IMG/VR virus record: IMGVR_UViG_2872164251_000001 | Source: a virus | Lineage: Duplodnaviria > Heunggongvirae > Uroviricota > Caudoviricetes | Reading direction: 5' to 3' (one strand) | Length of the DNA stretch: 46,293 bases | In this document: piece by piece, positions 1 through 46,293 of the stretch | Numbering within the stretch: the stretch's first letter is position 1 | Layout: the number at the start of each line of letters is the position of its first letter | The notes under the pieces: generated by a model | Database searches by the model: none | The model's input: only the letters and a program-made list of their open reading frames with translations | Told to the model about the DNA's origin: nothing | Made by a program: the position numbers and the translations under genes

Positions 1-1039
1 TTACCTCGCATTTAAGTAAACCACGTTCTCCTCTTGTGCCGTATTTGTGCCATTGCGACTTATAATCGCATCGATTTTGCTTGCGTGCTCGGTGAGATGC
101 CCGGCTGAAAGGTGGGCGTATCTTTGAACCATTTCGAGAGTTTCCCATCCTCCCATCTCTTTAAGTGCAAGAAGAGAGACACCGGACTGAACCAGCCAGC
201 TTGCCCAGGTATGCCTCAGATCATGGAAGCGGAAGTTGCTAATGCCTGCCCGCTTTAACGCTCCCTTCCATGCCTTGTTGCTGTCGGTTCTCATCTTCCT
301 TACCGCTGCTGTTTTTGTTCCGTCGCTTCGGTAGGCAGGTTTGGTGTGGACAAATACCCATCTCTTATGGAGCCCCTGCTGTTTTCTTAATATCTGGCAT
401 GCGGTTTCGTTAAGAGGAACTCCGATCGCATTGCCAGCTTTTGTTTCATCAGGGTGCATCCATGCCATTTTCTTATCCAGATCGACCTGTGACCACTCAA
501 GGTCTGTAACGTTGGAACGGCGAAGGCCTGTCGTGATTGCAAACATGACCACAGGGAAGAAGTGAGGAGCAATTTCTGCAAACAGGCGCTTCGATTCCTC
601 CTCTGTAAGCCATCTGATGCGTCCATTCTTAACGCGTGGTGTTGATATTTTGGGTGCCCTGTCAAGCCATCCCCATTCAACAGCCATATTGAGAATGGCG
701 CGAAGTATTGCCAGATGCCTCGTCTTCGTTCCTTTGCTTGCAAGCTTTGGTTTATACTCCGGCACCGGATTGCCAAGTCGCAAACACCTGTCCCGGCTCA
801 TCTCCCAGTTCAGGCGATGGCGGCGGTTTTCCATCCCGTCTACCGCCTCCATTATTTTTTCTGTTGTTATGTCAGAGAGAATGGCTTCTCTGAAGTGCAA
901 CATCCAGAACGATATAATGCTCTTGTCATCATCAATGGACTTCTTATCCGATTTCTCACGCAGCCACCGTATGCAGGCTTCCTTGAATAGCTTTTTCGGT
1001 GATTCCCCGAGATTTTTTACTCTCCACGCTTTGAAGTGG

Positions 1040-2208
<1,169 letters not shown>

Positions 2209-2289
2209 TGGAGCACCTGTGTTGTTCTGAGGTGAGCATATCACCTCTGTTCAGGTGGCCAAATTCAGTGTGCCACTTCACTTCTGCTT

Positions 2290-2637
2290 TCAGACGATCG
2301 TGAAGTTCTTGCGCTTGCCTTTTGTCCGATGTTTCAAGAGAGCGTCTAACTCTTGATCCATCTGGCGCGACGAAATCGCAGTGCCACGTGCCACCGCGTA
2401 GTTTGATTGACATGCTTTAACCTCCTGCACATCAACCGCATTCACCGCGCTATTGTGTCTCACAGACTTAAGCGCCGCAATGCAGTCTGACTTGCAAATG
2501 CGATATGGGCTTTTAGGTTTATCTGGATTTATCTTTACGGCCTGAAGTCGTCCACTTCGTATCCACTGCGTGATAGTGCCTTTGTCTACCTTCAGATACG
2601 ACGCTGCCTCTTCACGAGTGAAGATTTCTTCTTCCAC
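2290..2637 (-). CDS. xis: Excisionase-like DNA-binding protein (AlpA/Xis-type HTH), GTG start
   Basis: MEEEIFTREEAASYLKVDKGTITQWIRSGRL HTH; directly upstream of and overlapping integrase start; GGAG 7 nt before GTG. Confidence 0.6.
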   Translation of the reverse strand: MEEEIFTREEAASYLKVDKGTITQWIRSGRLQAVKINPDKPKSPYRICKSDCIAALKSVRHNSAVNAVDVQEVKACQSNYAVARGTAISSRQMDQELDALLKHRTKGKRKNFTIV

Positions 2638-2727
2638 CTGGAATCTCCATTTATTGGATTGGTATTATTGCGGTAGGTCTGGATATCATTGAGCAATGAA
2701 CAGGCCTCATCGAGTATGAGGCTGTGG

Positions 2728-2975
2728 TTAGTCCTTGCGTAACTCGCTAATTCTTCTGTAAGTCTCTGGTGCTTTGTTTCCGTGTATCTTCATTTCAGAC
2801 TTCAACAGATCAACGAGGGAATCCCATTCGTTGAGGATGCCTTTGAATGCCGGAACGCGCTTTGCAACCTTGTCGAATGAATCTCTGATTTCTGGGATCT
2901 GCTCAACAAGTGCAACGCATCGTCTGAAATCGGCTGCGTCATGGGGAGCGCCGAAGTGATGACCATAGATATTCT
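2728..2975 (-). pseudogene. 3' fragment of an early-region gene, 5'-truncated at the IS629-like junction
   Basis: Frame open from IS boundary: ...NIYGHHFGAPHDAADFRRCVALVEQIPEIRDSFDKV...ELRKD stop; no start codon. Confidence 0.3.
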
Positions 2976-3017
2976 TGAACCGCCCCGGGTTTCCTGGAGA
3001 GTGTTTTATCTGTGAAC

Positions 3018-3908
3018 TCAGGCTGCCAGATCATCGTTTCCGATGGAAGCATAATAAGCTTTTTCTGCTTCTGCCGGAGGGATGTGGCCCAGCCTTTCCA
3101 GCAATCGTCGATTGTTATACCAGTCCACCCACGTTAGTGTGGCCAGTTCCACTTCTGCACGGTTTTTCCAGCTCTTACGGTGTATTACCTCCGCTTTGTA
3201 AAGACCATTGATGCTCTCCGCCATCGCGTTGTCATACGAGTCGCCTGTACTTCCTGTTGATGCCAGTAATCCGGCTTCCTTAAGCCGCTGTGTGTAGGCC
3301 AGCGATACATACTGAGAACCTTTATCACTGTGATGGACCGTGCCGGACGGTCGACGGGCCCATAACGCCTGCTCCAGTGCATCCAGCACGAATGTCGTTT
3401 CCATGGACGATGAGACCCGCCACCCCACGATGTATCCGGCAAACACATCAATGATGAACGCCACATAGACGAAGCCCCTCCATGTGCTGACGTAAGTAAA
3501 ATCAGCCACCCACAGCTGGTCAGGTCGTTCTGCCACGAACTGACGGTTTACGCGGTCGCCTGCGGCAACGGCTTTCCGGCTGATGGTCGTACGGACCTTT
3601 TTACCCCGGAGAACACCGGCAAGTCCCATAACCGCCATGAGACGTGCCACAGTGCATCTGGCCACTCTGATACCTTCCCGTAACAACTGACGCCAGACTT
3701 TACGCACACCGTATACCTTGTGATTTTCATCGTATACGCGCTGTATCTCTTTCTTCAGCCAGTCATCGCGCTGCGCACGGGCACTGCGTTTATCCGGATG
3801 ATGTCGCTGTTGCTGACAGTGGTAATACGTTGACGGGGCAATATGCAGTTCGCTGCATAGCGGTCCGACCCCGTACTGCTCACGCAGCTTATCCAGCAGT
3901 GGCATCAT
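3018..3908 (-). CDS. IS629-like OrfB transposase
   Basis: 296-aa IS3-family DDE transposase ORF overlapping OrfA. Confidence 0.8.
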
Positions 3909-4171
3909 TTTTTCCAGAGGCGGTCGAACTCCGCCTTCGCAAAATAAGCGGAAGCCTGGCGAAGGATATCGTTACTGCGGCGCAGTTCACGATTTTCACG
4001 CTCCAGCTCTTTCAGACGCTGACGTTCAGCGGTGGTGAGCCCTCCATCACCGCCCCCGGTATCCCGCTCATGCTGGCGAACCCAGACACGCAGAGTCTCC
4101 GGCGTACTTTCCAGAACCATACGGACTGCCCGTTGACGGACTTCGGGGGAAAAACGAGTATTTTTAGTCAT
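3905..4171 (-). CDS. IS629-like OrfA (shortened)
   Basis: [37 protein letters not shown]... Confidence 0.75.
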
Positions 4172-4225
4172 CCTGTTTACCTCCTTCTCAGGAAGTTTAG
4201 TCTCCAGGATTCCCGGGGCGGTTCA

Positions 4226-4645
4226 TCGTGCGAGGAAATGACAATGCTTTTAATTCAACCTGGATTTGGCCTTAGCATCAAAAAAGGGCACATGTTTGGC
4301 GAGAAAGAGTCTCAACGAAAAATGGTGTCGATACAGTTGCCATTTATCAGTATTTATTGGCTAAACAGGGAGGCAACAAATTATTGGTATACCTGCGCCA
4401 GAGCAGCATTTAACGACCCTGACTGGTTTGTGAAAAACCACCACGCAGTTCGTCAGGCAAAGAGAAAGGCCAATACGACATACATGAAGGCGTATCGAAA
4501 AGCATGGAAAGAACACCGCGATCGATACCAACAAGACATGGAAAAGCTTGAATCAGAAAACATGGAATTAAGACGAAAGCTCGGTGAAGCAAAACGAGAC
4601 ATCGATGCTTACAAGCGACTTTTTAATGGTGAAAGCCATGCTTAG
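4226..4645 (+). pseudogene. 5'-truncated nin-region ORF reading out of the IS629-like junction
   Basis: Frame open across IS boundary; C-terminal ...MKAYRKAWKEHRDRYQQDMEKLESENMELRRKLGEAKRDIDAYKRLFNGESHA. Confidence 0.3.
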
Positions 4646-4814
4646 CCCATCCCAATCCCTTCAATACCAGAAAGAAAGCGTCGAGCGAGCTTTAACGTGC
4701 GCTAATTGCGGTCAGAAGCTGCATGTGCTGGAAGTTCACGTGTGTGAGCACTGCTGCGCAGAACTGATGAGCGATCCGAATAGCTCAATGTACGAGGAAG
4801 AAGACGATGAATGA
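4638..4814 (+). CDS. ninF: NinF-like small Cys-rich protein
   Basis: ESVERALTCANCGQKLHVLEVHVCEHCCAELMSDPNSS matches lambda NinF as I recall it; start overlaps upstream stop. Confidence 0.55.
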   Translation: MLSPSQSLQYQKESVERALTCANCGQKLHVLEVHVCEHCCAELMSDPNSSMYEEEDDE

Positions 4815-5529
4815 GTTAATAAATGGCAATGCCATCAAAATGACAAGCATTGAAATCGCTGAGTTGGTTGGTAAGCGTCATGACAATGTGAAACGTACCA
4901 TCGAAACGCTGGCTAAAAATGGTGTTATCCGGCTTCCTCAAATTGAGGATTGTGGAAGAATCAATGGGTTAGGCTTAAATCAAAGTTTTTGTGTGTATGT
5001 GTTCGAAGGCGAACAAGGAAAGCGAGACAGTATTGTCGTTGTAGCCCAGTTGTCGCCGGAATTCACCGCTCGCCTTGTTGACCGCTGGCGAGAGCTTGAA
5101 GAAGCTGCGGTTAATATCCCCAAAACGCTACCGGAAGCGTTGCGCCTTGCTGCTGATCTTGCTGAGCAGAAAATGCAACTGGAAAACCAGCTCGCAATTG
5201 CCGCACCTAAAGTTGAGTTTGCCGATCGCGTTGGCGAGGCCAGCGGAATTTTGATTGGAAACTTTGCAAAGGTTGTTGGAATTGGTCCAAACAAACTGTT
5301 TGCGTGGATGCGCGATCACAAAATCCTTATTGCTTCAGGTTCCCGGCGCAATGTGCCAATGCAGGAATATATGGATCGCGGCTATTTCACAGTGAAAGAA
5401 ACAGCGGTCAACACAAATCACGGAATACAGATATCGTTCACCACAAAAATCACCGGGCGTGGTCAACAGTGGCTGACCAGAAAGCTGCTCGATAATGGAA
5501 TGCTGAAAGTAACAGGGGAGGCTGCTTAA
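4807..5529 (+). CDS. Rha-family regulatory protein with C-terminal ANT/KilAC antirepressor domain
   Basis: MTSIEIAELVGKRHDNVKRTIETL Rha-like N-terminus; ADRVGEASGILIGNFAKVVGIG ANT-like C-terminus. Confidence 0.7.
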   Translation: MNELINGNAIKMTSIEIAELVGKRHDNVKRTIETLAKNGVIRLPQIEDCGRINGLGLNQSFCVYVFEGEQGKRDSIVVVAQLSPEFTARLVDRWRELEEAAVNIPKTLPEALRLAADLAEQKMQLENQLAIAAPKVEFADRVGEASGILIGNFAKVVGIGPNKLFAWMRDHKILIASGSRRNVPMQEYMDRGYFTVKETAVNTNHGIQISFTTKITGRGQQWLTRKLLDNGMLKVTGEAA

Positions 5530-5819
5530 TGGCTAATCTACGCAAAGAAGCACGCGGCAGAGAATGCCAGGTACGTATTTACGGCGTATGCAATGGTAAT
5601 CCTGAAACTACAGTTCTGGCACATTACCGGATGGCTGGAATTTGCGGAACGGGAATGAAGCCTGACGACCTGATCGGCGCATGGGCTTGTAGCGCGTGTC
5701 ACGATGAAATCGACCGACGCACCCATAATCTCGACAACAAAGACGCCAGACTTTACCACCTCGAAGGCGTGATCAGGACGCAGGCGATACTGCTGAAGGA
5801 GGGGAAGATTAAGTCATGA
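5529..5819 (+). CDS. DUF1364 (YbcO-like) putative nuclease
   Basis: ARGRECQVRIYGVCNGNPETTVLAHYR...ACSACHDEIDRRTH; position upstream of rusA. Confidence 0.7.
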   Translation: MANLRKEARGRECQVRIYGVCNGNPETTVLAHYRMAGICGTGMKPDDLIGAWACSACHDEIDRRTHNLDNKDARLYHLEGVIRTQAILLKEGKIKS

Positions 5820-6178
5820 GCGAATATCAGTTTGTGCTTCCATACCCGCCGTCGGTGAACACCTACTGGCGAAGACGGGGAAACCAATACTACATCAGCG
5901 ATAAAGGCCAGAAATACCGAAAAGAAGTTCAGCAAATAATCCTCCAACTCAAGTTAGACATTTTCACCAAATCACGACTCCGCATCAAAGTCATCGCAGA
6001 CGTTCCAGACTCCCGCCGCCGCGACCTCGATAACATCCTGAAAGGTTTACTCGACTCCCTTATCCACGCCGGATTTGCGGAAGACGACGAGCAATTCGAT
6101 GACATTCGCGTAATTCGTGGTGTGAAAGTACCAGGCGGAAGGCTTGGAATAAAAATCACCGAACTGGAGAACGTATGA
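5816..6178 (+). CDS. rusA: RusA Holliday-junction resolvase
   Basis: LPYPPSVNTYWRRRG...RRRDLDNILKGLLDSL...GGRLGIKITE. Confidence 0.85.
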   Translation: MSEYQFVLPYPPSVNTYWRRRGNQYYISDKGQKYRKEVQQIILQLKLDIFTKSRLRIKVIADVPDSRRRDLDNILKGLLDSLIHAGFAEDDEQFDDIRVIRGVKVPGGRLGIKITELENV

Positions 6179-6363
6179 ACGCCACAATTCAAACGATACC
6201 AGAGCTTCTTATCCAGACACGAGGCAATCAGACCGAAGTGGCGAGGATGCTTTCCTGCGCAAGAGGAACAGTGCTCAAGTACAACCGAGACAGCAAAGGC
6301 GAGCGTCACGTAATAGTTAACGGCGTCCTGATGGTCAAACAGGGCAAGAGGGGAAGACGATGA
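6175..6363 (+). CDS. ninH: NinH-like protein
   Basis: IPELLIQTRGNQTEVARMLSCARGTVLKY...IVNGVLMV resembles lambda NinH. Confidence 0.65.
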   Translation: MNATIQTIPELLIQTRGNQTEVARMLSCARGTVLKYNRDSKGERHVIVNGVLMVKQGKRGRR

Positions 6364-6983
6364 GACTCGAAAGCGTAGCTAAATTTCATTCGCCAAAAAG
6401 CCCGATGATGAGCGACTCACCACGGGCCACGGCTTCTGACTCTCTTTCCGGTACTGATGTGATGGCTGCTATGGGGATGGCGCAATCACAAGCCGGATTC
6501 GGAATGGCTGCATTCTGTGGTAAGCACGAACTCAGCCAGAACGACAAACAAAAGGCTATCAACTATCTGATGCAATTTGCACACAAGGTATCGGGGAAAT
6601 ACCGTGGCGTTGCAAAGCTTGAAGGAAATACTAAGGCAAAGGTACTGCAAGTGCTCGCAACATTCGCTTATGCGGATTATTGCCGTAGTGCCGCGACGCC
6701 GGGCGCAAGATGCAGAGATTGCCACGGTACAGGCCGTGCGGTTGATATTGCCAAAACAGAGCTGTGGGGGAGAGTTGTTGAGAAAGAGTGTGGAAGATGC
6801 AAAGGCGTCGGCTATTCAAGGATGCCAGCAAGCGCCGCATATCGCGCTGTAACGATGCTAATCCCCAACCTTACCCAACCCACATGGTCACGCACTGTTA
6901 AGCCGCTGTATGACGCTCTGGTGGTGCAATGCCACAAGGAAGAGTCAATCGCAGACAATATTTTGAATGCGGTCACACGTTAG
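6360..6983 (+). CDS. Q: Late antiterminator Q, lambda type
   Basis: 207 aa, MRLESVAKFHSPKSPMMSDSPRATASDS... with Cys4 zinc motif CRDCHGTG...CGRCKG; followed by lambda-like PR'. Confidence 0.85.
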   Translation: MRLESVAKFHSPKSPMMSDSPRATASDSLSGTDVMAAMGMAQSQAGFGMAAFCGKHELSQNDKQKAINYLMQFAHKVSGKYRGVAKLEGNTKAKVLQVLATFAYADYCRSAATPGARCRDCHGTGRAVDIAKTELWGRVVEKECGRCKGVGYSRMPASAAYRAVTMLIPNLTQPTWSRTVKPLYDALVVQCHKEESIADNILNAVTR

Positions 6984-7025
6984 CAGCATGATTGCCACGG
7001 ATGGCAACATATTAACGGCATGATA

Positions 7026-7054
7026 TTGACTTATTGAATAAAGTTGGGTAAATT
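7026..7054 (+). promoter_or_regulatory. PR' late promoter (-35 TTGACT, 17-bp spacer, -10 TAAATT) with qut region
   Basis: TTGACTtattgaataaagttgggTAAATT immediately downstream of Q. Confidence 0.6.
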
Positions 7055-7060
7055 TGACCC

Positions 7061-7253
7061 AACGATGGGTTAATTCGCTCGTTGTGGTAGTGAGATGAAA
7101 AGAGGCGGCGCTTACTACCGATTCCGCCTAGTTGGTCACTTCGACGTATCGTCTGGAACTCCAACCATCGCAGGCTGAGAGGTCTGCAAAATGCAATCCC
7201 GAAACAGTTCGCAGGTAATAGTTAGAGCCTGCATAACGGTTTCGGGATTTTTT
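7061..7253 (+). ncRNA. Short terminated late leader transcript (lambda 6S-RNA-like)
   Basis: From predicted PR' start to tR' hairpin; about 190 nt; ends inferred not measured. Confidence 0.5.
7196..7253 (+). terminator. tR' rho-independent terminator
   Basis: 10-bp arms ATCCCGAAAC / GTTTCGGGAT followed by TTTTTT. Confidence 0.6.
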
Positions 7254-7694
7254 ATATCTGCACAACAGGTAAGAGCATTGAGCCGATAATCGTGAAGAGT
7301 CGGCGAGCCTGGTTAGCCAGTGCTCTTTCCGTTGTGGTGAATGCACAGGCTGATGTGTAAGGGCAAGAATCTTTCGCTGGATTCGGTGTGGCCACGTAGC
7401 CAGCTGTAGGCAGTTGCAGCAAACCGGAGATCAGCACCGGTCGCCACAATCCAAACTGAGCCGTAGCCACTGACTATCCTGAATTCATCAGTGATAGTTA
7501 CGCTGCGGCCTTCTACACATGATCTTCGTGAAAGTGGGCGGCATGAGGTTGCGCTAACAACCTAATGCCGTTTTGCCCGTGCATATCGGTCACGAACAAA
7601 TCTGATTACTAAACACAGTAGCCTGGATTTGTTCTATCAGTAATCGACCTTATTCCTAATTAAATAGAGCAAATCCCCTTATTGGGGGTAAGAC

Positions 7695-8018
7695 ATGAAG
7701 ATGCCAGAAAAACATGACCTGTTAGCCGCCATTCTCGCGGCAAAGGAACAAGGCATCGGGGCAATCCTTGCGTTTGCAATGGCGTACCTTCGCGGCAGAT
7801 ATAATGGCGGTGCGTTTACAAAAACAGTAATCGACGCAACGATGTGCGCCATCATCGCCTGGTTCATTCGTGACCTTCTCGACTTCGCCGGACTAAGTAG
7901 CAATCTCGCTTATATAACGAGCGTGTTCATCGGCTACATCGGTACTGACTCGATTGGTTCGCTTATCAAACGCTTCGCTGCTAAAAAAGCCGGAGTAGAA
8001 GATGGTGGAAATCAATAA
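7695..8018 (+). CDS. S: Holin S, lambda type (dual-start MKM)
   Basis: [43 protein letters not shown]... Confidence 0.9.
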
Positions 8019-8478
8019 TCAACGTAAGGCGTTCCTCGATATGCTGGCGTGGTCAGAGGGAACTGATAACGGACGTCAGAAAACCAGAAATCATGGTTAT
8101 GACGTCATTGTAGGCGGAGAGCTATTTACTGATTACTCCGATCATCCTCGCAAACTTGTCACACTAAACCCAAAACTAAAATCAACAGCCGCCGGACGTT
8201 ATCAGCTTCTTTCCCGTTGGTGGGATGCTTACCGTAAGCAGCTTGGCCTGAAAGACTTCTCTCCGAAAAGCCAGGACGCTGTGGCACTGCAACAGATTAA
8301 AGAACGTGGCGCTTTACCGATGATTGATCGCGGTGATATTCGTCAGGCAATTGACCGTTGCAGCAATATCTGGGCTTCACTTCCGGGCGCTGGTTATGGT
8401 CAGTTCGAGCATAAGGCTGACAGCCTGATTGCAAAATTCAAAGAAGCAGGCGGAACGGTCAGAGAGATTGATGTATGA
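8002..8478 (+). CDS. R: Endolysin R (lytic transglycosylase)
   Basis: [52 protein letters not shown]. Confidence 0.9.
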
Positions 8479-8942
8479 GCAGAGTCACCGCGATTATCTC
8501 CGCTCTGGTTATCTGCATCATCGTCTGCCTGTCATGGGCGGTTAATCATTACCGTGATAACGCCATGACCTACAAAGAGCAGCGAGATAAAAAAGTCAGT
8601 GAGCTGAAGCAGGCGACCGCCACCATTACTGACATGCAGCAACGCCAGCGTGCTGCTGATGCACTCGATGCTAAATACACGAAGGAGTTAGCTGATGCGA
8701 AAGCTGAAAATGATGCTCTTCGGCGCAAGCTTGATAATGGTGGCAGGGTGCTCGTCAAAGGAAAATGCCCTGTGCCATCCTCAGCCGAAACCTCCAGCGC
8801 CTCCGGCATGGGCAATGATGCCACCGTCGAACTCTCTCCAGTTGCTGGACGAAACGTTCTCGGTATCCGGGACGGAATTATCCGCGACCAAACAGCACTG
8901 AGAACGCTTCAGGAATACATCAGGACGCAATGCCTTCGATGA
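8475..8942 (+). CDS. Rz: Rz i-spanin
   Basis: N-terminal [32 protein letters not shown] then coiled coil; central region differs from lambda Rz as I recall it. Confidence 0.8.
8695..8901 (+). CDS. Rz1: Rz1 o-spanin lipoprotein embedded in Rz (+1 frame)
   Basis: [19 protein letters not shown] lipobox then Pro-rich segment. Confidence 0.7.
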
Positions 8943-9116
8943 TAGCGATAATTTTACTCATCATCCTTCACATCTGGCTCTGTAGACAGGGGGGTGATCA
9001 CTTCTGGAGTAAATCCAGATTAAACATCTCATTGCTGATGCTTGATATTGAGCATCTGGCGCGCGGTAAGGGGCTGCGTTGAGATAAGAGCCAGTCATCA
9101 CAAACACCAGGATTTA

Positions 9117-9140
9117 GCCTCGCATTCGCGGGGCTTTTTT
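9117..9140 (+). terminator. Putative rho-independent terminator after lysis cassette
   Basis: CCTCGC att GCGGGG stem (one G-U pair) followed by CTTTTTT. Confidence 0.4.
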
Positions 9141-9287
9141 ATATCTGCAACAAACGCGCTTCACACGCGCGACTTATGAACACAGAGCCTTTCAGGATGA
9201 CCCTTGAGGATGCCGGTTTGGTAATCGGTGCCTTTCTGTGGGCCGGAATCCTGTGTGACAAGGTTCATCACTAAAAGGTAATCACTG

Positions 9288-9793
9288 ATGAAGTACCCAA
9301 CAGTTATTGTCAATGGTGTGTCCGTTCGTGTTGATGAGGATGGACGCTACAACTTAAACGATCTCCATGCAGCAGCAGTTGCAAATGGAGAGGCTACAGA
9401 GCAACAGCGCCCAAGCCAGTTTTTGCGTAGCGCGCAGATAAAACGCTTCATAAAAGCACTTTGGAACAAATTCAACCACTTAAAATAATCAAAGGTGGTG
9501 CAGAACCAGGTGTGTGGGGTGTTGAACTTCTGGCAATCAGATATGCAGCATGGATTAAGCCGGAATTTGAAATCGAAGTTTATGAAGTTTTCAAAACGGT
9601 TGTCCGTCTCGGCGTTGGCGCAATGTCCCGTCTGAATAGAATCGATCACATCATCAATACTGAAACCAAAGCGATAAGCCAGTGCGCAAGCCAAATGGCT
9701 AAGTGGGGCGTTGGTGGGCGAAAAAGATTGCTTCATGTTGCACGTGAGAGAGCGGCAAATGAAGTGCAAATGTATTTGCCCGGAATGGTGTGA
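9288..9793 (+). pseudogene. KilA-N domain gene, frameshifted near 9455-9465
   Basis: 9288-9488 (VIVNGVSVRVDEDGRYNLNDLH) and 9461-9793 (GVWGVELLAIRYAAWIKPEFEIEVYEVF) are consecutive parts of one KilA-N domain in different frames; paralog of 20981-21778. Confidence 0.6.
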
Positions 9794-10234
9794 TTTCGCA
9801 GGTTAATCCAGTTTTTGCATTACGGCAGTACCGCGAAACAACCCAAGCCAGTAAGTGGGGAAATAACACTGGCAGCCACTGAAAGATGAACCTCCAGCCT
9901 TATGGCAAAAAAGATTCTTTGTGGTGGCGGACTGATGGAAAGACATCGGTTATTGCAGAGGCCATTCAATGAGTGGTCTCGATAATGGCTTATACCCTAC
10001 ACGGGATAACTTAACTGATATCCCTTTTAACGGATAAACGGAGCCAACAATGGCAGAGATTATTCCCATGACTGAAGAACAGAAATTCCAGTTAGAGATT
10101 TACAAACTGGTTATGAACCAGAACGCAGCCGCAGAAGAAGCATTTCAGTTCATTGGCACTGATGAAGTGGCACACTGAATTTGGCCACCTGAACAGAGGT
10201 GATATGCTCACCTCAGAACAACACAGGTGCTCCA

Positions 10235-11403
<1,169 letters not shown>

Positions 11404-11411
11404 CCACTTCA

Positions 11412-11501
11412 TTTCTTGCCTCAAATGGCAGTACGTTAACTATTCAGTCAAATGGTGCGGCGTTTACTGCCACAACCATCAAGATAATCGCGGAGCAGTG
11501 A
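11412..11501 (+). pseudogene. 3' end of a gene truncated by IS911 (possibly a P22-type tail-needle gene)
   Basis: Frame open from IS junction: FLASNGSTLTIQSNGAAFTATTIKIIAEQ stop, stop overlaps next ATG. Confidence 0.2.
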
Positions 11502-11956
11502 TGATTCAGTTCAAACCAACGCGAAACATCGACCTGATCGAAGCAGTAGGAAATCACACTGACATTATCGCCGGGAGCAACAACGGCGATGGATACGACT
11601 ACAAGCCTGAATGCCGTTACTTTGAGGTTAACGTGCACGGGCAGTTCGGCGGAATTGTTTACTATCAGGAGATTCAGCCGCTAACCTTTGATTGCCACGC
11701 CATGTACCTGCCAGAGATTCGTGGATTCAGCAAGGAAATCGGGCTGGCGTTCTGGCGATACATTCTGACTAACACCACCGTTCAGTGCGTCACATCGTTC
11801 GCTGCGCGCAAATTCCGCCACGGTCAGATGTACTGCGCAATGATTGGCCTTAAGCGTGTAGGAACCATCAAGAAATACTTCAAAGGCGTGGATGACGTGA
11901 CGTTTTACAGCGCCACACGCGAAGAACTAATCGACTTCCTGAATCACGGGAGATAG
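11501..11956 (+). CDS. Hypothetical virion protein, P22 gp14-like by position
   Basis: 152-aa ORF with GGAG RBS, immediately upstream of the gp7-like gene; assignment by gene order only. Confidence 0.35.
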   Translation: MIQFKPTRNIDLIEAVGNHTDIIAGSNNGDGYDYKPECRYFEVNVHGQFGGIVYYQEIQPLTFDCHAMYLPEIRGFSKEIGLAFWRYILTNTTVQCVTSFAARKFRHGQMYCAMIGLKRVGTIKKYFKGVDDVTFYSATREELIDFLNHGR

Positions 11957-11958
11957 CC

Positions 11959-12651
11959 ATGTTATATGCATTTAAGCTGGGCAGAAAACTGCGCGGCGAG
12001 GAACCTTATTGCCCTGAAAAAGGCGGGAAAGGTGGCAGCTCTGATAAAAGCGCAAAGTATGCAGCAGAAGCTCAGAAGTATGCCGCAGACCTGCAAAATC
12101 AGCAGTGGCAGACGATCATGAAAAACCTTGCTCCGTTCACGCCTCTTGCGGAGCAGTATGTTAACCAGCTTCAGAACCTTTCCAGTTTAGAAGGTCAGGG
12201 GCAGGCACTTAATCAGTATTACAACTCTCAGCAGTATAAAGACCTTGCAGGTCAGGCTCGTTACCAGAGTCTTGCTGCTGCGGAGGCGACGGGTGGACTT
12301 GGTTCGACAGCCACAAGCAATCAACTGGCTACGATCGCGCCGACACTCGGTCAGTCTTGGTTATCAAACCAGATGAGCAATTACAACAATCTGGCAAACG
12401 TTGGGCTTGGTGCGCTGCAAGGTCAGGCAAACGCCGGGCAGACATACGCCAACAACATGAGCAGCATTGCACAGCAAAGCGCAGCTCTTGCCGCTGCTAA
12501 TGCCAACAAACCATCAAGTCTTCAGACAGCAATTAGTGGCGGAACGTCTGGTGCGATTGCCGGTGCAGGTCTTGCCAGCCTTTTGGGAACATCAACACCT
12601 TGGGGCGCTGGCATTGGTGCTGGTATCGGATTGCTTGGCTCGTTGTTTTAA
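11959..12651 (+). CDS. P22/Sf6 gp7-like ejection (injection) protein
   Basis: MLYAFKLGRKLRGEEPYCPEKGGKGGSSDKSAKYAAEAQKYAADLQNQQ..., Gln/Asn/Ala-rich, C-terminal glycine-zipper GAIAGAGLASLLG...GAGIGAGIGLLGSLF; recognised from memory of P22 gp7. Confidence 0.55.
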   Translation: MLYAFKLGRKLRGEEPYCPEKGGKGGSSDKSAKYAAEAQKYAADLQNQQWQTIMKNLAPFTPLAEQYVNQLQNLSSLEGQGQALNQYYNSQQYKDLAGQARYQSLAAAEATGGLGSTATSNQLATIAPTLGQSWLSNQMSNYNNLANVGLGALQGQANAGQTYANNMSSIAQQSAALAAANANKPSSLQTAISGGTSGAIAGAGLASLLGTSTPWGAGIGAGIGLLGSLF

Positions 12652-12660
12652 GGGGTAATC

Positions 12661-12714
12661 ATGGCTACTTGGCAAGGATCAAATGGCGGATTATTGGCTG
12701 GTATCGGCGGCGTC
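12661..12714 (+). pseudogene. 5' fragment of next ejection-protein gene (gp20-like) truncated by IS1
   Basis: MATWQGSNGGLLAGIGGV then the IS1 end. Confidence 0.35.
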
Positions 12715-12729
12715 GGTAATGACTCCAAC

Positions 12730-13233
12730 TTACTGATAGTGTTTTATGTTCAGATAATGCCCGATGACCTTGTCATGCAGCTCCACCGATTTTGAGAACG
12801 ACAGTGACTTCCGTCCCAGCCTTGCCAGATGTTGTCTCAGATTCAGATTATGTCGCTCAATGCGCTGAGTGTAACGCTTGCTGATAACGTGCAGCTTTCC
12901 CTTCAGGCGTGATTCATACAGCGGCCAGCCATCCGTCATCCATACCACGACCTCAAAGGCCGACAGCAGGCTCAGAAGACGCTCCAGTGTGGCCAGAGTG
13001 CGTTCACCGAAGACGTGCGCCACAACCGTCCTCCGTATCCTGTCATACGCGTAAAACAGCCAGCGCTGACGTGATTTAGCACCGACGTAGCCCCAATGTT
13101 CGTCCATTTCAGCGCAGACAATCACATCACTGCCCGGTTGTATGCGCGAGGTTACCGACTGCGGCCTGAGTTTTTTAAGTGACGTAAAACCGTGTTGAGG
13201 CCAACGCCCATAATGCGTGCGCTGGCGCGACAT
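12730..13233 (-). CDS. insB: IS1 InsB (expressed as InsAB' by frameshift)
   Basis: 167-aa ORF typical of IS1 InsB. Confidence 0.85.
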
Positions 13234-13427
13234 CCGACGCCATTCATGGCCATATCAATGATTTTCTGGTGCGTACCGGGCTGAGAGGCGGTGTAAGTGA
13301 ACTGTAGTTGCCATGTTTTACGGCAATGAGAGCAGAGATAGCGCTGATGTCCGGCAGTGCTTTTGCCGTTACGCACCACGCCTTCAGTAGCGGAGCAGGA
13401 AGGACATCTGATGGAAATGGAAGCCAC
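13152..13427 (-). CDS. insA: IS1 InsA
   Basis: [43 protein letters not shown]. Confidence 0.85.
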
Positions 13428-13482
13428 GCAAGCACCTTAAAATCACCATCATACACTAAATCAGTAAGTTGGCAGCATTACC

Positions 13483-13839
13483 AACTGGGGGTAATCCGTA
13501 TTTCTCACGGATTACGGAGTCTATTTTTTCTTCCATTTGTTTATAGTCAGGAAGAAGGCGTTTCAGTGGTGCGGGAATGTCCTGGCAATACGCTTCTGTT
13601 GCATCATGCATTAACGCTTCAAAAGCAAATTCCTGCGGCACCAGCTGGCTGCAAAGAACCGCATGTTGGGCGACGCTGTAGAAGTGCGAAAGATGACCGG
13701 CAAAGCGACAGATATTTGAAAGGGAAACCGCGATATCGTTAATATCGATGTCGTCTTTATTTATCCTGTCATAATAAAAATGCTTCCCGGAAAAAGTTTT
13801 AATAAATGACATTTTGTTCTCCACGTATATGCGCTGCAC
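13483..13839 (-). pseudogene. HD-domain protein (YfdR-like), C-terminally truncated by IS1
   Basis: H..HD signature (RFAGH ... LMHDATEAY); reading frame runs into the IS1 end. Confidence 0.5.
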
Positions 13840-13939
13840 CGCGCTGAATTCTGGTAAAAAGAATCCCTCACCATCCGGCGATTATTGAGTAAATTACGTT
13901 TCCATAAATGCCCCCGCAGGGGCATTTGCAGTAATGAAA

Positions 13940-14764
13940 TCAGGCGGTGAAAGTACCAATAAAGGTTTCTACTTTGCTGTCCTTGAATTTCTCAACAAGC
14001 AGATCACGAAATTCGTTAGCCATTTCTTCCTGCACCGCCTCCAGCTGAATAATGCGCAGAACCAGTACCGGACGATCGCCAGTGATAATGCTGAGGCGTA
14101 ATTTAAACGGACGTTCTTTCAGACCTTCAAACGGAATGCATTTAAATTCAAATGCCACTGGCATAATGTCTTTGGTCTTCGCTTCGACAGACTCCATCAG
14201 GGAGCGTTTGCCGCTGAAGTCATTATCTTCAAAATCAGCGGTCTGGTTTGCTTCAATCGTGATTTTACGGACCGCCGCAGCCGCTTTTGTTGCCTGAATG
14301 GTGTCACCATTAGCATCAAAGCCCACAAGGTAGTCGGCCCAGTCTTCAATCCATTCTGCCAGTGATTTCTGGGAGTTACGCTCGCCATTAACAGACAACA
14401 GAGCAGAGAACGGTGCTGTCTTTTTCAGTTTGAGAGTGGCGGTGTTATCTGCGTGACCTGGTTCATCAATAGTACCCAGGTTAAGCACACTGACGGCACG
14501 CATATTATCAGCATCGATAAAGCAGCGGGTGCCTTCATCTGCAAGATCTTTAGAATAACGGGTAAAGTCATCGATGCTGGCAGTGGAAAGCGCACCACGG
14601 AAACGGAAGCGATTTAAATTAAATTTTTCCAGATCATGAATGCGGAAATTCTCAGGCAATGCCACAGCATCGGCACCAATCTTACTGATAATTTCATTAA
14701 CACCCTGAGCAGAAATAAGGGCATGGATTTGATTAATTGCGGTTGCGTCTAAGTTCTGAGACAT
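13940..14764 (-). CDS. YfdQ-like (DUF2303) early-left protein
   Basis: 274-aa ORF, size and position match CPS-53 yfdQ as I recall it. Confidence 0.55.
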
Positions 14765-14829
14765 AATAAGTCCTAACTATATAAAGATATTCAGTGATGA
14801 GATAAATAATCAGTTAATTAAGAACGATA

Positions 14830-15193
14830 TTAATGACCTGCTGCGCGGAGTTTTCCGTCAGGTTCACCGGCAAGAGTCAGTAATTGTCCCTGGTCTTCCT
14901 GCAGAATAGTCAGGCGACCACCGCGATTGACATACATCGGCGTTTCGGTGGTGTCTTCTTCGGAAATTTTCCCGCGGTTAGTCGGGCGAACATATGAGAG
15001 TTTGTGTTTGATTTTCACACGGTTCTCATCAAATGGTTCGATTTCCAGGTTGAGTGAGACCTTACCTTTGGTTTTCGTGTTCATCACACCGGAAGCGACT
15101 TCACTGAGAACTGCGCCGATTTTGGTTTCAAATACGCCGCCGTCCAGCTCCCCGATAAATGCCTGCACATCAGTACTGCGTTCGCTAGCCATT
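14830..15193 (-). CDS. YfdP-like hypothetical early protein
   Basis: MASERSTDVQAFIGELDGG... with GAGGAG RBS; the longer upstream extension in the ORF track looks non-coding. Confidence 0.5.
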
Positions 15194-15629
15194 TTGCTGC
15201 TCCTCATCATATCGACCCTGCAAGGCCGATTAGTTTCTCCACAAAACAGAGAAGAACACCTGCGGTAGCAGCCGCCCGGATGGATTGGGTTATGAGCCCG
15301 TCGTCCGGTGATGCTCTTCTCTGTTTTGTAAAAAGGACGGTACCAGCCGGAAGCAAGGGTACAAACTGGTACCGCCAGGACTACACACAGCATAAAGTTG
15401 TGGTGCCGGGTGCCTCCCGGTGCCTGGCGAAGGTTGCACACCAGACGGGTGGGTATCCACAGAAGGTCGACTGTCAGCCTCAACCTTAACCCGCGTGCGC
15501 TGAGCCGCATTCACCACAACTCTAAGGATTCTCTTTGGTTGAAAATACTTAGCTGTTATGTGCCTGTCTTTTCACCACTTCAGGCTCGGTGGTATCCTTT
15601 TAAGCCCGTATACATAAAAGGAAAATCAA

Positions 15630-15875
15630 ATGACTTTTGATGAAAAAGAACTTGATAATGCAATTAATAAAATCATCGTAACGTCGCTCTTTTCCTGTCT
15701 CAGCGACACTCAGCAGAAACAGTTCTACGAATCGGCTTTCAACATGATCGAGCGTTGTTGTTTCTGCGATGCCGACGAGTTACCTGAAAAAATCAGGAAA
15801 CAGTTGGCTGATGCTCTTCGAGTGCGACTTTCTGACCAATTTTCTGAAATGTGCTCTCCGAATTTGGACAAATAG
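15630..15875 (+). CDS. Hypothetical 81-aa protein, antisense to the early-left operon
   Basis: AGGAAA RBS 7 nt before ATG; 3' end overlaps the convergent 15793-16068 ORF by about 80 bp. Confidence 0.3.
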   Translation: MTFDEKELDNAINKIIVTSLFSCLSDTQQKQFYESAFNMIERCCFCDADELPEKIRKQLADALRVRLSDQFSEMCSPNLDK

Positions 15876-16068
15876 AAAAAGGCCATTTCCATTCAGGGTC
15901 TGATGGAAATACTTCAGCCTGTTCCAAAGCACGGCGTAAAGAGAACACAACTCCAGCCATAATCTGATGTTTCCCATTGGTCCAGCTATCGCCGCTCTGA
16001 TCTACAGGGGCGGCTATGTCGTATGACCAAACGACTTCACAGTTATTGTTTAAAATCTGGACTTTCAT
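15793..16068 (-). CDS. Hypothetical 91-aa protein, first gene downstream of the PL-like promoter
   Basis: AGGTG RBS then ATG (MKVQILNNN...); occupies the N/rex-type position next to cI. Confidence 0.4.
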   Translation of the reverse strand: MKVQILNNNCEVVWSYDIAAPVDQSGDSWTNGKHQIMAGVVFSLRRALEQAEVFPSDPEWKWPFSICPNSESTFQKIGQKVALEEHQPTVS

Positions 16069-16189
16069 TTCATACACCTGCTTTAACATGAGTGCCTAGT
16101 GGCACAACATGACTCAACGAATCATCCTGGACTTCATATGCCCCAGGCGGCTACTTCGTGGGCGTCCTGCCTGTTCGTTGTTTCGCTTG

Positions 16190-16232
16190 GGTACATTATG
16201 TATCCCAAGGGTACATTGTCAAGTATAAAAAA
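16190..16232 (-). promoter_or_regulatory. PL-like early-left promoter with GGTACA-type operator half-sites (OL)
   Basis: Minus strand TTGACA-16 bp-CATAAT; overlapping GGGTACA / TGTATCCC inverted repeat. Confidence 0.45.
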
Positions 16233-16249
16233 ACCTGCCGAAGCAGGTT
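16226..16249 (-). terminator. Rho-independent terminator downstream of cI
   Basis: AACCTGCCGAAGCAGGTT hairpin followed by T-run on the minus strand. Confidence 0.55.
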
Positions 16250-16261
16250 CATAAACATTGA

Positions 16262-16936
16262 TTAGGCTTTGATTTTGTATCTTCTTGGTTTTCCTGAGAA
16301 AATCACTGTACCAATTATAGAGCAATTACCGTTGATCTTAATGTAAGGCTCAGGCCAGTTTGGGTTTAACGCTTTGAGATAACGCTGTGTCCCATCTTCT
16401 ATCAACCTTTTGAAGGTGGTTTCGCCTGTATCGTGCATCAATGCAATAACGTCGTCACCGTGGCAGGCAGGTACTTCAGGATCGACAAAAATCATGTCTC
16501 CCGGGCGGTACTCATCAATCATTGAATCACCTATCACCCGCAAGATATAAGTCATTTCCCCACAGGGTACAGGGCAGGGATACGTTTCTGCTGTGCTCAA
16601 ATCAACCTCAGAATATCCAACTTCTTTCCATGCTCCGGCCTGTACCCATGATATGACAGGGACTAATGTGATTTGTTTATTAGTGATTGAAACATCAGGT
16701 TTTTTTGTGATGTTCGTTGTCTGGTGTTCTTGATCGAGCCATCCGACAGGCAGGTCGAAACATTTTTCGATGTGTCGTGCCATGCTGTCACCGATATTTT
16801 TAGTAGCACCATCTCCCATAAACCTGCTGGTCTGGGTTGGCTCGCGATCAATCATAGTGGCAAAGGAAGAATTCCCGCCAACACCATCTCTCAGTTTTCT
16901 GGCGTTAGACCGCCGGATGTCATGGATTGTTTTCAT
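16262..16936 (-). CDS. cI: CI-type prophage repressor (HTH plus S24 LexA-like peptidase domain)
   Basis: Ala-Gly cleavage site (VQAGAW), Ser nucleophile in VIGDSM, divergent from a Cro-like gene. Confidence 0.85.
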   Translation of the reverse strand: MKTIHDIRRSNARKLRDGVGGNSSFATMIDREPTQTSRFMGDGATKNIGDSMARHIEKCFDLPVGWLDQEHQTTNITKKPDVSITNKQITLVPVISWVQAGAWKEVGYSEVDLSTAETYPCPVPCGEMTYILRVIGDSMIDEYRPGDMIFVDPEVPACHGDDVIALMHDTGETTFKRLIEDGTQRYLKALNPNWPEPYIKINGNCSIIGTVIFSGKPRRYKIKA

Positions 16937-17026
16937 AACGAAATTAAAACCCTTGTACCGTTAAGGTACAAGTGTCTTGGAGGTTCATTTCAATCATGTA
17001 ACATGTACACCGGAGGTACATATTGT
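16937..17026. promoter_or_regulatory. OR region: divergent PRM/PR promoters with palindromic operators
   Basis: Perfect 21-bp palindrome CTTGTACC-GTTAA-GGTACAAG at 16952-16972; ATGTAC-N7-GTACAT further right. Confidence 0.6.
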
Positions 17027-17227
17027 ATGAAAGCGTATTGGGACTCTTTAACCAAAGAACAGCAGGGCGAGTTGGCCGGAAAAGTTGGCTCAACACCTGG
17101 CTACTTACGGCTGGTTTTCAATGGCTATAAAAAAGCCAGTTTTGTGCTGGCTAAAAAACTTGAGCAATGCACGTCAGGTGCAATTACGAAATCTGACTTA
17201 AGACCGGATATCTATCCGAAAGATTAG
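17027..17227 (+). CDS. cro: Cro-like HTH regulator
   Basis: 66 aa, GGAGG RBS, divergent from cI across operators. Confidence 0.65.
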   Translation: MKAYWDSLTKEQQGELAGKVGSTPGYLRLVFNGYKKASFVLAKKLEQCTSGAITKSDLRPDIYPKD

Positions 17228-17258
17228 CAGAACACTTTCAATTTTTAACCACAGAACG

Positions 17259-17822
17259 ATGAGGCTAACCGTGGGTAAGCATCACTGGAAAATAGAAAAA
17301 CAGCCTGAGTGGTACGTGAAAGCTGTCAGAAAAACTATCGCGGCGTTGCCGGGTGGTTACGCTGAAGCGGCTGACTGGCTCGATGTAACAGAAAACGCTT
17401 TATTCAACCGCCTTCGTGCAGATGGCGATCAGATTTTCCCGCTGGGATGGGCAATGGTTTTACAGCGTGCTGGTGGCACTCACTTCATTGCTGATGCTGT
17501 GGCGCAGTCTGCAAATGGCGTCTTTGTGTCTCTTCCTGACGTCGAGGATGTGGACAACGCCGATATCAACCAACGCCTGCTGGAAGTCATTGAACAGATC
17601 GGCAGTTATTCAAAACAGATTCGTTCAGCAATTGAAGACGGTGTAGTGGAACCGCATGAGAAGACAGCAATTAACGATGAGCAGTACCTCTCAATTTCGA
17701 AGCTGCAGGAGCATGCAGCACTGGTCTACAAAATCTTTTGCGTTTCAGAAAGTAGTGACGCCCGCGAGTGTGCAGCTCCGGGCGCCGTGGCATGTCGTGA
17801 CTGTGGAGAAACTAACGCATGA
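17259..17822 (+). CDS. CII-like phage regulatory protein (uncertain family)
   Basis: 187-aa ORF in the cII position between cro and the replication gene. Confidence 0.35.
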
Positions 17823-18175
17823 ACAGTTTAACAACACACTACCGTCGCTCGCAACTGATTGCGCTTCCTGTACCGGGTGGAAAAGCGAAGGTGGAGTATT
17901 GCTATGCAGTAAATGTACCAGGTGACAGGGAAATTGTAACCCACAGCTTTGCAGAGTGGGCTGTGGGTGATTTCAACCGGCAGAAGGAGACAGTCCTTTG
18001 CGACAAGTTAACCGCTGGTTCAAAGAGCACTACGGAGTGCCCGTCAGAGTCATTCGTTGGGAGCCGGAAACACAACGTGTTATCTACCTCCGCGAAGGCT
18101 ATGAGCATGAGTGCTTCAGCCCGCTCGAACAGTTTCGTCGTAAATTCAGGGAAATAGAGGTCGGTCATGAGCACT
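17819..18175 (+). pseudogene. Small early gene with apparent frameshift (N-terminus in one frame, C-terminus in the -1 frame)
   Basis: Frame [32 protein letters not shown]... becomes Ser-rich junk after about 18000 while -1 frame reads [54 protein letters not shown] and ends overlapping the next ATG. Confidence 0.35.
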
Positions 18176-19108
18176 AAATTAACCGGCTATGTATGGGATG
18201 GTTGCGCTGCATCAGGCATGAAATTATCCAGCGTGGCAATTATGGCCCGCCTGGCTGATTTCAGTAATGACGAAGGTGTGTGCTGGCCATCAATTGAAAC
18301 CATTGCCCGCCAGATTGGCGCGGGAATGAGTACCGTCAGAACGGCTATCGCACGGCTGGAAGCAGAAGGCTGGTTAACGCGTAAGGCGCGTCGCCAGGGT
18401 AACCGCAATGCGTCGAATGTTTATCAGCTTAACGTTGCGAAGCTTCAGGCAGCGGCATTTTCTCAACTGTCAGATTCTGACCCGTCAAAATCTGACGCAT
18501 CAAAATCTGACCCGTCAAAATTTGATGCGTCGAAATCTGGCAAAAAAGCGGGTTTTCACCCGTCAGAATCTGGCGGGGATCCGTCAGTAAAATCAAAACA
18601 TGATCCGTCAGATAAAAAAACTTCTCGTCCGGACGCTTCGCAACCGGACACGCAGACGGCTGAACAGGAGTTTTTAACTCGCCATCCTGATGCGGTTGTA
18701 TTCAGCCCTAAAAAGCGCCAGTGGGGAACGCAGGATGATTTGACCTGCGCACAGTGGCTCTGGAAAAAAATCATCGCCCTGTACGAGCAGGCCGCCGAAT
18801 GTGACGGCGAGGTGGTTCGTCCCAAAGAACCGAACTGGACAGCCTGGGCAAACGAAATTCGCCTGATGTGTGTGCAGGATGGTCGTACTCATAAACAAAT
18901 CTGCGAGATGTACAGCCGCGTCAGTCGCGATCCGTTCTGGTGCCGTAACGTGCTCAGCCCGTCGAAGCTGCGGGAAAAATGGGATGAGCTTTCCCTGCGC
19001 TTATCGCCGTCCGTCAGCACGTACACCGAAAAACGCGAAGACCCGTACTTCAAAGCTAGTTACGACAACGTGGACTACAGCCAAATCCCGGCAGGATTCA
19101 GGGGGTGA
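18167..19108 (+). CDS. Replication initiator (lambda O-like) containing origin iterons
   Basis: N-terminal winged-HTH, central repeat-encoded SKSD segment, C-terminal conserved domain; position after cro/cII. Confidence 0.65.
   Translation: MSTKLTGYVWDGCAASGMKLSSVAIMARLADFSNDEGVCWPSIETIARQIGAGMSTVRTAIARLEAEGWLTRKARRQGNRNASNVYQLNVAKLQAAAFSQLSDSDPSKSDASKSDPSKFDASKSGKKAGFHPSESGGDPSVKSKHDPSDKKTSRPDASQPDTQTAEQEFLTRHPDAVVFSPKKRQWGTQDDLTCAQWLWKKIIALYEQAAECDGEVVRPKEPNWTAWANEIRLMCVQDGRTHKQICEMYSRVSRDPFWCRNVLSPSKLREKWDELSLRLSPSVSTYTEKREDPYFKASYDNVDYSQIPAGFRG
18468..18615 (+). repeat. Iteron array (putative ori) inside the initiator gene
   Basis: About 7 tandem copies of CCGTCA(A/G)AATCTGA-like 15-bp units. 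Confidence 0.55.
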
Positions 19109-19599
19109 GCATGAGTCTTTTGAATGACGTTCAGAAATTCATTGAAGCCCATCGGGGCTGTACTTCCGGAGATATTGCGGATGCTTTTGCCGGTTACTCA
19201 CGGCAGCGCGTTCTGCAGTCAGCAAGCAAGTTACGTCAGAGTGGGCGTGTGGCTCACCGTTGTGAAGGAGATACACGCAGACATTTCCCGCGCCTGACTG
19301 AGAGAGCGCAGGAACCGGAACCACAACCAGTTCGTGAAACCAGACCTGTGCGCAATTTCTATGTCGGCACTAACGATCCCCGTGTGATTTTGTGCCTGAC
19401 CCGCCAGGCGGAAGAACTGGAGTCCAGGGGCTTATACCGTCGTGCTGCAACCGTGTGGATGGCGGCATTCCGTGAAAGCCACTCCCAGCCAGAACGAAAC
19501 AATTTTCTGGCGCGTCGTGAGCGGTGCTTACGGAAAAGCAGCAAGCGCGCTGCATCGGGTGAAGAGTGGTATCTGTCAGGGAATTACGTGGGGGCTTAA
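19105..19599 (+). CDS. YfdN-like hypothetical protein
   Basis: 164-aa ORF translationally coupled to upstream and downstream genes. Confidence 0.4.
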   Translation: MSMSLLNDVQKFIEAHRGCTSGDIADAFAGYSRQRVLQSASKLRQSGRVAHRCEGDTRRHFPRLTERAQEPEPQPVRETRPVRNFYVGTNDPRVILCLTRQAEELESRGLYRRAATVWMAAFRESHSQPERNNFLARRERCLRKSSKRAASGEEWYLSGNYVGA

Positions 19600-20252
19600 T
19601 GAGTAATAAATATTGCCAGGCGCTGGTGGAACTGCGGAACAAACCAGCCCATGAACTGAAGGAAGTGGGCGATCAGTGGCGCACGCCGGACAACATTTTC
19701 TGGGGAATTAACACCCTGTTTGGCCCGTTTGTTCTGGATCTGTTCACTGACGGTGATAACGCCAAATGTGCCGCGTATTACACGGCGGAAGACAACGCGC
19801 TGGCGCATGACTGGTCAGAACGTCTTGCGGAGCTTAAAGGTGCTGCCTTTGGTAATCCCCCATACAGCCGCGCCAGTCAGCATGAGGGGCAATACATCAC
19901 CGGCATGCGTTACATCATGAAACATGCCAGTGCCATGCGTGATAAGGGCGGGCGCTATGTTTTCCTGATCAAAGCTGCCACCAGCGAAGTGTGGTGGCCG
20001 GAAGATGCAGATCATATTGCTTTTATTCGCGGGCGTATTGGTTTTGAACTGCCTGTCTGGTTTATCCCGAAAGACGAGAAGCAGGTACTGACAGGAGCTT
20101 TTTTCGCTGGTGCTATTGCTGTTTTTGACAAGACCTGGAAGGGACCGGCAATCAGCTACATCGGGCGCGATGAACTTGAGGCATGTGGTGAGGCGTTTCT
20201 GGCGCAGGTTCGCCAGCAGGCGGAAAAACTGGTCAGGGAGATGGCGGCATGA
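19599..20252 (+). CDS. Phage DNA N6-adenine methyltransferase (Dam-like)
   Basis: GNPPYS motif; TAATG overlap with upstream gene. Confidence 0.75.
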   Translation: MSNKYCQALVELRNKPAHELKEVGDQWRTPDNIFWGINTLFGPFVLDLFTDGDNAKCAAYYTAEDNALAHDWSERLAELKGAAFGNPPYSRASQHEGQYITGMRYIMKHASAMRDKGGRYVFLIKAATSEVWWPEDADHIAFIRGRIGFELPVWFIPKDEKQVLTGAFFAGAIAVFDKTWKGPAISYIGRDELEACGEAFLAQVRQQAEKLVREMAA

Positions 20253-20575
20253 CGACGTTAACTCAATGCCAGCAGCAGGTGCTGGATATGCTGATTTCTT
20301 ATCAGAAAGAACGTGGCTTCCCGCCAACCAATCAGGAGGTGGCAACCATGCTGGGATACCGTTCGGTGAATGCAGCGGTGGAGCATCTTCGCGCACTGGA
20401 GAAAAAAGGCGTCATCACGATAAAGCGTGGCGTGGCCCGGGGGATAACGCTTCATACCGCGGTGAAGGACGACGACAGCGAGGCGGTCGGGATTATCCGC
20501 GCACTGCTTGCCGGTGAGGAAAACGCAAGGCTGCGTGCAACCCACTGGTTACATGAGAGGGACCTGAAAGTATGA
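20249..20575 (+). CDS. LexA N-terminal DNA-binding-domain protein lacking the peptidase domain
   Basis: MTTLTQCQQQVLDMLISYQKERGFPPTNQEVATMLGYRSVNAAVEHLRALEKKGVITIKRGVARGITL parallels the LexA winged-HTH; ATGA overlaps on both sides. Confidence 0.6.
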   Translation: MTTLTQCQQQVLDMLISYQKERGFPPTNQEVATMLGYRSVNAAVEHLRALEKKGVITIKRGVARGITLHTAVKDDDSEAVGIIRALLAGEENARLRATHWLHERDLKV

Positions 20576-20961
20576 AGCTGATCCTGCCTTTTCCGCCCAG
20601 CGTGAACACGTACTGGCGACACCCCAACAAAGGGGCGTTTGCTGGTAAGAGCCTGATAAGCGCGGCGGGGCGAAAATTCCAGAGCGCGGCGTGCGCAGCA
20701 ATAGTTGAGCAGTTACGTCGTCTGCCGAAACCAACGTCGGCACCTGCTTCAGTGGAGATCGTGTTGTTTCCTCCGGATAACCGGATCCGCGATCTGGACA
20801 ACTATAACAAGGCGCTGTTTGACGCCCTGACCCACGCGGGTGTGTGGGAAGACGACAGTCAGGTGAAAAGAATGCTGGTGGAGTGGGGGCCGGTTATCCC
20901 GGAAGGGAAGGTCGAGATCACTATCAATAAGTACGAGAAAACGGCGGGTGCAGCCGCCTGA
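20572..20961 (+). CDS. rusA: RusA Holliday-junction resolvase (second copy)
   Basis: LPFPPSVNTYWRH...NRIRDLDNYNKALFDALT. Confidence 0.8.
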   Translation: MKLILPFPPSVNTYWRHPNKGAFAGKSLISAAGRKFQSAACAAIVEQLRRLPKPTSAPASVEIVLFPPDNRIRDLDNYNKALFDALTHAGVWEDDSQVKRMLVEWGPVIPEGKVEITINKYEKTAGAAA

Positions 20962-20980
20962 TTAAGAGGAGAAACGAAGT

Positions 20981-21778
20981 ATGAATAATCTGATGGTCAT
21001 TGATGGTATTGAAGTTCGTCGTGATGCTTATGGGCGTTACAGCCTGAACGATCTGCACAGGGCTGCCGGTTCTCAGGATAAGCATAAGCCTGCATTCTGG
21101 CTCCGCAATGAGCAAACCGAACGTTTAATAAGCGAGTTGCAGATTTGCAACTCGGTCAATATAGAGCCAGTTAACGTTAGTCGTGGCGGAAATAACCAGG
21201 GGACGTATGTCTGCAAAGAACTGGTGTATGCCTATGCAATGTGGATCAGCCCGTCATTCCATCTGAAGGTGATCCGTACTTTCGATATGGTAACCAGCGC
21301 ACCGGAAAAATTATCCGGGCAGGCTGCTGACAAGATGCAGGCTGGCGTGATTCTGCTGGACTTTATGCGGCGGGAGTTAAACCTGTCTAACTCATCTGTG
21401 CTTGGGGCCTGTCAGAAACTCCAGGAGGCTGTTGGCTTACCGAATCTGGCACCACGCTATGCCATTGATGCTCCTGCTGACGCGCCTGATGGCTCAAGTC
21501 GCCCTACGCTGTCGCTGAGTGCACTGCTGAAACAGTATGGTATCCGCCTGACAGCTAATCAGGCATATCACCAGATGGCGAAGCTGGGGATCGTTGAACA
21601 ACGCGAACGATACAGCCGTACCGCGATTAACAACATCAAAAAATTCTGGTCGCTGACGGCGAAAGGCTGCATGTTCGGCAAGAACATTACCAGTCCTGCA
21701 AATCCGCGCGAGACGCAGCCGCATTTCTTCGAATCCCGATTCCCTGAGCTGTTAAAGCTGCTCGATACCGTTCATTGA
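20981..21778 (+). CDS. KilA-N domain antirepressor-like protein
   Basis: MVIDGIEVRRDAYGRYSLNDLH...GTYVCKELVYAYAMWISPSFHLKVIRTF. Confidence 0.7.
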   Translation: MNNLMVIDGIEVRRDAYGRYSLNDLHRAAGSQDKHKPAFWLRNEQTERLISELQICNSVNIEPVNVSRGGNNQGTYVCKELVYAYAMWISPSFHLKVIRTFDMVTSAPEKLSGQAADKMQAGVILLDFMRRELNLSNSSVLGACQKLQEAVGLPNLAPRYAIDAPADAPDGSSRPTLSLSALLKQYGIRLTANQAYHQMAKLGIVEQRERYSRTAINNIKKFWSLTAKGCMFGKNITSPANPRETQPHFFESRFPELLKLLDTVH

Positions 21779-21779
21779 G

Positions 21780-22775
21780 GTGACCGTGAGAGCACTACTG
21801 ACCCCTGAAATTGCCCCGCGTATGGGGATCGTATTGTTCAGACCAGGTTCAGAGCTGATGCCCCTGTTTATGCAGGGGCGTGTACTGCTGGAGCCTGAGC
21901 CGGAACGTTATTCATCTTTCGCCAGTGGTGCCGTTCCCGCGGCATCACAACCGCTGGCGGATGATCCTGCTGTTCGGGCCGTGTTCCGCAATGAGGCAGT
22001 GATCCGTCGTGCTGGTGGCGTGGAATGTCTTGAAAGCTGGCTACTTCGTGAAAAAGGCTGCCAGTGGCCTCATTCCGACTGGCACAGCGAGAACATGACC
22101 ACAATGCGACACGCTCCGGGCGCAATCCGTCTGTGCTGGCACTGTGATAACCAGCTGCGCGATCAGTTCACGGAACGGCTGGAATCAATGGCAACGGATA
22201 ACTGTGCCCGCTGGGTGTTGTCTGTTGTGCGTCGGGATCTCGGTTTTGATGATAGTCACGTTGTGACAATGCCGGAACTGTGCTGGTGGCTGATTCGTAA
22301 TGACCTGGCGGATGCCTTACCGGAAAGTGCAGCCCGTAAGGCACTGAGATTACCAAAGCCTGTTGTGCCGTCTGTCACCCGGGAAAGTGACCTTGTGCCT
22401 TCGGTTCCTGCCACCAGCATCATCCAAGATAAGGCAAAAAAGGTGCTGGCGCTGAAAGTGGATCCGGAGTCGCCGGAGTCTTTTATGTTACGCCCAAAAC
22501 GTCGCCGCTGGGTTAATGAGAAGTACACGCGCTGGGTTAAGACACAGCCGTGTGCATGTTGTGGAAAGCCCGCTGATGATCCCCACCACCTGATAGGCCA
22601 CGGTCAGGGGGGAATGGGTACAAAAGCGCATGACCTCTTTGTGTTGCCTTTGTGCAGAAAGCATCACGACGAGCTGCATGCGGATACCGTGGCATTTGAA
22701 GAGAAGTATGGCTCCCAGCTGGAGCTGATATTTCGTTTTATCGATCGTGCGCTGGCAATTGGCGTGCTGGCCTGA
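21780..22775 (+). CDS. DUF968-like nin-region protein with C-terminal HNH-like Cys/His motif
   Basis: C-terminal CACCGKPADDPHHL...LPLCRKHHDELH. Confidence 0.5.
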   Translation: MTVRALLTPEIAPRMGIVLFRPGSELMPLFMQGRVLLEPEPERYSSFASGAVPAASQPLADDPAVRAVFRNEAVIRRAGGVECLESWLLREKGCQWPHSDWHSENMTTMRHAPGAIRLCWHCDNQLRDQFTERLESMATDNCARWVLSVVRRDLGFDDSHVVTMPELCWWLIRNDLADALPESAARKALRLPKPVVPSVTRESDLVPSVPATSIIQDKAKKVLALKVDPESPESFMLRPKRRRWVNEKYTRWVKTQPCACCGKPADDPHHLIGHGQGGMGTKAHDLFVLPLCRKHHDELHADTVAFEEKYGSQLELIFRFIDRALAIGVLA

Positions 22776-22789
22776 TTTGGTGGAGAAAG

Positions 22790-23158
22790 TTGATGCGTGA
22801 TATTCAGATGGTTCTTGAGCGTTGGGGAGCATGGGCGGCGAGTGATAGTTCAGGCGTTGACTATTCACCTATAGCTGCTGGGTTTAAGGGACTTCTTCCC
22901 TATACCAGCAAGAAACGCTTGGCTTGTTCGGATAGTGATGCATTAATTATTGAAGGTTGTCTTGCTCGTCTAAAGCAAAAAAGACCTTATGAGCATTCGC
23001 TTCTTGTGGCACATTATTTATACAGAATATCCAAGCGTAAGATTGCAAAGGCGCGTGGAAAGGATGAGAAATTGATACGTATAGAAATACAGCTAGCCGA
23101 AGGATTTATTGATGGCTGCCTTTCCATGCTAGATCTAACATTAGATTTGGACGTTTAA
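22790..23158 (+). CDS. Late antiterminator Q (QuuD/phi82-like small Q)
   Basis: MRDIQMVLERWGAWAA... N-terminus as in DLP12 QuuD from memory. Confidence 0.7.
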   Translation: MMRDIQMVLERWGAWAASDSSGVDYSPIAAGFKGLLPYTSKKRLACSDSDALIIEGCLARLKQKRPYEHSLLVAHYLYRISKRKIAKARGKDEKLIRIEIQLAEGFIDGCLSMLDLTLDLDV

Positions 23159-23186
23159 TAATACGCCCCATGCAGGGGCGTATTAT
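23159..23186. terminator. Bidirectional hairpin between Q and the antisense KAP NTPase gene
   Basis: ATACGCCCC atgca GGGGCGTAT palindrome. Confidence 0.5.
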
Positions 23187-24518
23187 TTACTGGATGAATG
23201 ACATTTGATTAATATATTTTATCAATAACTCTCTGGGTGTAGTACTCCAAAAATTTAGGTGTTCATAATCAGTATAAACAGTGGTGAATTTTTTAAGTTC
23301 TTCATCACTTTTAGGGGCAAATCGCTCATTAAGAGTAATACTGTCTTTAATTATTCCGAAGAATACAATAGATATTTCAGGAATTTGCGATCTTCTCTCA
23401 TAAGAATAAGGTATTTCTTTTATGTTAAGCAGATCTGCTAAATGAGATATAGATTCTGCGGTAATTTCTTGTTTTAGTTTTTCCTTGTCACCAAAGCAAT
23501 GTATGAAGACAGCTACGACAAAGATCTTATTTATTAAAGGATCACTGCTTTTGTACTCATCGTCGTTTAATAGTTGAAAAATGTTAAGATTGCGTGAAAA
23601 AGTTTGTGTTTCACGTAAGGATAAGTTGGTTCGTTGAATTAAATCACGGATAAATCTACCAGATAACCTATTAATTTCATTTAATGATTTTGTCTTGTCT
23701 ACAAGGTAATTCCAATATATAACAGATGTTTTACATACGACGTGACCATTTATTAAACATGTGTCTGGAAGCGTGATGGTATATTTTATAAACTTGTCAA
23801 GATACTTTTGTGAGTTAATACTATAACCATAAATATGATTTATCGATGCTTTTAATTGTTCTGTGTTTGTAACTAAAATAAAAAAGACATTATTGATGTC
23901 AAAAATGTGTTTTATTGTTTCAATGACATTTGTTGAAAAACTCGGCTTACATCGGTCTAATTCATCAATTATAATTACTATCTTTTGACTTTCTGAAATG
24001 CTTTCGATGCAAGATTTAAGTGAATTTATGTTTTTCTCTGATTCCATATGGTCTTCAAGCAAATTTTCAATAGTCCCATCTATTGCTGCATTGCTTGCTT
24101 TCTTCATCGCATCTTGGAATTCTTCGGAAACTTCACTAGCCTCCTGTCGTAAAAACCAACCTGCACCAGCTTTTAGTACCGTTTTTAAACCAAAGCGAAT
24201 TGCAGGAAGAGATCTCTTAATGAAGTGTTGTTTTTCTTCCTCAGGTAAAATGCTGGCAATTGCAGAGGTTATGAGAAGTAATGGAGATTCTGCATGATCC
24301 CCTTTAAAGGCATCAATATAAACAACTTTAGATTCAGTTTCTTGCTCAATAATGAGATTTTTCAGTTTGATACTAAATTCTGTTTTCCCTGTTCCCCATG
24401 CGCCGTCTATTACCAGTGGTGAAATGTCTGCCTCTGGTTTTAGCAACTTGATGATATTTTCAGCGATGTTTCTGCGTTGGAACTCGTCACGTTCAGTGAA
24501 AGATAGTGTATCTAACAT
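23187..24518 (-). CDS. KAP-family P-loop NTPase (PifA-like), AT-rich moron
   Basis: Walker A GAWGTGKT, Walker B IIIDELDRC; 443 aa; much lower GC than flanks by eye; opposite strand to late operon. Confidence 0.75.
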   Translation of the reverse strand: MLDTLSFTERDEFQRRNIAENIIKLLKPEADISPLVIDGAWGTGKTEFSIKLKNLIIEQETESKVVYIDAFKGDHAESPLLLITSAIASILPEEEKQHFIKRSLPAIRFGLKTVLKAGAGWFLRQEASEVSEEFQDAMKKASNAAIDGTIENLLEDHMESEKNINSLKSCIESISESQKIVIIIDELDRCKPSFSTNVIETIKHIFDINNVFFILVTNTEQLKASINHIYGYSINSQKYLDKFIKYTITLPDTCLINGHVVCKTSVIYWNYLVDKTKSLNEINRLSGRFIRDLIQRTNLSLRETQTFSRNLNIFQLLNDDEYKSSDPLINKIFVVAVFIHCFGDKEKLKQEITAESISHLADLLNIKEIPYSYERRSQIPEISIVFFGIIKDSITLNERFAPKSDEELKKFTTVYTDYEHLNFWSTTPRELLIKYINQMSFIQ

Positions 24519-24580
24519 AATATAAACCTATTAACTCCTACAGTAAAAAACGAATAATACGACTTTGGGATTAAAAATCA

Positions 24581-24609
24581 TTAACGCGGTCCGCAAAAAT
24601 TCTTGTAAT
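24581..24609 (+). promoter_or_regulatory. Putative PR'-type late promoter for the lysis/structural operon
   Basis: TTAACG-17 bp-TGTAAT, followed about 35 bp later by a terminator hairpin. Confidence 0.4.
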
Positions 24610-24644
24610 CTGTTAAGAGTGGTTACTTCGCCACACAGCTTAAA

Positions 24645-24672
24645 CCCGCCGTCGAGCGGGTTTTGTCGTTTT
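24645..24672 (+). terminator. Putative tR' terminator (Q antitermination target)
   Basis: CCCGC cgtcga GCGGG followed by TTTTGTCGTTTTT. Confidence 0.5.
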
Positions 24673-24814
24673 TGTTGCTGGGGATTCGTTGGGCCTGGCC
24701 TATCCCGCAGTTATCCATTGGTTCGGCTCTTTGACGTTTCCGCTTCTGATTTGCGGTACATGATGTTCCCTCAATTTGCACCTGCTGTATCAGCGAGGTG
24801 AGAGATAACTACAA

Positions 24815-25141
24815 ATGCCTCATAACCCAAATACCTGGTTGGAGTTGGTCCAGAGCTGGTGGCGTGGAGACACACCGCTGGGCGCAGTGATTATGTCGAT
24901 TGTTATGGCTGGCTTGCGCATTGCATATTTTGGCGGTGGTGGGGGCTGGAAACGAAAAACGCTCGAGATTTTGCTCTGTGGTGCTCTGACGCTGACTTTT
25001 GCATCCGCTCTTGAGTATGTCGGATGGCCTAAATCTCTTTCTGTTGCCATTGGTGGCGGCGTTGGGCTAATCGGGGTCGATGCTATTCGTGGGGCTGCAA
25101 TGAGAGTAATCGGTAATAAGTTTGGTGGCTCTAAGGAGTAA
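24815..25141 (+). CDS. Putative holin (three predicted TM segments)
   Basis: Small hydrophobic protein immediately upstream of endolysin. Confidence 0.55.
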   Translation: MPHNPNTWLELVQSWWRGDTPLGAVIMSIVMAGLRIAYFGGGGGWKRKTLEILLCGALTLTFASALEYVGWPKSLSVAIGGGVGLIGVDAIRGAAMRVIGNKFGGSKE

Positions 25142-25144
25142 TTT

Positions 25145-25621
25145 ATGCAGGTACTAAATTCCCAGCGTAAAGCTTTCCTCGATATGGTGGCATGGTCAGA
25201 AGGAACGGATAACGGGCGACAACCGACACGTAATCACGGTTATGATGTTATTGTTGGCGGCGAACTGTTTACTGATTACTCTGATCACCCTCGCAAACTT
25301 GTCACGCTAAACCCCAAACTCAAATCAACAGCCGCCGGACGTTATCAGCTTCTTTCACGCTGGTGGGATGCCTACCGTAAGCAGCTTGCTCTGAAAGACT
25401 TCTCCCCCAAAAGCCAGGATGCTGTGGCACTGCAACAGATTAAAGAGCGTGGCGCTTTACCGATGATTGATCGCGGTGATATTCGTCAGGCTATCGACCG
25501 TTGCAGCAATATCTGGGCGTCGTTACCCGGTGCAGGTTATGGTCAGTATGAACATAAAATCGGTGATTTGATTGCCCGGTTTAAAGAGGCTGGTGGGGTG
25601 GTAAATGAAGCTGAGCTATAA
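25145..25621 (+). CDS. Endolysin (lambda R-like lytic transglycosylase), second copy
   Basis: About 90 percent identical by eye to the 8002-8478 R protein. Confidence 0.9.
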   Translation: MQVLNSQRKAFLDMVAWSEGTDNGRQPTRNHGYDVIVGGELFTDYSDHPRKLVTLNPKLKSTAAGRYQLLSRWWDAYRKQLALKDFSPKSQDAVALQQIKERGALPMIDRGDIRQAIDRCSNIWASLPGAGYGQYEHKIGDLIARFKEAGGVVNEAEL

Positions 25622-25997
25622 GCTGCTTATCGTTGGTTTCTTCGTTACTGTCATTGGTTCTTTCATCTGGTCGGCCAACCACTACTACAGCAAATATCAG
25701 TACGAAAAGAAACGTGCTGATGAGGCTGTACGAAATGCTGAATCAGCAACTGCCATTACCAATAACGTCCTGCAATCACTACAAATCGTCAATACAGTTC
25801 TGGAGGCTAACCAGCATGCAAAACAGCAGATCGCACTGGAGTCACAGAGAGCCCGGGAAGATATCAAAGTGGCTGTTGCGGATGATGATTGTGCTTCACG
25901 CCCTGTGCCTGATGTCGCTGCTGACCGGTTGCGGAAGTACGCGGACAGTATACGTGCAGGTTCCAACGATGCCGTTACCGACGAACCTGCTCGCTGA
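25605..25997 (+). CDS. Rz-like i-spanin
   Basis: N-terminal TM then coiled-coil-like segment, overlaps endolysin end. Confidence 0.7.
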   Translation: MKLSYKLLIVGFFVTVIGSFIWSANHYYSKYQYEKKRADEAVRNAESATAITNNVLQSLQIVNTVLEANQHAKQQIALESQRAREDIKVAVADDDCASRPVPDVAADRLRKYADSIRAGSNDAVTDEPAR

Positions 25998-26160
25998 AAC
26001 TCCACAGCCAGTTATACCCAATCCTCTGACTTATGGGGATAGTCTTAGTTTGAATGTAAGTCTGCTATCAGCACTGGGGCTATGTAACCGTGATAAGTCT
26101 GATCTTCGTAGGTTAGGAGAGCAAAAGTACAATCTGCATTTGAATAATAATATTCATTAG
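25882..26160 (+). CDS. Rz1-like o-spanin lipoprotein (overlapping architecture)
   Basis: MMIVLHALCLMSLLTGC lipobox, Pro-rich; starts inside Rz and extends past it. Confidence 0.5.
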   Translation: MMIVLHALCLMSLLTGCGSTRTVYVQVPTMPLPTNLLAETPQPVIPNPLTYGDSLSLNVSLLSALGLCNRDKSDLRRLGEQKYNLHLNNNIH

Positions 26161-26237
26161 GTGAAATATTATTATTTGACTGTTCTAGTTATTATGCATT
26201 TAGTTACAATACTCTCACTATTAACAGTGAGGTAAAA

Positions 26238-26792
26238 ATGAACGAAAATTATATTGCATATGAGACACTTGTAGCAAACCGTGCTGCTGCTGAGTGGGCT
26301 TGTTGGGCAATGATTGCATCTTGGGTGAGTGCTGGAGCTACTATTGTTACTTTGGTTTTGGCGTTCAAGGCATTGTTTACGTGGCGGGAACAAGAGAAAA
26401 CAAAAGTAAAAATAGATTTTAGGAATGCATTAAAGAAATTAAAGACAGCTCTATTATTTATGCCTGTCAATATTGACCCCGAGAAACTCAATGATGAACG
26501 AGAGCAAGTTATTGCGAAATGGCTATTTAAAGATGTAGATCTTATTAGTCAGCAAATTGAGTTGGGAGAAGAGAATGTTAAAAGATTTGATGAACTTTTG
26601 AGTATTTTCGATTGTTGCCAGTCTTCATGGTTTGCGACAGAGCACTTATTTGATAATACTGAGTTAGAAAAAGTTTGGCATGAGTTCGAGTCTAACTTTA
26701 ATAAATATATAAATGGTGGTGAGAGTAAGGATTTACTTATGAAAATGCTTGATAAGCTCATCTCTTCTAGATTTGTATTTGAGTCAAGATAA
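26238..26792 (+). CDS. Hypothetical membrane-anchored protein, AT-rich moron
   Basis: N-terminal TM WACWAMIASWVSAGATIVTLVLAF, GAGG RBS, imperfect palindrome CACTATTAACAGTG upstream. Confidence 0.55.
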   Translation: MNENYIAYETLVANRAAAEWACWAMIASWVSAGATIVTLVLAFKALFTWREQEKTKVKIDFRNALKKLKTALLFMPVNIDPEKLNDEREQVIAKWLFKDVDLISQQIELGEENVKRFDELLSIFDCCQSSWFATEHLFDNTELEKVWHEFESNFNKYINGGESKDLLMKMLDKLISSRFVFESR

Positions 26793-26842
26793 TTGCCTTT
26801 GAGTATTTTTCTTTATTATTTTACTTATTATAAATTTTTTAT

Positions 26843-27193
26843 ATGCCCCCTAGAATCCCAAAAGCCTGCCGTGTTCGCGGCTGCCGCTCTACAACCACGG
26901 ACCCGTCAGGCTACTGCGAAAGCCATAAAAGCGAAGGCTGGAAGCAATACAAGCCAGGACAATCTCGTCATCAGCGCGGTTATGGTTCGAAGTGGGATGT
27001 TATCCGCGTGCGTGTCCTGAAGCGTGACAAAGGCCTGTGTCAGCTATGTCTGCGTGCTGGTGTGGTGCGTGAGGCGAAAACTGTTGACCACATCATCCCT
27101 AAAGCGCATGGCGGCACAGATGCCGACAGCAATCTGCAGAGCCTGTGCTGGCCGTGCCATAAGGAGAAGACGGCCCGTGAACGGCTAAAGTGA
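26843..27193 (+). CDS. HNH endonuclease (terminase-associated)
   Basis: CxxC...DHIIPKAHGG...CWPCH motif, upstream of terminase. Confidence 0.8.
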   Translation: MPPRIPKACRVRGCRSTTTDPSGYCESHKSEGWKQYKPGQSRHQRGYGSKWDVIRVRVLKRDKGLCQLCLRAGVVREAKTVDHIIPKAHGGTDADSNLQSLCWPCHKEKTARERLK

Positions 27194-27309
27194 TCATAAT
27201 TCTCAACTGTCTGAGGGGAGGGGCGGGTCAAATCTCTGTGACCTGACGTCTTCCGGACTGCCCGCCCCATCGTTTTTTTATACCCGCGAAAAATGAAATT
27301 TAACCAGGA

Positions 27310-27813
27310 GTGCCGCATATGGCTGGAACGGCGGGGCGTTCCGGGCGTCGCCCTAAGCCAACGGCGCGCAAGGCGCTGGCCGGAAACCCCGGCAAGCGAG
27401 CCCTGAACAAAGATGAACCTGTTTTTACGCCCATCAAAGGTGTTGAGCCACCGGAGTGGTTCGCTGAAGAAGAGCTTCCTCTCGCCACGATCATGTGGCA
27501 ACTGACAACCAAAGAACTCTGCGGTCAGGGCCTGCTGTGCGTGACTGACCTTGCGGTGCTTGAGCGGTGGTGTGTGGCCTATGAGTTCTGGCGGCGTGCC
27601 GTGAAAAATATTGCCAGACAGGGCAACACCATCACCGGTGCAATGGGCGGTATGGTCAAAAATCCGGAGCTGACCGCCAAAAAAGAACAGGAGTCCGAGA
27701 TGAGCAGCACGGGGGCAATGCTCGGACTCGACCCCAGTAGCCGCCAGCGTCTGATTGGCCTGGCGGGGCAGAAGAAAGCCACTAACCCGTTTCTGAAAAT
27801 CATCGAGTCATGA
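27310..27813 (+). CDS. Terminase small subunit (P27 family)
   Basis: [22 protein letters not shown]-terminus. Confidence 0.75.
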
Positions 27814-29543
27814 GCCGGAAATCTTACCCCAACGTAAATGCTGCCAATCAGTATGCCCGTGATGTCGTGCGCGGAAAGATTGTGGCCTGCCAGTTTGTGA
27901 TTCAGGCCTGCCAGCGCCATCTTGATGACCTGATGGCGGAAAAAAGTAAGTCGTTTCGTTACCGCTTCGACAAGGAGCTGGCTGAACGGGCCGCGAAATT
28001 TATTCAGCTGTTGCCACACACCAAGGGGGAGTGGGCATTCAAGAGGATGCCCATCACGCTGGAGCCGTGGCAGCTCTTTGTGATCTGCTGTGCGTTTGGC
28101 TGGGTCAATAAAGGGTCCCGGCTGCGCCGCTTCCGGGAGGTGTATACCGAAATCCCCCGTAAGAACGGCAAATCGGCAATCTCTGCCGGTGTTGCCCTGT
28201 ATTGTTTTGCCTGTGATAACGAGTTTGGCGCGGAAGTGTATTCCGGTGCCACGACAGAGAAACAGACGTGGGAAGTCTTTCGCCCGGCGCGACTGATGTG
28301 TAAACGCACACCCATGCTGACGGAAGCGTTCGGGATTGAGGTTAACGCCTCAAACATGAACCGTCCGGAGGATGGGGCGCGGTTTGAACCGCTGATTGGT
28401 AACCCCGGTGATGGTTCATCACCCCACTGTGCGGTGGTGGATGAATATCACGAGCACGCCACAGATGCGCTTTACACCACGATGCTTACCGGGATGGGGG
28501 CGCGACGTCAGCCACTGATGTGGGCTATCACTACCGCCGGGTACAACATTGAGGGGCCGTGCTACGACAAACGGCGGGAAGTCATCGAGATGCTCAACGG
28601 TTCGGTACCCAACGATGAACTGTTCGGGATTATCTATACCGTTGATGAAGGTGACGACTGGACCGACCCGCAGGTGCTGGAAAAAGCCAATCCAAATATT
28701 GGCGTGTCGGTTTATCGCGAATTTTTGTTAAGTCAGCAGCAGCGTGCGAAAAATAACGCCCGTCTGGCAAACGTCTTTAAAACAAAACACCTCAATATCT
28801 GGGTGTCGGCGCGTTCGGCGTATTTCAACCTGGTGAGCTGGCAGAGCTGCGAGGATAAATCACTGACCCTTGAGCAGTTCGAGGGGCAGCCGTGCATTCT
28901 GGCCTTTGACCTGGCGCGTAAGCTGGATATGAACAGCATGGCGCGACTTTATACCCGCGAGATTGACGGTAAAACGCATTACTACAGTGTGGCCCCGCGT
29001 TTCTGGGTACCGTATGACACGGTGTACAGCGTCGAGAAAAATGAAGATCGACGGACAGCCGAACGCTTTCAGAAATGGGTGGAAATGGGCGTTCTGACCG
29101 TTACCGATGGTGCGGAGGTGGATTATCGCTACATCCTCGAGGAGGCCAAAGCGGCGAACAAAATCAGTCCGGTCAGTGAGTCACCCATCGACCCCTTCGG
29201 GGCGACCGGGTTGTCACATGACCTTGCTGATGAAGACCTGAACCCCATCACTATCATTCAGAACTACACCAACATGTCCGACCCGATGAAAGAGCTGGAA
29301 GCGGCAATTGAATCGGGGCGCTTTCATCATGATGGCAATCCCATCATGACCTAGTGTATCGGCAACGTGGTCGGCAAAACCATTCCGGGTAACGATGATG
29401 TGGTGAAGCCCGTCAAAGAGCAGGCGGAAAACAAAATTGACGGTGCAGTTGCGCTGATTATGGCGGTTGGCAGAGCCATGCTGTACGAGAAAGAAGACAC
29501 GCTGTCTGACCACATTGAGTCCTATGGGATCCGCTCGCTTTAA
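27810..29543 (+). pseudogene. Terminase large subunit with in-frame amber codon at 29352-29354
   Basis: ORF ends ...GNPIMT-TAG then the same frame continues CIGNVVGK...[22 protein letters not shown]... for 62 codons to TAA at 29541. Confidence 0.7.
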
Positions 29544-29554
29544 CTGAGGTAATT

Positions 29555-29737
29555 ATGATCATGCTGATTCTCGCGCCTCTGGTGGGCGTGCTGGGGGCGC
29601 TTTTGCTGGCGTATGGTGCCTGGCTGATTTATCCCCCGGCGGGGTTTGTTGTTGCCGGGGCGTTGTGCCTGTTCTGGTCGTGGCTGGTGGCGCGATATCT
29701 CGACCGTACACAGTCGTCTGTCGGCGGAGGTAAATAG
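29555..29737 (+). CDS. Small hydrophobic protein
   Basis: 60-aa ORF with TM-like segment between terminase and portal. Confidence 0.35.
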
Positions 29738-30978
29738 TGTTCTTTTCGGGATTATTTCAACGAAAAAGTGACGCACCGGTGACCACGCCAGCAGAGCTGG
29801 CGGATGATATCGGGTTGTCCTACGACACCTATACCGGAAAGCAGATCAGCAGCCAGCGGGCCATGCGACTGACGGCGGTTTTTTCCTGTGTCAGGGTGCT
29901 GGCGGAGTCGGTCGGGATGTTGCCCTGCAACCTGTATCACCTGAACGGCAGCCTGAAGCAGAGAGCCACTGGCGAACGTCTGCATAAGCTGATCTCCACG
30001 CATCCCAATGGCTATATGACGCCGCAGGAGTTCTGGGAGCTGGTGGTCACCTGTCTGTGCCTGCGGGGAAACTTTTACGCCTACAAAGTGAAAGCATTTG
30101 GCGAAGTGGCTGAACTGCTGCCCGTCGATCCCAGCTGTGTGGTACCGAAGCTTAACAGTAGCTGGGAGCCGGTCTATCAGGTCACATTCCCGGATGGCTC
30201 CGCGGATGTACTGAGCCAGGAGGATATCTGGCATGTGCGCACGCTGACGCTGGACGGACTGGTGGGGCTGAATCCCATCGCCTATGCCCGCGAGGCAATA
30301 TCGCTGGCGGCAGCGACCGAAGAGCACGGGGCCAGACTGTTCAGCAATGGCGCGGTGACGTCGGGTGTGTTGCGTACAGAGCAGACGCTGTCAGATCAGG
30401 CTTACGAGCGCCTGAAGAAAGATTTTGAGGAGCGTCACACCGGGCTTGGCAATGCTCACCGCCCGATGATCCTTGAGATGGGGCTGGACTGGAAGTCGAT
30501 GGCGCTGAACGCCGAGGACAGCCAGTTCCTGGAAACCCGCAAGTTTCAGCTTGAAGAAATCTGTCGTCTGTTCCGGGTGCCGTTGCACATGGTGCAGAAC
30601 ACCGATCGCGCCACTTTCAACAATATTGAAGAGCTGGGGCTGGGATTTATCAACTATTCACTGGTGCCGTATCTGACCCGCATCGAACAGCGGATCAACA
30701 CCGGACTGGTACGAAAAAGTAAGCAGGGCGTTTATTACGCCAAATTTAACGCCGGGGCGTTACTGCGCGGGGATATGAAGTCCCGTTTTGAAGCCTACGC
30801 CACCGGGATTAACTGGGGAATTTACTCTCCCAATGACTGCCGCGACCTGGAAGATATGAATCCGCGTCCCGGTGGTGATGTCTATCTCACACCGATGAAC
30901 ATGACCACGAAACCCTCCGATGGCAGTAAAGCCGGTAAGCAGAAGGATAACGCCAATGCAGACGAAACAACGTCTTGA
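29737..30978 (+). CDS. Portal protein (HK97 family)
   Basis: 413 aa, position after terminase, portal-like sequence. Confidence 0.8.
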   Translation: MFFSGLFQRKSDAPVTTPAELADDIGLSYDTYTGKQISSQRAMRLTAVFSCVRVLAESVGMLPCNLYHLNGSLKQRATGERLHKLISTHPNGYMTPQEFWELVVTCLCLRGNFYAYKVKAFGEVAELLPVDPSCVVPKLNSSWEPVYQVTFPDGSADVLSQEDIWHVRTLTLDGLVGLNPIAYAREAISLAAATEEHGARLFSNGAVTSGVLRTEQTLSDQAYERLKKDFEERHTGLGNAHRPMILEMGLDWKSMALNAEDSQFLETRKFQLEEICRLFRVPLHMVQNTDRATFNNIEELGLGFINYSLVPYLTRIEQRINTGLVRKSKQGVYYAKFNAGALLRGDMKSRFEAYATGINWGIYSPNDCRDLEDMNPRPGGDVYLTPMNMTTKPSDGSKAGKQKDNANADETTS

Positions 30979-31606
30979 TGTACCGCTGAGTCTGAAATCT
31001 GTCAGTGACTCCGGTGAGTTTGAAGGGTATGGCTCCGTCTTTGGTGTAAAGGACAGCCACGATGATGTGGTGATGTCCGGGGCATTTGCCGCTTCCCTGC
31101 GGGCGTGGAGTGACAGAAAAGCGTTACCTGCGCTGCTCTGGCAGCACCGCATGGATGAGCCCATCGGTGTTTACACCGAAATGAAGGAAGACGATGTCGG
31201 GCTTTACGTCAGGGGGCGGTTGCTCATTGATGATGATCCCCTGGCAAAACGCGCACATGCACACATGAAGGCCGGTTCGTTAACCGGCCTTTCTATTGGG
31301 TACGTCCTGAAGGACTGGGAATACGACCGGACGAAAGAAGCCTTTCTGCTGAAAGAAATCGACCTCTGGGAAGTCAGTCTGGTGACGTTTCCGTCTAACG
31401 ACGAGGCGCGGATCAGCGACGTCAAGAACGCGCTGGCCCGCGGGGAAATCCCCGAACAGAAAAAAATCGAAAGAGTCCTGCGTGATGTCGGACTCTCCCG
31501 TACCCAAGCCAAAGCATTCATGGCCGGGGGCTATATCGCACTGTCCCTGCGCGACGCTGAGGATGTGGGCTCTGCACTGAATGCACTGAAAAATCTGAAC
31601 TTCTAA
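30956..31606 (+). CDS. Prohead protease (HK97 family)
   Basis: AAGGA RBS; position between portal and major capsid. Confidence 0.75.
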   Translation: MQTKQRLDVPLSLKSVSDSGEFEGYGSVFGVKDSHDDVVMSGAFAASLRAWSDRKALPALLWQHRMDEPIGVYTEMKEDDVGLYVRGRLLIDDDPLAKRAHAHMKAGSLTGLSIGYVLKDWEYDRTKEAFLLKEIDLWEVSLVTFPSNDEARISDVKNALARGEIPEQKKIERVLRDVGLSRTQAKAFMAGGYIALSLRDAEDVGSALNALKNLNF

Positions 31607-31620
31607 TCAGGAGAAATACG

Positions 31621-32826
31621 ATGGCGGTAGATATTAAAGATGTCGAACAGGTCGCGCAGGAGCTGCAGCAGAAGTTTGACGACTTCAAAGCAAAGAACGA
31701 CAAGCGCGTGGATGCGATTGAGCAGGAAAAAGGCAAGCTTGCCGGGCAGGTGGAAACCCTGAACGGGAAACTCAGCGAGCTGGAAAATCTCAAAAGCGAT
31801 CTTGAAAAAGAGCTGCTTGAGCTGAAACGTCCGGCAGGTGGCGCGCAAAATAAACTGGCCACCGAGCATAAAGAAGCGTTTGTGGGCTTTTTGCGTAAAG
31901 GCCGTGAAGATGGTCTGCGCGATCTGGAGCGTAAGGCATTGCAGGTGGGCACCGATGAAGACGGTGGCTATGCCGTGCCGGAAGCGCTGGATCGCAACAT
32001 TCTCACCCTGCTGAAAGATGAAGTGGTGATGCGCCAGGAAGCCACGGTGATCACCGTTGGCGGTTCCGACTACAAAAAACTGGTGAATCTGGGCGGCACG
32101 GCTTCCGGATGGGTGGGGGAAACGGATACGCGATCCCAGACTGCCACCTCCAGACTGGAGCTGATTGAACCTCTCATGGGGGAAATCTACGGCAACCCGC
32201 AGGCCACCCAGAAAATGCTGGACGATGCCTTCTTCAACGTGGAGGCCTGGATCAACAGCGAGCTGGCAACCGAATTTGCCGAACAGGAAGAAATTGCCTT
32301 TACCACCGGCGATGGTACCAAGAAGCCGAAAGGGTTCCTGGCGTATGAATCCACTGATGAAACCGATAAGGTCCGGGCGTTCGGCAAACTTCAGCATATT
32401 GTATCCGGCGAAGCGACGGCGGTGACCGCAGACGCCATTATCAAACTGATTTACACGCTGCGTAAGGCACACCGCACCGGCGCGAAGTTCATGATGAACA
32501 ACAACAGCCTGTTTGCCATCCGTCTGCTTAAAGACAGCGAGGGTAACTATCTGTGGCGTCCGGGGCTGGAACTGGGGCAGCCGTCCTCTCTGGCGGGTTA
32601 CGGTATCGCTGAAAACGAACAGATGCCGGATATCGCCGCTGATGCGAAAGCCATTGCATTTGGTAACTTCAAACGGGGTTACACCATCGTTGACCGTATC
32701 GGCACCCGCATTCTGCGTGACCCGTACACCAATAAACCGTTTGTCGGTTTTTATACCACCAAGCGCACCGGCGGGATGCTGGTCGATTCGCAGGCCATCA
32801 AACTGCTGAAGATTGCAGCGGCGTAA
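31621..32826 (+). CDS. Major capsid protein (HK97 fold) with N-terminal coiled-coil delta domain
   Basis: 401 aa, coiled-coil N-terminus then capsid-like body. Confidence 0.85.
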   Translation: MAVDIKDVEQVAQELQQKFDDFKAKNDKRVDAIEQEKGKLAGQVETLNGKLSELENLKSDLEKELLELKRPAGGAQNKLATEHKEAFVGFLRKGREDGLRDLERKALQVGTDEDGGYAVPEALDRNILTLLKDEVVMRQEATVITVGGSDYKKLVNLGGTASGWVGETDTRSQTATSRLELIEPLMGEIYGNPQATQKMLDDAFFNVEAWINSELATEFAEQEEIAFTTGDGTKKPKGFLAYESTDETDKVRAFGKLQHIVSGEATAVTADAIIKLIYTLRKAHRTGAKFMMNNNSLFAIRLLKDSEGNYLWRPGLELGQPSSLAGYGIAENEQMPDIAADAKAIAFGNFKRGYTIVDRIGTRILRDPYTNKPFVGFYTTKRTGGMLVDSQAIKLLKIAAA

Positions 32827-32875
32827 TCACTCAGGGGCGCGGAACCGCGCCCCCTGTTCTGACGGGTGAAGAATC

Positions 32876-33076
32876 ATGATCCTGAAACAAGATCTGAAAT
32901 GGTCACCGGACGGTATGCGTGTTGAGGTCATTCGGGCCGGTGAGTATGACGACGGGGCGCTTCCTGCCCGGGTGCAGGAGATTGCACTTCAGGCCGGGTT
33001 AGCAGAGCGCGGAACCAGTGCAAAAAGCAGTAAAGCGACAAAAGAGAAAAAAGCCACGACCAGTAAAGAGGGCTGA
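32876..33076 (+). CDS. Hypothetical small head-region protein
   Basis: 66-aa ORF with Lys-rich tail. Confidence 0.35.
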   Translation: MILKQDLKWSPDGMRVEVIRAGEYDDGALPARVQEIALQAGLAERGTSAKSSKATKEKKATTSKEG

Positions 33077-33078
33077 GT

Positions 33079-33402
33079 ATGCTTCTGACAATGGAAGAGA
33101 TTAAAGCCCAACTCCGGCTGGATGAGGATTTCGATGCTGATGACCGCCATCTGCAACTGCTGGCCTGTGCGGCACAAAAGCGGACGGAAACGTATCTGAA
33201 CCGGAAGCTCTATGCACCGGATGAAACCATTCCGGACAGCGATCCGGACGGGCTGCACCTGCCGGATGATATTCGTCTGGGGATGCTGATGCTTATCAGC
33301 CATTTTTACGAAAACCGCTCGTCGGTTACGGAAGTGGAGAAACTTGACATGCCGCAGAGTTTTGGCTGGCTTGTCGGCCCGTACAGGTACTTTCCGCAAT
33401 GA
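33079..33402 (+). CDS. Head-tail connector protein (gp6-like)
   Basis: Position and size. Confidence 0.55.
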   Translation: MLLTMEEIKAQLRLDEDFDADDRHLQLLACAAQKRTETYLNRKLYAPDETIPDSDPDGLHLPDDIRLGMLMLISHFYENRSSVTEVEKLDMPQSFGWLVGPYRYFPQ

Positions 33403-33809
33403 AAATTCGTCAGGCGCAGACCAGCGCAACCTACATTCTGCCGGACCCCGGTGAACTGAATAAACGCGTCCTGATCCGCCTGCGGGTGGATATGCCCGCG
33501 GATAACTTTGGCGTGGAGCCTCAATACCTGATTACGTTCCGGACATGGGCGAAGGTTATCCAGACCAGTGCCACCACCTGGCAGGAAACCGCGCAGACCG
33601 GGGACGCCATCACCCATTACATCACCATTCGTTACCGCCGGGGGATTACCGCTGATTATGAGGTGGTCTGCGGTGACAGTGTGTACCGGGTGAAACGTCA
33701 GCGCGATCTGAACGGGGCGCGGCGCTTTCTGCTGCTGGAGTGTACGGAACTGGGCGAATGTGGGCAGAGTCACGGAGGCAACAATGACGACTTCCTTTTT
33801 GCACGTTGA
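33399..33809 (+). CDS. Head closure/adaptor protein
   Basis: Position and size, overlapping starts. Confidence 0.5.
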   Translation: MKIRQAQTSATYILPDPGELNKRVLIRLRVDMPADNFGVEPQYLITFRTWAKVIQTSATTWQETAQTGDAITHYITIRYRRGITADYEVVCGDSVYRVKRQRDLNGARRFLLLECTELGECGQSHGGNNDDFLFAR

Positions 33810-34290
33810 TTTTCAGCAGCCCGCGGAGATGCGCTTTAACCGCGCCCGTGTCCGGCGGGCGTTTGTCACGATTGGTCAGCGTCATATGCGTGATGCCCGT
33901 CGGCTGGTGATGCGCCGTGCGCGGTCGGCACCGGGTGAAAACCCCGGTTATCAGACCGGACGCCTGGCTCGTTCGATTGGTTACATGGTACCCAGAGCCA
34001 GTAAACATCGCCCTGGTTTTATGGCACGTATAGCCCCTAACCAGCGTAATGGAGAGGGAAACCGCCGTATCACCGGTGATTTTTATCCGGCTTTTTTGTT
34101 CTATGGCGTGAGGCGAGGGGCAAAGCGTCGTCGCAGCCATCATCGTGGTGCATCCGGTGGCAGCGGCTGGCGACTGGCTCCACGTAATAACTTTATGGTG
34201 GAAACGCTTGAAAAGAACCGCAGCTGGACACGCTATTTTCTGGCGCGGGAATTGCGTAAATCACTGAAGCCGGAGCGACGACACAGATGA
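33784..34290 (+). CDS. Virion morphogenesis protein (Mu G-like)
   Basis: Arg-rich protein before tail genes. Confidence 0.45.
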   Translation: MTTSFLHVDFQQPAEMRFNRARVRRAFVTIGQRHMRDARRLVMRRARSAPGENPGYQTGRLARSIGYMVPRASKHRPGFMARIAPNQRNGEGNRRITGDFYPAFLFYGVRRGAKRRRSHHRGASGGSGWRLAPRNNFMVETLEKNRSWTRYFLARELRKSLKPERRHR

Positions 34291-34847
34291 AACTGACGCC
34301 TGTTATTGCTGCGCTGCGTGCCCGCTGCCCGTATTTTGAAAACCGGGTGGCAGGCGCGGCACAGTTCAAAAATCTGCCGGAGGTCGGAAAGCTGAGACTC
34401 CCGGCGGCGTATGTGGTACCGGGTGATGACTCTCCGGGAGAAAACAAAAGCCAGACCGACTACTGGCAGGAGCTGAAAGAGGGCTTCTCCGTGGTTGTCA
34501 TACTGAGTAACGGGCGTGATGAGCGCGGTCAGTTTGCCTCGTATGATGTGGTGGACGATGTCCGGCAAATGCTCTTTAAGGCCCTGCTGGGCTGGAACCC
34601 GGAAGCGTGCGGTAACCCGATTACCTATGACGGCGGCACGCTGCTGGATCTGAATCGTCATGAGCTGATTTATCAGTTCGATTTTTCGGTCATCAGCGAG
34701 TTGACCGAAGACGATACCCGCCAGCAGGATGACCTGAACAGTCTGGATGAACTGCGAACGCTGGCGATTGATGTTGATTATCTAGAGCCCGGTAACGGGC
34801 CTGACGGCGATATCGAACATCACACCGAAATAACCCTTCCTTCCTGA
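34287..34847 (+). CDS. Tail terminator-like protein (Mu gp37-like)
   Basis: Position upstream of sheath. Confidence 0.45.
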   Translation: MKLTPVIAALRARCPYFENRVAGAAQFKNLPEVGKLRLPAAYVVPGDDSPGENKSQTDYWQELKEGFSVVVILSNGRDERGQFASYDVVDDVRQMLFKALLGWNPEACGNPITYDGGTLLDLNRHELIYQFDFSVISELTEDDTRQQDDLNSLDELRTLAIDVDYLEPGNGPDGDIEHHTEITLPS

Positions 34848-34856
34848 GAATCTTCA

Positions 34857-35024
34857 TGTTTGTGAAACCTGTTAAAGGGCGGTCAGTTCCTGACCCTGCC
34901 CGCGGAGACCTTTTGCCCGCCGAGGGGCGAAATGTTGATGAGAACAACTACTGGCTGCGCCGTGAAGCAGCGGGTGATATCCGGCGCGTGAATGAAAAGG
35001 TGAATACCGATGACGAGCTTTAAC
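34857..35024 (+). CDS. Small protein (Mu gp38-like)
   Basis: 55-aa ORF just before sheath. Confidence 0.35.
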
Positions 35025-36503
35025 ACCATTCCGTCAAATACGCTGGTTCCGATTTTTTATGCGGAAATGGATAACTCGGCGGCGAATACTGCACAGGACA
35101 GCGGAGCATCGCTGCTGATTGGTCATGCCAATAACGGTGCAGAGATTGTTGCCAACAGTCTGGTGCTGATGCCATCGGCAGACTATGCACGCCAGATTTG
35201 TGGTGCGGGAAGTCAGCTGGCGCGTATGGTCGAGGCTTATCGCCAGACCGACCCGTTTGGTGAGCTGTATGTGATTGCCGTTCCAGAAGCCACAGGCGCG
35301 GCGGCAACGGTTACGCTGACGGTGACCGGGGAAGCAACCGAAAGCGGCACGGTGAATGTCTATGTGGGACGTACCCGCGTGCAGGCTCCGGTGACCAACG
35401 GCGATAACGTCACGACGATTGCCAGCAGTATCCAGGATGCCATCAATGCCGTTCCGGCCCTGCCGTTTACGGCTTCATCTTCGGCAGGCGTGGTCACACT
35501 GACCGCGCGTCATAAGGGGCTTTGCGGGAATGAAATTCCTGTCAGCCTCAATTACTACGGCTTTGGTGGGGGCGAAGTGCTGCCAGCGGGCGTACAGATT
35601 GCCGTGGCGACGGGTACCGCCGGAACGGGTGCTCCGGTTCTCACCGGCGCGGTGGCTGCAATGGCGGATGAGCCGTTTGATTATATCGGCCTGCCGTTCA
35701 ACGACACGGCCTCCGTTAACACGCTGGTGACCGAGATGAACGATACCAGCGGTCGCTGGAGCTATGCGCGTCAGCTGTATGGTCATGTGTATACGGCAAA
35801 GATCGGCACGCTGTCAGAACTGGTGACCGCAGGTGACCAGTTTAACCAGCAGCACATTACCCTGGCGGGATACGAAAAAGAGACCCAGACGCCTGCCGAC
35901 GAGCTGGCGGCAAGCCGTACCGCCCGCGCAGCGGTGTTTATTCGCAACGATCCGGCACGTCCCACGCAGACCGGTGAGCTGGTGGGTATGCTGCCTGCGC
36001 CGAAGGGGAAACGGTTCACGATGACCGAACAACAGACCCTGCTGTCTCATGGCGTGGCAACGGCGTATGTCGAAAGCGGGGTGCTGCGCATTCAGCGTGA
36101 TGTCACCACGTACAGGAAAAACGCTTACGGTGTTGCGGATAACAGCTACCTCGACAGCGAGACGCTGCATACCAGCGCGTATGTGCTGCGCAAACTGAAA
36201 TCCGTCATTACCAGTAAGTACGGGCGTCACAAGCTTGCCAGCGACGGTACCCGCTTTGGTCCCGGTCAGGCGATTGTCACACCGGCGGTGATCAAAGGGG
36301 AACTGCTGGCAACCTACCGTCAGCTTGAGCGTGCGGGGATCGTGGAAAACTACGAACTGTTTAAGCAGTACCTGGTTGTGGAGCGTGATGCCAGCGATCC
36401 GAACCGCCTGAACACGCTGTTCCCGCCTGACTATGTTAACCAGTTGCGTGTCTTTGCCGTGGTTAACCAGTTCCGTCTTCAGTATTCAGAGGAGTCTGCA
36501 TAA
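35010..36503 (+). CDS. Contractile tail sheath protein
   Basis: 497 aa followed by tube gene. Confidence 0.8.
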   Translation: MTSFNTIPSNTLVPIFYAEMDNSAANTAQDSGASLLIGHANNGAEIVANSLVLMPSADYARQICGAGSQLARMVEAYRQTDPFGELYVIAVPEATGAAATVTLTVTGEATESGTVNVYVGRTRVQAPVTNGDNVTTIASSIQDAINAVPALPFTASSSAGVVTLTARHKGLCGNEIPVSLNYYGFGGGEVLPAGVQIAVATGTAGTGAPVLTGAVAAMADEPFDYIGLPFNDTASVNTLVTEMNDTSGRWSYARQLYGHVYTAKIGTLSELVTAGDQFNQQHITLAGYEKETQTPADELAASRTARAAVFIRNDPARPTQTGELVGMLPAPKGKRFTMTEQQTLLSHGVATAYVESGVLRIQRDVTTYRKNAYGVADNSYLDSETLHTSAYVLRKLKSVITSKYGRHKLASDGTRFGPGQAIVTPAVIKGELLATYRQLERAGIVENYELFKQYLVVERDASDPNRLNTLFPPDYVNQLRVFAVVNQFRLQYSEESA

Positions 36504-36859
36504 TGGCCCGTATCGGGGGAACCTGTTATTTCAAAATTGACGGTCAACAGCTATCGCTGACCGGCGGCATTGAGGTGCCCATGAACAGGACGGTCAATGA
36601 TGACATCATCGGCCTGGACGGTTCAGTGGACCGCAAGGAAACTCACCGTGCGCCTTATGTCAAAGGGACCTTCAAGGTGCCGAAGAATTTTCCGGCGAGC
36701 AAAATCACCTCGTCTGATGAGATGACCATCACTGCCGAGCTGGCGAACGGTCAGGTCTATGTACTGTCGTCTGCCTGGCTGCACGGCGAAGCGAACCATA
36801 ATGCCGAAGAAGGCACGGTCGATCTTGAGTTCCACGGTGAAGAAGGGGATTACCAGTAA
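36503..36859 (+). CDS. Tail tube protein
   Basis: 118 aa between sheath and chaperone. Confidence 0.7.
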   Translation: MARIGGTCYFKIDGQQLSLTGGIEVPMNRTVNDDIIGLDGSVDRKETHRAPYVKGTFKVPKNFPASKITSSDEMTITAELANGQVYVLSSAWLHGEANHNAEEGTVDLEFHGEEGDYQ

Positions 36860-37128
36860 TGAAAGAGCTTGAGTTAAAGAAACCGATTACCGCTCATGGC
36901 GAGACACTCTCCGTACTGGAGTTTGATGAGCCCACCGGGAAAGATGTCCGCGAGCTGGGGTATCCCTACCAGATGAATCAGGATGAGTCCGTCAGACTTC
37001 TGGCGCATGTGGTATCGAAATATATTGTGCGGCTGGCGAAAGTGCCGCAAAGCTCTGTCGACCAGATGTCTCCGGCAGACCTGAATGCAGCGGCGTGGCT
37101 TGTGGCTGGTTTTTTCCTCCAGGCCTGA
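36859..37128 (+). CDS. Tail assembly chaperone (G-like)
   Basis: 89 aa, ends with slippery T_TTT_TTC. Confidence 0.6.
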   Translation: MKELELKKPITAHGETLSVLEFDEPTGKDVRELGYPYQMNQDESVRLLAHVVSKYIVRLAKVPQSSVDQMSPADLNAAAWLVAGFFLQA

Positions 37129-37277
37129 CGGCTGAATACCTTACTGATCGCTTCTTTGATTGCGCCAGCTACTGGCGCATTAATCCCTTCGAATTGCTGA
37201 ATATGCCGATCAGTGAAATTCCCTTGCTGGTCAGTCAGGCAAACAGGATAGAGCAGGAGAAACGCACACATGGCTGA
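36859..37277 (+). CDS. Tail assembly chaperone frameshift product (GT-like) via -1 shift at 37110-37116
   Basis: -1 frame open from slippery site to 37277, overlapping tape-measure start. Confidence 0.45.
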
Positions 37278-39105
37278 ATTTGAGCTTAAGGCGTTGATCA
37301 CCGGTGTCGACAGGCTTTCTCCCGCGCTGTCGAAAATGCAAAAGAAAATCCGGGGATTTAAACGCCAGGCGGAAGAAGCGTCACAGGGTGGGCTGGCGCT
37401 TGGTGGCGGACTGGCAGCGGGTCTGACGCTTTCCCTGAAATCTTATGCCGATCAGGAAAACGCCGCCACCGGGCTGAAAGTCGCCATGATGGATGCGAAT
37501 GGCGAGGTTGGAAAGAGCTTTCAGGACATCAATAAACTGGCTATTGGCCTGGGTAACCAGCTACCCGGTACAACGGCTGATTTCCAGAACATGATGCAGA
37601 TGCTGGTGCGTCAGGGGATCCCGGCAGAAAATATTCTTGGCGGTGTGGGTAAAGCGACAGCTTATCTTGCGGTACAACTGAAAAAAACACCGGAAGCGGC
37701 TGCTGAGTTTGCTGCAAAGATGCAGGATGCTACCGGAACGGCGTCAGAAGACATGATGGGGCTGTTCGACACTATCCAGAAGGCGTTTTATCTGGGCGTT
37801 GACGATACCAACATGTTGTCCTTCTTCACTAAAACCAGTTCTGTTCTGAAGATGGTGAACAAGGACGGTCTTCAGGCTGCACAGAGCCTTGCCCCCATCA
37901 GCGTCATGATGGATCAGATGGGGATGAACGGGGAGTCGGCAGGTAATGCCCTGCGAAAAGTTATCCAGTCCGGATTAAGCGTTAAGAAAATCAGGGACGT
38001 CAATAAAATCATGGCCCGCCAGAAACTCGGGGTACAGCTCGATTTTACTGACGGCAAAGGAAGTTTTGGCGGTCTTGATAACATGTTCAGGCAACTGGCA
38101 AAGCTGCGAAAACTGACCGACGTTAAGCGAACAGGTGTACTTAAGGCAATATTTGGTGATGATGCCGAAACCCTTCAGGTGGTCAATGCACTAATCGATA
38201 AAGGAAAGGATGGCTACGATCAGATCCAGCAGAAGATGAATAAACAGGCCAGCCTGAATAAACGTGTTCAGGCCCAGCTTGGTACGCTGTCCAACCTGTG
38301 GGAGGCAATGACGGGGACCGCAACTAACGGCCTTGCGGCTATTGGCGGCGCATTTTCTGGTGACGCCAAAAATATCACGCAATGGCTGGGGGAGTTGGGG
38401 GAGAAATTCACGAAGTTTGCGGATGAAAATCCCCGGGTTATTCGCGGCGTCGTCGGGCTTGCTGCCGGTCTTGCGATTCTGAAACTGGGATTGATGGGCG
38501 TGGGCAGTGCCATCAGTATCGTCAGCAGGATCATGTCGATGACGCCGATTGGCATGATTGCGACGGCGATTGCCCTGGCTGCGGGATTAATTATCACTAA
38601 CTGGGATGTTGTCGGACCTTATTTCAAGAAGCTCTGGGAAACCATTGGTCCTTATTTTGAGGCTGGCTGGGAACTCCTTAAGAAAGTTTTTGCCTGGTCG
38701 CCGCTGGGGATGGTGATCAATCACTGGGGGCCGGTTGTTAAGTGGTTTCAGGATATGTGGGACAAGCTGAAGCCAATTATTGAGTGGTTTACCGACAGTT
38801 CCGGAGACACGGTCGATGCCATTAACTCTGCGCAGTGGGGCGCGGGTGCTTATGATGCTTATGGGACGGGAATACCGGCACGGGGATACACACCTTATCC
38901 GGCGGTGGATCCGGCTCAGTCAAACAACGCCTCCGATGCCACAGGCCCGAATCCCTTCATGATTAACAAAGCTTCTGCGCCAAAAGTTGATGGTGAGATC
39001 AAGGTCTCTTTTGTGAATTCGCCTCCGGGGATGCGGGTTATGGAAACGCGATCCAGCGGTTTTGATGTCAGCCATGATGTTGGCTATACGCGCTTTGGCA
39101 GGTAA
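37270..39105 (+). CDS. Tail tape measure protein
   Basis: 611 aa, Gly/Ala-rich, TM-like segments. Confidence 0.85.
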   Translation: MAEFELKALITGVDRLSPALSKMQKKIRGFKRQAEEASQGGLALGGGLAAGLTLSLKSYADQENAATGLKVAMMDANGEVGKSFQDINKLAIGLGNQLPGTTADFQNMMQMLVRQGIPAENILGGVGKATAYLAVQLKKTPEAAAEFAAKMQDATGTASEDMMGLFDTIQKAFYLGVDDTNMLSFFTKTSSVLKMVNKDGLQAAQSLAPISVMMDQMGMNGESAGNALRKVIQSGLSVKKIRDVNKIMARQKLGVQLDFTDGKGSFGGLDNMFRQLAKLRKLTDVKRTGVLKAIFGDDAETLQVVNALIDKGKDGYDQIQQKMNKQASLNKRVQAQLGTLSNLWEAMTGTATNGLAAIGGAFSGDAKNITQWLGELGEKFTKFADENPRVIRGVVGLAAGLAILKLGLMGVGSAISIVSRIMSMTPIGMIATAIALAAGLIITNWDVVGPYFKKLWETIGPYFEAGWELLKKVFAWSPLGMVINHWGPVVKWFQDMWDKLKPIIEWFTDSSGDTVDAINSAQWGAGAYDAYGTGIPARGYTPYPAVDPAQSNNASDATGPNPFMINKASAPKVDGEIKVSFVNSPPGMRVMETRSSGFDVSHDVGYTRFGR

Positions 39106-39165
39106 TGAAAAATTAATCTGTTAATGAGTCCCACTCCGGTGGGATTTTTTATGTACGGAGTTTAT

Positions 39166-40494
39166 ATGACGTGGAAAGACAGACTTCAGGACGCGTCATT
39201 TCGCGGTGTGCCGTTTAAGGTTGAAGAAGAAAGTGCGGGAACCGGTCGTCGTGTGGAAACGCACGAATACCCGAACCGCGACAAACCCTATACCGAAGAC
39301 CTGGGGAAAATCACTTTCCGCCCGTCCATCACGGCTTATGTGGTGGGCGATGACTGCTTTGACCAGCGCGATCGCCTGATTGACGCGCTGAATAAACCCG
39401 GTCCCGGCACGCTTGTCCATCCGACATACGGTGAGCTGAAAGTCTGTGTTGACGGAGAAGTTCGGGTCAGCACATCGAAGAATGAAGGGCGTATTGTCCG
39501 CTTTGACCTGAAGTTTGTCGAAGCGGGAGAACTCTCTTACCCCACATCAGGTGCGGCGACGGCGCAGACGCTGATGTCATCCTGTTCTGCACTGGATGAC
39601 TGCATCAGTGACAGCTTCAGCGGTTTCAGTATCGATGGTGTGGCGGATTTCGTGCAGAACGACGTTATCGGTAATGCCAGCATAATGCTGGGGTATGTTT
39701 CTGATGCGATGAAAGTGGTGGATTCTGCCGTATCGGATGTCGCCAGGCTGTTGCAGGGGGATATCTCGGTACTTCTGCCGCCGCCATCGTCAGGCAAAAA
39801 TTTCGTTGAGCAGGTGCAGAAAATGTGGCGTACCGGGAAACGCCTTTATGGTAACGCCAGCGACCTGGTCACCATGATCAAAACGCTTTCCGGTGTCAGC
39901 CTCGGCAGCGATCTGCAACCGCGCGGCGTCTGGAAAACGGACAGTAAAACCACCGCCACGGCGACGCAGCAGCGTAACGTGGTTGCCAGCACCCTTCGTA
40001 CGACCGCAATCAGCGAAGCGGCGTATGCCGTCACCCGATTGCCTGCGCCAACAACTTCCGCGGTGATGCAGAATGCCGCAGTGGGGCAGGCAACAACACC
40101 CGCGCAGAGCACTTGCTGGCCTTCCGCCACGCATCCGGCACTGAACAATGCACCGGCGGTGAAAAACACGGTTGACCTGCCGACGTGGGAAGAACTGACT
40201 GACATTCGCGACACACTGAATACGGCAATTGATAAGGAGTTGTCCCGTACAACCAGCGATGCGCTGTTTCTGGCGCTGCGCCGGGTGAAAGCAGATCTGA
40301 ATGCGGATATCAACACGCGCCTTGAACAGTCTGCACGGATCATTCAGCGCACACCGGATGAGGTTTTACCCGCGCTGGTGCTGGCGGCGACCTGGTTTGA
40401 TAACGCGGCGCGTGACGCGGACATTATCCGGCGTAATGCCATTACGCATCCCGGCTTTGTGCCGGTGATCCCTCTGAAGGTGCCAGTGCAATGA
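39166..40494 (+). CDS. DNA circularization protein (Mu N-like)
   Basis: Position after tape measure; GGAG RBS before MTWKD. Confidence 0.6.
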   Translation: MTWKDRLQDASFRGVPFKVEEESAGTGRRVETHEYPNRDKPYTEDLGKITFRPSITAYVVGDDCFDQRDRLIDALNKPGPGTLVHPTYGELKVCVDGEVRVSTSKNEGRIVRFDLKFVEAGELSYPTSGAATAQTLMSSCSALDDCISDSFSGFSIDGVADFVQNDVIGNASIMLGYVSDAMKVVDSAVSDVARLLQGDISVLLPPPSSGKNFVEQVQKMWRTGKRLYGNASDLVTMIKTLSGVSLGSDLQPRGVWKTDSKTTATATQQRNVVASTLRTTAISEAAYAVTRLPAPTTSAVMQNAAVGQATTPAQSTCWPSATHPALNNAPAVKNTVDLPTWEELTDIRDTLNTAIDKELSRTTSDALFLALRRVKADLNADINTRLEQSARIIQRTPDEVLPALVLAATWFDNAARDADIIRRNAITHPGFVPVIPLKVPVQ

Positions 40495-41570
40495 ACGATA
40501 ACGTCACGCTACGGGTAAATGGCCGGGAGTGGAATGGCTGGACATCGGTGCGCATCGGTGCCGGTATTGAACGGCTGGCGCGGGATTTCAGTGTGGAGAT
40601 CTCCCGCCAGTGGCCGGGAGATGGGGGTATCACCACGCTTCAGCCGCGCATTAAAAACGGTTCAAAAGTGGAAGTGCTGATTGGTGATGAGCTGGTGATC
40701 ACCGGCTGGGTGGAGGCGACGCCCGTTCGTTACGATGCCCGTTCGGTCAGCACCGGTATTGCCGGACGCAGTCTGACGGCTGACCTGATTGACTGTGCAG
40801 CCGAACCGACACAGTTTAACGGACGAGAGCTGGTACAGATTGCGCAGGCGCTTGCTGCGCCTTTCGGCATTGAGGTGGTGAACAACGGTGCGCCGTCGGG
40901 TGTTATTCCTGACGTCCAGCCCGATCACGGTGAAACGGTGATTGAGGTAATCAACAAAATACTCGGTCAGCAGCAGGCACTGGCTTACGACGACCCGCAC
41001 GGCAGGCTGGTGATTGGTGGTATTGGCTCAACGCGGGCACATACTGCGCTGGTACTCGGGGAAAACATCCTTTCCTGCGATACGGAGAAGAGTATCCGGG
41101 AGCGGTTTTCTGTTTACCAGGTGGCGGGGCAGCGTGCCGGAAACGACGATGATTTCGGTGAGGCCACCACCACCGCGCTGCGGGCCCGCACAGAGGACGC
41201 ATTTATTGCCCGTTACCGTCCGATGTATATCAGGCAGACAGGGCAGGCTACGGGGGCAGGCTGTATTGCGCGTGCTGACTTTGAAGCCCGGCAACGGGCG
41301 GCGCGGACGGATGAAACCACCTATGTGGTGCAGGGCTGGCGACAGGGTAACGGTACGCTGTGGCAGCCCAACCAGCGGGTGATTGTCTTCGATCCGGTCT
41401 GTGGTTTTGACAATACCGAACTGCTTGTCTCGGAAGTCACGTTTACTCAGGACCAGAATGGCACTCTGACGGAAATCCGTGTCGGCCCGCCTGATGCTTA
41501 TCTGCCTGAACCCGAAGACCCCGGCGCGCGGAAAAAGAAAAAAGCCAGAGTACAGGAGGACCCGTTCTGA
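40491..41570 (+). CDS. Baseplate hub protein (Mu gp44 / P2 gpD-like)
   Basis: 359 aa in baseplate cluster. Confidence 0.6.
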   Translation: MNDNVTLRVNGREWNGWTSVRIGAGIERLARDFSVEISRQWPGDGGITTLQPRIKNGSKVEVLIGDELVITGWVEATPVRYDARSVSTGIAGRSLTADLIDCAAEPTQFNGRELVQIAQALAAPFGIEVVNNGAPSGVIPDVQPDHGETVIEVINKILGQQQALAYDDPHGRLVIGGIGSTRAHTALVLGENILSCDTEKSIRERFSVYQVAGQRAGNDDDFGEATTTALRARTEDAFIARYRPMYIRQTGQATGAGCIARADFEARQRAARTDETTYVVQGWRQGNGTLWQPNQRVIVFDPVCGFDNTELLVSEVTFTQDQNGTLTEIRVGPPDAYLPEPEDPGARKKKKARVQEDPF

Positions 41571-42118
41571 TGAGGACGATTGAAGCCATGCAGCGACAAC
41601 TCCTCGGCCTGATTGGGCGGGCCGTGGTGAAAAGCATCAGTGCCGCCACGAAATGTCTGACCGTGGATGTGTCCCTGATTGCCGGTGAACCCAAAGCCGG
41701 GGTTGAACATCTTGAACCCTACGGTTTTACCGCAAGGGCAAACAGCGGTGCGGAAGCGGTGGTGTTGTTTCCGGATGGCGACCGTTCTCATGCGGTGGTT
41801 GTTACGGTGTCAGACCGGCGCTACCGCCTGAAAGGGCTGCAGACGGGTGAGGTGGCTGTCTATGACGATCAGGGGCAGTCCGTGACGCTGACCCGGGAGG
41901 GGATCGTGGTGGACGGTGCAGGTAAAACGATCACGTTTCGCAATGCACCTGAAGCACGTTTTGAAATGGACCTGGAAGTAACAGGACAGGTGAAAGACCT
42001 GTGCGACTCCGGCGGCACCACCATGTCAGCAATGCGGCTTGCCTATAACGGTCATCGTCACAGAGAGAACGGTCAGGGCAGTAACACCGATAAACCTGAT
42101 AAAGCTATGGAGGCATGA
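41570..42118 (+). CDS. Baseplate assembly protein V (spike)
   Basis: 182 aa gpV-like. Confidence 0.65.
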   Translation: MRTIEAMQRQLLGLIGRAVVKSISAATKCLTVDVSLIAGEPKAGVEHLEPYGFTARANSGAEAVVLFPDGDRSHAVVVTVSDRRYRLKGLQTGEVAVYDDQGQSVTLTREGIVVDGAGKTITFRNAPEARFEMDLEVTGQVKDLCDSGGTTMSAMRLAYNGHRHRENGQGSNTDKPDKAMEA

Positions 42119-42543
42119 TGGAACTGTGGCTGACGGTGAACGGTAAACGCACCTGCGCCAGCGCACCGCTGGATCCGCTGACCCGCGCCGTGGTGATTTC
42201 CCTGTTTACCTGGCGGCGGGCGGAGCCTGATGACAACGCCGACGTCCCGATGGGATGGTGGGGGGATACCTGGCCTGCGGTACAGAATGACCGTTACGGC
42301 TCCCGACTGTGGCTGCTTCAGCGCAGCAAACTGACCAATCAGCTGGTGCAGACGGTAAGGGGGTATATCCGCGAATGCCTGCAATGGATGATTGATGACG
42401 GCGTGGTGTCCCGTATTGATCTGGATATCCGCCGCACCGGGATTAATGAACTGGGTAACAGTATCACTCTCTGGCGTCGTGACGGACCGGTAATGATTTC
42501 TTTTGATGATCTGTGGAGTGCGATAACGCATGGCGGACAGTGA
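42115..42543 (+). CDS. Baseplate protein (Mu gp46-like)
   Basis: 142 aa, position. Confidence 0.6.
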   Translation: MMELWLTVNGKRTCASAPLDPLTRAVVISLFTWRRAEPDDNADVPMGWWGDTWPAVQNDRYGSRLWLLQRSKLTNQLVQTVRGYIRECLQWMIDDGVVSRIDLDIRRTGINELGNSITLWRRDGPVMISFDDLWSAITHGGQ

Positions 42544-43588
42544 ATTTCAGCGCCCGACGCTGGCAGAAAATATCAGTATGCTCCGTAACGATTTATTCGC
42601 CAGGCTGGACGTCAGCGACACGCTCCGGCGCATGGATGAAGACGTGCGGGCAAAGGTGTATGCGGCGGCGCTGCATACGGTTTACGGGTACATCGATTAT
42701 CTGGCAATGAACATGCTGCCTGACCTGTGCGATGAGTTCTGGCTGGCGCGACATGCTGCGATGAAACGGTGTCCGCGCAAGGGGGCCACGGCTGCCAGCG
42801 GGTATATGCGCTGGGAAGGTGTCAGCGATGGCCTGAAGGTGACCGCCGGAAGTGTTATTCAGCGCGATGACCTGGTTCAGTACACGGCAACTGCCGATGC
42901 AACCAGCTCCGGTGGTGTCCTGCGCCTGCCGATCGCCTGTTCAACTGCAGGCGCGGTCGGTAACGCTGACGACGGTACGGCATTAATCCTGGTCACGCCG
43001 GTGAATGGTCTGCCGTCTTCCGGTGTTGCAGATACCCTGACAGGTGGATTTGATACTGAAGAGCTGGAAACGTGGCGCGCCCGCGTCATTGAGCGGTATT
43101 ACTGGACGCCGCAGGGCGGGGCTGACGGGGACTATGTCGTCTGGGCTAAAGAAGTGCCCGGCATTACCCGTGCATGGACATACCGTCACTGGATGGGAAC
43201 GGGGACTGTCGGTGTGATGATTGCCAGTAGTGACCTGATTAATCCCATTCCGGAAGAATCAACGGAAACGGCGGCAAGACAACATATCGGGCCACTGGCC
43301 CCGGTGGCAGGCTCTGATTTGTATGTGTTCAGGCCGGTGGCGCATACGGTGGATTTTCATATCCGCGTGACGCCGGATACACCGGAAATACGGGCTGCCA
43401 TCACCGCGGAGTTGCGTTCGTTCCTGCTGCGTGATGGTTATCCGCAGGGAGAACTGAAGGTATCGCGTATCAGTGAGGCGATTTCCGGTGCGAACGGGGA
43501 ATACAGCCATCAGTTGCTTGCCCCGGCTGACAATATCTCCATTGCAAAAAATGAACTGGCGGTTCTGGGGACGATTTCATGGACGTGA
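42530..43588 (+). CDS. Baseplate J-like protein (Mu gp47-like)
   Basis: 352 aa, position. Confidence 0.75.
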
Positions 43589-44163
43589 CAAACGATGATT
43601 ACATCCGTCTGTTGTCGGCACTGTTGCCCCCCGGTCCGGCGTGGTCAGCCAGAGATCCGGCGATTGCCGGTGCGGCACCGTCATTAACCCGCGTTCATCA
43701 GCGTGCGGATGTCCTGATGCGGGAGCTGGATCCGCGCACCACCACTGAACTGATAAACCGCTGGGAGCGTCTGTGCGGTCTGCCGGATGAATGTATTCCC
43801 GCAGGAATACAGACCCTTCGCCAGCGTCAGCAACGACTGGATGCGAAGGTTAACCTGGCGGGCGGCATCAATGAGGATTTTTACCTTGCACAGCTTGCTG
43901 CCCTGGGCAGACCAGACGCCACCATCACGCGATACGACAAAAGCACGTTCACCTGCTCATCTGCCTGTACTGACGCGGTGAATGCGCCGGAATGGCGGTA
44001 TTACTGGCAGGTCAACATGCCAGTCGCCACCAACACCACCTGGATGACATGTGGCGATCCCTGTGATTCCGCGCTGCGTATCTGGGGTGACACCGTTGTC
44101 GAGTGTGTGCTTAACAAACTCTGCCCGTCGCATACCTACGTAATTTTTAAATATCCGGAGTAA
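43579..44163 (+). CDS. Tail protein (Mu gp48-like)
   Basis: 194 aa, position. Confidence 0.6.
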
Positions 44164-44166
44164 TCC

Positions 44167-44817
44167 ATGCATCGTATAGACACGAAAACCGCGCAGAAGG
44201 ATAAGTTCGGCGCGGGTAAGAACGGTTTTACCCGTGGTAACCCCCAGACCGGCACACCTGCCACCGATCTGGATGATGACTACTTTGACATGTTGCAGGA
44301 GGAGCTTTGCAGCGTGGTGGAGGCATCCGGTGCCAGCCTGGAGAAGGGGCGGCATGACCAGCTGCTTACCGCGCTTCGTGCGCTGCTGTTAAGCCGCAAG
44401 AATCCGTTTGGCGATATCAAATCGGATGGCACTGTGCAAACGGCTCTCGAAAACCTTGGTTTGGGAGAAGCAGCTAAAAGGAATGTAGGTACAGGGGCGA
44501 ATCAGATACCTGATATGAGCCTGTTCGCGTCAATTAATACCGTAACGGCTGCTGCGCAAAAATTTCCGTCTGGATTAATTTTACAGTGCGGTCAGTTGAA
44601 TGGTGCCCCGAATGTATCTTCAACATACGGGATGAGGTTCCCGATGACGTTCTCAAGAGTCATTGCTGTCGTAGTTACATTGAACGTTACTGGCGCGGCT
44701 GGGCAGCCGACTGTATCGGCGACAAGTGTCCAGAACACTGGATTTAATATTACTGTGTCGCCCGGTTCAGGATACGGTTCATCTGCTGATGCGTATTACA
44801 TTGCAATGGGATATTAA
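44167..44817 (+). CDS. Tail fibre protein
   Basis: 216 aa immediately before tail fibre assembly gene. Confidence 0.55.
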
Positions 44818-44821
44818 CGAA

Positions 44822-45223
44822 ATGTCATATTTTTATTCTGCATCGACAAACGGATTTTATTCGACTGAATTTCACGGCACCAATATTCCTGATGATGCAG
44901 TGGAAATTTCGGAATCAGAGTGGAAAACACTGATTAATGCACAGAGTGTAACAAAAATGATTACCTGTGGTGAGAACGGTCATCCTGTCATTGTTGACCG
45001 TCCTTCTCCAACACCAGAACAATTAGCCTTAATAAATGATGAAAAGAAATCTGCACTGATAGCAGAGGCAACGAATGTAATAGCTCCGCTTCAGGATGCG
45101 GTTGATTTAGGTATGGCAACAGATGATGAAACGAAACTGTTACTGGCATGGAAAAAATATCGGGTGCTGCTTATGCGTGTTAATGTAGTAAAACCCGAGT
45201 GGCCTATGCATCCAAATAAATAG
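44822..45223 (+). CDS. Tail fibre assembly protein (Tfa)
   Basis: MSYFYSASTNGFYSTEFHG... typical Tfa N-terminus. Confidence 0.75.
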   Translation: MSYFYSASTNGFYSTEFHGTNIPDDAVEISESEWKTLINAQSVTKMITCGENGHPVIVDRPSPTPEQLALINDEKKSALIAEATNVIAPLQDAVDLGMATDDETKLLLAWKKYRVLLMRVNVVKPEWPMHPNK

Positions 45224-45966
45224 ACTTGTTAATCTAGGATAATTGTTGGAATAATACTCATTTTTCAGTAGGTTCAGGTAGCCTGGGTATAATGCTCACT
45301 TCTACAATGATTTCAACTTATTTTATTTAATTGATATTACGAAACTTAACTCATACATAAACAATATGACTCAATACTGTCCTAAATAGCTGCGCAGAAA
45401 AGTGCTCCACTTTCGCTCAGCCCTTGCTGGGCGAAGCATCAGGAAGGCGTTCTCAGCTAGGTTGTGTTATATCTGGCTTGAGTTTTGTTGCCCATACGCA
45501 ACACATTACCCATCTGTAAACGACAAGTGTGACAGAATTAGGTGCAGCTATTTAGACTATATCGACGCAGTAACGATAATAGATATCGAAACTGTACTAG
45601 ATATTAGCTACTTATGGTTACCGGGGGGAGTCTTTTGAGCACTGGTGTTATCAATCGGCTTCAAATAATTCACCAATAAATTATATTGCGATAGCTCATC
45701 ACCTTCCAGGTTGTTTATAGCCAGTTTATCAGCGTCACCACCTACTGTTTATGCTTTTATTTCTTTGATTAATGAGTATATGATATTTTAATTCATCTGG
45801 TGTATTTCTTTCTCATGTGTTGGCCGACTGAATATCTGTTCAGTGAAGGGGTAATTTTATGTTTGCACTTCGAACATTCCCTTCAGTTGCCAAGAAAGAA
45901 AACCGTAACATTTGCGCATTAATTTTAACAGTATAATCTGAGCATAAATATGCGCTATATATCTAT

Positions 45967-45994
45967 AAAAAGGCGCAATTAATTGCGCCTTTTT
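45967..45994. terminator. Bidirectional rho-independent terminator
   Basis: AGGCGCAATTAATTGCGCCT perfect hairpin flanked by A-run and T-run. Confidence 0.7.
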
Positions 45995-45995
45995 A

Positions 45996-46293
45996 TCATT
46001 TTATCAAAAATGGCCCACCGACTGTCCTCGATAGCCAATGGCCAATTTTATCTGATACATATACACAAATACAGGTATATATGATTGCGCAGATAGGATT
46101 TGGAATGGTCACGCTGAAGCCTATGATTGCTAAAGCCATAGGGATAAATAATTTGGTGATATACTCCATTCCACATATGTTAAGAGTATTTCTTCCAGCT
46201 CTTACAATAAAGTCATTCCCACAAATTATTTTTGCTATAAAAATATTAAATATTATCAAGCCTACCGTGGTGATAATAGTATTAATAGCTTGA
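45996..46293 (-). CDS. C-terminal part of an integral membrane protein (gene continues beyond window); possible O-antigen-modification gene
   Basis: Frame open to window edge, hydrophobic, AT-rich; position distal to tail fibre genes. Confidence 0.4.
   Translation of the reverse strand, partial: QAINTIITTVGLIIFNIFIAKIICGNDFIVRAGRNTLNICGMEYITKLFIPMALAIIGFSVTIPNPICAIIYTCICVYVSDKIGHWLSRTVGGPFLIK

Follow-up and report, generated by a model that had tools for sequence, protein, structure and literature searches.

Genomic context of the element

The stretch of DNA analysed here, called the window, comprised 46,293 nucleotides and was found to be a composite, in which positions 1 to about 12714 form the remnant of a thrW-type lambdoid/P22-like prophage that is followed by an SfII-like prophage. 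The gene order of the first prophage was an integrase gene interrupted by IS911, xis, the IS629 scar that is the subject of this study, ninF, the antirepressor, YbcO, RusA, NinH, Q and the lysis genes, after which came a second IS911 without duplication and the P22-like DUF2824 and gp7 genes. Flank comparison revealed that the IS911-type element in the integrase gene (1032..2280, minus strand) has a perfect 3-bp CTT duplication and that the two halves of the integrase are contiguous; this copy was used as the internal control for a simple insertion. The excisionase-like helix-turn-helix gene of the remnant lies next to it (2290..2637, minus strand) and was identified by Pfam HTH_17 and by the annotation in relatives. 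The second IS911 (10163-11411) joins phage modules that are not adjacent and has no target duplication. An inversion between the two inverted IS911 copies was considered and rejected, as the first copy keeps its perfect duplication and the contiguous integrase halves.

The gp7 gene is interrupted by IS1 at 12715-13482, an insertion missing from one of the IMG/VR contigs of the same locus. From position 13483 the window follows the Shigella phage SfII, starting from SfII coordinate 27150, with a repressor and early genes of its own, and the whole late region of this prophage showed 97.9% identity to SfII. The earlier statement that the early region is missing thus stood for the first prophage and did not stand for the second, which keeps its early region. 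A 443-aa open reading frame at 23187-24518 was tried as an IS4 transposase and rejected, the family scan having assigned it to the KAP-type NTPases. The host is probably Shigella flexneri, based on the relationship with SfII, the load of insertion sequences, the absence of the flank junctions from E. coli and the record of the OrfB allele in S. flexneri (both described below). Erosion of prophages by insertion sequences is routine in S. flexneri.

Identity, termini and length of the insertion sequence

IS629 belongs to the IS3 family, was first described in Shigella sonnei and has IS1203 and IS3411 as isoforms. An earlier note, made from the letters of the window, had described a 1250-bp element at 2976-4225 with an OrfA of 88 aa, and both the terminal repeats and the coordinates of the open reading frames agreed with that description. 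The element (2976..4225, minus strand) is an IS629-type insertion sequence with a 60-bp internal deletion, as delimited by its terminal repeats and by alignment to the 1310-bp copies. The left inverted repeat on the orfA side, TGAACCGCCCCGGGAATCCTGGAGA (4201..4225, minus strand), is the same as that of full-length copies, and the right inverted repeat, TGAACCGCCCCGGGTTTCCTGGAGA (2976..3000, plus strand), was located by a terminal-repeat search. The 25-nt IS629 terminal repeat occurred at exactly two sites in the 46-kb window, namely 2976-3000 (+) and 4201-4225 (-), the chance expectation being 0. These repeats have the features of IS629 ends, with a length of about 25 bp, a 5'-TG start and a CA-3' end. 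The outermost base of the right repeat, T at 2976, is changed to C in the IMG/VR contig L004.

The element was aligned to the 1310-bp copy of E. coli 504239 (L001:201-1510), which is annotated with a programmed frameshift. The alignment revealed 7 mismatches and a single 60-column gap with an identity of 99.4%, so that the clean in-frame gap in orfA was confirmed against full-length IS629. The closest full-length copy found lies in mlrA of Shigella flexneri VA-6 (L020), with 3 mismatches and 99.8% identity, and a partial copy annotated as 'IS629 family' (L008) was likewise 99.8% identical. The O157 (IS1203-type) and O26-type copies showed 96% identity to the element. The whole-element identity of 96-99.8% across the copies compared places the element within IS629, the isoform level in the ISfinder convention lying above about 90-95% nucleotide identity. 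A megablast search against 5,426 complete E. coli genomes gave about 30,900 related places, and the best of these align to the query as two segments that together span 1310 bp. Thousands of the E. coli copies are 1310 bp long, their two matching segments lying 60 bp from each other. The lengths given in the earlier note for canonical IS629, about 1310 bp with an OrfA of 108 aa, were in accordance with these copies and with the OrfA relatives. Measured against that form, with its complete N-terminal H+HTH domain, the element has 1250 bp and 88 aa; it is a deletion derivative of IS629 and not a standard member.

Retained coding parts and expression signals

The catalytic part of the transposase is retained in full. 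The orfB gene (3018..3908, minus strand; 296 aa, full length) encodes the rve/DDE part as assigned by Pfam and NCBIfam, with the Pfam domains rve, HTH_21 and rve_3 and the NCBIfam model transpos_IS3 at 315 bits. Records of the exact OrfB allele are limited to S. flexneri VA-6, S. flexneri AUSMDU00021847 and one ENA contig. The ALIL pseudoknot (RF01497; 3834..3950, minus strand), which stimulates the -1 frameshift for OrfAB, scored 120.2 bits compared to a gathering score of 50 over the full model 1-117; it is intact and takes in the A6 run at the end of orfA. The overlap between the orfA end (3905) and the orfB start (3908), together with the A-run and RF01497, gives the -1 frameshift layout of IS629. 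The deletion of 60 bp is a multiple of three, so OrfAB would still be produced, 20 residues shorter. A private A-to-G change was found at element position 42 in the ribosome-binding site, where GAAAGAGGT has become GAAGGAGGT just upstream of the orfA start codon; this position is A in all six full-length copies compared.

The 60-bp deletion in orfA

Alignment to full-length copies placed the junction of the internal deletion at 4106..4109 (minus strand), with a 2-bp GT microhomology. The gap corresponds to canonical nt 119-178 and the junction in the window to 4107/4108, its position being ambiguous by 2 nt due to the GT on both sides. The affected orfA (3905..4171, minus strand), defined by its open reading frame and by alignment, encodes 88 aa compared to 108 aa and has lost OrfA residues 23-42, which read QSEYDSQWATICSIAPKIGC in the E. 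coli copy and QGEY... in others. The Pfam HTH_Tnp_1 profile was covered over positions 1-74 by the 108-aa OrfA and over 36-74 only by the 88-aa OrfA. The AlphaFold2 model of a 108-aa OrfA homologue (mean pLDDT 81) contained helices at residues 9-22, 29-40 and 44-60, followed by a long helix at 67-107. The structure model of the 88-aa OrfA contained only helices 9-22, 25-38 and 47-87, its N-terminal part being of lower confidence. As judged from these models, the deletion would remove the loop after helix 1, the whole of helix 2 and the turn, and would join helix 1 to the recognition helix. In the alignment with the IS911 OrfA the gap falls on the first HTH helix. The Pfam coverage and the modelled helices are thus in agreement with the proposal that the missing segment lies in the N-terminal DNA-binding region.

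[quoted passage not shown] The HTH of IS911 is likewise required for DNA binding (Rousseau et al. 2004, as cited in PMC3219604). The lesion described here lies in the same N-terminal H+HTH domain as those of the IS2 mutants (PMC3219604) and IS911 mutants (Rousseau et al. 2004, as cited there); those are engineered point and deletion mutants assayed in vitro and in vivo, whereas the present one is a natural 20-residue deletion known from sequence. This bundle serves IS3-family OrfA and OrfAB in recognising the IS ends. The OrfA and OrfAB of the 1250-bp copy are probably unable to bind their own IS ends, as suggested by the modelled loss of helix 2, and the copy is therefore probably non-autonomous. 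The recognition helix and helix 1 are kept in the 88-aa OrfA, so residual binding is possible.

Distribution of the deletion allele

A 50-nt probe centred on the deletion junction, which cannot seed on either half alone, gave no match in the 5,426 complete E. coli genomes (28 Gb), a collection that is a weak test of absence if the host is Shigella. Similar 50-nt probes over the flank junctions gave short matches, so the probe method works. A 131-nt probe over the same orfA region found about 21,500 IS629-type places in the 5,426 genomes, and 30 out of the 30 best hits listed were in two pieces 60 bp apart. The 34-nt junction probe (CGTATGGTTCTGGAAAGTACGCCGGAGACTCTGC) had no match in 241 million metagenome records, nor in the GTDB species-representative genomes (one per bacterial species), a search that is weak for Shigella as GTDB merges this genus into E. 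coli. In IMG/VR the 34-nt junction was found in two contigs only, both of the same locus and with 99.95-99.99% identity. The 88-aa OrfA as an exact protein was not on record in public assemblies, which partly reflects the breaking or collapsing of short-read assemblies at IS copies. One more NCBI draft assembly has an 875-bp contig that matches window 2191-3065 exactly, and the left junction of the element is therefore present in at least one more genome. The 60-bp allele is real and heritable and belongs to a single locus.

The occurrence of natural short forms of IS629 had been named beforehand as the finding that would speak against a deletion, and the junction was without match in E. coli, in the species representatives and in the metagenomes. 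A natural and functional IS629-group isoform of 1250 bp with an OrfA of 88 aa is accordingly highly improbable. Such an isoform would fit with the length of other IS3-family elements of about 1250 bp (the IS911 copy in the window has 1249 bp) and with a deletion that is exactly in frame and leaves the ends, the pseudoknot and OrfB intact. Against it, none of the roughly 21,500 places in E. coli gave a junction match, the copies listed having the extra 60 bp; the occurrences on record come from one locus. The short OrfA of IS911 still aligns over the segment that is missing from the 88-aa OrfA. Nearly all of the best 120 out of 2,533 OrfA relatives had 108 aa, apart from singletons that carry internal duplications and one case of a different 16-residue deletion. 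The singletons with duplications resemble assembly errors, and IS copies are often misassembled, which would be the case for regarding the gap as an artefact of sequencing or of assembly in which IS629 repeats collapsed. This reading is hardly credible either. Two IMG/VR contigs with different IMG genome ids share the junction with the window, from which they differ by a substitution, by indels and by an IS1 insertion, and within one contig the clean 60-bp gap is bordered by unique sequence on either side. The confinement of the junction to one locus across the collections searched points to a private, unspread allele and not to a natural short isoform.

Flanks of the element and loss of the early region

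The left flank (2728..2975, minus strand) is what remains of a 345-nt hypothetical gene, namely its 3' 248 nt; the gene adjoins xis in intact relatives and has no Pfam family. Alignment with the intact gene (L003:9448-9792) showed that its first 97 nt are removed. The prophage at thrW in E. coli YZ_2_2 matches this flank with 99.9% identity and has the hypothetical gene whole. The right flank begins with the last 16 nt of ninE including the stop codon, TCGTGCGAGGAAATGA (4226..4241, plus strand), as seen when the window was aligned with E. coli O26:H11 11368, and nothing else of ninE remains. It is followed by an intact gene of unknown function (4244..4645, plus strand), encoding 133 aa from an ATG at 4244. 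The exact protein search placed this protein in 2,740 blocks of the collection, with its gene between ninE and ninF in every case, and it is encoded in many lambdoid prophages. The earlier note had proposed truncated open reading frames on both sides of the element. This was correct for the left side, 2728-2975; at 4226-4645 on the right the proposal failed, as this stretch is a ninE stub plus the intact 133-aa gene, whose frame is merely open into the element.

Inspection of the flanks confirmed that the flanking triplets are TCT and TCG without duplication, as had been noted before, so the 3-bp (sometimes 4-bp) target duplication of IS629 is lacking. A missing target duplication is expected after an IS-associated deletion and is no argument against the identity of the element as IS629. 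The two flanks are collinear and in native orientation and are not adjacent in related prophages, the breakpoints lying about 12.7 kb apart in E. coli YZ_2_2. Collinear but distant flanks without target duplication are the pattern of an IS-mediated deletion or of recombination between IS copies. The interval in YZ_2_2 contains ea-type and recombination genes, kil, cIII, N, the repressor, cII, the replication genes, ninB and a methyltransferase. The earlier reading, in which an IS-mediated deletion removed most early genes, gains support from this arrangement.

The 50-nt probes over the left and right flank-IS junctions gave only chance extensions of 5-8 nt of the IS end in the 5,426 E. coli genomes, and in IMG/VR each of the two junctions was found only along with the deletion, at the same locus. 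In no genome searched did either flank junction come with a full-length IS or with an intact duplication, so the role of the IS in the large deletion is a matter of parsimony. Among these E. coli genomes and IMG/VR contigs, none was found with IS629 at just one of the breakpoints, which would tell adjacent deletion from recombination between two IS copies. A mosaic pattern of SNPs inside the IS was also sought as a sign of recombination between two copies, and the 3 differences from the nearest full-length copy were too few to judge. In O26:H11 11368 an IS629 copy with a CAC duplication interrupts the 133-aa gene, and in O157:H7 380-94 another lies at a distance of 69 nt from the ninE end. The nin region is a repeated target of IS629 at other positions.

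Origin and fate of the element

The analysis favours, with a probability of about 0.8, a non-autonomous IS629 copy in decay that marks the site of an IS-associated deletion in the prophage. The 60 bp inside orfA were lost via a deletion at the GT microhomology, in frame by chance. About 10-13 kb of early genes (recombination, kil/cIII/N, repressor, cro/cII, replication, ninB and most of ninE) would have been removed by an IS629-associated event. This event may have been an intramolecular 'adjacent deletion', in which one IS end attacks a nearby target, or a homologous recombination between two directly oriented IS629 copies. An IS629-associated deletion appears the most economical reading of the flanks. 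The 1250-bp copy would at best be moved in trans by full-length IS629 copies.

Two other accounts concern the origin of the gap between the flanks and the present mobility of the copy. The early region may have been lost independently of the IS, by illegitimate or mosaic recombination, with IS629 inserted later exactly at the junction and its 3-bp duplication mutated since. The triplets TCT and TCG share two of three bases, the nin region is a recurrent IS629 target (O26:H11 11368 and O157:H7 380-94), and no parental IS629 insertion was found at either breakpoint, all of which would suit such a history. It was nevertheless considered quite unlikely, as three coincidences are needed (the prior deletion, the insertion exactly at the junction and the mutated duplication), chance alone gives a match of two out of three bases about 14% of the time, and the IS911 at 10163-11411 also joins non-adjacent phage modules without duplication, which fits IS-bounded deletions locally. 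The copy could still be mobile via OrfAB supplied in trans by full-length IS629 copies, as a non-autonomous (MITE-like) derivative. Both inverted repeats are canonical in the window and S. flexneri genomes carry full-length copies that are 99.8% identical. These features keep some small chance for mobility, which was judged unlikely on the whole: the junction was found at no second locus in the collections searched (E. coli, GTDB representatives, IMG/VR and metagenomes), the L004 lineage is mutated at the outermost base of the right end (2976 T to C), and IS3-family transposases are reported to act preferentially in cis. On the side of mobility, movement in trans is plausible as a mechanism, since ends-only IS629 derivatives were excised when the transposase was supplied from elsewhere (bioRxiv 10.1101/2023.06.07.543989).

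Comparison with known elements and significance

The element shares with full-length IS629 copies the terminal repeats, the orfA/orfB layout, the ALIL-stimulated -1 frameshift and the 296-aa OrfB with rve. It differs from them in being 60 bp shorter, in an OrfA without helix 2 and the turn, in the lack of a target duplication and in the private A-to-G change at position 42. Internally deleted or truncated IS629 copies occur in O55:H7 and ancestral O157 strains (Rump et al. 2011, PMC3271280), among them a copy with an internal 86-bp deletion in the O55:H7 strain CB9615 (PMC3271280). The present copy resembles the deleted copies of these strains in being decayed, at a single locus and internally deleted (PMC3271280), whereas it differs from the CB9615 copy in the size of its deletion, which is in frame, and in having all other parts intact. 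IS629-linked deletions and excision are well studied in EHEC, in work on the IS-excision enhancer, and junctions of the microhomology type have been described for them (bioRxiv 10.1101/2023.06.07.543989). As in the EHEC deletions, an IS629 end abuts the deletion of neighbouring DNA; unlike in EHEC excision, the IS is retained here, and recombination between IS copies fits equally well.

Internally deleted IS629 copies and IS629-linked deletions are thus already known. The 60-bp allele itself appears to be undescribed and rare, yet a trivial derivative of a known element. It adds one more step of IS-driven prophage decay at the thrW site in a probable S. flexneri genome. The missing early region is accounted for by ordinary IS activity, no new biology is needed, and the import beyond annotation is little. 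The natural 20-residue deletion could serve as a ready-made loss-of-binding allele of an IS3-family transposase, and strain typing could draw on the 60-bp junction and both flank junctions, which are markers specific to the lineage.

A function for the shortened protein was also considered. The 88-aa OrfA, which keeps the long C-terminal coiled-coil helix (leucine zipper) and would lack a working DNA-binding bundle, might sequester the OrfAB of full-length IS629 copies as a dominant-negative, although this was regarded as very improbable. If true, a dead IS copy would have been recruited to restrain IS629 activity in trans in a Shigella genome laden with insertion sequences. The dominant-negative proposal also draws on the ribosome-binding site, strengthened by the A-to-G change (AAGGAGGT).

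Sequence changes and relatives of the IS629 copy

The IS629 copy of the window (2976-4225, minus strand) showed a private A-to-G change at window 4184 (element position 42), which converts GAAAGAGGT to GAAGGAGGT directly upstream of the orfA start codon. GAAGGAGGT is a consensus Shine-Dalgarno sequence, and position 42 is A in all six full-length IS629/IS1203 copies compared from E. coli and S. flexneri. A change at the right end was found in L004 (IMGVR_UViG_2537561620_000010), an IMG/VR contig having the same IS629 deletion locus. Here the outermost base, at the equivalent of window 2976, is C and not T, abolishing the conserved terminal TG/CA of the element. A sequencing error would account for this terminal-base change, as would continued decay of the element in one lineage.

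The two full-length copies nearest to that of the window were both located at 2624-3933 in S. flexneri contigs, that of strain VA-6 having 3 mismatches and that of AUSMDU00021847 about 6; the site in both is the mlrA gene, adjoining a phage-type integrase. Full-length IS629/IS1203 insertions were also found in E. coli O26:H11 11368 (6219-7528 of contig L002), inside a 133-aa gene with the duplication CAC, and in O157:H7 380-94 (303-1612 of contig L009), in ninE at 69 nt from its end. These two insertions are independent and share the nin region with the window copy, though at other positions. The ninE-ninF interval looks like a recurrent target of IS629.

The IS629 OrfA proteins in public data included singleton variants (P0001-P0010 and P0113), namely forms of 133-147 aa with internal tandem duplications and one 92-aa form whose N-terminal domain has lost 16 residues in a deletion other than that of the window copy. 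This set probably comprises both assembly errors and further decayed copies.

IS911-type copies and fusion of two prophage remnants

Two IS911-type elements with 98.9% identity to each other were observed in opposite orientations. The first (1032-2280) interrupts the thrW-type integrase gene within a perfect 3-bp duplication CTT, shows 99.6% identity to the IS911 copy of Shigella phage SfII and differs between L004 and the window by three single-base indels. The second (10163-11411) is flanked by TGA and TTT, that is without a duplication, and connects the lysis-module remnant to the P22-like DUF2824 and gp7 ejection-protein genes (11333-12651); it therefore looks like a second IS-bounded deletion.

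A P22 gp7-like gene is interrupted by a 768-bp IS1 (12715-13482), and the sequence to the right of this element is an SfII-like prophage starting at SfII coordinate 27150. The window is therefore composed of two prophage remnants fused at IS1. The IMG/VR contig L005 is without this IS1 and runs on into different sequence.

The SfII-like prophage

The SfII-like prophage (13483-46293) is without its own int and xis, and its early region includes a LexA-like repressor (16262-16936). The late genes (27196-46293) showed 97.9% identity to SfII coordinates 3-19103, and the window stops ahead of the genes for O-antigen modification (gtr). A minus-strand gene (23187-24518) located between the Q-like gene and the lysis genes takes the place of SfII coordinates 35309-37248. 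It encodes a 443-aa KAP-type NTPase, weakly matching the QatA anti-phage ATPase model, and may be a defence-type moron.

Follow-up and report, generated by a model that had tools for sequence, protein, structure and literature searches.

A lambda/HK620 mosaic late-regulation and lysis module, probably orphaned in a P22-like prophage remnant beside proA of Shigella flexneri 3b

Introduction

A lambda-type late-regulation and lysis block that shares a stretch of DNA with a second prophage raises the question of what it belongs to and whether anything about it is unusual. We addressed this for a block in the window, by which we mean the whole 46,293-nt stretch of viral DNA that was analysed (IMG/VR record IMGVR_UViG_2872164251_000001). 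An original prediction had described a Q-PR'-6S-S-R block with divergent spanin genes, duplicated in function by the second prophage, and had proposed that repeats shared by the two prophages could drive deletion. The window was 100% identical to S. flexneri 3b SFL1520 (CP032513), and the locus adjoins proA (proB-proA flank). Positions 6350-9100 are very probably the late-regulation and lysis module of a HK620/Kapi1/Sf6-like (Lederbergvirus, P22-like) prophage beside proA in this strain, now an orphaned lambda/HK620 mosaic. The block is ordinary and already described, and its spanin mosaic is a known allele.

Results

The lambda-type block was found as predicted, with all five ORFs in place (Table 1). 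Q, S, and R were identical to the lambda proteins at 207/207, 106/107 (99.1%; the change is R105G), and 157/158 (99.4%) amino acids, respectively, and the Q gene matched that of lambda at 610 of 624 nt. A zinc-binding CxxC...CxxC core was read in Q as the motifs CRDC and CGRC. Homology to lambda starts at 6350, just before Q.

Table 1. Features of the late block, its surroundings, and the second prophage (window coordinates)
Feature	Position	Strand	Evidence or remark
IS911 copy inside int	1032..2280	-	3-bp duplication CTT; named from SfII annotation 'IS911 ORF A/B', 99.6% identical
rusA of remnant	5816..6178	+	PF05866
Q, lambda-type late-gene antiterminator	6360..6983	+	PF03589 6e-58; PDB 7UBM 2.6e-139; full-length 7UBM/4MO1 match
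PR' late promoter	7026..7054	+	-35 TTGACT 7026-7031; 17-nt spacer with Q-binding element; -10 TAAATT 7049-7054
6S transcript region	7061..7254	+	+1 with AACGAT pause/qut element 7061-7066, to tR' hairpin 7195-7248 and U-tract 7248-7253
Replaced segment 3' of tR'	7337..7449	+	113 bp versus 78 bp in lambda
S holin/antiholin, dual start	7695..8018	+	Met1-Lys2-Met3, S105 start 7701; PF05106, TIGR01594 (2.6e-37), phrog_126
R endolysin, lambda lytic transglycosylase type	8002..8478	+	PDB 1AM7 7.9e-106 over 1-158; phrog_90
Endolysin direct repeat, copy 1	8020..8414	+	87.6% over 395 bp
Rz i-spanin, 155 aa	8475..8942	+	PF03245 1.9e-29; phrog_13 1.5e-74
Rz1 o-spanin, 68 aa	8695..8901	+	PF06085 3.8e-21; phrog_3198
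Lambda/HK620-PS119 crossover interval	8709..8719	+	last lambda-type site 8708; run of >100 SE1-type sites from 8720
50-aa hydrophobic ORF overlapping Rz end	8930..9082	+	phrog_11822; annotated in Kapi1 and E. coli PU-1; after Rz in 7 of 10 contexts
KilA-N pseudogene	9288..9793	+	frameshift from 25-bp deletion
IS911 copy, inverted relative to first	10163..11411	+	without target duplication; truncates DUF2560, abuts Sf6-like gp26'/gp14/gp7
rusA (20572-20961) and KilA-N (20981-21778) of SfII-like prophage	20572..21778	+	
Q of SfII-like prophage	22790..23158	+	PF06530; other family than lambda Q, no blastp match to remnant's Q
Holin of SfII-like prophage	24815..25141	+	lambda holin family, 24% aa to S; SfII 'class I holin'
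Endolysin R2 of SfII-like prophage	25145..25621	+	phrog_90; 436/477 nt to SfII R
Endolysin direct repeat, copy 2	25163..25557	+	partner of 8020-8414
i-Spanin of SfII-like prophage	25605..25997	+	PF10828, phrog_214; SfII 'i-spanin'
o-Spanin, LysC type, overlapped not embedded	25882..26160	+	PF23793, phrog_456; lipobox LTGC; start inferred from Met before lipobox

Relative to lambda, PR' carries two substitutions, at 7043 (about -18, in the region of the Q-binding element) and at 7059 (-2), both of which occur in the viable phage Kapi1. The 6S region differs from lambda 44587-44780 at one position (7176). Its tR' was predicted to fold into a terminal hairpin (z = -3.2) with U6 after it, the hairpin and U6 being the same as in lambda and lying ~194 nt downstream. 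Over PR'-qut-6S-tR' there were 4 mismatches in 353 nt. Together with a Q of the lambda family, the cognate PR' with its Q-binding and pause elements and tR' suggest lambda-type Q antitermination. At gathering thresholds, the sole Rfam match was the ALIL frameshift pseudoknot of an IS3-family element; the 6S region gave none.

Thus far the claim that Q, the PR'/terminator region, S, and R are lambda-like held for the genes, the promoter, and tR', but it did not extend to the Q-S spacer, part of which has been replaced (7337-7449). The same patch is present in HK629, JEP4, and E212. In Kapi1, tRNA-Asn and tRNA-Thr occupy the equivalent site; the window's patch has no tRNA, and neither has any other part of the window, which we scanned for tRNAs because of the Kapi1 genes.

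The 130 nt upstream of S and its first 26 nt are those of lambda, consistent with a dual-start class I holin. The predicted catalytic Glu19 of R was read within WSEGTD, as expected for a lambda R endolysin. Neither this endolysin nor that of the second prophage was matched by a Pfam or NCBIfam model at 1e-3, although PHROGs and PDB gave matches. An identical S protein was found with three Rz allele classes (145, 153, and 155 aa) and with two Q families.

The spanin genes depart from lambda (61.5% amino acid identity for Rz, 38.6% for Rz1), and the mosaic joint proposed within them proved to be sharp. We mapped it at sites where lambda and SE1 differ, which placed the crossover at 8709-8719, corresponding to Rz codon ~80 and Rz1 codon ~7, 14-25 nt into Rz1. 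The divergence had been described as central, but in Rz it begins at codon ~83 and continues to the stop, with a milder patch at codons 31-62; Rz1 codons ~9-68 are of a non-lambda allele. Rz residues 1-30 equal those of lambda, as expected of an i-spanin, and sliding identities suggest a lambda-like transmembrane domain and first coiled coil followed by an HK620/PS119-type linker, second coiled coil, and C-terminus. Rz1 lies wholly within the Rz gene in the +1 frame, spanning 0.47-0.91 of that gene's length, and has a lipobox VAGC (Cys19), a periplasmic Cys27, a PPAPP motif, and 8 Pro in 49 mature residues. The domain map of lambda Rz assigns homotypic disulfides to Rz C99 and C152 and to Rz1 C29 (PMC5295617); Rz Cys98 and Cys153 match the former pair, and Rz1 Cys27 stands for C29.

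Downstream of the joint, the 3' half of Rz was 96-99.5% identical to Kapi1, HK620, PS119, SE1, and others. For the 220-bp Rz 3'/Rz1 segment, identity was 98.2% to HK620, 96.4% to mEp460, 99.1% to SPN9CC, and 96.7% to SE1; Rz1 matched HK620 and Kapi1 at 98-99.5% of nucleotides, and the Rz 3' half matched Kapi1 at 99.5%. A 2018 spanin census (Kongari et al.; PMC6139136) places HK620 Rz in the lambda i-spanin family and recognises a separate HK620 o-spanin family. That family comprises HK620, SE1, ST104, mEp460, and SPN9CC, as distinct from lambda and HK97/P22; the identities above, set against 38.6% to lambda Rz1, assign Rz1 to it. Judged by its sequence, the part of Rz/Rz1 beyond the joint is the known HK620/PS119/SE1 allele, already described in the HK620 GenBank record and in the census. 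The original prediction had been silent both on this allele being catalogued (in HK620, Kapi1, and many others) and on the gutted state of the first prophage described below.

Among known systems, HK620 (AF335538) has the same gene order (Q, pR', qut, S, R, Rz). Its record lists Q, pR', qut, S, and R as lambda-like and has 'Rz similar to PS119', and a KilA-family gene (KilA-like hkbK) likewise follows its lysis genes. It differs in a Q-S spacer of 1021 bp versus 711 bp here, in Rz codons ~35-60, in carrying another KilA allele, and in being a complete phage, whereas the window holds a remnant. Kapi1 (vB_EcoP_Kapi1, MT813197, Lederbergvirus) is colinear at ~97% over 4638-9142 (ninF-ant-ybcO-rusA-ninH-Q-S-R-Rz-50-aa ORF), but it carries its two tRNA genes in place of the 113-bp patch and has other accessory genes downstream. 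Lambda shares the promoter, pause element, tR', dual-start region, and embedded +1 Rz1; unlike lambda, the window has ninH rather than ninI upstream and no bor downstream, carries the other allele at Rz codons 83-155, and loses homology at ~8720.

The first "prophage" is an IS-riddled remnant in which int is disrupted, immunity and replication genes are absent, and almost no virion genes are left. Between 2638 and 13483 we found no repressor, N, O/P, terminase, portal, or coat gene; only fragments of gp26', gp14, gp7, and gp20' occur there. Lambda homology is confined to 6350 to ~8720 (the blastn match ends at 8722), a segment flanked by P22-like nin genes and Sf6-like ejection genes. As the element is gutted, its lysis genes are intact but orphaned. 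IS911 splits int, an IS3-family element takes the place of the xis-nin interval, a deletion at the second IS911 has removed the small terminase through the needle genes, and IS1 links the remnant to the SfII-like prophage. An exact search of GTDB representative genomes gave no match to the DUF2560/IS911 junction.

Two other readings of the architecture were considered. The left-end int/xis is not the SfII-like prophage's own with P22-like DNA inserted into it: int is 67% identical to SfII int, int-xis is 98% identical to that of HK542, and SfII homology starts from 13483. A composite transposon made by the inverted IS911 pair is not supported either, as only the left copy has a 3-bp duplication.

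A separate holin, endolysin, and P2-type overlapped spanin are encoded by the SfII-like prophage, and lysis function is therefore duplicated, as had been predicted. This second cassette is independent of the first, with a different Q family, a distant lambda-family holin, and an 89% identical endolysin. It resembles the SfII/SfV cassette in having S (class I holin), R, and overlapped RZ/RZ1 followed by an HNH endonuclease and terminase, and its R gene is 91% identical at the nucleotide level. It differs from SfII in the cargo between Q and holin, a low-GC KAP NTPase here and two other ORFs in SfII, and in lacking int/xis and the left arm.

An endolysin gene does lie at 25145-25621, but the two genes are not near-identical: pairwise alignment gave 390/477 nt (81.8%) and 89.2% at the amino acid level, with the longest exact runs at 44, 35, 26, and 23 bp. 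Homologues of rusA and KilA-N are also present at 20572-21778. Their protein identities between the prophages are low (38% for rusA, 33-40% for KilA-N), the first KilA-N is a pseudogene, and at the DNA level neither pair matched significantly, which rules them out as DNA repeats. Self-comparison of the whole window yielded just two repeats, the endolysin stretch and the inverted IS911 pair.

Discussion

Given its near-identity with lambda, PR' would be constitutively active, and RNA polymerase would pause at the AACGAT element. Without Q, transcription should stop at tR' and yield a 6S RNA of ~194 nt; with Q bound between -35 and -10, polymerase would read through into S, R, and Rz/Rz1. The dual start would then supply holin S105 and antiholin S107, R would act as a transglycosylase, and the Rz/Rz1 spanin would fuse the inner and outer membranes. 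In the remnant, normal early transcription has presumably been lost along with the early genes while the lysis genes stayed intact, and the likely state is 6S RNA only, with no lysis. Q would be silent because no immunity/N/PR region lies upstream; it is possible, though, that Q is transcribed by read-through from an upstream IS or from a cryptic promoter.

Compared with lambda, the block can be read as a mosaic with three joints: at 6350 before Q, at the 7337-7449 cassette swap (a tRNA site in other phages), and at 8709-8719 inside Rz. The last appears to fall where coiled coil 1 of Rz ends, within a short conserved stretch. Because it lies there and only just inside Rz1, the Rz linker, coiled coil 2, and C-terminus have been swapped together with essentially all of Rz1. 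By analogy with lambda genetics, this position would keep a co-adapted Rz/Rz1 pair together. The locus thereby illustrates the textbook point that phage mosaic joints lie where function is preserved, the distal part of Rz moving with Rz1.

Beyond correct annotation, the significance of the locus is small. Exact coordinates are now available for PR', 6S/tR', and the embedded Rz1, none of which is called by the genome's automatic annotation, and the lambda/HK620 spanin crossover has been placed. At this locus, beside proA, a gutted P22-like remnant and an SfII-like prophage stand in tandem, with IS elements joining them.

It is unlikely that, as was proposed, the prophages are prone to recombinational deletion through the endolysin, rusA, and KilA-N pairs acting as direct repeats ~17 kb apart. 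One direct repeat is real, that of the endolysin genes, and its 44- and 35-bp exact runs exceed the ~25 bp that is reportedly the minimal processing segment for RecA recombination (a figure said to go back to Shen and Huang in 1986). However, the other two pairs are dissimilar as DNA, and in cells proficient in mismatch repair a divergence of 12%, as between the endolysin copies, is expected to make RecA recombination orders of magnitude rarer. Nor was there a sign of conversion in situ: 20 of the 21 differences between R1 (the remnant's endolysin gene) and lambda are shared with unrelated prophages or absent from R2, only that at 8202 being specific to R2, and other R1-type alleles show identities of 388-398 to R2, a range that includes R1 itself (390/477). 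Deletion recombinants, that is, a first-type S or hybrid R beside the second i-spanin, did not occur among the contexts returned, a limited sample in which the second i-spanin had its own holin upstream in 24/24 contigs read and a PF03245 Rz was kept wherever the first Rz and S occurred. All visible rearrangements of the locus are at IS911, IS3-family, and IS1 elements, and junction differences between strains are likewise at IS elements. A single 395-bp repeat of 87.6% identity is unlikely to be a notable driver of deletion; loss by this route is weakly possible, and the proposed hazard is minor relative to the Shigella IS load.

It is less probable still that the intact Q-PR'-S-R-Rz/Rz1 block has been kept for host use, either through premature lysis triggered by a superinfecting lambda-type Q or through co-opted lysis-dependent release. 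The block has no broken ORF, unlike the neighbouring int, KilA-N, and DUF2560, and the exact Rz protein occurs in 219 blocks of a public collection, the contexts sampled being the same remnant. Recent clonal descent of S. flexneri explains this conservation: loci that we compared over 6-19 kb were 99.96-100% identical, which leaves no time for decay. We found no regulator that would tie the block to a host signal, and one draft assembly (L007) has broken ybcO/ninH/R calls, possibly sequencing errors. A related and even more doubtful idea is that the orphaned block acts as a trans-activatable lysis switch, with an invader's lambda-type Q reading through the resident tR' and adding a second dose of holin, endolysin, and spanin. 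If so, an invader would face early lysis and a smaller burst, and the block would stay silent on induction of the SfII-like prophage, whose Q is of a different family.

Near-identity of Q, S, and R to lambda might suggest that the block is part of a complete, inducible lambda-like prophage. The gene content of the window refutes this, with its confined lambda homology, P22-like and Sf6-like flanks, split int, and missing repressor, N, O/P, terminase, portal, and coat genes.

Lambda-type lysis block and its spacer

Genes were located by an ORF scan and compared with lambda (NC_001416). Q was identical to lambda Q in all 207 residues (610/624 nt), and S and R each carried a single residue change (R105G and G62A, respectively). 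Family searches were concordant with the block genes (PF03589, PF05106/TIGR01594, phrog_90, PF03245, and PF06085), and PDB matches were obtained for Q (7UBM/4MO1) and R (1AM7).

Features of the lysis block and the first prophage element
Feature	Position	Strand or direction	Remark
int	1-1031		98% identical to HK542/mEp213-type phage integrases
IS911, left copy	1032-2280	-	splits int; 3-bp CTT target duplication
xis	2290-2637		after left IS911
IS3-family element	~2950-4260	-	Rfam ALIL frameshift pseudoknot at 3834-3950, 120 bits
ninF, ant, ybcO, rusA, ninH	4638-6363		phage DNA again; colinear with Kapi1, 97%
Q	6360-6983	same as S, R, Rz, Rz1	ORF scan
PR' -35 TTGACT	7026-7031		alignment with lambda and Kapi1
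PR' -10 TAAATT	7049-7054		alignment with lambda and Kapi1
Start site and -10-like pause element AACGAT	7061-7066		alignment with lambda and Kapi1
6S region	7061-7254		counterpart, lambda 44587-44780
tR' hairpin and U-tract	7195-7253		alignment with lambda and Kapi1
S	7695-8018	same as rest of block	ORF scan
R	8002-8478	same as rest of block	ORF scan
Rz	8475-8942	same as rest of block	ORF scan
Rz1	8695-8901	embedded, +1 frame of Rz	ORF scan
KilA-N pseudogene	9288-9793	+	frameshift from 25-bp deletion
IS911, right copy	10163-11411	+	inverted relative to left copy; cuts DUF2560 gene at codon 42
Sf6-like gp26'/gp14/gp7/gp20'	11412-12714		followed by IS1

The spacer elements were mapped on a three-way alignment of the window, lambda, and Kapi1. 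The promoter, pause, and terminator elements were named partly from the HK620 GenBank features 'pR'' and 'qut' and partly from lambda biology. The start site, together with the tR' hairpin and U-tract, sets the extent of the 6S region. Only 4 mismatches to lambda occurred in the 353 nt of 6984-7336, two of them in the promoter (7043, about -18, and 7059, -2) and both also present in the viable phage Kapi1. A consensus promoter scan recovered the same PR', and folding predicted a long terminal hairpin followed by U6.

The original prediction described the block from Q to R as lambda-like, which holds for the near-identical Q, promoter, tR', S, and R but not for the entire spacer: just 3' of tR', 113 bp (7337-7449) stand in for 78 bp of lambda. 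This patch recurs in HK629, JEP4, and E212. Kapi1 has tRNA-Asn and tRNA-Thr at the site, whereas a tRNA scan of the window detected none. From 7450 to the S start, 13 mismatches to lambda were found, and the last 130 nt before S, including the ribosome-binding and dual-start region, were unchanged. An inverted repeat lies upstream of S at 7540-7570 (lambda arms GGCAGGAGGT...ACCTCCTGCC; window arms GGCATGAGGT...ACCTAATGCC). Both arms are altered relative to lambda, with one change compensatory and one disrupting a pair; we know of no function assigned to this repeat.

Mosaic joint within the spanin genes

Lambda homology detected by blastn spanned 6350-8722, with none beyond. At sites distinguishing lambda from the PS119-type phage SE1, the window was lambda-type through 8708, and >100 informative sites in a row, starting at 8720 and reaching the stop codon, were SE1-type. 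The predicted mosaic joint is therefore a crossover within 8709-8719 (Rz codons ~79-82; Rz1 codons ~5-9), in a short segment that is conserved among lambda, Kapi1, HK620, and SE1. On the lambda Rz domain map, this position is the end of coiled-coil 1 (PMC5295617); thus, the swapped unit comprises the Rz linker, coiled-coil 2, the C-terminus, and virtually all of Rz1. Identity to lambda was 61.5% for Rz and 38.6% for Rz1. Divergence had been placed in the central regions of both genes, which is only partly right because the main divergence extends to the 3' end; a milder divergent patch at Rz codons 31-62 was closer to Kapi1 than to lambda or HK620. Functional hallmarks are present in Rz1 (lipobox VAGC with Cys19, periplasmic Cys27, and a PPAPP motif) and Rz (Cys98 and Cys153); the lambda counterparts are Rz1 C20/C29, a P5 stretch, and Rz C99/C152 (PMC5295617).

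This spanin allele is already known. In the 220 bp 3' of the joint, identity was 99.5% with Kapi1, 98.2% with HK620, and 95-99% with PS119, SE1, SPN9CC, mEp460, and others, and 82 phage records covered ≥80% of the segment. The HK620 GenBank record lists lambda-like Q, pR', qut, S, and R, an 'Rz similar to PS119', and then a KilA-like gene. A spanin census assigned the Rz of HK620 to the lambda i-spanin family and defined a separate 'HK620' o-spanin family with members SE1, ST104, mEp460, and SPN9CC (PMC6139136). An S protein identical to that of the window was listed in >52,000 blocks of a public collection. In ten sampled contexts, S was adjoined by an R of the same length, Q was either lambda-type or 21/82-type, and Rz was 145 or 155 aa long (153 aa in lambda). 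The Rz alleles of these three lengths share their first ~115 nt and diverge afterwards; thus, module joints inside Rz are recurrent and ordinary. A 50-aa hydrophobic ORF (8930-9082, +; phrog_11822, function unknown) overlaps the final Rz codons. Of 10 unrelated prophage contexts, 7 had this ORF next after Rz, and the annotations of Kapi1 and E. coli PU-1 include it.

A gutted remnant beside proA

The window was 100% identical across 18.9 kb to CP032513.1, from Shigella flexneri serotype 3b strain SFL1520 (PMC6424224). Immediately upstream are proB and proA, and the attP of HK542/mEp213-type phages is annotated as thrW-like. The mapped gene content, which lacks a repressor, N, and any replication, terminase, portal, or coat gene, identifies the first element as a gutted remnant. 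Its IS3-family element stands in for everything between xis and the nin region. Rz is followed by the 50-aa ORF, the KilA-N pseudogene, the DUF2560 gene, and the right IS911; compared with an intact 531-bp E. coli homologue, the KilA-N deletion lies between AAAAGCACT repeats. The inverted IS911 copies (1249 bp, 98.96% identical) flank the entire nin-Q-lysis segment, and recombination between them would invert 2281-10162. The right copy lacks a target duplication and marks the site of a deletion running from the truncated DUF2560 gene as far as the gp26 end. An SfII/SfV-like myovirus prophage, without its own int/xis, begins at 13483.

In lambda, transcription from PR normally extends to Q through N antitermination. 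Given the missing repressor and N, we infer that Q is unexpressed in the remnant, that PR' would give 6S RNA only, and that the lysis genes would be silent.

A second lysis cassette

The SfII-like prophage encodes a PF06530-family Q to which the Q of the block shows no detectable similarity, a lambda-family holin (24% identical to S), an endolysin (R2, 25145-25621; 89.2% aa identity to R), a phrog_214/DUF2570 i-spanin, and a LysC-type o-spanin that starts within the i-spanin gene and ends past it, an overlapped architecture. The same lysis genes are annotated in SfII. At the annotation level, this full set supports the proposed functional duplication of lysis, through largely non-homologous parts.

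Between Q and the holin, on the opposite strand, lies a gene for a 443-aa KAP-family P-loop NTPase (23187-24518, -; 31% GC versus ~53% in the flanks), where SfII has two other ORFs. It looks like a moron and is possibly defence-related. Adjoining the cassette on its 3' side, before an HNH endonuclease and the small terminase, a 184-aa ORF (26238-26792, +) without a Pfam match occupies a 37.5% GC stretch; some other assemblies call only 110 aa.

Repeats and recombination between the prophages

Only two repeats emerged from a self-comparison of the whole window: the IS911 copies in inverted orientation and 8020-8414/25163-25557 (395 bp, 87.6%) within the endolysin genes. Over the entire gene, R and R2 matched at 390/477 nt (81.8%; longest exact runs 44, 35, 26, and 23 bp), so they are not the near-identical copies originally proposed. 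Nor are rusA (38% protein identity) and KilA-N (33-40%) direct repeats as had been claimed: neither pair showed significant DNA similarity, and they are homologues derived from different phage lineages. Overall, the original annotation was largely correct and the similarity overstated; the block and its surroundings all fit described systems (HK620, Kapi1, lambda, and SfII).

Past exchange between R and R2 was rejected. Of 21 sites at which R differs from lambda, 20 were either common to Kapi1, HK620, and unrelated E. coli prophages or not in R2, leaving only 8202 shared with R2 alone, and R was no closer to R2 than were the Kapi1, HK620, and E. coli prophage alleles. Among the sampled contigs carrying the second i-spanin, the Rz of the block, or S, none had a recombinant gene context. 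The proposed repeat-driven deletion is a weak claim: the single 395-bp repeat offers a mechanism for it, but such events should be rare.

The S. flexneri assembly AFGW01000011 and the window part company precisely at the IS1 junction (12714/12715; position 14240 of the assembly), where the Sf6-like gp20 gene of the assembly runs on past the window's IS1 point. The inter-prophage junction therefore varies between strains. The rearrangements visible at this locus are driven by IS elements.

Follow-up and report, generated by a model that had tools for sequence, protein, structure and literature searches.

The stretch of DNA analysed here (the window; 46,293 nucleotides) derives from Shigella flexneri 3b SFL1520 (CP032513.1) and contains, at positions 11412–12714, a short run of phage virion genes bounded by two insertion sequences. 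An earlier note had placed a 152-aa open reading frame, a 230-aa protein and the first 18 codons of a third gene at this position, between IS911 and IS1. All of these positions were borne out, as were the bounding elements, the 152 representing 151 aa plus the stop.

10163–11411, + strand: IS911 copy #2, 1249 bp, 99.0% identical to the IS911 in Sf6
11412–11501, + strand: last 30 codons of the tail-needle knob gene, homologue of Sf6 gene 9 and P22 gene 26 (Sf6 annotation)
11501–11956, + strand: intact gp14-like gene (DUF2824; Sf6 gene 10), 151 aa plus stop
11959–12651, + strand: intact gp7-like ejection-protein gene (Sf6 gene 11), 230 aa
12661–12714, + strand: first 18 codons of a gp20 homologue (Sf6 gene 12), cut by IS1
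12715–13482, − strand: IS1, 768 bp, with terminal inverted repeats and InsA (91 aa) and InsB (167 aa) open reading frames

IS911, a member of the IS3 family, is about 1250 bp long, carries orfA and orfB between terminal inverted repeats that begin TGAAGTGG, and generates a 3-bp target duplication on simple insertion; IS1 has terminal inverted repeats of about 23 bp and generates an 8–9-bp duplication. The two elements that border the segment have the features of these families, the inverted repeats of the IS1 reading GGTAATGACTCCAACTTACTGAT and GGTAATGCTGCCAACTTACTGAT.

The segment matches Shigella phage Sf6 (9013–10315) over all 1303 bp with 97.2% nucleotide identity, and at least 80% of it is covered in 102 phage records. 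It begins with the needle-knob 3′ end, which corresponds to the last residues of Pfam Phage_tail_NK (positions 146–175 of 175, E = 9.7e-13) and to the PHROG ‘tail needle knob’. The stop codon of this gene overlaps the start codon of the gp14-like gene (TGATG), as it does in Sf6. The gp14-like protein, encoded between the needle gene and gene 7, belongs to DUF2824 (PF11039; E = 5.4e-53, 179.5 bits against a cut-off of 25), is 93% identical to P22 gp14 (140/151 residues; 7e-111, BLASTP) and differs from its Sf6 counterpart at 17 nt and 2 aa. PHROGs assigns it to ‘head morphogenesis’. In annotations, gp14 is a head morphogenesis or virion stabilisation protein and is not itself an ejection protein. 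The exact protein was found in 1045 assembly blocks, and the exact allele lies on contigs under 2 kb in 651 blocks.

The gp7-like protein, encoded between the gp14 and gp20 homologues as in the P22-like operon, matches Pfam P22_gp7 over its full length (PF25688, positions 1–230 of 230; E = 1.8e-134, 447.2 bits against a cut-off of 28) and PHROG 598, ‘DNA ejection’. It shares 191 of 230 residues with P22 gp7 (83%; 1e-108, BLASTP), differs from Sf6 at 12 nt and 2 aa, and is rich in A (16.5%), G (12.6%), L (11.7%), Q (10.4%), S (9.6%) and N (7.4%), with GxxxG motifs at residues 194, 198, 216, 218 and 220. The exact protein occurs in 23288 assembly blocks, among which are intact P22-like prophages. 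The differences of the gp14 and gp7 genes from Sf6 are mainly synonymous, with no frameshifts or stops. Searches of PDB sequences and of NCBIfam with gp7 and gp14 returned no matches. The gp20 stub, identical to the Sf6 gene 12 N terminus at 18 of 18 residues, runs directly into the IS1 end (GGTAATGACTCC), where Sf6 and genome L030 instead continue AACTCAAACG.

These results confirm the P22 gp7-like identity that the earlier note had given to the 230-aa protein and the podovirus ejection-protein gene order that it had recognised; the protein search against P22 and Sf6 returned strong similarity. In gene order, gene sizes and sequence, the segment corresponds to P22 14–7–20 and Sf6 10–11–12. 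Its gp26–gp14–gp7–gp20 arrangement is also that of both phages. The claim that no capsid or tail genes accompany the cluster holds in so far as comparison with the Sf6 genome found no further Sf6 virion genes in the window, but the 30-codon tail-needle stub at 11412–11501 had been missed. Judged by a sequence match far beyond chance, 11412–12714 is a leftover of a P22/Sf6-type DNA-ejection gene cluster.

A decayed Sf6-like prophage at thrW

The DNA to the left of the segment contains the following features.

1–1031, − strand: C-terminal part of a thrW-type integrase gene (Pfam Phage_integrase, E = 8.6e-35)
1032–2280, − strand: IS911 copy #1, 99.84% identical to the Sf6 IS911, a simple insertion in int
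2290–2637, − strand: excisionase gene (Pfam HTH_17; 97.3% nucleotide identity to the mEp213 xis region)
2976–4225, − strand: IS629-like IS3-family element (rve/HTH_21 transposase), a deletion joint
4226–6983, + strand: nin region and late antiterminator (Pfam matches), comprising NinF (4605–4814), ANT/Rha (4807–5529), YbcO (5529–5819), RusA (5816–6178), NinH (6175–6363) and Q (6360–6983)
7695–8942, + strand: lysis cassette of holin (107 aa), endolysin (158 aa) and Rz (155 aa) (Pfam Phage_holin_3_1, Phage_lysis)
9288–9793, + strand: KilA-N domain pseudogene split by a frameshift, its two open reading frames matching the N- and C-terminal halves of Pfam KilA-N
10050–10162, + strand: truncated DUF2560 gene, first ~37 codons, homologue of Sf6 gene 67, cut by IS911 copy #2

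Immediately beyond position 1 of the window in CP032513.1 lie tRNA-Thr(CGT), proA and proB. The integrase, whose N-terminal end resumes at 2281 on the other side of IS911 copy #1, has 98.4% nucleotide identity to the integrases of HK542 and mEp213, in which attP is annotated as thrW-like; the Sf6 genome has no match to window 1–1031. A prophage, which we call prophage A, is thus located at tRNA-thrW beside proA and occupies window 1–12714. Its early-left, immunity and replication regions are gone at the IS629-like element, which has an ALIL frameshift pseudoknot (3834–3950), ends reading TGAACCGCCCCGGG, and flanks (TCT versus TCG) that show no duplication.

To the right of this element, similarity to Sf6 is seen in the ninF gene (window 4672–4809, 97.1% identical), and the DNA next to the segment is colinear with Sf6. 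Four blocks to the left of IS911 copy #2—7451–8591, 8907–9104, 9820–9947 and 9971–10166—match Sf6 36218–38717 at 96.4–98.4% identity, the first corresponding to Sf6 36218–37359 (96.8%) and the last to 38522–38717 (96.4%). They contain the lysis genes, the Sf6 37956–38083 segment and the truncated DUF2560 gene (Pfam positions 1–36 of 72, E = 1.1e-18), and the whole of 7451–10166 has the same strand and the same divergence from Sf6 as the segment itself; the KilA-N gene is not present in Sf6. In intact P22-like prophages, the small terminase gene lies directly downstream of DUF2560. Here, the Sf6 coordinates jump across IS911 copy #2 from 38717 to 9013. Copy #1 is flanked by the 3-bp duplication expected of simple insertion (CTT on both sides, the phage match resuming with a 3-bp overlap), whereas the flanks of copy #2 are TGA (10160–10162) and TTT, which identifies copy #2 as a rearrangement joint. 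It marks a deletion of ~9.3 kb inside one prophage (Sf6 38718–39043 plus 1–9012), in which the genes for the small and large terminase subunits, the portal, scaffold and coat proteins and head completion were lost along with most of the needle gene. Prophage A therefore does not have the contiguous integrase, early, late and virion modules of a complete Lederbergvirus prophage: at three IS joints that lack target duplications, the early region, the terS-to-gp26 block and everything past gp20 codon 18 are gone.

Other genomes show the same linkage. In further S. flexneri assemblies (L024 and L029), the gp26–gp14–gp7 segment is in every case joined to this thrW integrase::IS911, and in L022 the same int and xis are followed by early and immunity genes of the Sf6 type, 96–99.5% identical to Sf6. 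Together with the colinearity of the left flank, these observations indicate that the segment belongs to the left-hand prophage remnant. Very probably, it is the last surviving virion-gene piece of the decayed Sf6-like (Lederbergvirus, P22-like) prophage A, an inert relic. The distal part of the prophage A gp20 gene, as found in L034, diverges from Sf6, which makes prophage A a mosaic relative rather than Sf6.

The same evidence bears on two other origins. SFL1520 carries Sf6 remnants with oac elsewhere, in a ‘fourth phage region’, and has 152 IS1 open reading frames (PMC6424224). The segment could have been displaced from the Sf6 prophage that carries oac and confers serotype 3b, and moved to thrW by IS1- or IS911-mediated rearrangement; such remnants and so many IS1 copies make rearrangement plausible (PMC6424224), and neither joint of the segment has a target duplication. 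Against this proposal, which we consider very unlikely, the segment is linked to the thrW-type integrase of prophage A in several arrangements and genomes, the colinear left flank requires no translocation, the gp20 divergence in L034 identifies a mosaic relative, and the integrase here is of the thrW type and not that of Sf6.

The second origin is the one proposed in the earlier note, in which the segment stems from a third phage lineage of its own, related to neither neighbour and eroded to about 1.3 kb between two insertion sequences. The missing target duplications of both bounding elements and the absence of other P22-like virion genes from the window would fit such a history. Past IS911, however, the DNA resembles Sf6 and runs colinear with it on the same strand at equal divergence; its last gene before the IS is DUF2560, the usual upstream neighbour of the P22-like virion operon; K-type genomes have the same segment abutting the same thrW int::IS911; and the L022 int and xis carry an Sf6-like early region. 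The third-lineage reading is already largely refuted, and we give it very little chance of being correct. The opposite orientation of the segment to neighbouring early genes, also pointed out in the note, applies to the early-left operon of the right-hand prophage only, but the late genes of both neighbours are co-oriented with the segment.

Expression and possible roles of the gp14 and gp7 genes

In P22, DNA delivery needs gp7, gp20 and gp16 together, packaged in the procapsid (PMC10461980, PMC4992974). The window holds only 18 codons of gp20 and no gp16 homologue, and it contains no Sf6/P22-type portal, scaffold or coat genes; its only head genes are those of an SfII-like myovirus. Because gp20 is truncated and the genes for gp16, the capsid, the portal and the tail are missing, neither gp14 nor gp7 can be packaged or used. 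Promoter prediction finds no sigma-70-like site between IS911 and gp14. A terminator-like hairpin follows Rz, the IS911 transposase frame stops 8 nt short of the IS end, and no terminator precedes gp14. The two genes would at most be transcribed by read-through that starts at the IS911 transposase promoter or comes from the orphaned late operon, and some expression of this kind is possible.

The intactness of the two genes can be accounted for by decay that was recent and proceeded via large IS-mediated deletions, not point mutation. That they are intact, on a segment apparently fixed in many assemblies, would fit either selection or recent clonal inheritance. We therefore weighed whether gp14–gp7 has been co-opted by the host, for example through low-level IS911 read-through of a membrane-active ejection protein that blocks Sf6-like DNA delivery. 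Both reading frames are intact with mostly synonymous differences, the segment is widespread, and IS911 transcription is directed into it with no terminator between. Against co-option stand the lack of a predicted promoter, the differing extents of the same operon in other lineages, which look like neutral decay, and the identity of gp7 to the allele of intact prophages, such that no selection after decay is needed. Moreover, searching the PADLOC defence models for gp14- and gp7-like proteins gave 0 families at E ≤ 0.01. Co-option of this kind is highly improbable, and the same slight probability attaches to a domesticated ejection module whose low-level expression is selected for interfering with, or complementing, the DNA delivery of superinfecting Sf6-like phages. 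For an inert relic of prophage A, the only plausible role is as a 1.3-kb homologous stretch, a possible substrate with which incoming Sf6-like phages could recombine.

The IS1 joint, decay states and known systems

On its right-hand side, the relic is fused to a second prophage, the SfII-like prophage B, of which the first remaining gene is truncated.

13483–13812, − strand: truncated HD-hydrolase homologue, 110 of 178 codons kept

The 9-bp flanks of the IS1 differ (GGCGGCGTC versus AACTGGGGG), and without a target duplication the element marks a rearrangement joint. Similarity to SfII, PhiR29_2 and E. coli L038 begins exactly at 13483, such that gp20 codon 18 lies on one side of IS1 and the truncated early-left arm of prophage B on the other. 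The full-length HD hydrolase in L038 has 178 aa; the IS1-fused product of 118 aa (ATG start) is present in 110 assembly blocks. In L038, prophage B lies directly at thrW–proA in the same orientation, with 98.5% identity. These observations suggest that prophages A and B were tandem thrW lysogens, likely joined via an IS1-associated deletion. This event would have removed roughly 9–11 kb, comprising the remainder of A (gp20, gp16, the tailspike gene and others, together with att) and the int/xis end of B, and the IS911 deletion would have preceded it. No genome with an intact A/B junction was found.

Several decay states are represented among other genomes. L022 is identical to the window up to 2976 and then continues into Sf6-like early genes, its immunity region (99.5% to Sf6) lying on identical xis and int::IS911. 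In L030, the IS911 joint is present and gp20 lacks IS1; L024, L029 and L031 keep gp20, mnt and the tailspike gene. In other genomes, the needle-gene breakpoint found here at IS911 copy #2 carries IS911 in the opposite orientation. A simple history with one deletion does not explain these opposite orientations, which could be a natural record of IS911 end-targeted insertion in different lineages. Derivation of the K-type arrangement by homologous recombination between the two IS911 copies of the window was rejected: the copies are inverted, so recombination would invert and not delete and could not change the IS end at the needle stub, and SNPs show that the K-type IS is of the copy-#1 type. 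We also rejected an assignment of the left-end int and xis to the SfII-like prophage, with the IS629-to-IS1 block inserted into it. The SfII integrase is only ~67% identical over 406 nt, the L038 integrase has no megablast match to window 1–1031, and the identical xis of L022 runs on into Sf6-like early genes.

A scan of GTDB species-representative genomes did not find the exact IS911/needle junction, as expected given that GTDB folds Shigella into its E. coli representatives. The IS911–fragment–IS1 arrangement is also missing from the complete E. coli genomes in RefSeq, where the only matches with at least 80% coverage are ISEc52-associated analogues at 89% identity. That IS911, the fragment and IS1 form a mobile composite unit transposed into place has a vanishingly small probability: insertion sequences are present on both sides, but one is of the IS3 and the other of the IS1 family, their transposases and ends are unrelated, and they thus cannot act as one transposon; the outer sequences (TGA at 10160–10162 and AACTGGGGG at 13483) are not a duplication, and each outer flank is explained by prophage colinearity.

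The biology is little new; an IS-cut prophage relic is of a known kind and ordinary for a Shigella genome. IS911, IS629-like elements and IS1 dismantle Shigella prophages by large deletions that leave sequence-perfect gene runs, and such runs, when short and IS-bounded, can mimic independent relics. ‘Isolated’ phage fragments between insertion sequences should be tested for colinearity past the IS before they are counted as separate lineages. The decay series at thrW—from intact prophage through the IS911 deletion to the IS1 fusion with the SfII-like neighbour—could serve as an S. flexneri lineage marker. The prophages reported in the SFL1520 genome paper are all cryptic and deleted, with no complete Sf6 among them, and the paper does not discuss the thrW remnant (PMC6424224).

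Among known systems, the segment most directly parallels Sf6 (AF547987.1, 9013–10315), with which it shares the order, overlaps and spacing of gene 9 (3′ end), genes 10 and 11, and gene 12 (5′ end). In contrast to Sf6, it is IS-cut at both ends, the rest of the virion operon is absent, and the prophage that carries it has a thrW-type integrase instead of the Sf6 int and is mosaic elsewhere. The P22 14–7–20 cluster has the same order, with family membership given by Pfam P22_gp7 and DUF2824. Tandem integration at thrW is known for SfI and SfX, the newcomer entering at the attL of the resident (PMC3306764). Two co-oriented prophages at thrW–proA fit the order thrW–A–B in SFL1520, although there the A/B junction is replaced by IS1 and the tandem state is deduced rather than observed. 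The SFL1520 relic shares large IS-associated deletions and short intact gene runs with other IS-eroded cryptic prophages of Shigella and E. coli, of which L011 is a further analogue, but the breakpoints and IS types are not the same. An independent case is found in E. coli LR-51, in which the arrangement int′–ISEc52–′needle–gp14–gp7–gp20 places the same needle–gp14–gp7 stretch beside an IS3-family element.

Genes of the fragment

The fragment lying between IS911 and IS1 (11412–12714) was read from the ORF listing and directly over 11200–12900. Both displayed the layout described in the earlier note, namely a first short ORF, a 230-aa protein with a C-terminal glycine zipper and 18 codons of a third gene. 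The segment that the note left uninterpreted, 11412–11501, is the end of a needle-knob gene.

11412–11501: stub of a tail-needle knob gene (Sf6-type); last 30 codons, forming the first 90 bases of the fragment
11501–11956: gp14-like gene, ATG start, 151 aa
11959–12651: gp7-like gene, 230 aa
From ATG at 12661: stub of a gp20 homologue, 18 codons, then the IS1 terminus GGTAATGACTCC at 12715

The needle-gene stop and the gp14 start overlap (TGATG), as in Sf6. The 230-aa protein is rich in A, G, L, Q, S and N, with overlapping GxxxG motifs within its last 40 residues. Pfam assigns it over its full length to P22_gp7 (E = 1.8e-134) and the 151-aa protein to DUF2824 (E = 5.4e-53); the corresponding PHROGs labels are ‘DNA ejection’ and ‘head morphogenesis’. 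The protein comparison with P22 and Sf6 that had been proposed found clear similarity: the gp14 and gp7 homologues are 93% and 83% identical to the P22 proteins, and the gp20 stub agrees at all 18 codons with the N-terminal end of the gp20 homologue of Sf6, gene 12. Along its whole length, the fragment is 97.2% identical in DNA to Sf6 9013–10315, and 102 phage records match over at least 80% of that length. Relative to Sf6, the gp14-like gene differs at 17 nucleotides and 2 amino acids and the gp7-like gene at 12 nucleotides and 2 amino acids; the changes are mostly synonymous, and no frameshift was found in either gene. The podovirus ejection-gene identity thus holds, and every test applied places the two complete genes in the P22 gp7 and gp14 (DUF2824) families.

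Attribution to a decayed prophage at thrW

Four insertion sequences are relevant to the origin of the fragment.

1032–2280: IS911, first copy, inside the integrase gene; clean CTT/CTT target duplication
2976–4225: IS629-like IS3 element, 1,250 bp, ALIL frameshift pseudoknot at 3834–3950; no target duplication (flanks TCT/TCG)
10163–11411: IS911, second copy, 1,249 bp, 99% identity with the IS911 copy of Sf6; no target-site duplication (flanks TGA versus TTT)
12715–13482: IS1, 768 bp, inverted termini, InsA/InsB frames; no target-site duplication (flanks GGCGGCGTC versus AACTGGGGG)

With no duplication at either element bounding the fragment, unlike the first IS911 copy, both mark rearrangement joints rather than simple insertions. 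When the window was aligned with the complete Sf6 genome, Sf6-like DNA appeared beyond the second IS911 copy as well, colinear with the fragment and on its strand.

Sf6-like segments to the left of the second IS911 copy (window; Sf6; identity)
7451–8591; 36218–37359; 96.8%
8907–9104; 37645–37843; 97.0%
9820–9947; 37956–38083; 98.4%
9971–10166; 38522–38717; 96.4%, with IS911 next

The gene adjoining IS911 on this side is a truncated DUF2560 gene (homologue of Sf6 gene 67), which immediately precedes the small terminase gene in intact P22-like prophages. Given this position and the colinearity, about 9.3 kb (Sf6 38718–39043 plus 1–9012) has been deleted at the IS911 copy, with loss of terS, terL, the portal, scaffold, coat and head-completion genes and of the needle gene except for its last 30 codons. 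Sf6 gene 66 (Phage_gp49_66) is cleanly missing between 9947 and 9949. A KilA-N domain gene (9288–9793), within a segment of about 700 bp that is not in Sf6, is a pseudogene, a frameshift having broken it into two ORFs.

Farther left are an intact lysis cassette, Q and nin genes, and then the IS629-like element, which stands in place of the whole early-left, immunity and replication region; xis and the integrase interrupted by IS911 follow. The integrase shares 98.4% identity with integrases of phages that carry, by annotation, a thrW-like attP, and window position 1 is exactly the stop codon of this thrW-type gene. The window is 100% identical to the chromosome of S. flexneri 3b SFL1520 (CP032513.1; window x = record 262513 + x), and just outside position 1 are tRNA-Thr(CGT) (thrW), proA, proB and phoE (window 1–2283; L021 12637–12842).

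Related genomes display other states of decay. Over xis and the int::IS911 junction, two draft contigs (L022 and L023) show no difference from the window; at the IS629-like site they carry early-left and immunity genes 96–99.5% identical to Sf6 20186–27541 (L022 1–9661), including the Sf6 immunity region. The full window arrangement recurs in L026 and L036 (99.98% over 12.4 kb). L030 has the DUF2560′-IS911-′needle joint but an Sf6-like gp20 that continues beyond codon 18, and the IS911 deletion is therefore older than the IS1 event. In L024/L034, L029 and L031, the order is thrW-int′-IS911-′needle-gp14-gp7-gp20 (443 aa)...mnt-tailspike. The exact gp14 allele occurs in 1,045 assembly blocks, of which 651 are on contigs shorter than 2 kb, as would be expected of an IS-bounded 1.3-kb fragment in short-read assemblies. 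The proposal of an independent third phage lineage is opposed by the colinearity with Sf6 past IS911, the linkage to the thrW integrase and these related decay states. On this comparative sequence evidence, the fragment ties to a single thrW-integrated, Sf6-like, mosaic prophage spanning 1–12714 (prophage A).

Right joint and the needle breakpoint

To the right of IS1 lies prophage B (13483–46293), a nearly complete SfII/SfV-like myovirus whose structural and replication genes share 97–98% identity with those of SfII. Its int/xis end is missing, and IS1 truncates the first gene still present, an HD-hydrolase homologue of which 110 of 178 codons are kept. The HD-hydrolase–IS1 fusion product (118 aa) is recorded in 110 assembly blocks. 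In E. coli CP098229.1, a B-type prophage (98.5% identical) in the same orientation extends beyond this truncation point, with xis and then int leading straight to thrW-proA. With A and B co-oriented, the order thrW-A-IS1-B fits a tandem integration at thrW that would have been followed by a deletion spanning the A/B junction; no genome with an intact junction was found. Experiments with SfI and SfX have demonstrated tandem thrW lysogeny, in which the second phage integrates at attL (PMC3306764). The SFL1520 genome paper reports that the genome has no complete Sf6 prophage and describes remnants of Sf6 solely near oac, in another phage region (PMC6424224).

Prophage B also carries, between Q and its lysis cassette, a KAP-family NTPase gene (Pfam PF07693; 443 aa; 23187–24518, − strand), which may be a moron or defence-type cargo; the matching SfII position holds other genes.

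The orientation of IS911 at the needle breakpoint, |TTTCTTGCC, is opposite among S. flexneri genomes. In the window (11405–11420), the IRR end of the second IS911 copy meets TTTCTTGCC at the same nucleotide that the IRL end abuts in L024 (CP054892.1, 5900–5915), L029 and L031. The second copy is divergent, with 10 substitutions clustered at IS positions 246–371, whereas the IS911 of those three genomes has the state of the first copy at the 11 sites at which the second alone differs from the others; this first-copy type also interrupts int. Simple homologous recombination between the inverted IS911 copies of the window cannot interconvert the two arrangements. Candidate origins of the alternative junction are independent hits at a hotspot, or IS–IS deletion after an IS911 had inserted beside the end of a resident copy, for which the element has a known tendency.

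The free phages Sf6 (32879–34127) and SfII (21098–22351) each carry their own IS911, and that of Sf6 matches the IS911 of the three genomes at all 13 sites varying among the four copies compared. Phage genomes themselves may shuttle IS911 into these prophage loci.

Expression, function and comparable loci

P22-type DNA delivery requires gp7, gp20 and gp16 together, which are incorporated into procapsids with the aid of scaffold and released from the virion (PMC4992974; PMC10461980). Here, neither gp16 nor any cognate head gene remains and gp20 is only an 18-codon stub, so that the intact gp14 and gp7 genes lack any apparatus in which their products could act. Promoter prediction gave no sigma-70-like site between IS911 and gp14; a terminator-like hairpin lies after Rz, upstream of the fragment. 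Because the early promoters of prophage A were lost with the IS629-associated deletion, Q-dependent late transcription of the fragment is unlikely. IS911 orfB, which ends 8 nt inside the IS end, is directed into the fragment, and weak read-through from IS911 would be the sole evident route of expression.

The intactness of the two genes might suggest domestication by the host. However, the changes are mostly synonymous, and intact prophages encode exactly this gp7 protein (more than 23,000 assembly blocks). Intactness therefore reflects divergence as a living phage and recent decay by deletion, and does not require host selection. Models of defence systems gave no match for either protein, and domestication appears highly improbable. 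The fragment is very probably an inert relic, its only likely activity being to recombine, through shared homology, with Sf6-like phages that enter the cell.

Prophages eroded by insertion sequences are common in Shigella. The finding is genuine but unexceptional, and what chiefly needed correcting was the origin assigned to the fragment. By the tests applied, the locus is neither a functional P22-type ejectosome module nor a complete Lederbergvirus prophage. In another P22-like prophage (CP074826.1), an IS3-family element stands in place of terS through coat. E. coli LR-51 (NZ_AP027550.1, 1488310–1495386) represents an independent decay, with int′-ISEc52-′needle knob-DUF2824-gp7-gp20-gp16 adjoining ybhC, in which the same needle-gp14-gp7 stretch was kept beside an IS3-family element.

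Follow-up and report, generated by a model that had tools for sequence, protein, structure and literature searches.

Classical IS1-promoted adjacent deletions are those reportedly described by Reif and Saedler in 1975 in the gal region of Escherichia coli. The hallmark of a transposase-mediated adjacent deletion is an end located precisely at the terminus of the IS, without microhomology (review PMC9330008). In Shigella IS1 is the dominant expanded IS, and IS-driven genome reduction comprises gene disruption, deletions and prophage decay, although an IS is difficult to establish as the cause of a deletion that lies in the past (Hawkey et al. 2020, PMC7373316). The phages SfV and SfII (U82619.2, KC736978.1) have the gene order int-xis-orf28-orf29-orf30. 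Two such phages are known to occupy the proA-yaiC interval in tandem, and for SfI plus SfX tandem integration at thrW has been documented experimentally (PMC3306764). The YfdR protein of E. coli K-12 CPS-53 is an HD-domain protein that binds DnaA (PMC4776307).

The window, by which we mean the whole 46,293-nucleotide stretch of DNA that was analysed, contains an IS1 that joins the start of a P22 gp20-like gene to a truncated yfdR gene (Table 1). With an intact IS, a deletion starting at one IS terminus, the other flank unchanged, the target duplication lost and an ordinary new distal target, the locus closely resembles the IS1-promoted adjacent deletions. It differs from the E. coli gal case in that the interval is the boundary of two tandem prophages and not a metabolic operon; no mechanistic difference is visible. 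The locus is also similar to the reduction described for Shigella by Hawkey et al. (PMC7373316) but, unlike in that work, the pre- and post-deletion states both survive here in near-identical strains, so that the deletion can be attributed directly to IS1. The prophage on the right (prophage B) shares the SfV/SfII gene order; from orf30 to cI it has 99.3% identity to SfV, and its tail-fibre/acyltransferase end has 99% identity to SfII. Unlike both phages it has lost attL, int, xis, orf28, orf29 and a portion of orf30, and upstream it adjoins a P22/Sf6-like remnant (prophage A) whose thrW-type integrase is a different one. The truncated gene, yfdR′, is homologous to yfdR of CPS-53 and belongs to the same yfdQ-yfdR-yfdS-yfdT-type cluster; unlike the CPS-53 protein its product retains only residues 1–110, followed by 8 residues encoded by IS1. 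Every component is thus already known (IS1 and its adjacent deletions, the SfV/SfII and Sf6-like modules, prophage decay in Shigella, and YfdR), and the window sequence itself is present in GenBank at 100% identity; this is a clean but ordinary instance. No paper describing the gp20-IS1-yfdR junction was found in the literature.

Table 1. Features of the window at and around the gp20-IS1-yfdR junction
Feature	Position	Strand	Description
Prophage-A integrase, 3′ part	1-1031	-	Stop codon at 1-3; Pfam Phage_integrase, E 8.6e-35
P22 gp14-like gene, prophage A	11501-11956	+	Pfam DUF2824, E 1e-52; together with gp7, 97.2% identical in nucleotide sequence to Sf6 (genes 9-12)
P22 gp7-like ejection protein gene, prophage A	11959-12651	+	Intact; Pfam P22_gp7, E 1.8e-134, full length
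gp20′ (P22 gp20-like / Sf6 gene 12 ejection protein)	12661-12714	+	First 18 codons; intact gene 431-468 codons
Distal deletion end-point, GGCGGCGTC	12706-12714		Now abuts the left terminus of IS1; unduplicated; read from sequence
Complete IS1	12715-13482	-	768 bp
IS1 IRR	12715-12737		
insB′	12730-13233	-	167 aa; Pfam DDE_Tnp_IS1, E 1e-73
insA	13152-13427	-	91 aa; Pfam Zn_ribbon_InsA and HTH_Tnp_IS1
IS1 IRL	13460-13482		
Surviving right-hand copy of the 9-bp target duplication, AACTGGGGG	13483-13491		Made by IS1 insertion into yfdR
yfdR′ (SfV orf30 homologue, HD-domain protein)	13483-13812	-	N-terminal 110 of 178 codons
yfdQ (DUF2303; SfV orf31)	13940-14764	-	Pfam DUF2303, E 8e-92; first intact prophage-B gene right of the junction
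Prophage B (SfV/SfII-type)	13483-46293		Runs past the right end of the window

The IS1 element and the reading frames that enter it

A reading made from the letters alone (the sequence-only reading) had described a complete IS1 with unequal 9-bp flanks, and both statements are borne out. The element has exact ends, terminal inverted repeats and both ORFs. The repeats (GGTAATGACTCCAACTTACTGAT and GGTAATGCTGCCAACTTACTGAT) are of the GGTAATG type, ~23 bp and imperfect, matching at 20 of 23 positions, and the A6C frameshift motif (AAAAAAC) is located at 13170-13176, corresponding to position 307 of IS1. Length, inverted repeats, insA and insB′ with a -1 frameshift at A6C, and an IS1-type DDE transposase are all those of the IS1 family. 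Full-length alignment to annotated IS1 copies gives 96-100% identity; the window IS1 is 100% identical to the copies in the Shigella flexneri strains VA-6, SFL1520 and K-1770, and 96.1% identical to one E. coli IS1 (L001). On the left side megablast with 12200-12800 as query, in 5,426 complete E. coli genomes, gives hundreds of alignments to homologues of the flank, every one of which stops at 12714, while on the right side all of the homologue alignments begin at 13483 (megablast of 13400-14000 against complete E. coli genomes). The 9-mers directly outside these boundaries are GGCGGCGTC and AACTGGGGG. No direct repeat of any length flanks the IS1 in the window, and shifting the boundaries does not restore a duplication. 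The unrelated E. coli IS1 L001, analysed in the same way as a control, is flanked by an exact 9-bp repeat, CAGATCATG, which shows that the method picks up a duplication where one exists.

To the left of the element the genes gp14, gp7 and gp20 follow each other as in Sf6 and P22-like prophages. The gp20′ segment is identical to the start of intact gp20 in two loci, and the full-length homologue matches Pfam Inj_translocase (E 2e-77), in keeping with a gp20-type ejection protein. The sequence GGCGGCGTC occurs once in intact gp20, where it is followed by AACTCAAAC. In the window the gp20′ frame reads on into IS1 and stops at 12795; the resulting 44-aa gp20′-IS1 fusion ORF gave no record in an exact-protein look-up.

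From the right the frame of yfdR′ likewise enters IS1, as the sequence-only reading had held for both sides. After 110 codons it continues with the 8 IS1-encoded codons (GNAANLLI) to a stop at 13456-13458, giving a product of 118 residues. The same reading had proposed to estimate the missing C-terminus from intact homologues, and this comparison shows the loss of 68 of the 178 codons, including the Asp of the conserved KYAD sequence that is the last conserved Asp of the HD motif; H50 and H69-D70 are kept. The nucleotide identity is 100% to E. coli yfdR and 99.3% to SfV, and both E. coli ECONIH4 and SfV have the target sequence AACTGGGGG once in their uninterrupted yfdR. Profile support for the HD assignment is borderline, with a Pfam YfbR-like score of 25.1 bits for truncated and full-length YfdR alike (cut-off 25.9) and an NCBIfam score of 20.5 against 122. 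Residues 19-175 of a full-length YfdR homologue align to the HD protein Atu1052 (PDB 2gz4; E 3.4e-14), with the VAQH, HDA and AD motifs aligned. The end coordinate of that reading, 13839, is an upstream GTG on the minus strand, whereas the annotated start of the homologues is the ATG at 13812. A 127-aa yfdR′ product starting at the GTG gave no record in an exact-protein look-up. The 118-residue product is found in 110 blocks of the assembly collection, and is common to the insertion and deletion states described below.

Independent IS1 insertions are found elsewhere in yfdQ or yfdR of related prophages in several complete E. coli genomes; one of these, located in yfdQ, is the element with the CAGATCATG duplication, and the yfdQ/yfdR pair has thus been struck repeatedly by IS1. 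Four full-coverage E. coli matches (H1 and H41-H43) were considered as the same junction and rejected, being independent IS1 insertions of this kind at other yfdQ/yfdR sites.

Two prophages in tandem at proA/thrW

Positions 1-23812 of the window are 100% identical to S. flexneri 3b SFL1520 (CP032513.1), from overlapping matches 1-19793 and 3456-23812, and in that genome proA lies ~200 bp to the left of window position 1. The window can thus be assigned to the S. flexneri chromosome by its sequence. Prophage A is a decayed lambdoid/P22-like element with the order int::IS911, xis, an IS3-family element, nin, Q, lysis, IS911, gp14, gp7 and gp20′. Its int-xis segment is 97.9% identical in nucleotide sequence to that of mEp213/HK542, phages with an attP annotated as thrW-like, and its integrase is only 55% identical in amino acid sequence to SfV Int; the integrase is of the thrW-specific mEp213/HK542 type. 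E. coli P13-6 was considered as the ancestral context and rejected. Its gp7-gp20 region is 99.8% identical, but the remnant is located at lambda att (ybhC-bioA), and this is a module match only. The exact gp7 protein is found in 23,288 blocks of the assembly collection and exact YfdQ in 7,236, and the contexts returned were E. coli only.

Prophage B is a serotype-converting prophage of the SfV/SfII type. Its left end is absent (attL, int, xis, orf28, orf29 and the 3′ end of yfdR), so that the sequence opens within yfdR and then continues with cI and the replication, lysis, head and Mu-like tail genes. The late genes of prophage A run rightwards from a thrW-type int at its left end, and the early-left genes of prophage B point leftwards, as in the order thrW-int-xis-orf28-orf29-yfdR-yfdQ of SfV and E. 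coli prophages. From these orientations the two prophages are collinear and in tandem at proA/thrW, in one orientation. Comparison with the SfV and E. coli order indicates that prophage B lacks exactly its attL-proximal end, and a single deletion would be able to fuse the two remnants because they lie in tandem in the same orientation.

Origin of the junction

The comparison of the junction across genomes that the sequence-only reading had suggested is provided by S. flexneri VA-6 (GCA_000213695.2; strain named in PMC6397287), in which two contigs were reached by exact-protein look-ups. AFGW01000011.1 follows window 1-12714 with 1 mismatch and then continues as uninterrupted gp20 (...GGCGGCGTC AACTCAAACGC...) for 331 bp to the contig end; codon 18 of gp20 in VA-6 is thus an empty site, without IS1. 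AFGW01000012.1 carries an IS1 that matches that of the window at 768 of 768 positions, sits at the same yfdR site, points the same way and has a copy of AACTGGGGG at either end. The 9-bp duplication that accompanies a simple insertion is therefore absent in the window but present for the same IS1 copy in VA-6. On the left of the VA-6 IS1 the yfdR 3′ end, orf29 (DUF551), orf28, xis and a stretch of int follow SfV 21140-22915 collinearly (99.4%), and on its right the sequence is 100% identical to window 13483-23742 (10,260 bp). The left flank consists of the yfdR 3′ end in VA-6 and of gp20 up to codon 18 in the window, replaced from the very base that adjoins the IS1 terminus; IS1 itself and the right flank do not differ. 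Writing a slash at each boundary, the insertion state has the junctions CTCATAACTGGGGG/GGTAATGACTCC and CATTACC/AACTGGGGGTAATCC, and the deletion state GGCGGCGTC/GGTAATGACTCC and CATTACC/AACTGGGGGTAATCC. The pair seen in the window is also present in SFL1520, a closed genome from hybrid long-read data, and in K-1770, an independent assembly.

VA-6 thus keeps the pre-deletion state, with a yfdR IS1 flanked by its duplication and an empty gp20 site. Judged from the aligned strains the polarity is unambiguous, with a normal IS1 insertion into yfdR first and the state of the window derived from it by loss. The proposal that an IS1-adjacent deletion had fused two unrelated phage remnants is supported by this comparison. 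It can be refined with regard to yfdR, which was cut by the original insertion and not by the deletion. The sequence-only reading had also held that a 9-bp duplication emerging on correction of the boundaries would count against it. Since the duplication is missing in the window yet present in the ancestor-like VA-6, the result agrees with the deletion model and confirms it.

That an IS1-anchored deletion followed a simple insertion is close to certain. In a first step, shown by VA-6, IS1 inserted in the normal way into yfdR (SfV orf30), duplicating the target AACTGGGGG and cutting the HD-domain protein after residue 110; the recipient was an SfV/SfII-type prophage that followed a decayed lambdoid/P22-like one in tandem beside proA/thrW. 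In the lineage of the window the same IS1 would then have promoted an adjacent deletion (step 2), an event evident from the two states, and by a chemistry that we take to be intramolecular transposition, in which the left terminus of IS1 (IRR, 12715) would attack the site in gp20 of the upstream prophage A. From prophage B this would remove one copy of the target duplication, the yfdR 3′ end, orf29, orf28, xis, int and the att junction, and from prophage A the tailspike end, gp16 and all of gp20 except its 18 codons. IS1 and the right flank were left untouched, so that the target duplication is no longer present, and what remains are two prophage remnants, fused to each other and no longer expected to be mobile. 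Deletion starts directly beyond the last base of the IRR terminus, without microhomology, and the product has the form a-IS-c with the orientation of the IS kept, which is the deletion and not the inversion outcome of intramolecular transposition. The new target GGCGGCGTC is GC-rich. A GC-rich target is not known to be typical of IS1, and this counts equally against one-step deletion and against the recombination between two IS1 copies considered below.

The size of the deletion is estimated as ~9-11 kb. The two VA-6 prophages are on separate contigs (11 and 12, respectively), so both their adjacency and the deletion size are inferred across the contig gap rather than read. The lost sequence visible in VA-6 is at least 2,107 bp (331 + 1,776 bp). 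The estimate comes from the SfV map, with ~2.3-2.5 kb from attP to the target site, together with the ~6-8 kb that P22-like prophages occupy between the gp20 start and the far side of the tailspike/O-antigen-modification module.

The deletion was probably made in one step by the transposase of the resident IS1, although the one-step chemistry is not readable from sequence. The principal alternative, which we regard as possible but the less probable course, is that a second IS1 inserted at gp20 codon 18 in the same orientation, with its own GGCGGCGTC duplication, and that RecA-dependent recombination between the direct copies then removed the DNA between them, so that a single hybrid IS1 was left, flanked on either side by the sequence of a different insertion. 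Such recombination gives exactly the observed structure. [quoted passage not shown] It requires however an extra, unobserved intermediate, which would show all four junctions (the insertion pair plus GGCGGCGTC/GGTAATGACTCC and CATTACC/GGCGGCGTCAACTCAAACGC), and the gp20 site of VA-6 is empty. There is also a slight indication against a chimeric element, in that the window copy is identical to the VA-6 yfdR copy at 768 of 768 positions, while 1-3 mismatches in ~530 bp separate it from two further S. flexneri copies. The reciprocal junctions (yfdR 3′ end with the duplication and IS1, and IS1 with GGCGGCGTC and gp20) were found zero times in genome and metagenome contig collections; these collections lack this Shigella lineage and also show zero observed junctions, so that this count is uninformative. 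Neither junction of the window is found in complete E. coli genomes.

It is very improbable that IS1 entered a pre-existing gp20-yfdR fusion without duplication, or that the junction was created in assembly by collapse of the IS1 repeat. Short-read assemblies do break at this IS1, with four loci ending inside it, and intact gp20 continues beyond the break with AACT, which are the first four bases of the right flank. In VA-6, however, the IS1 sat in an otherwise intact yfdR before any fusion, and the presence of the junction pair in both the hybrid long-read closed genome of SFL1520 and the independent K-1770 assembly argues against an artefact. The AACT identity (between AACTCAAAC after the gp20 break and the start of AACTGGGGG) was rejected as a microhomology; it is 4 bp long, with a probability of ~1/256, its register fits no mechanism, and it is ascribed to chance.

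Consequences and further rearrangements of the two prophages

The insertion itself would have inactivated yfdR, because the last Asp of the HD motif is lost. Following the deletion prophage B should no longer be able to excise, because int, xis and attL have been removed, and prophage A, already defective, would have lost its distal virion genes. The IS1-anchored deletion accounts for an SFL1520-like prophage without its integrase end, and for the 118-residue YfdR fragment annotated in many assemblies. It is an unusually clean natural example of genome reduction driven by IS1, in which the intermediate (VA-6) and the product (SFL1520, K-1770 and the window) both survive, and the junction could act as a lineage marker; significance beyond this bookkeeping is small. 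An improbable extension is that the locus reflects selected domestication and not neutral decay, in which the loss of int, xis and attL would lock the O-antigen-modifying cargo of the SfV/SfII-type prophage into the chromosome, the 110-residue YfdR fragment might keep some DnaA-related activity, and the loss of the tailspike and ejection-protein end of prophage A would form part of the same change.

Prophage A contains further IS elements. The first IS911 (1032-2280) is a simple insertion in the integrase gene, with a CTT duplication. The second (10163-11411) lacks a 3-bp target duplication, having the flanks tga and ttt, and stands in place of ~9.2 kb of P22-like terminase and head genes; beside it are a DUF2560-like gene cut to 42 aa (10050-10178) and what is left of the tail-needle gene, its terminal 90 bp (11412-11500). 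It marks another IS-anchored deletion in prophage A. The two IS911 copies are 99% identical and mutually inverted, and are therefore a substrate for inversion of the 7.9-kb nin-Q-lysis segment. Between xis and the nin region an IS3-family element of 1,250 bp (2976-4225), with IS629-like ends (TGAACCGCCCCGGG), occupies the expected place of the whole early and immunity region. Its ORF at 3018-3908 encodes an IS3-family transposase with exact-protein matches at unrelated loci.

Prophage B is a mosaic. The early-left part (13483-17000) is 99.3% identical to SfV, while in the tail-fibre-assembly/acyltransferase end (44800-46293) identity to SfII is 99% and only 27% of the length aligns with SfV. 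Between its Q antiterminator and holin genes, on the opposite strand, lies a gene for a KAP-family P-loop NTPase (23187-24518, minus strand), the exact protein of which is found in 394 blocks of the assembly collection. It has the appearance of a moron and is possibly a defence gene. A 300-bp direct repeat with 84% identity (7992-8291 and 25135-25434) is shared between the lysis cassettes of prophages A and B, and could serve as a site of homologous recombination between them.

Follow-up and report, generated by a model that had tools for sequence, protein, structure and literature searches.

RNA modules following the early-left promoter of an SfV/e14-type lambdoid prophage

In this work, we analyze positions 15194-16232 of a 46,293-nucleotide stretch of phage DNA, here called the window, and find that here the early-left (PL) operon begins in a lambdoid prophage of the SfV/e14 type, the segment being mainly composed of RNA-level modules which are read from the minus strand. 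Three structured RNA domains, called elements C, A and B in the order of their transcription, were identified: a conserved leader RNA next to the promoter, a diverged RNA of the STnc100 family ending in an intrinsic terminator, and a tRNA-like three-way junction. Compensatory changes document the structures of all three, while the functions that we infer for C and B are read from their position, conservation and resemblance to known systems. As a whole, early-left RNA modules with the roles proposed below for C, A and B are the best explanation that we can offer, to which we assign a probability of about one half. An earlier note on this DNA, made from the sequence without database searches, had singled out the segment as unusual: its features are indeed far beyond chance, and their identity is in part other than that originally proposed.

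The segment is 99.3% identical to the DNA of Shigella phage SfV, and the same chain of elements, in the same layout, is found in the e14 prophage of E. coli K-12; in E. coli K-12 the whole chain is present as a slightly decayed copy. In the PL direction, along the minus strand, the order is PL, element C, orf33 with a convergent 81-aa ORF, element A, element B and a yfdP-like gene. Upstream of the chain, a cI-like repressor gene (16262-16936, minus strand), whose product features a Peptidase_S24 domain, ends in an intrinsic terminator at 16250-16231(-), with an 8-bp stem, including 4 G-C pairs, and a T-run. The PL-like promoter (16222-16195(-)) has its -35 box at 16222-16217 and its -10 box at 16200-16195, and its sequence, TTGACA-16-CATAAT, matches 11 of the 12 consensus positions; both signals are located where the earlier note had placed them. 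Two OL operators overlap the promoter within 16179-16222, as a direct repeat at 16179-16195 and 16199-16215, with 2 and 1 mismatches, respectively, to the sequence TGTAC-N7-GTACA. At the distal end, a small 5'-UTR hairpin with a UGCA-type loop (GGCCUUGCAGGGUC, 15214-15227, minus strand) lies between element B and the ribosome-binding site (GAGGAG, 15205-15200) of the yfdP-like gene (14830-15192, minus strand, 120 aa, as annotated in RefSeq), the next gene being yfdQ/DUF2303 (13940-14764). A hairpin at this position was found in most of the related loci read, with stem sequences which vary and a loop of the (U/G)GCA type.

The whole 406-nt leader folds as RNA with a z-score of -5.1. Searching the window with Rfam at gathering thresholds produced a single match, an ALIL pseudoknot far from the segment; when E values up to 10 were accepted, the segment matched STnc100, along with noise (mir-9412, STnc50, rsmX, DicF and hairpin ribozyme). 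The 435 bp which the earlier note had described as lacking credible coding capacity correspond to 15195-15629, between the start of the yfdP-like gene (15192) and the 81-aa ORF. ORFs of 49-80 aa can be delimited mechanically within this stretch, most of which (15195-15542) is covered by covarying RNA helices. A structured RNA had been listed among the possible contents, and two minus-strand domains, A and B, are in fact present, supported both by folding and by compensatory changes across relatives. The third domain, element C, lies inside the same flagged span, in the PL leader, and had been missed.

According to the RefSeq annotation, the stretch would encode a small protein, a "hypothetical protein" here and YmfH in e14, and the RNA structures might then be incidental. 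An ORF is annotated there, and a 75-aa reading frame with a GTG start, the counterpart of e14 ymfH, does extend over 15290-15517. This frame, however, begins within helix P1 of element A, crosses the terminator and enters element B. Substitutions in relatives are compensatory in the helices, G-U pairs included, changes of length in the P3 region of related loci do not keep the frame, and no such ORF is annotated in the homologous 815 nt of ST64B, so that a coding role appears very improbable.

Element A (15327-15542, minus strand) can be aligned to the full RF02076 model (206 positions) with 39.6 bits and E = 1.6e-6; neither this score nor that of the ST64B homologue, 35.1 bits, reaches the gathering score of 47. 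Assignment to the STnc100 family is indicated by an exact 22-nt core (CACCGGGAGGCACCCGGCACCA, 15422-15401), a string which also retrieves the canonical members, combined with the closing helix 15524-15512 / 15405-15393 (UGGUGAAU ... CACCGGGAGGCACCCGGCACCA), and by the shared structure (P1, P2, P4 and P5) followed by a 3' terminator. The GGTGCC repeats noticed earlier at 15402-15425 are the reverse complement of this core, the most conserved one in the family. The core motif was detected in at least 120 viral contigs, corresponding to 37 clusters. Compensatory changes are found in the shared helices P1, P2 and P4, and RNAalifold analysis of 20 cluster representatives, the window included, highlighted them in 12 out of 25 pairs, helix P2 of the window being compensated. 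A pseudoknot is also probable, formed by a candidate long-range pairing, AAGGUUG/CAACCUU: the MAFFT alignment being out of register in these columns, complementarity of matched versus mismatched pairs was evaluated instead of counting pairs, and was higher in the matched ones (p = 5e-15).

Element A and STnc100 have in common the closing helix UGGUG/CACCA with J1/2 AAU, the multi-hairpin architecture and the 3' intrinsic terminator. They differ in helix P2, which is GCGGC...GCGC, compensated, in A and CCCCC...GGGG in STnc100, and in expression signals, since A, unlike the STnc100 copies, has no obvious promoter of its own. The location is also different: A is found in the early-left operon, by cI, while STnc100 copies have been described downstream of Q or stx2B (PMC12711010, PMC12370729, bioRxiv 10.64898/2026.05.13.724894). 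STnc100, which has also been described as EcOnc27 / sRNA103, and the related PasD are prophage-encoded, Hfq-associated sRNAs of Salmonella and pathogenic E. coli (PMC12711010, bioRxiv 10.64898/2026.05.13.724894). On reaching the terminator which closes A, transcripts starting at PL would either end there or continue past it; in the first case a STnc100-like small RNA would be released, which, by analogy with EcOnc27 and PasD, might bind Hfq. Other prophage RNAs turned out to be distinct from the elements described here. STnc1310 of ST64B is a homologue of neither A nor B, but a separate 74-nt terminator-ended RNA located upstream of an A-like domain, and is absent from the window; PasB and PasD do not coincide with these elements either, PasB being located among structural genes, and PasD, as STnc100, near Q.

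The terminator of element A consists of a hairpin (15375-15337) and a U-tract (15336-15330). In this same place the earlier note had pointed to a cluster of GGTACC/GGGTACA motifs, likened to the operator half-sites of OR and OL. The cluster is there, but its reading as half-sites does not stand, because the copies are the two arms of the terminator stem, a 9-bp perfect inverted repeat (15338-15346 / 15366-15374) followed by CUUUUU on the minus strand. It had been suggested, along the same line, that the 435-bp stretch acts as DNA, carrying distal operators which would allow the repressor to loop OL/OR to 15340-15380; the two copies of the GGTACC hexamer and one 10-nt identity to OL1 (CAAGGGTACA) within the cluster go in this direction. 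The operator consensus TGTAC-N7-GTACA, as derived from OR and OL, matches, however, at 16954 and 17004 (0 mismatches), 16199 (1) and 16179 (2), while no full operator is found in 15330-15390 with up to 2 mismatches, and distal operators were rejected on this basis. Moreover, different terminator sequences occupy the same position in other phages, and in Ayreon, which has the same cI, the loop reads CACTTGC instead of CCCTTGC. With a terminator stem in place of the motifs, and no full operator there, DNA looping is not supported and looks scarcely credible.

Element B (15242-15329, minus strand) features a stalk of 19-25 bp, P1, a P2 arm with the tip GGGCUCAUAACCC and a short hairpin, P3. The perfect 14-bp inverted repeat reported in the earlier note was recovered in this position, as the core of a longer repeat with 25-nt arms (15241-15265 / 15305-15329), 84% complementary. 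The RNA corresponding to 15225-15345(-) folds at -52.5 kcal/mol, with z = -5.95 and 0 out of 200 shuffles as stable. The proposed structure, 33 pairs, is 93.8% paired, compared to no more than 49% in slid controls, and compensatory changes were found in 14 pairs, a result obtained in 0 of 500 shuffles. The element was assigned to the minus strand on account of strand asymmetry, as the model of B (R1) scores 99.9 bits on the minus and 38 on the plus strand, and of its G-U pairs. Copies are present in 2488 out of 5426 complete E. coli genomes (46%) and in 23 Enterobacterales genomes. No Rfam family matched element B, and its sequence gave no match in the set of papers searched.

The tip of P2 falls within a 14-nt identity to the anticodon stem-loop of E. 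coli tRNA-fMet, the sequence of which was verified: CGGGCUCAUAACCC coincides with positions 28-41 of the initiator tRNA, three G-C pairs included. The anticodon-like loop is not strictly invariant, as it reads CUCAUUA in ST64B, and G-U or mismatch variants occur in a few copies. In Klebsiella/Raoultella phages, B closes tRNA arrays, at the usual spacing of 5-6 nt from the preceding tRNA and with a GCCA end; its core features there a 3' N-CCA and an acceptor-like stem of 6-7 bp, which includes G2-C71 and C3-G70. In the window copy, by contrast, the long stalk is found and the acceptor-like stem and CCA are absent. A further variant (L228) has a short P1 and is located between terminators. None of these sequences is recognized as a tRNA: B is a three-way junction and not a cloverleaf, without D arm or T-loop consensus, ARAGORN detected no tRNA in the window nor at any copy of B, and the Rfam tRNA model gave no match at E values up to 5.

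RNase P cuts the C4 RNAs of P1/P7 and the CI RNAs of P4, which are small, out of operon leaders. B, equally small and structured, resembles them in being embedded in the leader of an operon, the one which it precedes, and its tRNA-like features suggest that nucleases which process tRNAs, or are specific for double strands, excise it. B gave no match in sequence or model comparison, the PR operon of ST64B being the one place where the C4 family was detected. In RNA reading through the terminator of A, RNase III would probably cut the stalk, releasing the tRNA-like core as a stable small RNA; the yfdP mRNA would then have its 5' end protected by a hairpin. By resemblance to these systems, B may be an excised tRNA mimic, and the occurrence of its core as the last "tRNA" of Klebsiella phage arrays, with an acceptor-like 7-bp stem and 3' CCA, argues for a mimic of the CAU anticodon arm acting in trans.

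Alternatively, B could be a cis-acting element for processing and translation control only, comparable to the sib site or to the site for RNase III in the leader of lambda N, the RNase III stalk parting the sRNA from the mRNA and setting yfdP expression. In agreement with this, 23 out of 23 lambdoid-type genomic copies lie directly between a terminator and the gene which opens the next block, and are followed by the conserved UGGAGAAAC and by a 5'-UTR hairpin; P1, 19-25 bp long, reaches into the terminator U-tract. A purely cis role appears nonetheless unlikely: the core is also found outside such a gene context, both at the end of the tRNA arrays and between terminators in L228, its invariant 22-nt tip and internal loop are conserved beyond the needs of a processing stalk, and the downstream gene varies from locus to locus (yfdP, MKLPKF..., MDKERL...). 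No conserved complementarity was found between the loops of B and the downstream ribosome-binding site; pairing of a loop with the yfdP start or Shine-Dalgarno sequence, checked by eye, was inconsistent between loci.

Element C (16109-16180, minus strand) is a 72-nt RNA of the PL leader, which begins some 8 nt past the inferred transcription start of PL. It contains an outer helix (16179-16174 / 16121-16116) and an inner hairpin (16147-16143 / 16130-16126), and CAGGACGCCCACGAAGUAGCC and GAUGA are invariant. With z = -0.69, the minimum-free-energy fold is of ordinary stability and uninformative, and covariation was needed to evaluate the structure: compensatory changes were found in 11 of the 11 tested pairs, and 93.9% of cells are paired, as opposed to 42% at most in slid controls, a level that 0 out of 500 shuffles reach. 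The model of C (R2) identifies in the window a single copy, with 90 bits and on the minus strand only; in particular, it finds no second copy in the PR operon. Occurrences were collected from 51 records of phages and from no fewer than 120 contigs of IMG/VR, and, as for B, neither the Rfam families nor the set of papers searched with the sequence gave a match. In all 8 annotated phages examined which have a repressor gene, C lies 100-390 nt past the end of that gene, the repressors being of differing types. A good promoter match was obtained at 82 loci, in 56 of which 14-17 nt separate the end of the -10 element from the helix of C.

An N-type protein might be expected as the product of the first PL gene in such a phage, but the N-terminus of orf33 is not arginine-rich and the protein has no Pfam match; at the protein level, no N-like gene was found in the segment. 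This, together with the putL position and the tie to the promoter in most loci, leads us to propose C as a candidate antiterminator of the put kind, which would act in cis on the transcribing polymerase and promote read-through, as does the put RNA of HK022, for which the beta-prime zinc-binding domain is required. From phage to phage, the genes which come first after C bear no relation to each other, and no conserved N-like partner thus accompanies it. The C model found no copy in lambda, P22, HK022 and HK639, all of which are users of either N or put.

With the put RNAs of HK022 and HK639, C shares the size, roughly 70 nt, and begins, as they do, no more than about 10 nt from the start of PL; it is promoter-proximal, in an early operon, in lambdoid phages where no N-like gene was found, and, as in the put systems, is followed by terminators which have to be passed (PMC9378689). 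Consensus sequence and two-stem architecture of put are, on the other hand, not found in C. Alignment to HK022 putL, putR and HK639 putL revealed GGAUGA as the only string in common; C forms a single closed domain, with the outer helix around a conserved 26-nt strand and one hairpin, while put consists of two side-by-side stems, and nothing corresponds to the second copy, putR. Neither C nor A can be regarded as a put RNA, there being no real similarity to the three put sequences, which were not matched by the STnc100 or C models either.

These differences, and the presence of one copy only, would also suit a 5'-end stabilizer, a small regulatory RNA or a protein-binding site, in which case C would not be an antiterminator and read-through after A would be partial, or would need an unrecognized protein. 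T5-like Providencia phages also carry C, within their terminal repeat; to our knowledge, no antitermination has been reported there. Moreover, phages of the Ayreon type, with the same cI, have a different leader at the position of C, containing put-like strings, and keep the same terminator and B, so that C is not the sole way past that terminator. We consider this alternative doubtful, although a serious one, because the distance of C from the promoter is fixed and very short, and C is found beyond the left-operon promoter in every temperate phage examined, none of which has an annotated N. It is, as reported above, missing from the tested users of N or put, and a long untranslated leader with a terminator lies downstream of it.

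The first gene of the operon, orf33 (15793-16089, minus strand, 98 aa from the first ATG, phrog_3195), is probably 91 aa long, as in the earlier note, from an ATG at 16068 preceded by an AGGTG Shine-Dalgarno sequence. Its one genuinely divergent homologue (P0040, 64% identity) starts at MKV; no match was found in Pfam or PADLOC. On the plus strand, the convergent 81-aa ORF (15630-15875) overlaps orf33 by 83 bp (15793-15875) and has AAGGA upstream, which agrees with the ribosome-binding site previously attributed to it. Its only match is phrog_3311, Pfam and PADLOC giving none, and its homologues are either near-identical or indel variants, so that divergence provides no support for coding. Both ORFs belong to narrow PHROG families, and what looks like divergent homologues of the two is for the most part the same DNA with frameshifts or indels; they are small and lineage-restricted, and coding evidence is weak. 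The 81-aa ORF may be considered a candidate accessory gene, expressed from the prophage.

The earlier note had observed that lambdoid phages carry rex/sieB-type accessory genes in this position, and the 81-aa ORF does occupy the sieB slot. A 35-nt module junction (15559-15593), common to lambda, P22, HK620 and others with 94% identity, precedes sieB in them by about 70 nt; in the RNA of the PL strand it folds into a hairpin (ACCACCGAGCCUGAAGUGGU). In the window, as in the sieB/sas region of P22 and lambda, a gene on the opposite strand comes immediately after the first PL gene, with the same junction, and is fully antisense to the PL transcript. In contrast, the 81-aa product is unrelated to SieB, with no Pfam, PHROG or PADLOC link, and in the window the two ORFs overlap by 83 bp. 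Over its full length the 81-aa ORF lies antisense to the RNA made from PL, which holds for sieB too; the antisense regulatory pair suggested earlier fits this architecture and is plausible, with the sas RNA of P22, as cited in PMC7067206, as a precedent.

Elements B and C are two widespread, strongly covarying RNAs, belonging to no Rfam family, found in phage and prophage lineages as thoroughly studied as SfV, ST64B, e14 and Klebsiella prophages. VapC/MvpT of Shigella and Salmonella are nucleases which cut tRNA-fMet. In a bolder interpretation, C could represent a second class of RNA-only processive antiterminators, unrelated to put in sequence and shared by more than 100 temperate and some T5-like phages, and B could be a trans-acting mimic of the initiator-tRNA anticodon arm, perhaps a decoy for VapC/MvpT or for another reader of the CAU arm; we regard this as possible, with the odds somewhat against it. 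A leader RNA tied to the promoter, such as C, offers a testable answer to how early-left genes of SfV/ST64B-type phages, where no N gene was found, are expressed through terminators, and, if confirmed, would widen RNA-mediated antitermination beyond put. A copy of the initiator-tRNA anticodon arm, found in leaders as well as in tRNA arrays, would similarly tie B to tRNA-targeting defence and phage counter-defence.

Expression data are available for ST64B, whose copy of A also matches STnc100. In Salmonella, an annotated gene covering B and yfdP reaches 292 TPM in late stationary phase, compared to 4 TPM for the next gene, and is induced by peroxide and nitric oxide, along with the PL-proximal sRNA STnc1310 (PMC7067206 Table S5). 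In K-12, annotation assigns part of the region to a hypothetical protein, YmfH. An e14 "ymfH" clone has been reported to trigger the retron-Sen2 toxin (Bobonis et al. preprint); this clone corresponds exactly to element A, its terminator and element B, and the observation is a lead pointing in the same direction as the trans-acting and antiterminator roles suggested for B and C.

All features listed in the earlier note are confirmed. The flagged span next to cI (15194-16232) is the start of the early-left operon, read on the minus strand, as follows from its neighbours: the LexA-type repressor gene cI (16262-16936, minus strand, Peptidase_S24) adjoins it, a cro-like and a CII-like gene lie to its right, and yfdP-like and yfdQ/DUF2303 genes to its left. 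Scanning for consensus signals recovered both the cI terminator (16250-16231) and the PL-like promoter, a near-consensus TTGACA-16-CATAAT (16222-16195), which the earlier note had described. Shigella flexneri phage SfV shares 99.3% identity with the segment 15150-16260, of which 2899 of the 5426 complete E. coli genomes carry close copies. The established order of modules is PL, C, orf33 and the ORF antisense to it, A with a terminator, B, a hairpin and yfdP, where A, B and C are three structured minus-strand RNAs of the PL leader, with putative functions. Further along the window, IS1-type insA/insB ORFs (12730-13427 and 13456-13839) adjoin a truncated yfdR-like gene (HD-domain 5'-nucleotidase), so that an insertion sequence breaks up the prophage's early-left operon; an ALIL pseudoknot (RF01497, 120 bits, 3834-3950, minus strand) is the signal for frameshifting in an IS3-family insertion sequence.

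Both small ORFs reported earlier are present. The minus-strand one, orf33 (15793-16089), is 98 aa long, and a 91-aa form starts from ATG 16068 with a better ribosome-binding site; its only truly divergent homologue begins at the latter start. The convergent plus-strand ORF of 81 aa (15630-15875) overlaps it by 83 bp. They belong to phrog_3195 and phrog_3311, respectively, both families of unknown function, and neither matched Pfam or PADLOC. Database relatives of the two are nearly all from E. coli, and most of the apparent divergence consists of frameshifts or indels; the orf33 homologue P0040 (64% identity) features protein-like substitutions across the first ~75 aligned residues. A 35-nt stretch (15559-15593) is 94% identical to one that in lambda and P22 precedes sieB by about 70 nt; there sieB faces the N gene, just as the 81-aa ORF is convergent behind the same junction. 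The shared junction and the facing arrangement place the 81-aa ORF in the sieB slot, and the PL transcript is thus antisense to it. The stretch resembles a conserved module junction, or else a leader or promoter piece of the sieB slot. The same string occurs, at 94% identity, in HK620, in VT1-Sakai and in many others, and sieB follows closely in every case.

For the non-coding stretch beyond the ORFs the earlier note had offered several readings, which turned out to be right in part. A structured RNA is supported by covariation for two minus-strand structures, A and B. A permissive Rfam scan gave one meaningful match, to STnc100 (RF02076), covering the full model at 15542-15327 on the minus strand (39.6 bits, E = 1.6e-6). 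Because the gathering score of 47 is not reached, A is termed a diverged relative of this known small RNA family, and not a member. Its location is also new: STnc100, EcOnc27 and PasD are described as Hfq-associated prophage small RNAs found downstream of Q or stx2B (bioRxiv 10.64898/2026.05.13.724894; PMC12711010; PMC12370729), whereas A lies in the early-left operon.

Within A, a 22-nt core, CACCGGGAGGCACCCGGCACCA, accounts in reverse complement for the GGTGCC repeats noticed earlier. Used as a probe, it was found in at least 120 viral contigs; among the matches listed, core loci fell into 37 clusters (single linkage, at least 88% identity), 19 sequences being close to the window and the remainder alike in little beyond the core. 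RNAalifold analysis of 20 representatives recovered the closing helix, P2, P4 and P5, with compensatory changes in 12 of 25 pairs, and the unusual P2 of the window is compensated. An extra pairing joins the strand directly 3' of P2 to the P4 loop (AAGGUUG/CAACCUU in the window); most clusters have it in the corresponding position, formed by other sequences. Complementarity averages 6.7 for true partners and 4.6 for between-cluster swaps (Mann-Whitney p = 5e-15, a value which is only indicative, because the clusters are related). This long-range pairing, a probable pseudoknot, is absent from the displayed Rfam STnc100 consensus structure. Many A-family members have, by eye, a recognisable promoter directly upstream; the consensus scan revealed no promoter of its own for the window copy. 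Many canonical STnc100-type elements (loci L005-L124) feature a sigma-70-like promoter placing the start at the closing helix, and some of these contigs carry two core copies, 267-922 nt apart.

At its 3' end, A terminates in a G+C-rich hairpin of 9-13 bp (15375-15337) followed by CUUUUU. This terminator hairpin is the cluster of GGTACC/GGGTACA motifs, correctly seen in the earlier note and tentatively taken there for distal repressor-binding sites involved in DNA looping. The operator consensus derived from OR and OL, TGTAC-N7-GTACA, matches at 16954 and 17004 without mismatches, at 16199 with one and at 16179 with two, while no site with up to two mismatches is found within 15330-15390; moreover, terminator sequences at that position differ widely between related phages. 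The looping interpretation was rejected on both grounds. An operator-like site, TTTCCCCACAGGGTACA, with two mismatches to the consensus, lies inside the cI coding sequence (16555-16571).

The perfect 14-bp inverted repeat singled out earlier is the core of a repeat with 25-nt arms, and the region folds far more stably than shuffled sequence (z = -5.95). Distant BLAST matches to the interior of this long hairpin are found in Klebsiella phages; in phage ST16-OXA48phi5.2 the match is directly 3' of four tRNA genes, downstream of Q. The common core of B, as obtained by reading, consists of a closing stem and two hairpins, a long one with the invariant GACGGGCUCAUAA(C/U)CCAAUCCA and a short second one. 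The segment CGGGCUCAUAACCC is identical to positions 28-41, in the anticodon arm, of E. coli tRNA-fMet (verified against 5426 E. coli genomes), yet no copy of B is called as a tRNA by ARAGORN or the Rfam tRNA model. A pattern scan of one genome per species yielded 23 copies, one in a Chryseobacterium-labelled assembly and 22 in Enterobacterales (Escherichia, Shigella, Citrobacter, Enterobacter, Kosakonia, Mixta, Leclercia, Phytobacter, Raoultella, Erwinia, Pantoea and others). The alignment of 22 sequences defines a three-way junction of 33 pairs, with 93.8% of cells paired, as compared to at most 49% with slid partners, and 14 pairs changed on both sides; the observed values were reached by none of 500 shuffles. 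G-U pairs (such as a U-G in 20 sequences at one position) and covariance-model scores of 99.9 bits on the minus and 38 bits on the plus strand assign the RNA to the minus strand. B is found in 2488 of the 5426 complete E. coli genomes, where it is either not annotated or labelled hypothetical protein.

B occurs in three contexts. In lambdoid early-left leaders, including the window, it follows the terminator, has a stalk of 19-25 bp and is succeeded by UGGAGAAAC, then by a small hairpin and the gene that opens the next block; this gene varies by locus. In at least 80 contigs it is the terminal unit of phage tRNA arrays, with a 5-6 nt spacer, an acceptor-like stem of 6-7 bp and a GCCA or ACCA 3' end; these are Klebsiella and Raoultella phages, and the arrays lie downstream of Q (L126, 2509-2579; L145; about 80 IMG/VR loci among L152-L271). 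The third context includes short-stalk copies, such as that of L228, between terminators; the L150 copy, listed with them, follows a terminator and keeps a long stalk.

Element C, located inside the flagged span and missed by the earlier note, was noticed when PL leaders were compared with put RNAs, the antiterminators of HK022 and HK639: 16182-16118 is conserved in ST64B, about 117 nt past the end of the repressor gene. BLAST detected C in 51 phage records, including Citrobacter phiNP, Yersinia YeP2, Pantoea AH07, Salmonella SEN34 and SPN3UB, E. coli mEp237, Pectobacterium ZF40, Aeromonas pAEv1818 and T5-like Providencia phages. In each of the seven temperate phages examined besides ST64B, the distance from the end of a repressor gene to C is 100-390 nt; these repressors belong to different families, and the genes directly following C are unrelated. 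A pattern scan turned up C in more than 120 viral contigs, with 128 distinct versions. Both helices covary throughout in 34 diverse sequences: 11 out of 11 pairs have double-sided changes, the share of paired cells is 93.9% (42% at most when partners are slid), and shuffling lowers the covariation score from 0.74 to 0.19. The window holds a single copy (16180-16109, 90 bits), on the minus strand only. A good sigma-70 match is found upstream of C in 82 of 125 distinct loci, and in 56 of these 82 a gap of 14-17 nt separates the end of the -10 element from the first helix; the RNA therefore begins within about 10 nt of the transcription start. C is absent from lambda, P22, HK022 and HK639, and has no likeness to the HK022 and HK639 put RNAs in either sequence or architecture. 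A copy scoring 73 bits lies in the terminal repeat, pre-early region of the T5-like Providencia phage vB_PreS_PR1 (L280, 1501-1574), far from lambdoid immunity regions.

B and C are both widespread and strongly supported by covariation; neither matches any Rfam 15 family, and neither sequence was matched in the papers searched. As kinds, a tRNA-like RNA and a phage leader RNA, they are variants of known ones, and the mechanisms are put forward as proposals. The terminator after A would cut some PL transcripts short, giving a short STnc100-like RNA. C is the best candidate for an element making polymerase read through, because no N-like gene was found, the long untranslated leader contains a terminator, and C is tied to the promoter in the putL position. 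Cleavage of B's long stalk in the read-through RNA, probably by RNase III, would free the tRNA-like core, which other phages would deliver by the tRNA-processing route. The common denominator of these contexts may be a small RNA displaying a CAU-anticodon arm. Its targets are a matter of speculation: tRNA-fMet-specific nucleases such as VapC/MvpT, MetRS or TilS, and the ribosomal P site are candidates.

C is not indispensable: Ayreon-type phages, which share the same cI and PL, lack both C and orf33. Ayreon (L002, minus strand, 3520-3640 and 3240-3360) features a different PL leader, with the put-like strings CAUGCGUCG and GACAAU, and a further-diverged A-like domain, GUUGUGGUAAUCCGCG...CCACCACAAC, missing the 22-nt core; terminator, B and yfdP are retained. 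The different leader in the place of C would fit a module replacement.

The whole chain is present in prophage e14 of E. coli K-12 (L388, K-12-type strain CIT, 1630-2830): the ymfK repressor gene and PL are followed by C (1717-1789, 72 bits), the convergent ymfJ/ymfI pair, a sieB-type junction, decayed copies of A and B (the latter at 2700-2787, 65 bits, loop mutated), xisE and intE. The annotated ymfH ORF (2514-2825) corresponds exactly to A, terminator and B. Overexpression of a ymfH clone is reported to trigger the retron-Sen2 toxin RcaT (Bobonis et al., preprint, bioRxiv 10.1101/2020.06.22.160242); the active agent may be either RNA or protein.

In Salmonella D23580, the ST64B gene annotation that spans B together with the yfdP-like gene has a late-stationary-phase level of 292 TPM, the next gene being at 4 TPM, and reaches 1085-1276 TPM under peroxide or nitric-oxide shock, rising together with the PL-proximal sRNA STnc1310 (PMC7067206 Table S5). 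STnc1310 was considered as the ST64B homologue of A or B, and discarded: its D23580 coordinates map to a separate, terminator-ended RNA of 74 nt (L272, 2954-2881), between PL and the A-like domain, which the window lacks. In ST64B, the PR operon (L272, 5231-5419) carries isrK and a C4 antisense RNA, both above their Rfam thresholds.

Follow-up and report, generated by a model that had tools for sequence, protein, structure and literature searches.

Putative operators and promoters in the immunity region of an e14/SfV-type prophage

We analyzed the surroundings of divergent cI and cro genes in a 46,293-bp stretch of phage DNA, which we will call the window. The original prediction of a cI/cro switch with an S24-type repressor and dyads at OR and OL is right in its main lines. 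We conclude, with a probability of nearly nine in ten, that the region confers immunity on a lambdoid prophage of the e14/SfV type, in which the CohE repressor acts on dyads of the form TGTAYC-N5-GGTACA at OR (between cI and cro) and at OL. The e14/SfV switch is already known: its repressor, its cro gene, and a putative operator have been annotated, and its SOS inducibility is documented. Our additions are incremental refinements, namely a third OR element, the assignment of the promoters, a two-site OL, and the removal of positions 15340-15380 from the list of operators.

The region matches the immunity regions of e14 and SfV

Positions 16140-17060 of the window are 98% identical to both e14 and SfV. 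When we used BLAST to compare the window to phages, we found matches to SfV (96–98% identity) and also to SfIV, Cdt-I, a dozen Stx2c-converting phages, and others. The SfV record (U82619) labels its positions 26377-26445, which correspond to 16953-17021 of the window, as a "putative operator region," and it also annotates cI, cro, and the cI terminator. The 1.2-kb region is present in 2,164 of 5,426 complete E. coli genomes (~40%), where it is annotated as ymfK-ymfT-ymfL.

We obtained related loci from two sources. Among the IMG/VR relatives, there were 80 loci, and cI was identical in all of them. A set with one genome per species gave 24 loci, of which 16 were from other genera of Enterobacterales, with 73–88% identity for cI. 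The conservation figures for OR that we give below are from a 17-sequence alignment at the genus level.

In e14 from K-12, OR and OL are ~98% identical to those in the window, every half-site is the same, and the gene order is the same. The known biology of e14 transfers to the window. The window holds a full-length prophage: to the left of ~15500 its arm resembles that of SfV, and it also has a replication gene of the O type, whereas e14 is deleted or rearranged in these parts. SfV differs from the window in the left half of the rightmost OR site (TGTAT), in the spacers of the sites, and in the genes to the right of ~17833. Cdt-I and the Stx2c-converting phages are ~94% identical to the window over 16179-17833.

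A putative operator dyad

The original prediction described a perfect 21-bp palindrome at 16952-16972. The sequence CTTGTACC-GTTAA-GGTACAAG is present, but only its 8-bp arms are perfect, and the 5-bp center is not palindromic. In the alignment of relatives, the conserved arms are down to 6 bp (TGTACC and GGTACA). A second inverted repeat, ATGTAC-N7-GTACAT, had also been proposed, and we found it at 17003-17021 as ATGTAC-ACCGGAG-GTACAT. The two repeats are linked by a shared core, TGTAC-N7-GTACA, and both are inside the gap between cI and cro. This core occurs just twice in the window, at 16954-16970 and 17004-17020, while 0.02 copies would be expected, and none of 100 shuffled sequences had two copies.

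We also scanned the whole window for imperfect copies of the core. There is a sole copy with one mismatch, at 16199-16215. One of the copies with two mismatches is at 16179-16195, but across the window, copies with two mismatches are at the level expected by chance (16 versus 12.9). Therefore, weak sites such as the one at 16179-16195 (OL2, see below) stand on their position and their conservation and not on counts.

A scan of the whole window for the half-site GGTACA, which had been suggested as a check, showed that it is enriched, with 25 copies instead of the expected 14.3; two of 100 shuffled sequences reached 25. Eleven of the 25 copies are in the 2.6-kb immunity region (15358-17919). These eleven include copies within genes: three in cI (16307, 16566, and 16641) and two in the homolog of ymfM (17869 and 17914).

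We propose TGTAYC-N5-GGTACA, a 17-bp dyad, as the consensus of the operator and as the putative binding site for a dimer of the repressor.

Promoters and candidate sites between cI and cro

The predicted divergence of cI and cro is borne out by the open reading frames, which lie at 16262-16936 (minus strand) and 17027-17227 (plus strand) and are separated by 90 bp. The corresponding gap in lambda is about 100 bp, so although the switch had been called compact, it is no tighter than lambda's.

The repressor's own promoter, PRM, is on the minus strand at 16943-16971, with a -35 box of TTGTAC (16971-16966), a 17-bp spacer, and a -10 box of TTTAAT (16948-16943). In the alignment of relatives, the geometry TnTAAT-N6-ATG in front of cI is conserved and a Shine-Dalgarno sequence is absent. 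We predict that PRM transcription begins with the first base of the cI start codon (the A at 16936), which would make the mRNA leaderless. In K-12, where e14 has an identical sequence at PRM, dRNA-seq found that the ymfK mRNA is leaderless, and it is one of only five leaderless mRNAs in E. coli (PMC4681348).

PR is less obvious. The promoter that we place on the plus strand at 16977-17004, with a -35 box of TTGGAG (16977-16982), a 16-bp spacer, and a -10 box of TAACAT (16999-17004), matches the consensus at 7 of 12 positions in the window, and a scan for consensus promoters did not call it. In the relatives, the columns CTTGnnG and T-A-n-n-n-T are found at fixed positions; the latter appears as TAATAT in most relatives, and CATAAT and TAGAAT also occur. 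From this placement, we predict that PR transcription starts near 17011 and that the cro leader is about 15 nt.

We consider three candidate sites relative to these promoters. The first, O-left (16954-16970; TGTACC-GTTAA-GGTACA), is the core of the 21-bp palindrome and is an exact dyad. Across the 17 genus-level loci, its half-sites are 96% (TGTACC) and 100% (GGTACA, 16965-16970) identical, while its 5-bp spacer is just 36% identical and occurs as 14 distinct pentamers. Invariant half-sites around a free spacer are the signature of a dyad that binds a dimer. O-left overlaps the -35 box and the spacer of PRM. Because it is inside PRM, it looks like an OR3-like site for autoregulation, and the second repeat is the one that covers PR. 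The 21-bp palindrome would thus repress the leaderless promoter of the repressor itself.

O-right (17004-17020; TGTACA-CCGGA-GGTACA) is the core of the second repeat and is also an exact dyad. Its right half, GGTACA (17015-17020), is invariant in the 17 loci, and its left half, TGTAYA, is 84% identical, with TGTAY being conserved. The GGAG in its spacer is kept in relatives as the ribosome-binding site of cro. O-right takes in the final base of the -10 box of PR, the predicted start of PR, and the Shine-Dalgarno sequence of cro (GGAGG). We read O-right as an OR1-like site, given these positions.

O-mid (16971-16987; AGTGTC-TTGGA-GGTTCA) is a weak putative third site that adjoins O-left and was overlooked in the original prediction. 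Its center is at about -43 relative to the start of PRM, where it overlaps the PR -35 box, which is an OR2-like position; its function as a repressor site is putative. We also looked for a further operator 20 bp from either of the exact sites, but in 16973-17003 we saw no better candidate than the adjoining AGTGTC-N5-GGTTCA. Measured from center to center, O-left and O-mid are 17 bp apart (~1.6 helical turns) and O-mid and O-right are 33 bp apart.

Perhaps O-mid is not a repressor site at all. The switch between cI and cro might have just two operators, with the palindrome as the principal operator for PR and cro and with GGTTCA as a promoter-associated element or as the target of another factor (Cro alone, or YmfL). 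There are only two exact dyads in the window, four of the ten core positions of O-mid are mismatched here, and its left half varies in the relatives, being AGTACC in 10 of 17 loci and AGTGTC in the window. Also, the 17-bp distance between O-left and O-mid is sterically unusual. However, GGTTCA (16982-16987) is invariant in all 17 of these divergent loci, even as the flanking bases of the PR spacer vary. GGTTCA is just one base away from the operator half-site, and in the 10 loci with AGTACC, it lies exactly 12 bp from that half. Nor is the palindrome well placed to be the main operator for PR, as it is at least 40 bp upstream of the predicted start and is inside PRM, whose position is set by the leaderless ymfK mRNA. 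We consider a two-operator arrangement possible but rather unlikely, and for the middle element, we favor a weak CohE site over a site for Cro only or for another factor.

Within OR, the window differs from e14 by three rare substitutions, G16974, G16980, and C17002, which are all at variable positions. Among 83 loci with an identical repressor, 82 differ from the window at one or more of these positions, mostly having A, A, and T, and only one (L075) matches. We considered whether these substitutions weaken PR, and we dropped this idea: the positions vary freely in the relatives, as expected for ordinary variation. In the -10 box, TAACAT and TAATAT each match the consensus at four of six positions, so only the -35 box loses a match due to the rare allele. 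Because the three positions are not conserved among genera, the allele is probably neutral.

Two candidate sites at OL

PL is a stronger match to the consensus than PR is. It is on the minus strand at 16195-16222 and comprises TTGACA, a 16-bp spacer, and CATAAT, which match the consensus at 11 of 12 positions; neither hexamer varies across an alignment of 19 loci. The first gene of the leftward PL operon is a homolog of ymfJ (15793-16089).

Half-sites at OL had been placed at 16190-16232. We found two dyads there, one of which extends about 10 bp to the left of that range. OL1 (16199-16215; TGTATC-CCAAG-GGTACA) fills the spacer of PL. In most relatives, OL1 is a perfect TGTACC-N5-GGTACA, with a variable spacer. 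OL2 (16179-16195; TGTTTC-GCTTG-GGTACA) is weak and lies over the -10 box and the start of PL, which we predict to be near 16188. Conservation of OL2 is limited to the right half, GGTACA. The centers of OL1 and OL2 are 20 bp apart.

The -10 box of PL (CATAAT) is within GGTACATTATGTATC (16190-16204), which is made up of the half of OL2 and the half of OL1 that face each other. In most relatives, the counterpart of 16190-16204 is a perfect 15-bp palindrome, GGTACATTATGTACC. This "outward" geometry might be an alternative dyad that could be read by a dimer of the repressor or of Cro.

Upstream of PL, the intrinsic terminator of cI (16231-16250, minus strand) was identified by a terminator scan. 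It is annotated in the records for SfV and Ayreon, and it is conserved in the relatives. Its T-run stops about 4 bp from the -35 box of PL.

Cro and the genes downstream

The cro gene (17027-17227, plus strand) is of the CroE/YmfT type and encodes a 66-amino-acid helix-turn-helix protein of the YdaS family. The product has weak matches to YdaS_toxin and HTH_3 from Pfam and matches phrog_35 (transcriptional repressor; E = 3e-15). It is identical to Cro from SfV and to K-12's YmfT at 65 of 66 positions. The one difference is at codon 48, which encodes cysteine in the window and in SfV but tyrosine in YmfT from e14; this position is downstream of the part that aligns to HTH_3.

Cro is followed in the PR operon by homologs of ymfL and ymfM, with the same gene order as in e14 of K-12. 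The ymfL homolog (17259-17822, plus strand) is CII-like: it matches Phage_CP76 (E = 4.3e-13) and phrog_101, which is described as a CII-like activator. The ymfM homolog (17819-18157, plus strand) encodes 112 amino acids, matches phrog_1170, and has the position and length of YmfM. YmfM is an SOS-inducible inhibitor of cell division from e14 and is responsible for the SfiC phenotype (bioRxiv 10.1101/2020.11.19.390815). The immunity type that we describe controls this division inhibitor and is common to Cdt-I and the Stx2c-converting phages. The operator consensus and the promoter map should be useful for predicting heteroimmunity and the damage-induced induction of toxin-encoding phages.

The repressor and its predicted induction

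The cI-type repressor (16262-16936, minus strand; 224 amino acids) is 100% identical to CohE, also known as YmfK, from e14 of K-12, and it is one amino acid apart from the cI protein of SfV. Residues 93-212 match Peptidase_S24 (PF00717; E = 1.5e-26) across profile positions 1-116 of 116, and the C-terminal domain matches the structures of UmuD', LexA, and the C-terminal domain of lambda CI. The putative autocleavage site, an Ala-Gly, was correctly recognized: PVISWVQAGAW aligns with PVFSHVQAGMF of lambda CI, so that Ala100-Gly101 corresponds to the lambda cleavage site, which is numbered A111-G112. The serine nucleophile that is expected in S24 peptidases is also present, as GDSM (Ser138) aligns with GNSM (S149). 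In addition, we found a lysine that would be the general base, as TFKRL (Lys176) aligns with TFKKL (K192) of lambda CI. The chemistry that the original prediction read from these residues is correct, and the repressor is a member of the LexA/lambda-CI family of self-cleaving (S24) repressors, with cleavage being predicted by homology.

The N-terminal domain is the putative DNA-binding (helix-turn-helix) part. A Pfam search found no match to a helix-turn-helix family in this domain, and its matches to phage repressors are weak: among solved structures, SPC32H Rep (5d50; E = 5e-4) and a phage CI (7nkv; E = 0.05), and among protein families, the repressors phrog_12107 and phrog_5736.

The repressor shares its S24 catalytic domain with LexA and UmuD, along with the logic of RecA-stimulated cleavage, which is predicted here. 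The operators are different: their core is TGT-N11-ACA, while the LexA box is CTGT-N8-ACAG, so LexA should not bind them. No exact LexA box is present anywhere in the window, and boxes with one mismatch are at chance level (19 versus 15.6 expected).

Studies of e14 and of relatives of SfV are consistent with induction by DNA damage. CohE has been described as a CI-like, SOS-responsive repressor, and SfiC/YmfM as SOS-inducible and not repressed by LexA (bioRxiv 10.1101/2020.11.19.390815). After DNA damage, the e14 genes ymfJ (on the PL side) and ymfM (on the PR side) rise by 4–4.8 log2-fold, but only from about 50 minutes onwards (PMC11002266). These kinetics are slower than those of LexA-repressed genes, and the authors attributed the late induction to slow CI-type cleavage (PMC11002266). 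The e14 genes share an iModulon with sulA and recN, and this iModulon is active under oxidative stress. SfIV, which carries the same cI and cro as SfV (100% identity), was isolated by UV induction (PMC3851460). Finally, cohE was scored as essential in the Keio collection (PMC5992433), which is expected of an active repressor. A broad literature search, covering papers other than the SfV genome paper and the e14 analysis, turned up no experimental determination of the operators of CohE or CroE, and no footprinting, EMSA, or in vitro cleavage results on CohE.

Could the repressor instead be stripped off its operators by a LexA-controlled antirepressor, as in Salmonella SPC32H and the Gifsy phages, rather than cleaving itself with the aid of RecA? 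The best match of the N-terminal domain to a solved structure, SPC32H Rep, is to a repressor that is inactivated by an antirepressor. But a full S24 domain is present, with the Ala-Gly, the serine, and the lysine all aligned to lambda CI. The window also lacks exact LexA boxes and has those with one mismatch only at chance level. Furthermore, the late induction of e14 fits slow CI-type cleavage (PMC11002266), and induction of SfiC reportedly does not depend on LexA repression (bioRxiv 10.1101/2020.11.19.390815). These observations make an antirepressor very unlikely.

A proposed mechanism and a comparison with lambda

Returning to self-cleavage of CohE, we propose the following mechanism. In the lysogen, CohE dimers would bind the 17-bp dyads with the sequence TGTAYC-N5-GGTACA. 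The two OL sites, whose centers are separated by 20 bp, would cover the spacer, the -10 box, and the start of the strong promoter PL. At OR, occupancy of O-right would shut off cro-ymfL-ymfM and the replication genes. O-left, in the -35 box and spacer of PRM, would mediate negative autoregulation of the leaderless cI mRNA. O-mid, centered near -43 relative to the PRM start and overlapping the -35 box of PR, would be at the position from which lambda CI, bound to OR2, activates PRM. When DNA is damaged, activated RecA would stimulate the slow self-cleavage of CohE at Ala100-Gly101, via Ser138 and Lys176. The operators would then be left empty and both PL and PR would fire, after which Cro (CroE/YmfT) presumably takes the same sites. 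In this scheme, the assignment of proteins to sites, the affinities, any activation of PRM by CohE at O-mid, and the precise start of PR are all inferred.

The architecture is similar to lambda's in several ways. In both cases, cI and cro are divergent and about 90–100 bp apart, the cI mRNA from PRM is leaderless, and the operators are 17-bp dyads. One site is on the -10 box and the start of PR, another overlaps the -35 box of PR and is centered near -43 relative to the PRM start, and a third is within PRM. The C-terminal domain of the repressor is of the S24 type, with aligned Ala-Gly, Ser, and Lys residues. On the other hand, the sequence of the operators and the N-terminal domain of the repressor are unrelated to lambda's, and Cro is a YdaS-family helix-turn-helix protein. 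OL has two sites instead of three. The sites in OR are 17 and 33 bp apart, compared to 23–24 bp in lambda. In lambda, OR1 is stronger than OR2, which is stronger than OR3, but here, the best dyad is on PRM and not on PR. Homologs of N or cIII have not been reported for the SfV-type phages (PMC3851460).

Having the best palindrome on PRM is the reverse of the affinity order in lambda, so lambda's logic may not transfer. The abutment of O-left and O-mid is another reason not to assume lambda's affinity order or its cooperativity: with 17 bp between their centers, dimers at these two sites would be on different faces of the helix, which would be awkward for lambda-style cooperative binding. Instead, binding to O-left and O-mid could be mutually exclusive, or a higher-order oligomer of CohE could bridge the three sites in OR and the two in OL, which is ~750 bp away, with negative autoregulation being dominant. 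If so, negative autoregulation would replace the cooperative activation of PRM that is seen in lambda. We view this scenario as unlikely and raise it tentatively.

Terminators, an STnc100-like RNA, and other observations

The 21-bp palindrome was also flagged by the terminator scan, because its minus strand reads CTTGTACCTTAACGGTACAAG and then GGTTTTAATT, which would be a hairpin in front of cI that halts leftward readthrough past cro; we rejected this extremely improbable function on the basis of conservation, since the arms are just 6 bp long in the relatives and no U-tract is conserved (just the ATT of the PRM -10 box is kept), and also because the same dyad occurs at PR and PL without a T-run and because a terminator just upstream of the repressor's start would block establishment of the repressor.

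Related half-sites had also been noted near 15340-15380, but we found no dyad with the geometry of the operator there, even when allowing two mismatches, and we rejected this region as an operator. Its GGTACC and GGTACA hexamers instead belong to a minus-strand terminator hairpin. Specifically, the minus strand of 15327-15542 has a full-length match to STnc100 from Rfam, albeit with a score of 39.6 bits (E = 7.8e-7), which is below the gathering score of 47. At the gathering threshold, Rfam has no match in the immunity region. STnc100 is a prophage-borne small RNA of Salmonella. The 15327-15542 sequence is predicted to form a multi-branch fold, after which come a 13-bp hairpin, GGCGGUACCAGCC...GGCUGGUACCGUC, and UUUUU (z = -3.3). 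In this hairpin, the two GGTACC hexamers form the arms of the stem, and GGTACA is in the loop.

The STnc100-like region is in the PL operon and is conserved in SfV, SfII, SfIV, and ST64B. Immunity by transcription termination has reportedly been described for SfV, and the STnc100-like RNA may be related to it.

Toward the left end of the window, there is a match (120 bits) to the ALIL pseudoknot at 3834-3950 on the minus strand, overlapping the open reading frame at 3018-3908 on the same strand. ALIL is a programmed-frameshift element of the IS3 family, and this match indicates that an IS3-family insertion sequence is present there.

Follow-up and report, generated by a model that had tools for sequence, protein, structure and literature searches.

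A candidate replication origin within the initiator gene of an SfII/SfIV-like lambdoid prophage

Main finding

A segment in the interior of the replication initiator gene of an SfII/SfIV-like lambdoid prophage, extending approximately from nt 18458 to nt 18661 of the 46,293-nucleotide viral record analysed here (hereafter, the window), most likely represents the replication origin of that prophage. This segment is located in the part of the gene that encodes the linker between the two domains of the initiator, and the repeat array found there, together with its flanking sequences, very probably constitutes an origin of the ori-lambda type, from which, we infer, replication would fire. Synonymous sites in this segment are conserved, the sequence and period of the array track the family of the N-terminal domain of the initiator, and a stretch predicted to melt easily adjoins the array; together, these features point to a cis-acting origin, in agreement with the initial annotation of this DNA, in which the array had been proposed as the likely origin of the second prophage in the window. 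The coordinates of the features described below are compiled in Table 1.

Table 1. Initiator gene and elements of the candidate origin, in window coordinates
Feature	Position	Strand	Evidence or remark
Initiator gene, 313 aa	18167..19108	+	ORF; Pfam HTH_36; phrog_391; C-domain homology; AlphaFold2 model
Stretch under synonymous constraint	18458..18661		Codon-identity profile and Fisher test; codons ~98-165
Five head-to-tail 15-bp iterons	18467..18541		Tandem Repeats Finder; repeat families D1/D2; inverted repeats I3, I5, and I7
U1, CTGTCAGATTCTGAC	18467-18481		
U2, CCGTCAAAATCTGAC	18482-18496		
U3, GCATCAAAATCTGAC	18497-18511		
U4, CCGTCAAAATTTGAT	18512-18526		
U5, GCGTCGAAATCTGGC	18527-18541		
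Spacer, 18 bp, AAAAAAGCGGGTTTTCAC	18542..18559		Between U5 and U6
Sixth iteron U6, CCGTCAGAATCTGGC	18560..18574		Unit closest to the easily melted stretch
Proposed DNA-unwinding region	18578..18625		Two direct GATCCGTCAG copies, A-rich tracts, A7 run
Right-arm element, GTCCGGACGCTTCGCAACCGGAC, 23 bp	18627..18649		Alignment of seven divergent loci

Prophage context

Upstream of the initiator gene are an S24 repressor gene (16262-16936, minus strand) and cro-like, CII-family, and DUF4222 genes, and downstream are genes for a PerC-family protein (immediately next), Dam, a LexA-like protein, and RusA. Shigella phages SfII and SfIV and several phages of E. coli carry the initiator gene with 97.5-99.8% identity. 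A 99.2%-identical prophage is carried by E. coli PapRG-04-4 at the Thr tRNA gene beside proA, including an integrase end that is missing from the copy in the window; none of the genes annotated in the PapRG-04-4 prophage is for P, DnaB, DnaC, or a primase. Window positions 1-13480 consist of other DNA, namely an integrase gene, three IS3-family copies, an antirepressor gene, Q, lysis genes, P22 gp7, and an IS1 copy that adjoins the prophage described here. This region is an IS-riddled remnant of another, separate prophage, and the label 'second prophage' used in the initial annotation is therefore correct.

In the records of SfII and SfIV, the gene is labelled 'replication protein', 'O protein family protein', 'primosomal protein', or 'helix-turn-helix protein', and no origin feature is given in either phage. 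Neither an origin nor iterons are mentioned in the SfIV genome paper. A full-text search of the literature with the iteron strings, covering open-access text only, returned nothing relevant, and neither the open-access literature nor the phage records were found to describe this origin.

The initiator gene and its product

The whole protein was assigned to phrog_391, 'replication initiation O-like' (E 2e-135; PHROGs). In the Pfam search, an HTH_36 match at aa 23-70 (E 4e-11) identified an N-terminal winged helix, and only HTH_36 and related winged-helix families were detected; neither Phage_rep_O nor Rep_3 was found in the protein, and its sole match to a plasmid Rep family (RP-C, 17.2 bits) fell under the cut-off of 24.4. 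NCBIfam contained no informative model for it. In tblastn and BLASTP, aa ~131-277 showed homology to the C-terminal halves of lambda/434 O and phi80 gp15, with 30% identity to 434/lambda O (E 7e-26 in BLASTP; E 4e-18 for the lambda records in tblastn) and 35% identity to phi80 gp15 (E 2e-25, BLASTP). This alignment bears out the earlier description of the gene as O-like.

In an AlphaFold2 model built from a 24-sequence alignment, aa 1-99 fold into the N-domain and aa ~162-279 into a helical C-domain, beyond which a tail of low confidence, predicted to be disordered, ends in ...IPAGFRG. The linker at aa ~103-162 has pLDDT values below 50 and is predicted to be disordered. The N-domain matches MarR-like winged helices in Foldseek, i.e. 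generic winged helices only, and no structural match to the C-domain was obtained with Foldseek or by a sequence search of the PDB, so that the C-domain offers no structural clue to helicase recruitment. The repeat array lies in the interdomain linker, which is also where the 434 record annotates gpO sites (codons ~117-145) and the phi80 record annotates gp15 sites (codons ~122-147), and these records support the lambda-like arrangement suggested in the initial annotation.

The repeat array

Tandem Repeats Finder detected the segment 18476-18539 both as a repeat of period 15 (4.3 copies, 81% matches, score 86) and as one of period 30 (2.1 copies, 88% matches, score 100). These two scores are the highest among all of its results across the 46-kb window, and it identified no comparable second array in the prophage. 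The tandem repeats that had been read from the letters alone are therefore real. Their number, initially given as about seven, comes to six full units (U1-U6, delimited so as to follow the codons of the initiator gene), five of which are strictly tandem, and the two further CCGTCAG copies belong to a separate motif, GATCCGTCAG. The array spans codons 101-136 of the initiator gene and encodes the peptide SDSD-PSKSD-ASKSD-PSKFD-ASKSG...PSESG, in accordance with the repetitive SKSD peptide noted previously.

Counting the bases at each position in 25 units of three loci gave the 15-bp consensus nCrTCAAAATCTGAC, and the dyad GTCA-N5-TGAC, recovered as the inverted repeats I3, I5, and I7, is present in every 15-bp unit. 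The core CGTCAAAATCTGA, allowing up to two mismatches, has six matches in 18470-18573 and three in the rest of the 46 kb. We propose the five head-to-tail iterons as candidate sites that the N-domain may bind. The A-run in the spacer between U5 and U6 corresponds to A columns that are invariant in the alignment of all HTH_36 variants; on the minus strand, the spacer forms a small terminator-like hairpin followed by T6 (match 18562-18549, minus). The position of U6 is occupied by GTCCAGAATCTGGAC in locus L082 and by ATTGACCCCGAT in locus L081, each being of the iteron type of its own locus. U6 was also considered as a homologue of the lambda right-arm palindrome CGTCAGAGAATTCTGGCG, and this assignment was rejected because U6 varies together with the iteron type in these two loci.

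The number of tandem units was determined in 81 sequences, i.e. the window and 80 near-identical loci in viral contigs, a set that is informative on copy number and not on divergence. It was five in 76 sequences, six in three, seven in one, and unclear in one. The scarce substitutions among the near-identical loci are found mostly in the 2-3 nt that separate the iteron cores.

The region to the right of the iterons

The motif GATCCGTCAG occurs exactly twice in the window, at 18578-18587 and 18602-18611, and thereby places two Dam sites 24 bp apart. It is kept in all HTH_36 variants examined, including relatives with other iterons; the arrangement GATCCGTCAG-N14-GATCCGTCAGAT followed by an A-run is likewise common to all HTH_36 variants, and a third GATC is present in some relatives. 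Across the family, GATC reaches 15 per kb over the 80 nt that precede the right arm, about fourfold its density of 3.7 per kb in the remainder of the gene, in loci that are not independent of each other. A search downstream of the array for an AT-rich region, which the initial annotation had suggested, yielded the segment 18580-18619, the lowest-GC 40-mer near the gene, which at 32.5% GC is only moderately AT-rich. Nearest-neighbour energies place the lowest stability of any 40-mer in the gene at 18586-18625 (dG -46.2 kcal/mol, compared with a gene mean of -57.0), although within the whole window the melt-prone stretch ranks only near the 94th percentile. No other AT-rich origin candidate was found in the prophage.

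The right-arm element is near-invariant in seven divergent loci, among which is L085, a locus with an unrelated N-domain. It is overlapped by a 10-bp palindrome, CGTCCGGACG (18626-18635), and its CCGGAC repeats after 15 bp. In the survey of 87 loci described below, GTCCGGACGCTTCGCAACCGGAC was found with at most four substitutions in 30 loci, and most of the others have the lambda/phi80-type sequence TCGTCNGAGAATTCTGNCGAATCC at that place; Providencia loci possess 15-bp iterons as in the window, yet have the lambda-type right arm TCGTCNGAGAATTCTGNCGAATCC. The order of elements, namely iterons, melt-prone stretch, and conserved right arm, is the same as in lambda-type and phi80 sequences. [quoted passage not shown]

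Constraint at the DNA level

Constraint was measured as codon identity at positions where the window gene and a homologue encode an identical amino acid, using the loci L081-L084 and L086 of E. coli, Klebsiella, and Pantoea, whose homologues have 57-77% protein identity. Codon identity was 41-64% in the N- and C-domains and, in every pairwise comparison, 85-96% in codons 99-152. When four divergent homologues were pooled, 101 of 113 codons were identical in codons 99-152 versus 322 of 633 elsewhere, roughly a twofold difference in conservation (odds ratio 8.1, Fisher p = 5e-16). The sliding profile of codon identity rises at nt ~18455, remains at 0.8-1.0 as far as ~18660, and then drops to ~0.5; the 15-codon windows with values of 0.8-1.0 start at nt 18467-18632 and together cover ~18467 to ~18676. 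On this basis 18458-18661 is proposed as the extent of the origin. The constrained stretch coincides with the linker that is predicted from pLDDT to be disordered, where the weakest constraint on the protein would be expected, and protein structure therefore provides no explanation for the constraint. Recent duplication partly accounts for the codons that are common to the units of one array; because the constraint extends to the right into the non-repeated part, misalignment of repeat units is not the whole explanation.

The same region was searched for other signals. No match to the DnaA box TTATNCACA with up to one mismatch was found in 17811-20979, and the window-wide count of such matches equals chance. 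No sigma-70-like promoter was detected in 16800-19800, which covers the gene and its flanks, and an operator role of the units is therefore unsupported. No known RNA family was identified in 16900-19700 at a permissive Rfam threshold; a match to mir-5880 (30.7 bits, compared with a gathering score of 97) was regarded as spurious, and a known RNA was rejected as an explanation.

Covariation of the repeats with the N-domain

Length differences among the homologues fall mainly in the repeat block, which ranges from 0-1 units (P0017, P0031, and P0069) to about ten (P0047). Almost the entire array is absent from P0017, P0031, and P0069, which means either that the protein does not require it or that the origins of these prophages are defective. 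Divergent HTH_36 N-domains are accompanied by related but distinct 15-bp units, i.e. GTCCAGAAWCTGAAC in L082 and GTTGACCCGTCAAAT in L081 and L086. Locus L085, in which the N-domain is unrelated but the C-domain is 100% identical and the neighbouring genes are those of the window, contains an array of six GGTCAAARTG sites with a 23-bp period and three 12-mers, ACAGAGAAT.

The survey set comprised 80 loci (from one-genome-per-species contigs), L081-L086, and the window, i.e. 87 loci, of which the 85 with enough flanking sequence were analysed. At least three copies of a 10-mer (with one mismatch at most) were present in the 260 nt upstream of the C-domain in 77 of the 85 loci, whereas control stretches of equal size gave such repeats in only two loci for N-domain coding sequence and one for C-domain coding sequence. 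BLASTP clustering divided the N-domains into five families. The modal period was 15 or 30 bp in 22 of 28 loci of the HTH_36 family, 23 or 46 bp in all 15 loci of the L085-like family, 12 bp in 11 of 14 loci of a third family, 22 bp in 9 of 11 loci of a fourth family, and 21 bp in 6 of 11 loci of the phi80-like family. As judged by these sequence comparisons, the period and sequence of the repeats follow the N-domain family, and the C-domain is common to all five families. Citrobacter phage phiNP shares nt 2-479 of the gene, with homology ending at window position 18645, and phage mEp460 shares nt 446-942, with homology starting at position 18612; the locations of these breakpoints indicate that the N-domain and the iterons move together as one module.

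Alternative explanations

An array of this kind might be a slippage by-product of a low-complexity linker built from an xSKSD unit, with selection, if any, acting on the peptide. The predicted disorder of the encoded linker would suit such a history, as would the variation in unit number (0-1 to about 10 among homologues and 5-7 among near-identical loci), which is typical of slippage-prone repeats. We nevertheless consider it unlikely, since synonymous sites are far more conserved there than in the rest of the gene among homologues of 57-77% protein identity, this conservation reaches the non-repeated part of the linker, and close relatives vary mostly in the 2-3 nt between the cores; in addition, unrelated N-domain families have unrelated arrays with other periods in the same place, some of which encode no peptide repeat. 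About equally improbable is the proposal that the units are initiator sites for autoregulation, copy control, incompatibility, or exclusion and that replication starts elsewhere. There is a precedent, in that plasmid iterons and ectopic ori-lambda copies inhibit replication by titrating the initiator (PMC4488673, PMC3349717). In the present case, however, a melt-prone stretch and a right arm adjoin the array in the lambda/phi80 order, the prophage has no second array or AT-rich candidate, and the sites are located about 300 bp inside the gene, distant from the promoter region and without a promoter-like site in 16800-19800.

The conserved DNA, particularly 18612-18649, could also be a recombination 'linker' for the exchange of lambdoid modules instead of a part of an origin. 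The mEp460 and phiNP breakpoints at 18612 and 18645 bracket the 23-bp element, which is common to loci with unrelated N-domains, but this proposal covers the right arm only, leaving the iterons and their N-domain-linked change unexplained, and lambda and phi80 have a conserved element at the same place in their origin-bearing linkers. We regard it as very improbable as a replacement for the origin, with which a recombination role of 18612-18649 may be compatible. Least credible of all is that the constraint derives from an overlapping small ORF (18408-18590, plus strand; 18429-18596, minus strand) or from a structured RNA. Both alternative-frame ORFs exist, the dyad units can form hairpins, and Rfam returned the weak mir-5880 match at 30.7 bits; the ORFs, however, are open only because the repeat contains no stop codons and have no independent support, mir-5880 is a eukaryotic miRNA family whose gathering score of 97 bits is far above that match, and related arrays with other sequences and periods would preserve neither such an ORF nor such a fold. 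An origin of the lambda type thus remains the preferred reading of the array and its flanks.

Comparison with known origins

The origins of lambda/434 and of Stx phages with six iterons are located, as is the candidate here, inside the initiator gene in the part for the interdomain linker. In this type of origin and in the window alike, dyad-symmetric iterons on the left are followed by an easily melted A-rich stretch and then by a GC-richer conserved element, and the iteron number differs among relatives. The C-domain shares homology (30% identity) with that of lambda/434 O, and in lambda/434, too, the gene follows cro and cII within the rightward early operon. Several features differ, however. 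The N-domain belongs to Pfam HTH_36 here and to Phage_rep_O in the lambda type. Six 15-bp units, five of them abutting, are present here, whereas 434/lambda contain four 18-bp units with a spacing of 20-24 bp; unlike the spacing of 21-24 bp given for lambda-type iterons, the 15-bp period places neighbouring sites nearly on opposite faces of the helix. The melt-prone stretch contains two GATC sites, compared with none in the 434 sequence, and the right-arm sequence is a variant, unlike the lambda/phi80 one at that place but conserved to an equal degree. A GFRG tail and no P gene are found in place of the W-rich acidic tail that accompanies P in lambda. For a lambda-type origin, the lack of a P-like helicase loader is the main oddity of this prophage.

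The phi80 origin, located in gene 15, contains four gp15 sites, TTCCCGAAAACGGGAA, with a 21-bp period, and its layout and gene position are as in the window. To the right of the AT-rich part, CTTCGTCCG of phi80 and CTTCTCGTCCG of the window have a similar start. The two origins differ in the N-domain and in the iteron sequence and period, and a P-like gene, gene 14, is found directly downstream in phi80. The phage replication module survey by Weigel and Seitz of 2006 reportedly distinguishes an 'initiator-solo' type that lacks a helicase or loader gene. The module described here resembles this type in having a lone O-like initiator and no phage helicase, loader, or primase. SfII, SfIV, and many prophages of enterobacteria share the lone-initiator arrangement.

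Iteron origins of theta plasmids (Rep_3 type: RepE, pi, and pPS10 RepA) likewise combine repeated sites by an AT-rich stretch with a winged-helix initiator. In contrast to these plasmid origins, the origin proposed here is inside the initiator gene, and the initiator has no Rep_3 domain; furthermore, the units are dyad-symmetric and abutting, and no DnaA box is present in or beside the array. Titration of the initiator by plasmid iterons, and by ectopic copies of ori-lambda, inhibits replication.

A possible course of initiation

In the mechanism that we propose for this origin, the initiator would be produced from the rightward early operon (cro-like, cII-like, DUF4222, and initiator genes). 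Its winged-helix N-domain, probably as a dimer, would bind the six dyad-symmetric 15-bp iterons, and the nucleoprotein complex would destabilise the A-rich, GATC-bearing segment 18578-18625 beside the conserved right arm. The lambda-O-type C-domain and the GFRG tail would recruit the replicative helicase, which would be that of the host, DnaB, since the prophage lacks genes for P, DnaB, DnaC, and primase, and which would probably be delivered by host DnaC. Helicase recruitment is the weakest step of this mechanism, since the prophage encodes no P.

Some indication as to this step comes from the C-terminal tails. For initiators with a W-rich acidic tail, as in lambda, a P gene (PF06992) was next downstream in 42 surveyed loci, and P was found downstream of initiators with a ...PxGFRG tail in none of the surveyed loci. 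The genes that follow the GFRG-tailed initiators encode PerC-like, DnaC/IstB-like, DUF1627, DUF977, methylase, and ParB-like proteins. It is conceivable, if somewhat short of an even chance, that the initiator tail sets the partner and that the phage uses host DnaB, probably together with host DnaC. A more elaborate and rather doubtful proposal is that GFRG-tailed HTH_36 O proteins activate their origins independently of P. A continuous initiator filament would coat the abutting dyad sites, as opposed to the wrapping of a lambda O-some; Dam methylation and SeqA would gate the unwinding stretch via the two or three GATC 'mers'; and the short GFRG tail would bring host DnaB-DnaC directly, replacing the W-rich tail that accompanies P.

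Significance

These results do not overturn the current understanding of lambdoid replication origins, and a specialist would find an origin at this place unsurprising. Its distinctive features are the 15-bp period of abutting units, the GATC sites in the proposed unwinding stretch, and the GFRG tail of an initiator without P. The analysis provides a precise origin candidate, some 200 bp long, for a module that occurs very commonly in prophages of E. coli, Shigella, Salmonella, and Klebsiella, and whose carriers include the serotype-converting Shigella phages SfII and SfIV. The family-wide survey shows that the genes of O-type initiators contain, almost as a rule, an iteron array in the linker and that the repeat period characterises the N-domain family, which could be used for the automatic annotation of phage origins. 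Finally, the link between the initiator tail and the downstream partner gene hints at where the specificity for the helicase loader may reside.

Origin-proximal elements

In a set of seven divergent loci, drawn from E. coli, Klebsiella, and Pantoea, the right-arm element of the proposed origin (GTCCGGACGCTTCGCAACCGGAC) is near-invariant as DNA and is kept even in loci whose initiators have an unrelated N-domain. In phages mEp460 and phiNP, mosaic breakpoints bracket the element, which may double as origin component and recombination joint. Among the loci of O-type initiator relatives (L081–L169), the 80 nt preceding the element contain 15 GATC sites per kb, compared with 3.7 per kb elsewhere in O-family genes (an ~4-fold difference), and two to three sites are present within these 80 nt in 32 of 85 loci. 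Together with the prophage's own Dam methylase gene, this enrichment suggests that the origin may be under Dam/SeqA control.

In the spacer between iteron units 5 and 6, an A-run is the sole universal feature. The spacer hairpin of the terminator-like site (CGGGTGAAAACCCG CTTTTTTGCC) is present in Pantoea (L084) and absent from Klebsiella (L083) and L081. In the protein alignment (A1), four database homologues of the initiator (P0015, P0017, P0031, and P0069) exhibit in-frame loss of nearly all repeat units, with 0–1 remaining. These could be natural origin-defective prophages, in which case they would resemble the known in-frame ori deletions of lambda, or assembly collapses.

Features identified in and around the second prophage
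Feature	Coordinates	Strand	Remarks
Integrase	1-1110		Remnant prophage
IS3-family transposase genes	1043-1879, 3021-3908, 10564-11400		Remnant prophage
Antirepressor	4807-5529		Remnant prophage
Q	6360-6983		Remnant prophage
Lysis genes	8002-8942		Remnant prophage
P22 gp7	11959-12651		Remnant prophage
IS1 transposase	12733-13233		Adjoins second prophage
112-aa ORF	17819-18157	plus	phrog_1170 match, E 5e-69
59-aa DUF4222 ORF	17998-18177	plus	phrog_1343 match
Terminator-like site	18549-18562	minus	Small GC hairpin then T6; faces leftward, unit 5/6 spacer
GATC-bearing stretch of proposed origin	18578-18611
Right-arm element	18627-18649		23 bp
Dam methylase gene	19566-20252		Prophage-encoded, two genes downstream of initiator
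Unmatched stretch	25669-26843		Near KAP NTPase and lysis region
Unmatched stretch	36887-39178		Tail region

Prophage structure and gene content

The first part of the window (1-13480) is the remnant of another (P22-like/lambdoid) prophage, riddled with IS elements. Relative to its counterpart in E. coli PapRG-04-4, the second prophage is missing the integrase end in the window and may therefore be incapable of excision. Two of its stretches have no match in the PapRG-04-4 prophage, which is 97–99% identical elsewhere, and are local module replacements. Upstream of the initiator gene, two ORFs, each matching a PHROG family, overlap in different frames; in the near-identical prophage in RefSeq, the DUF4222 gene is annotated and the overlapping 112-aa ORF is not. 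Either the overlap is genuine or one of the two families, phrog_1170 or phrog_1343, may derive from ORFs that were miscalled.

Initiator tails and downstream genes

Across loci L081–L169, the downstream gene is predictable from the last ~15 residues of the O-type initiators; in the window, the initiator tail is encoded at 19009-19108. A lambda-P gene accompanies W-rich acidic tails, exemplified by that of lambda itself (...NTDWIYGVDL), in 42 loci and is never found downstream of initiators with ...PxGFRG tails, the type present in the window. The latter are followed by PerC-like, DnaC/IstB-like, DUF1627, DUF977, methylase, or ParB-like genes. The initiator tail may determine the helicase-loader partner.
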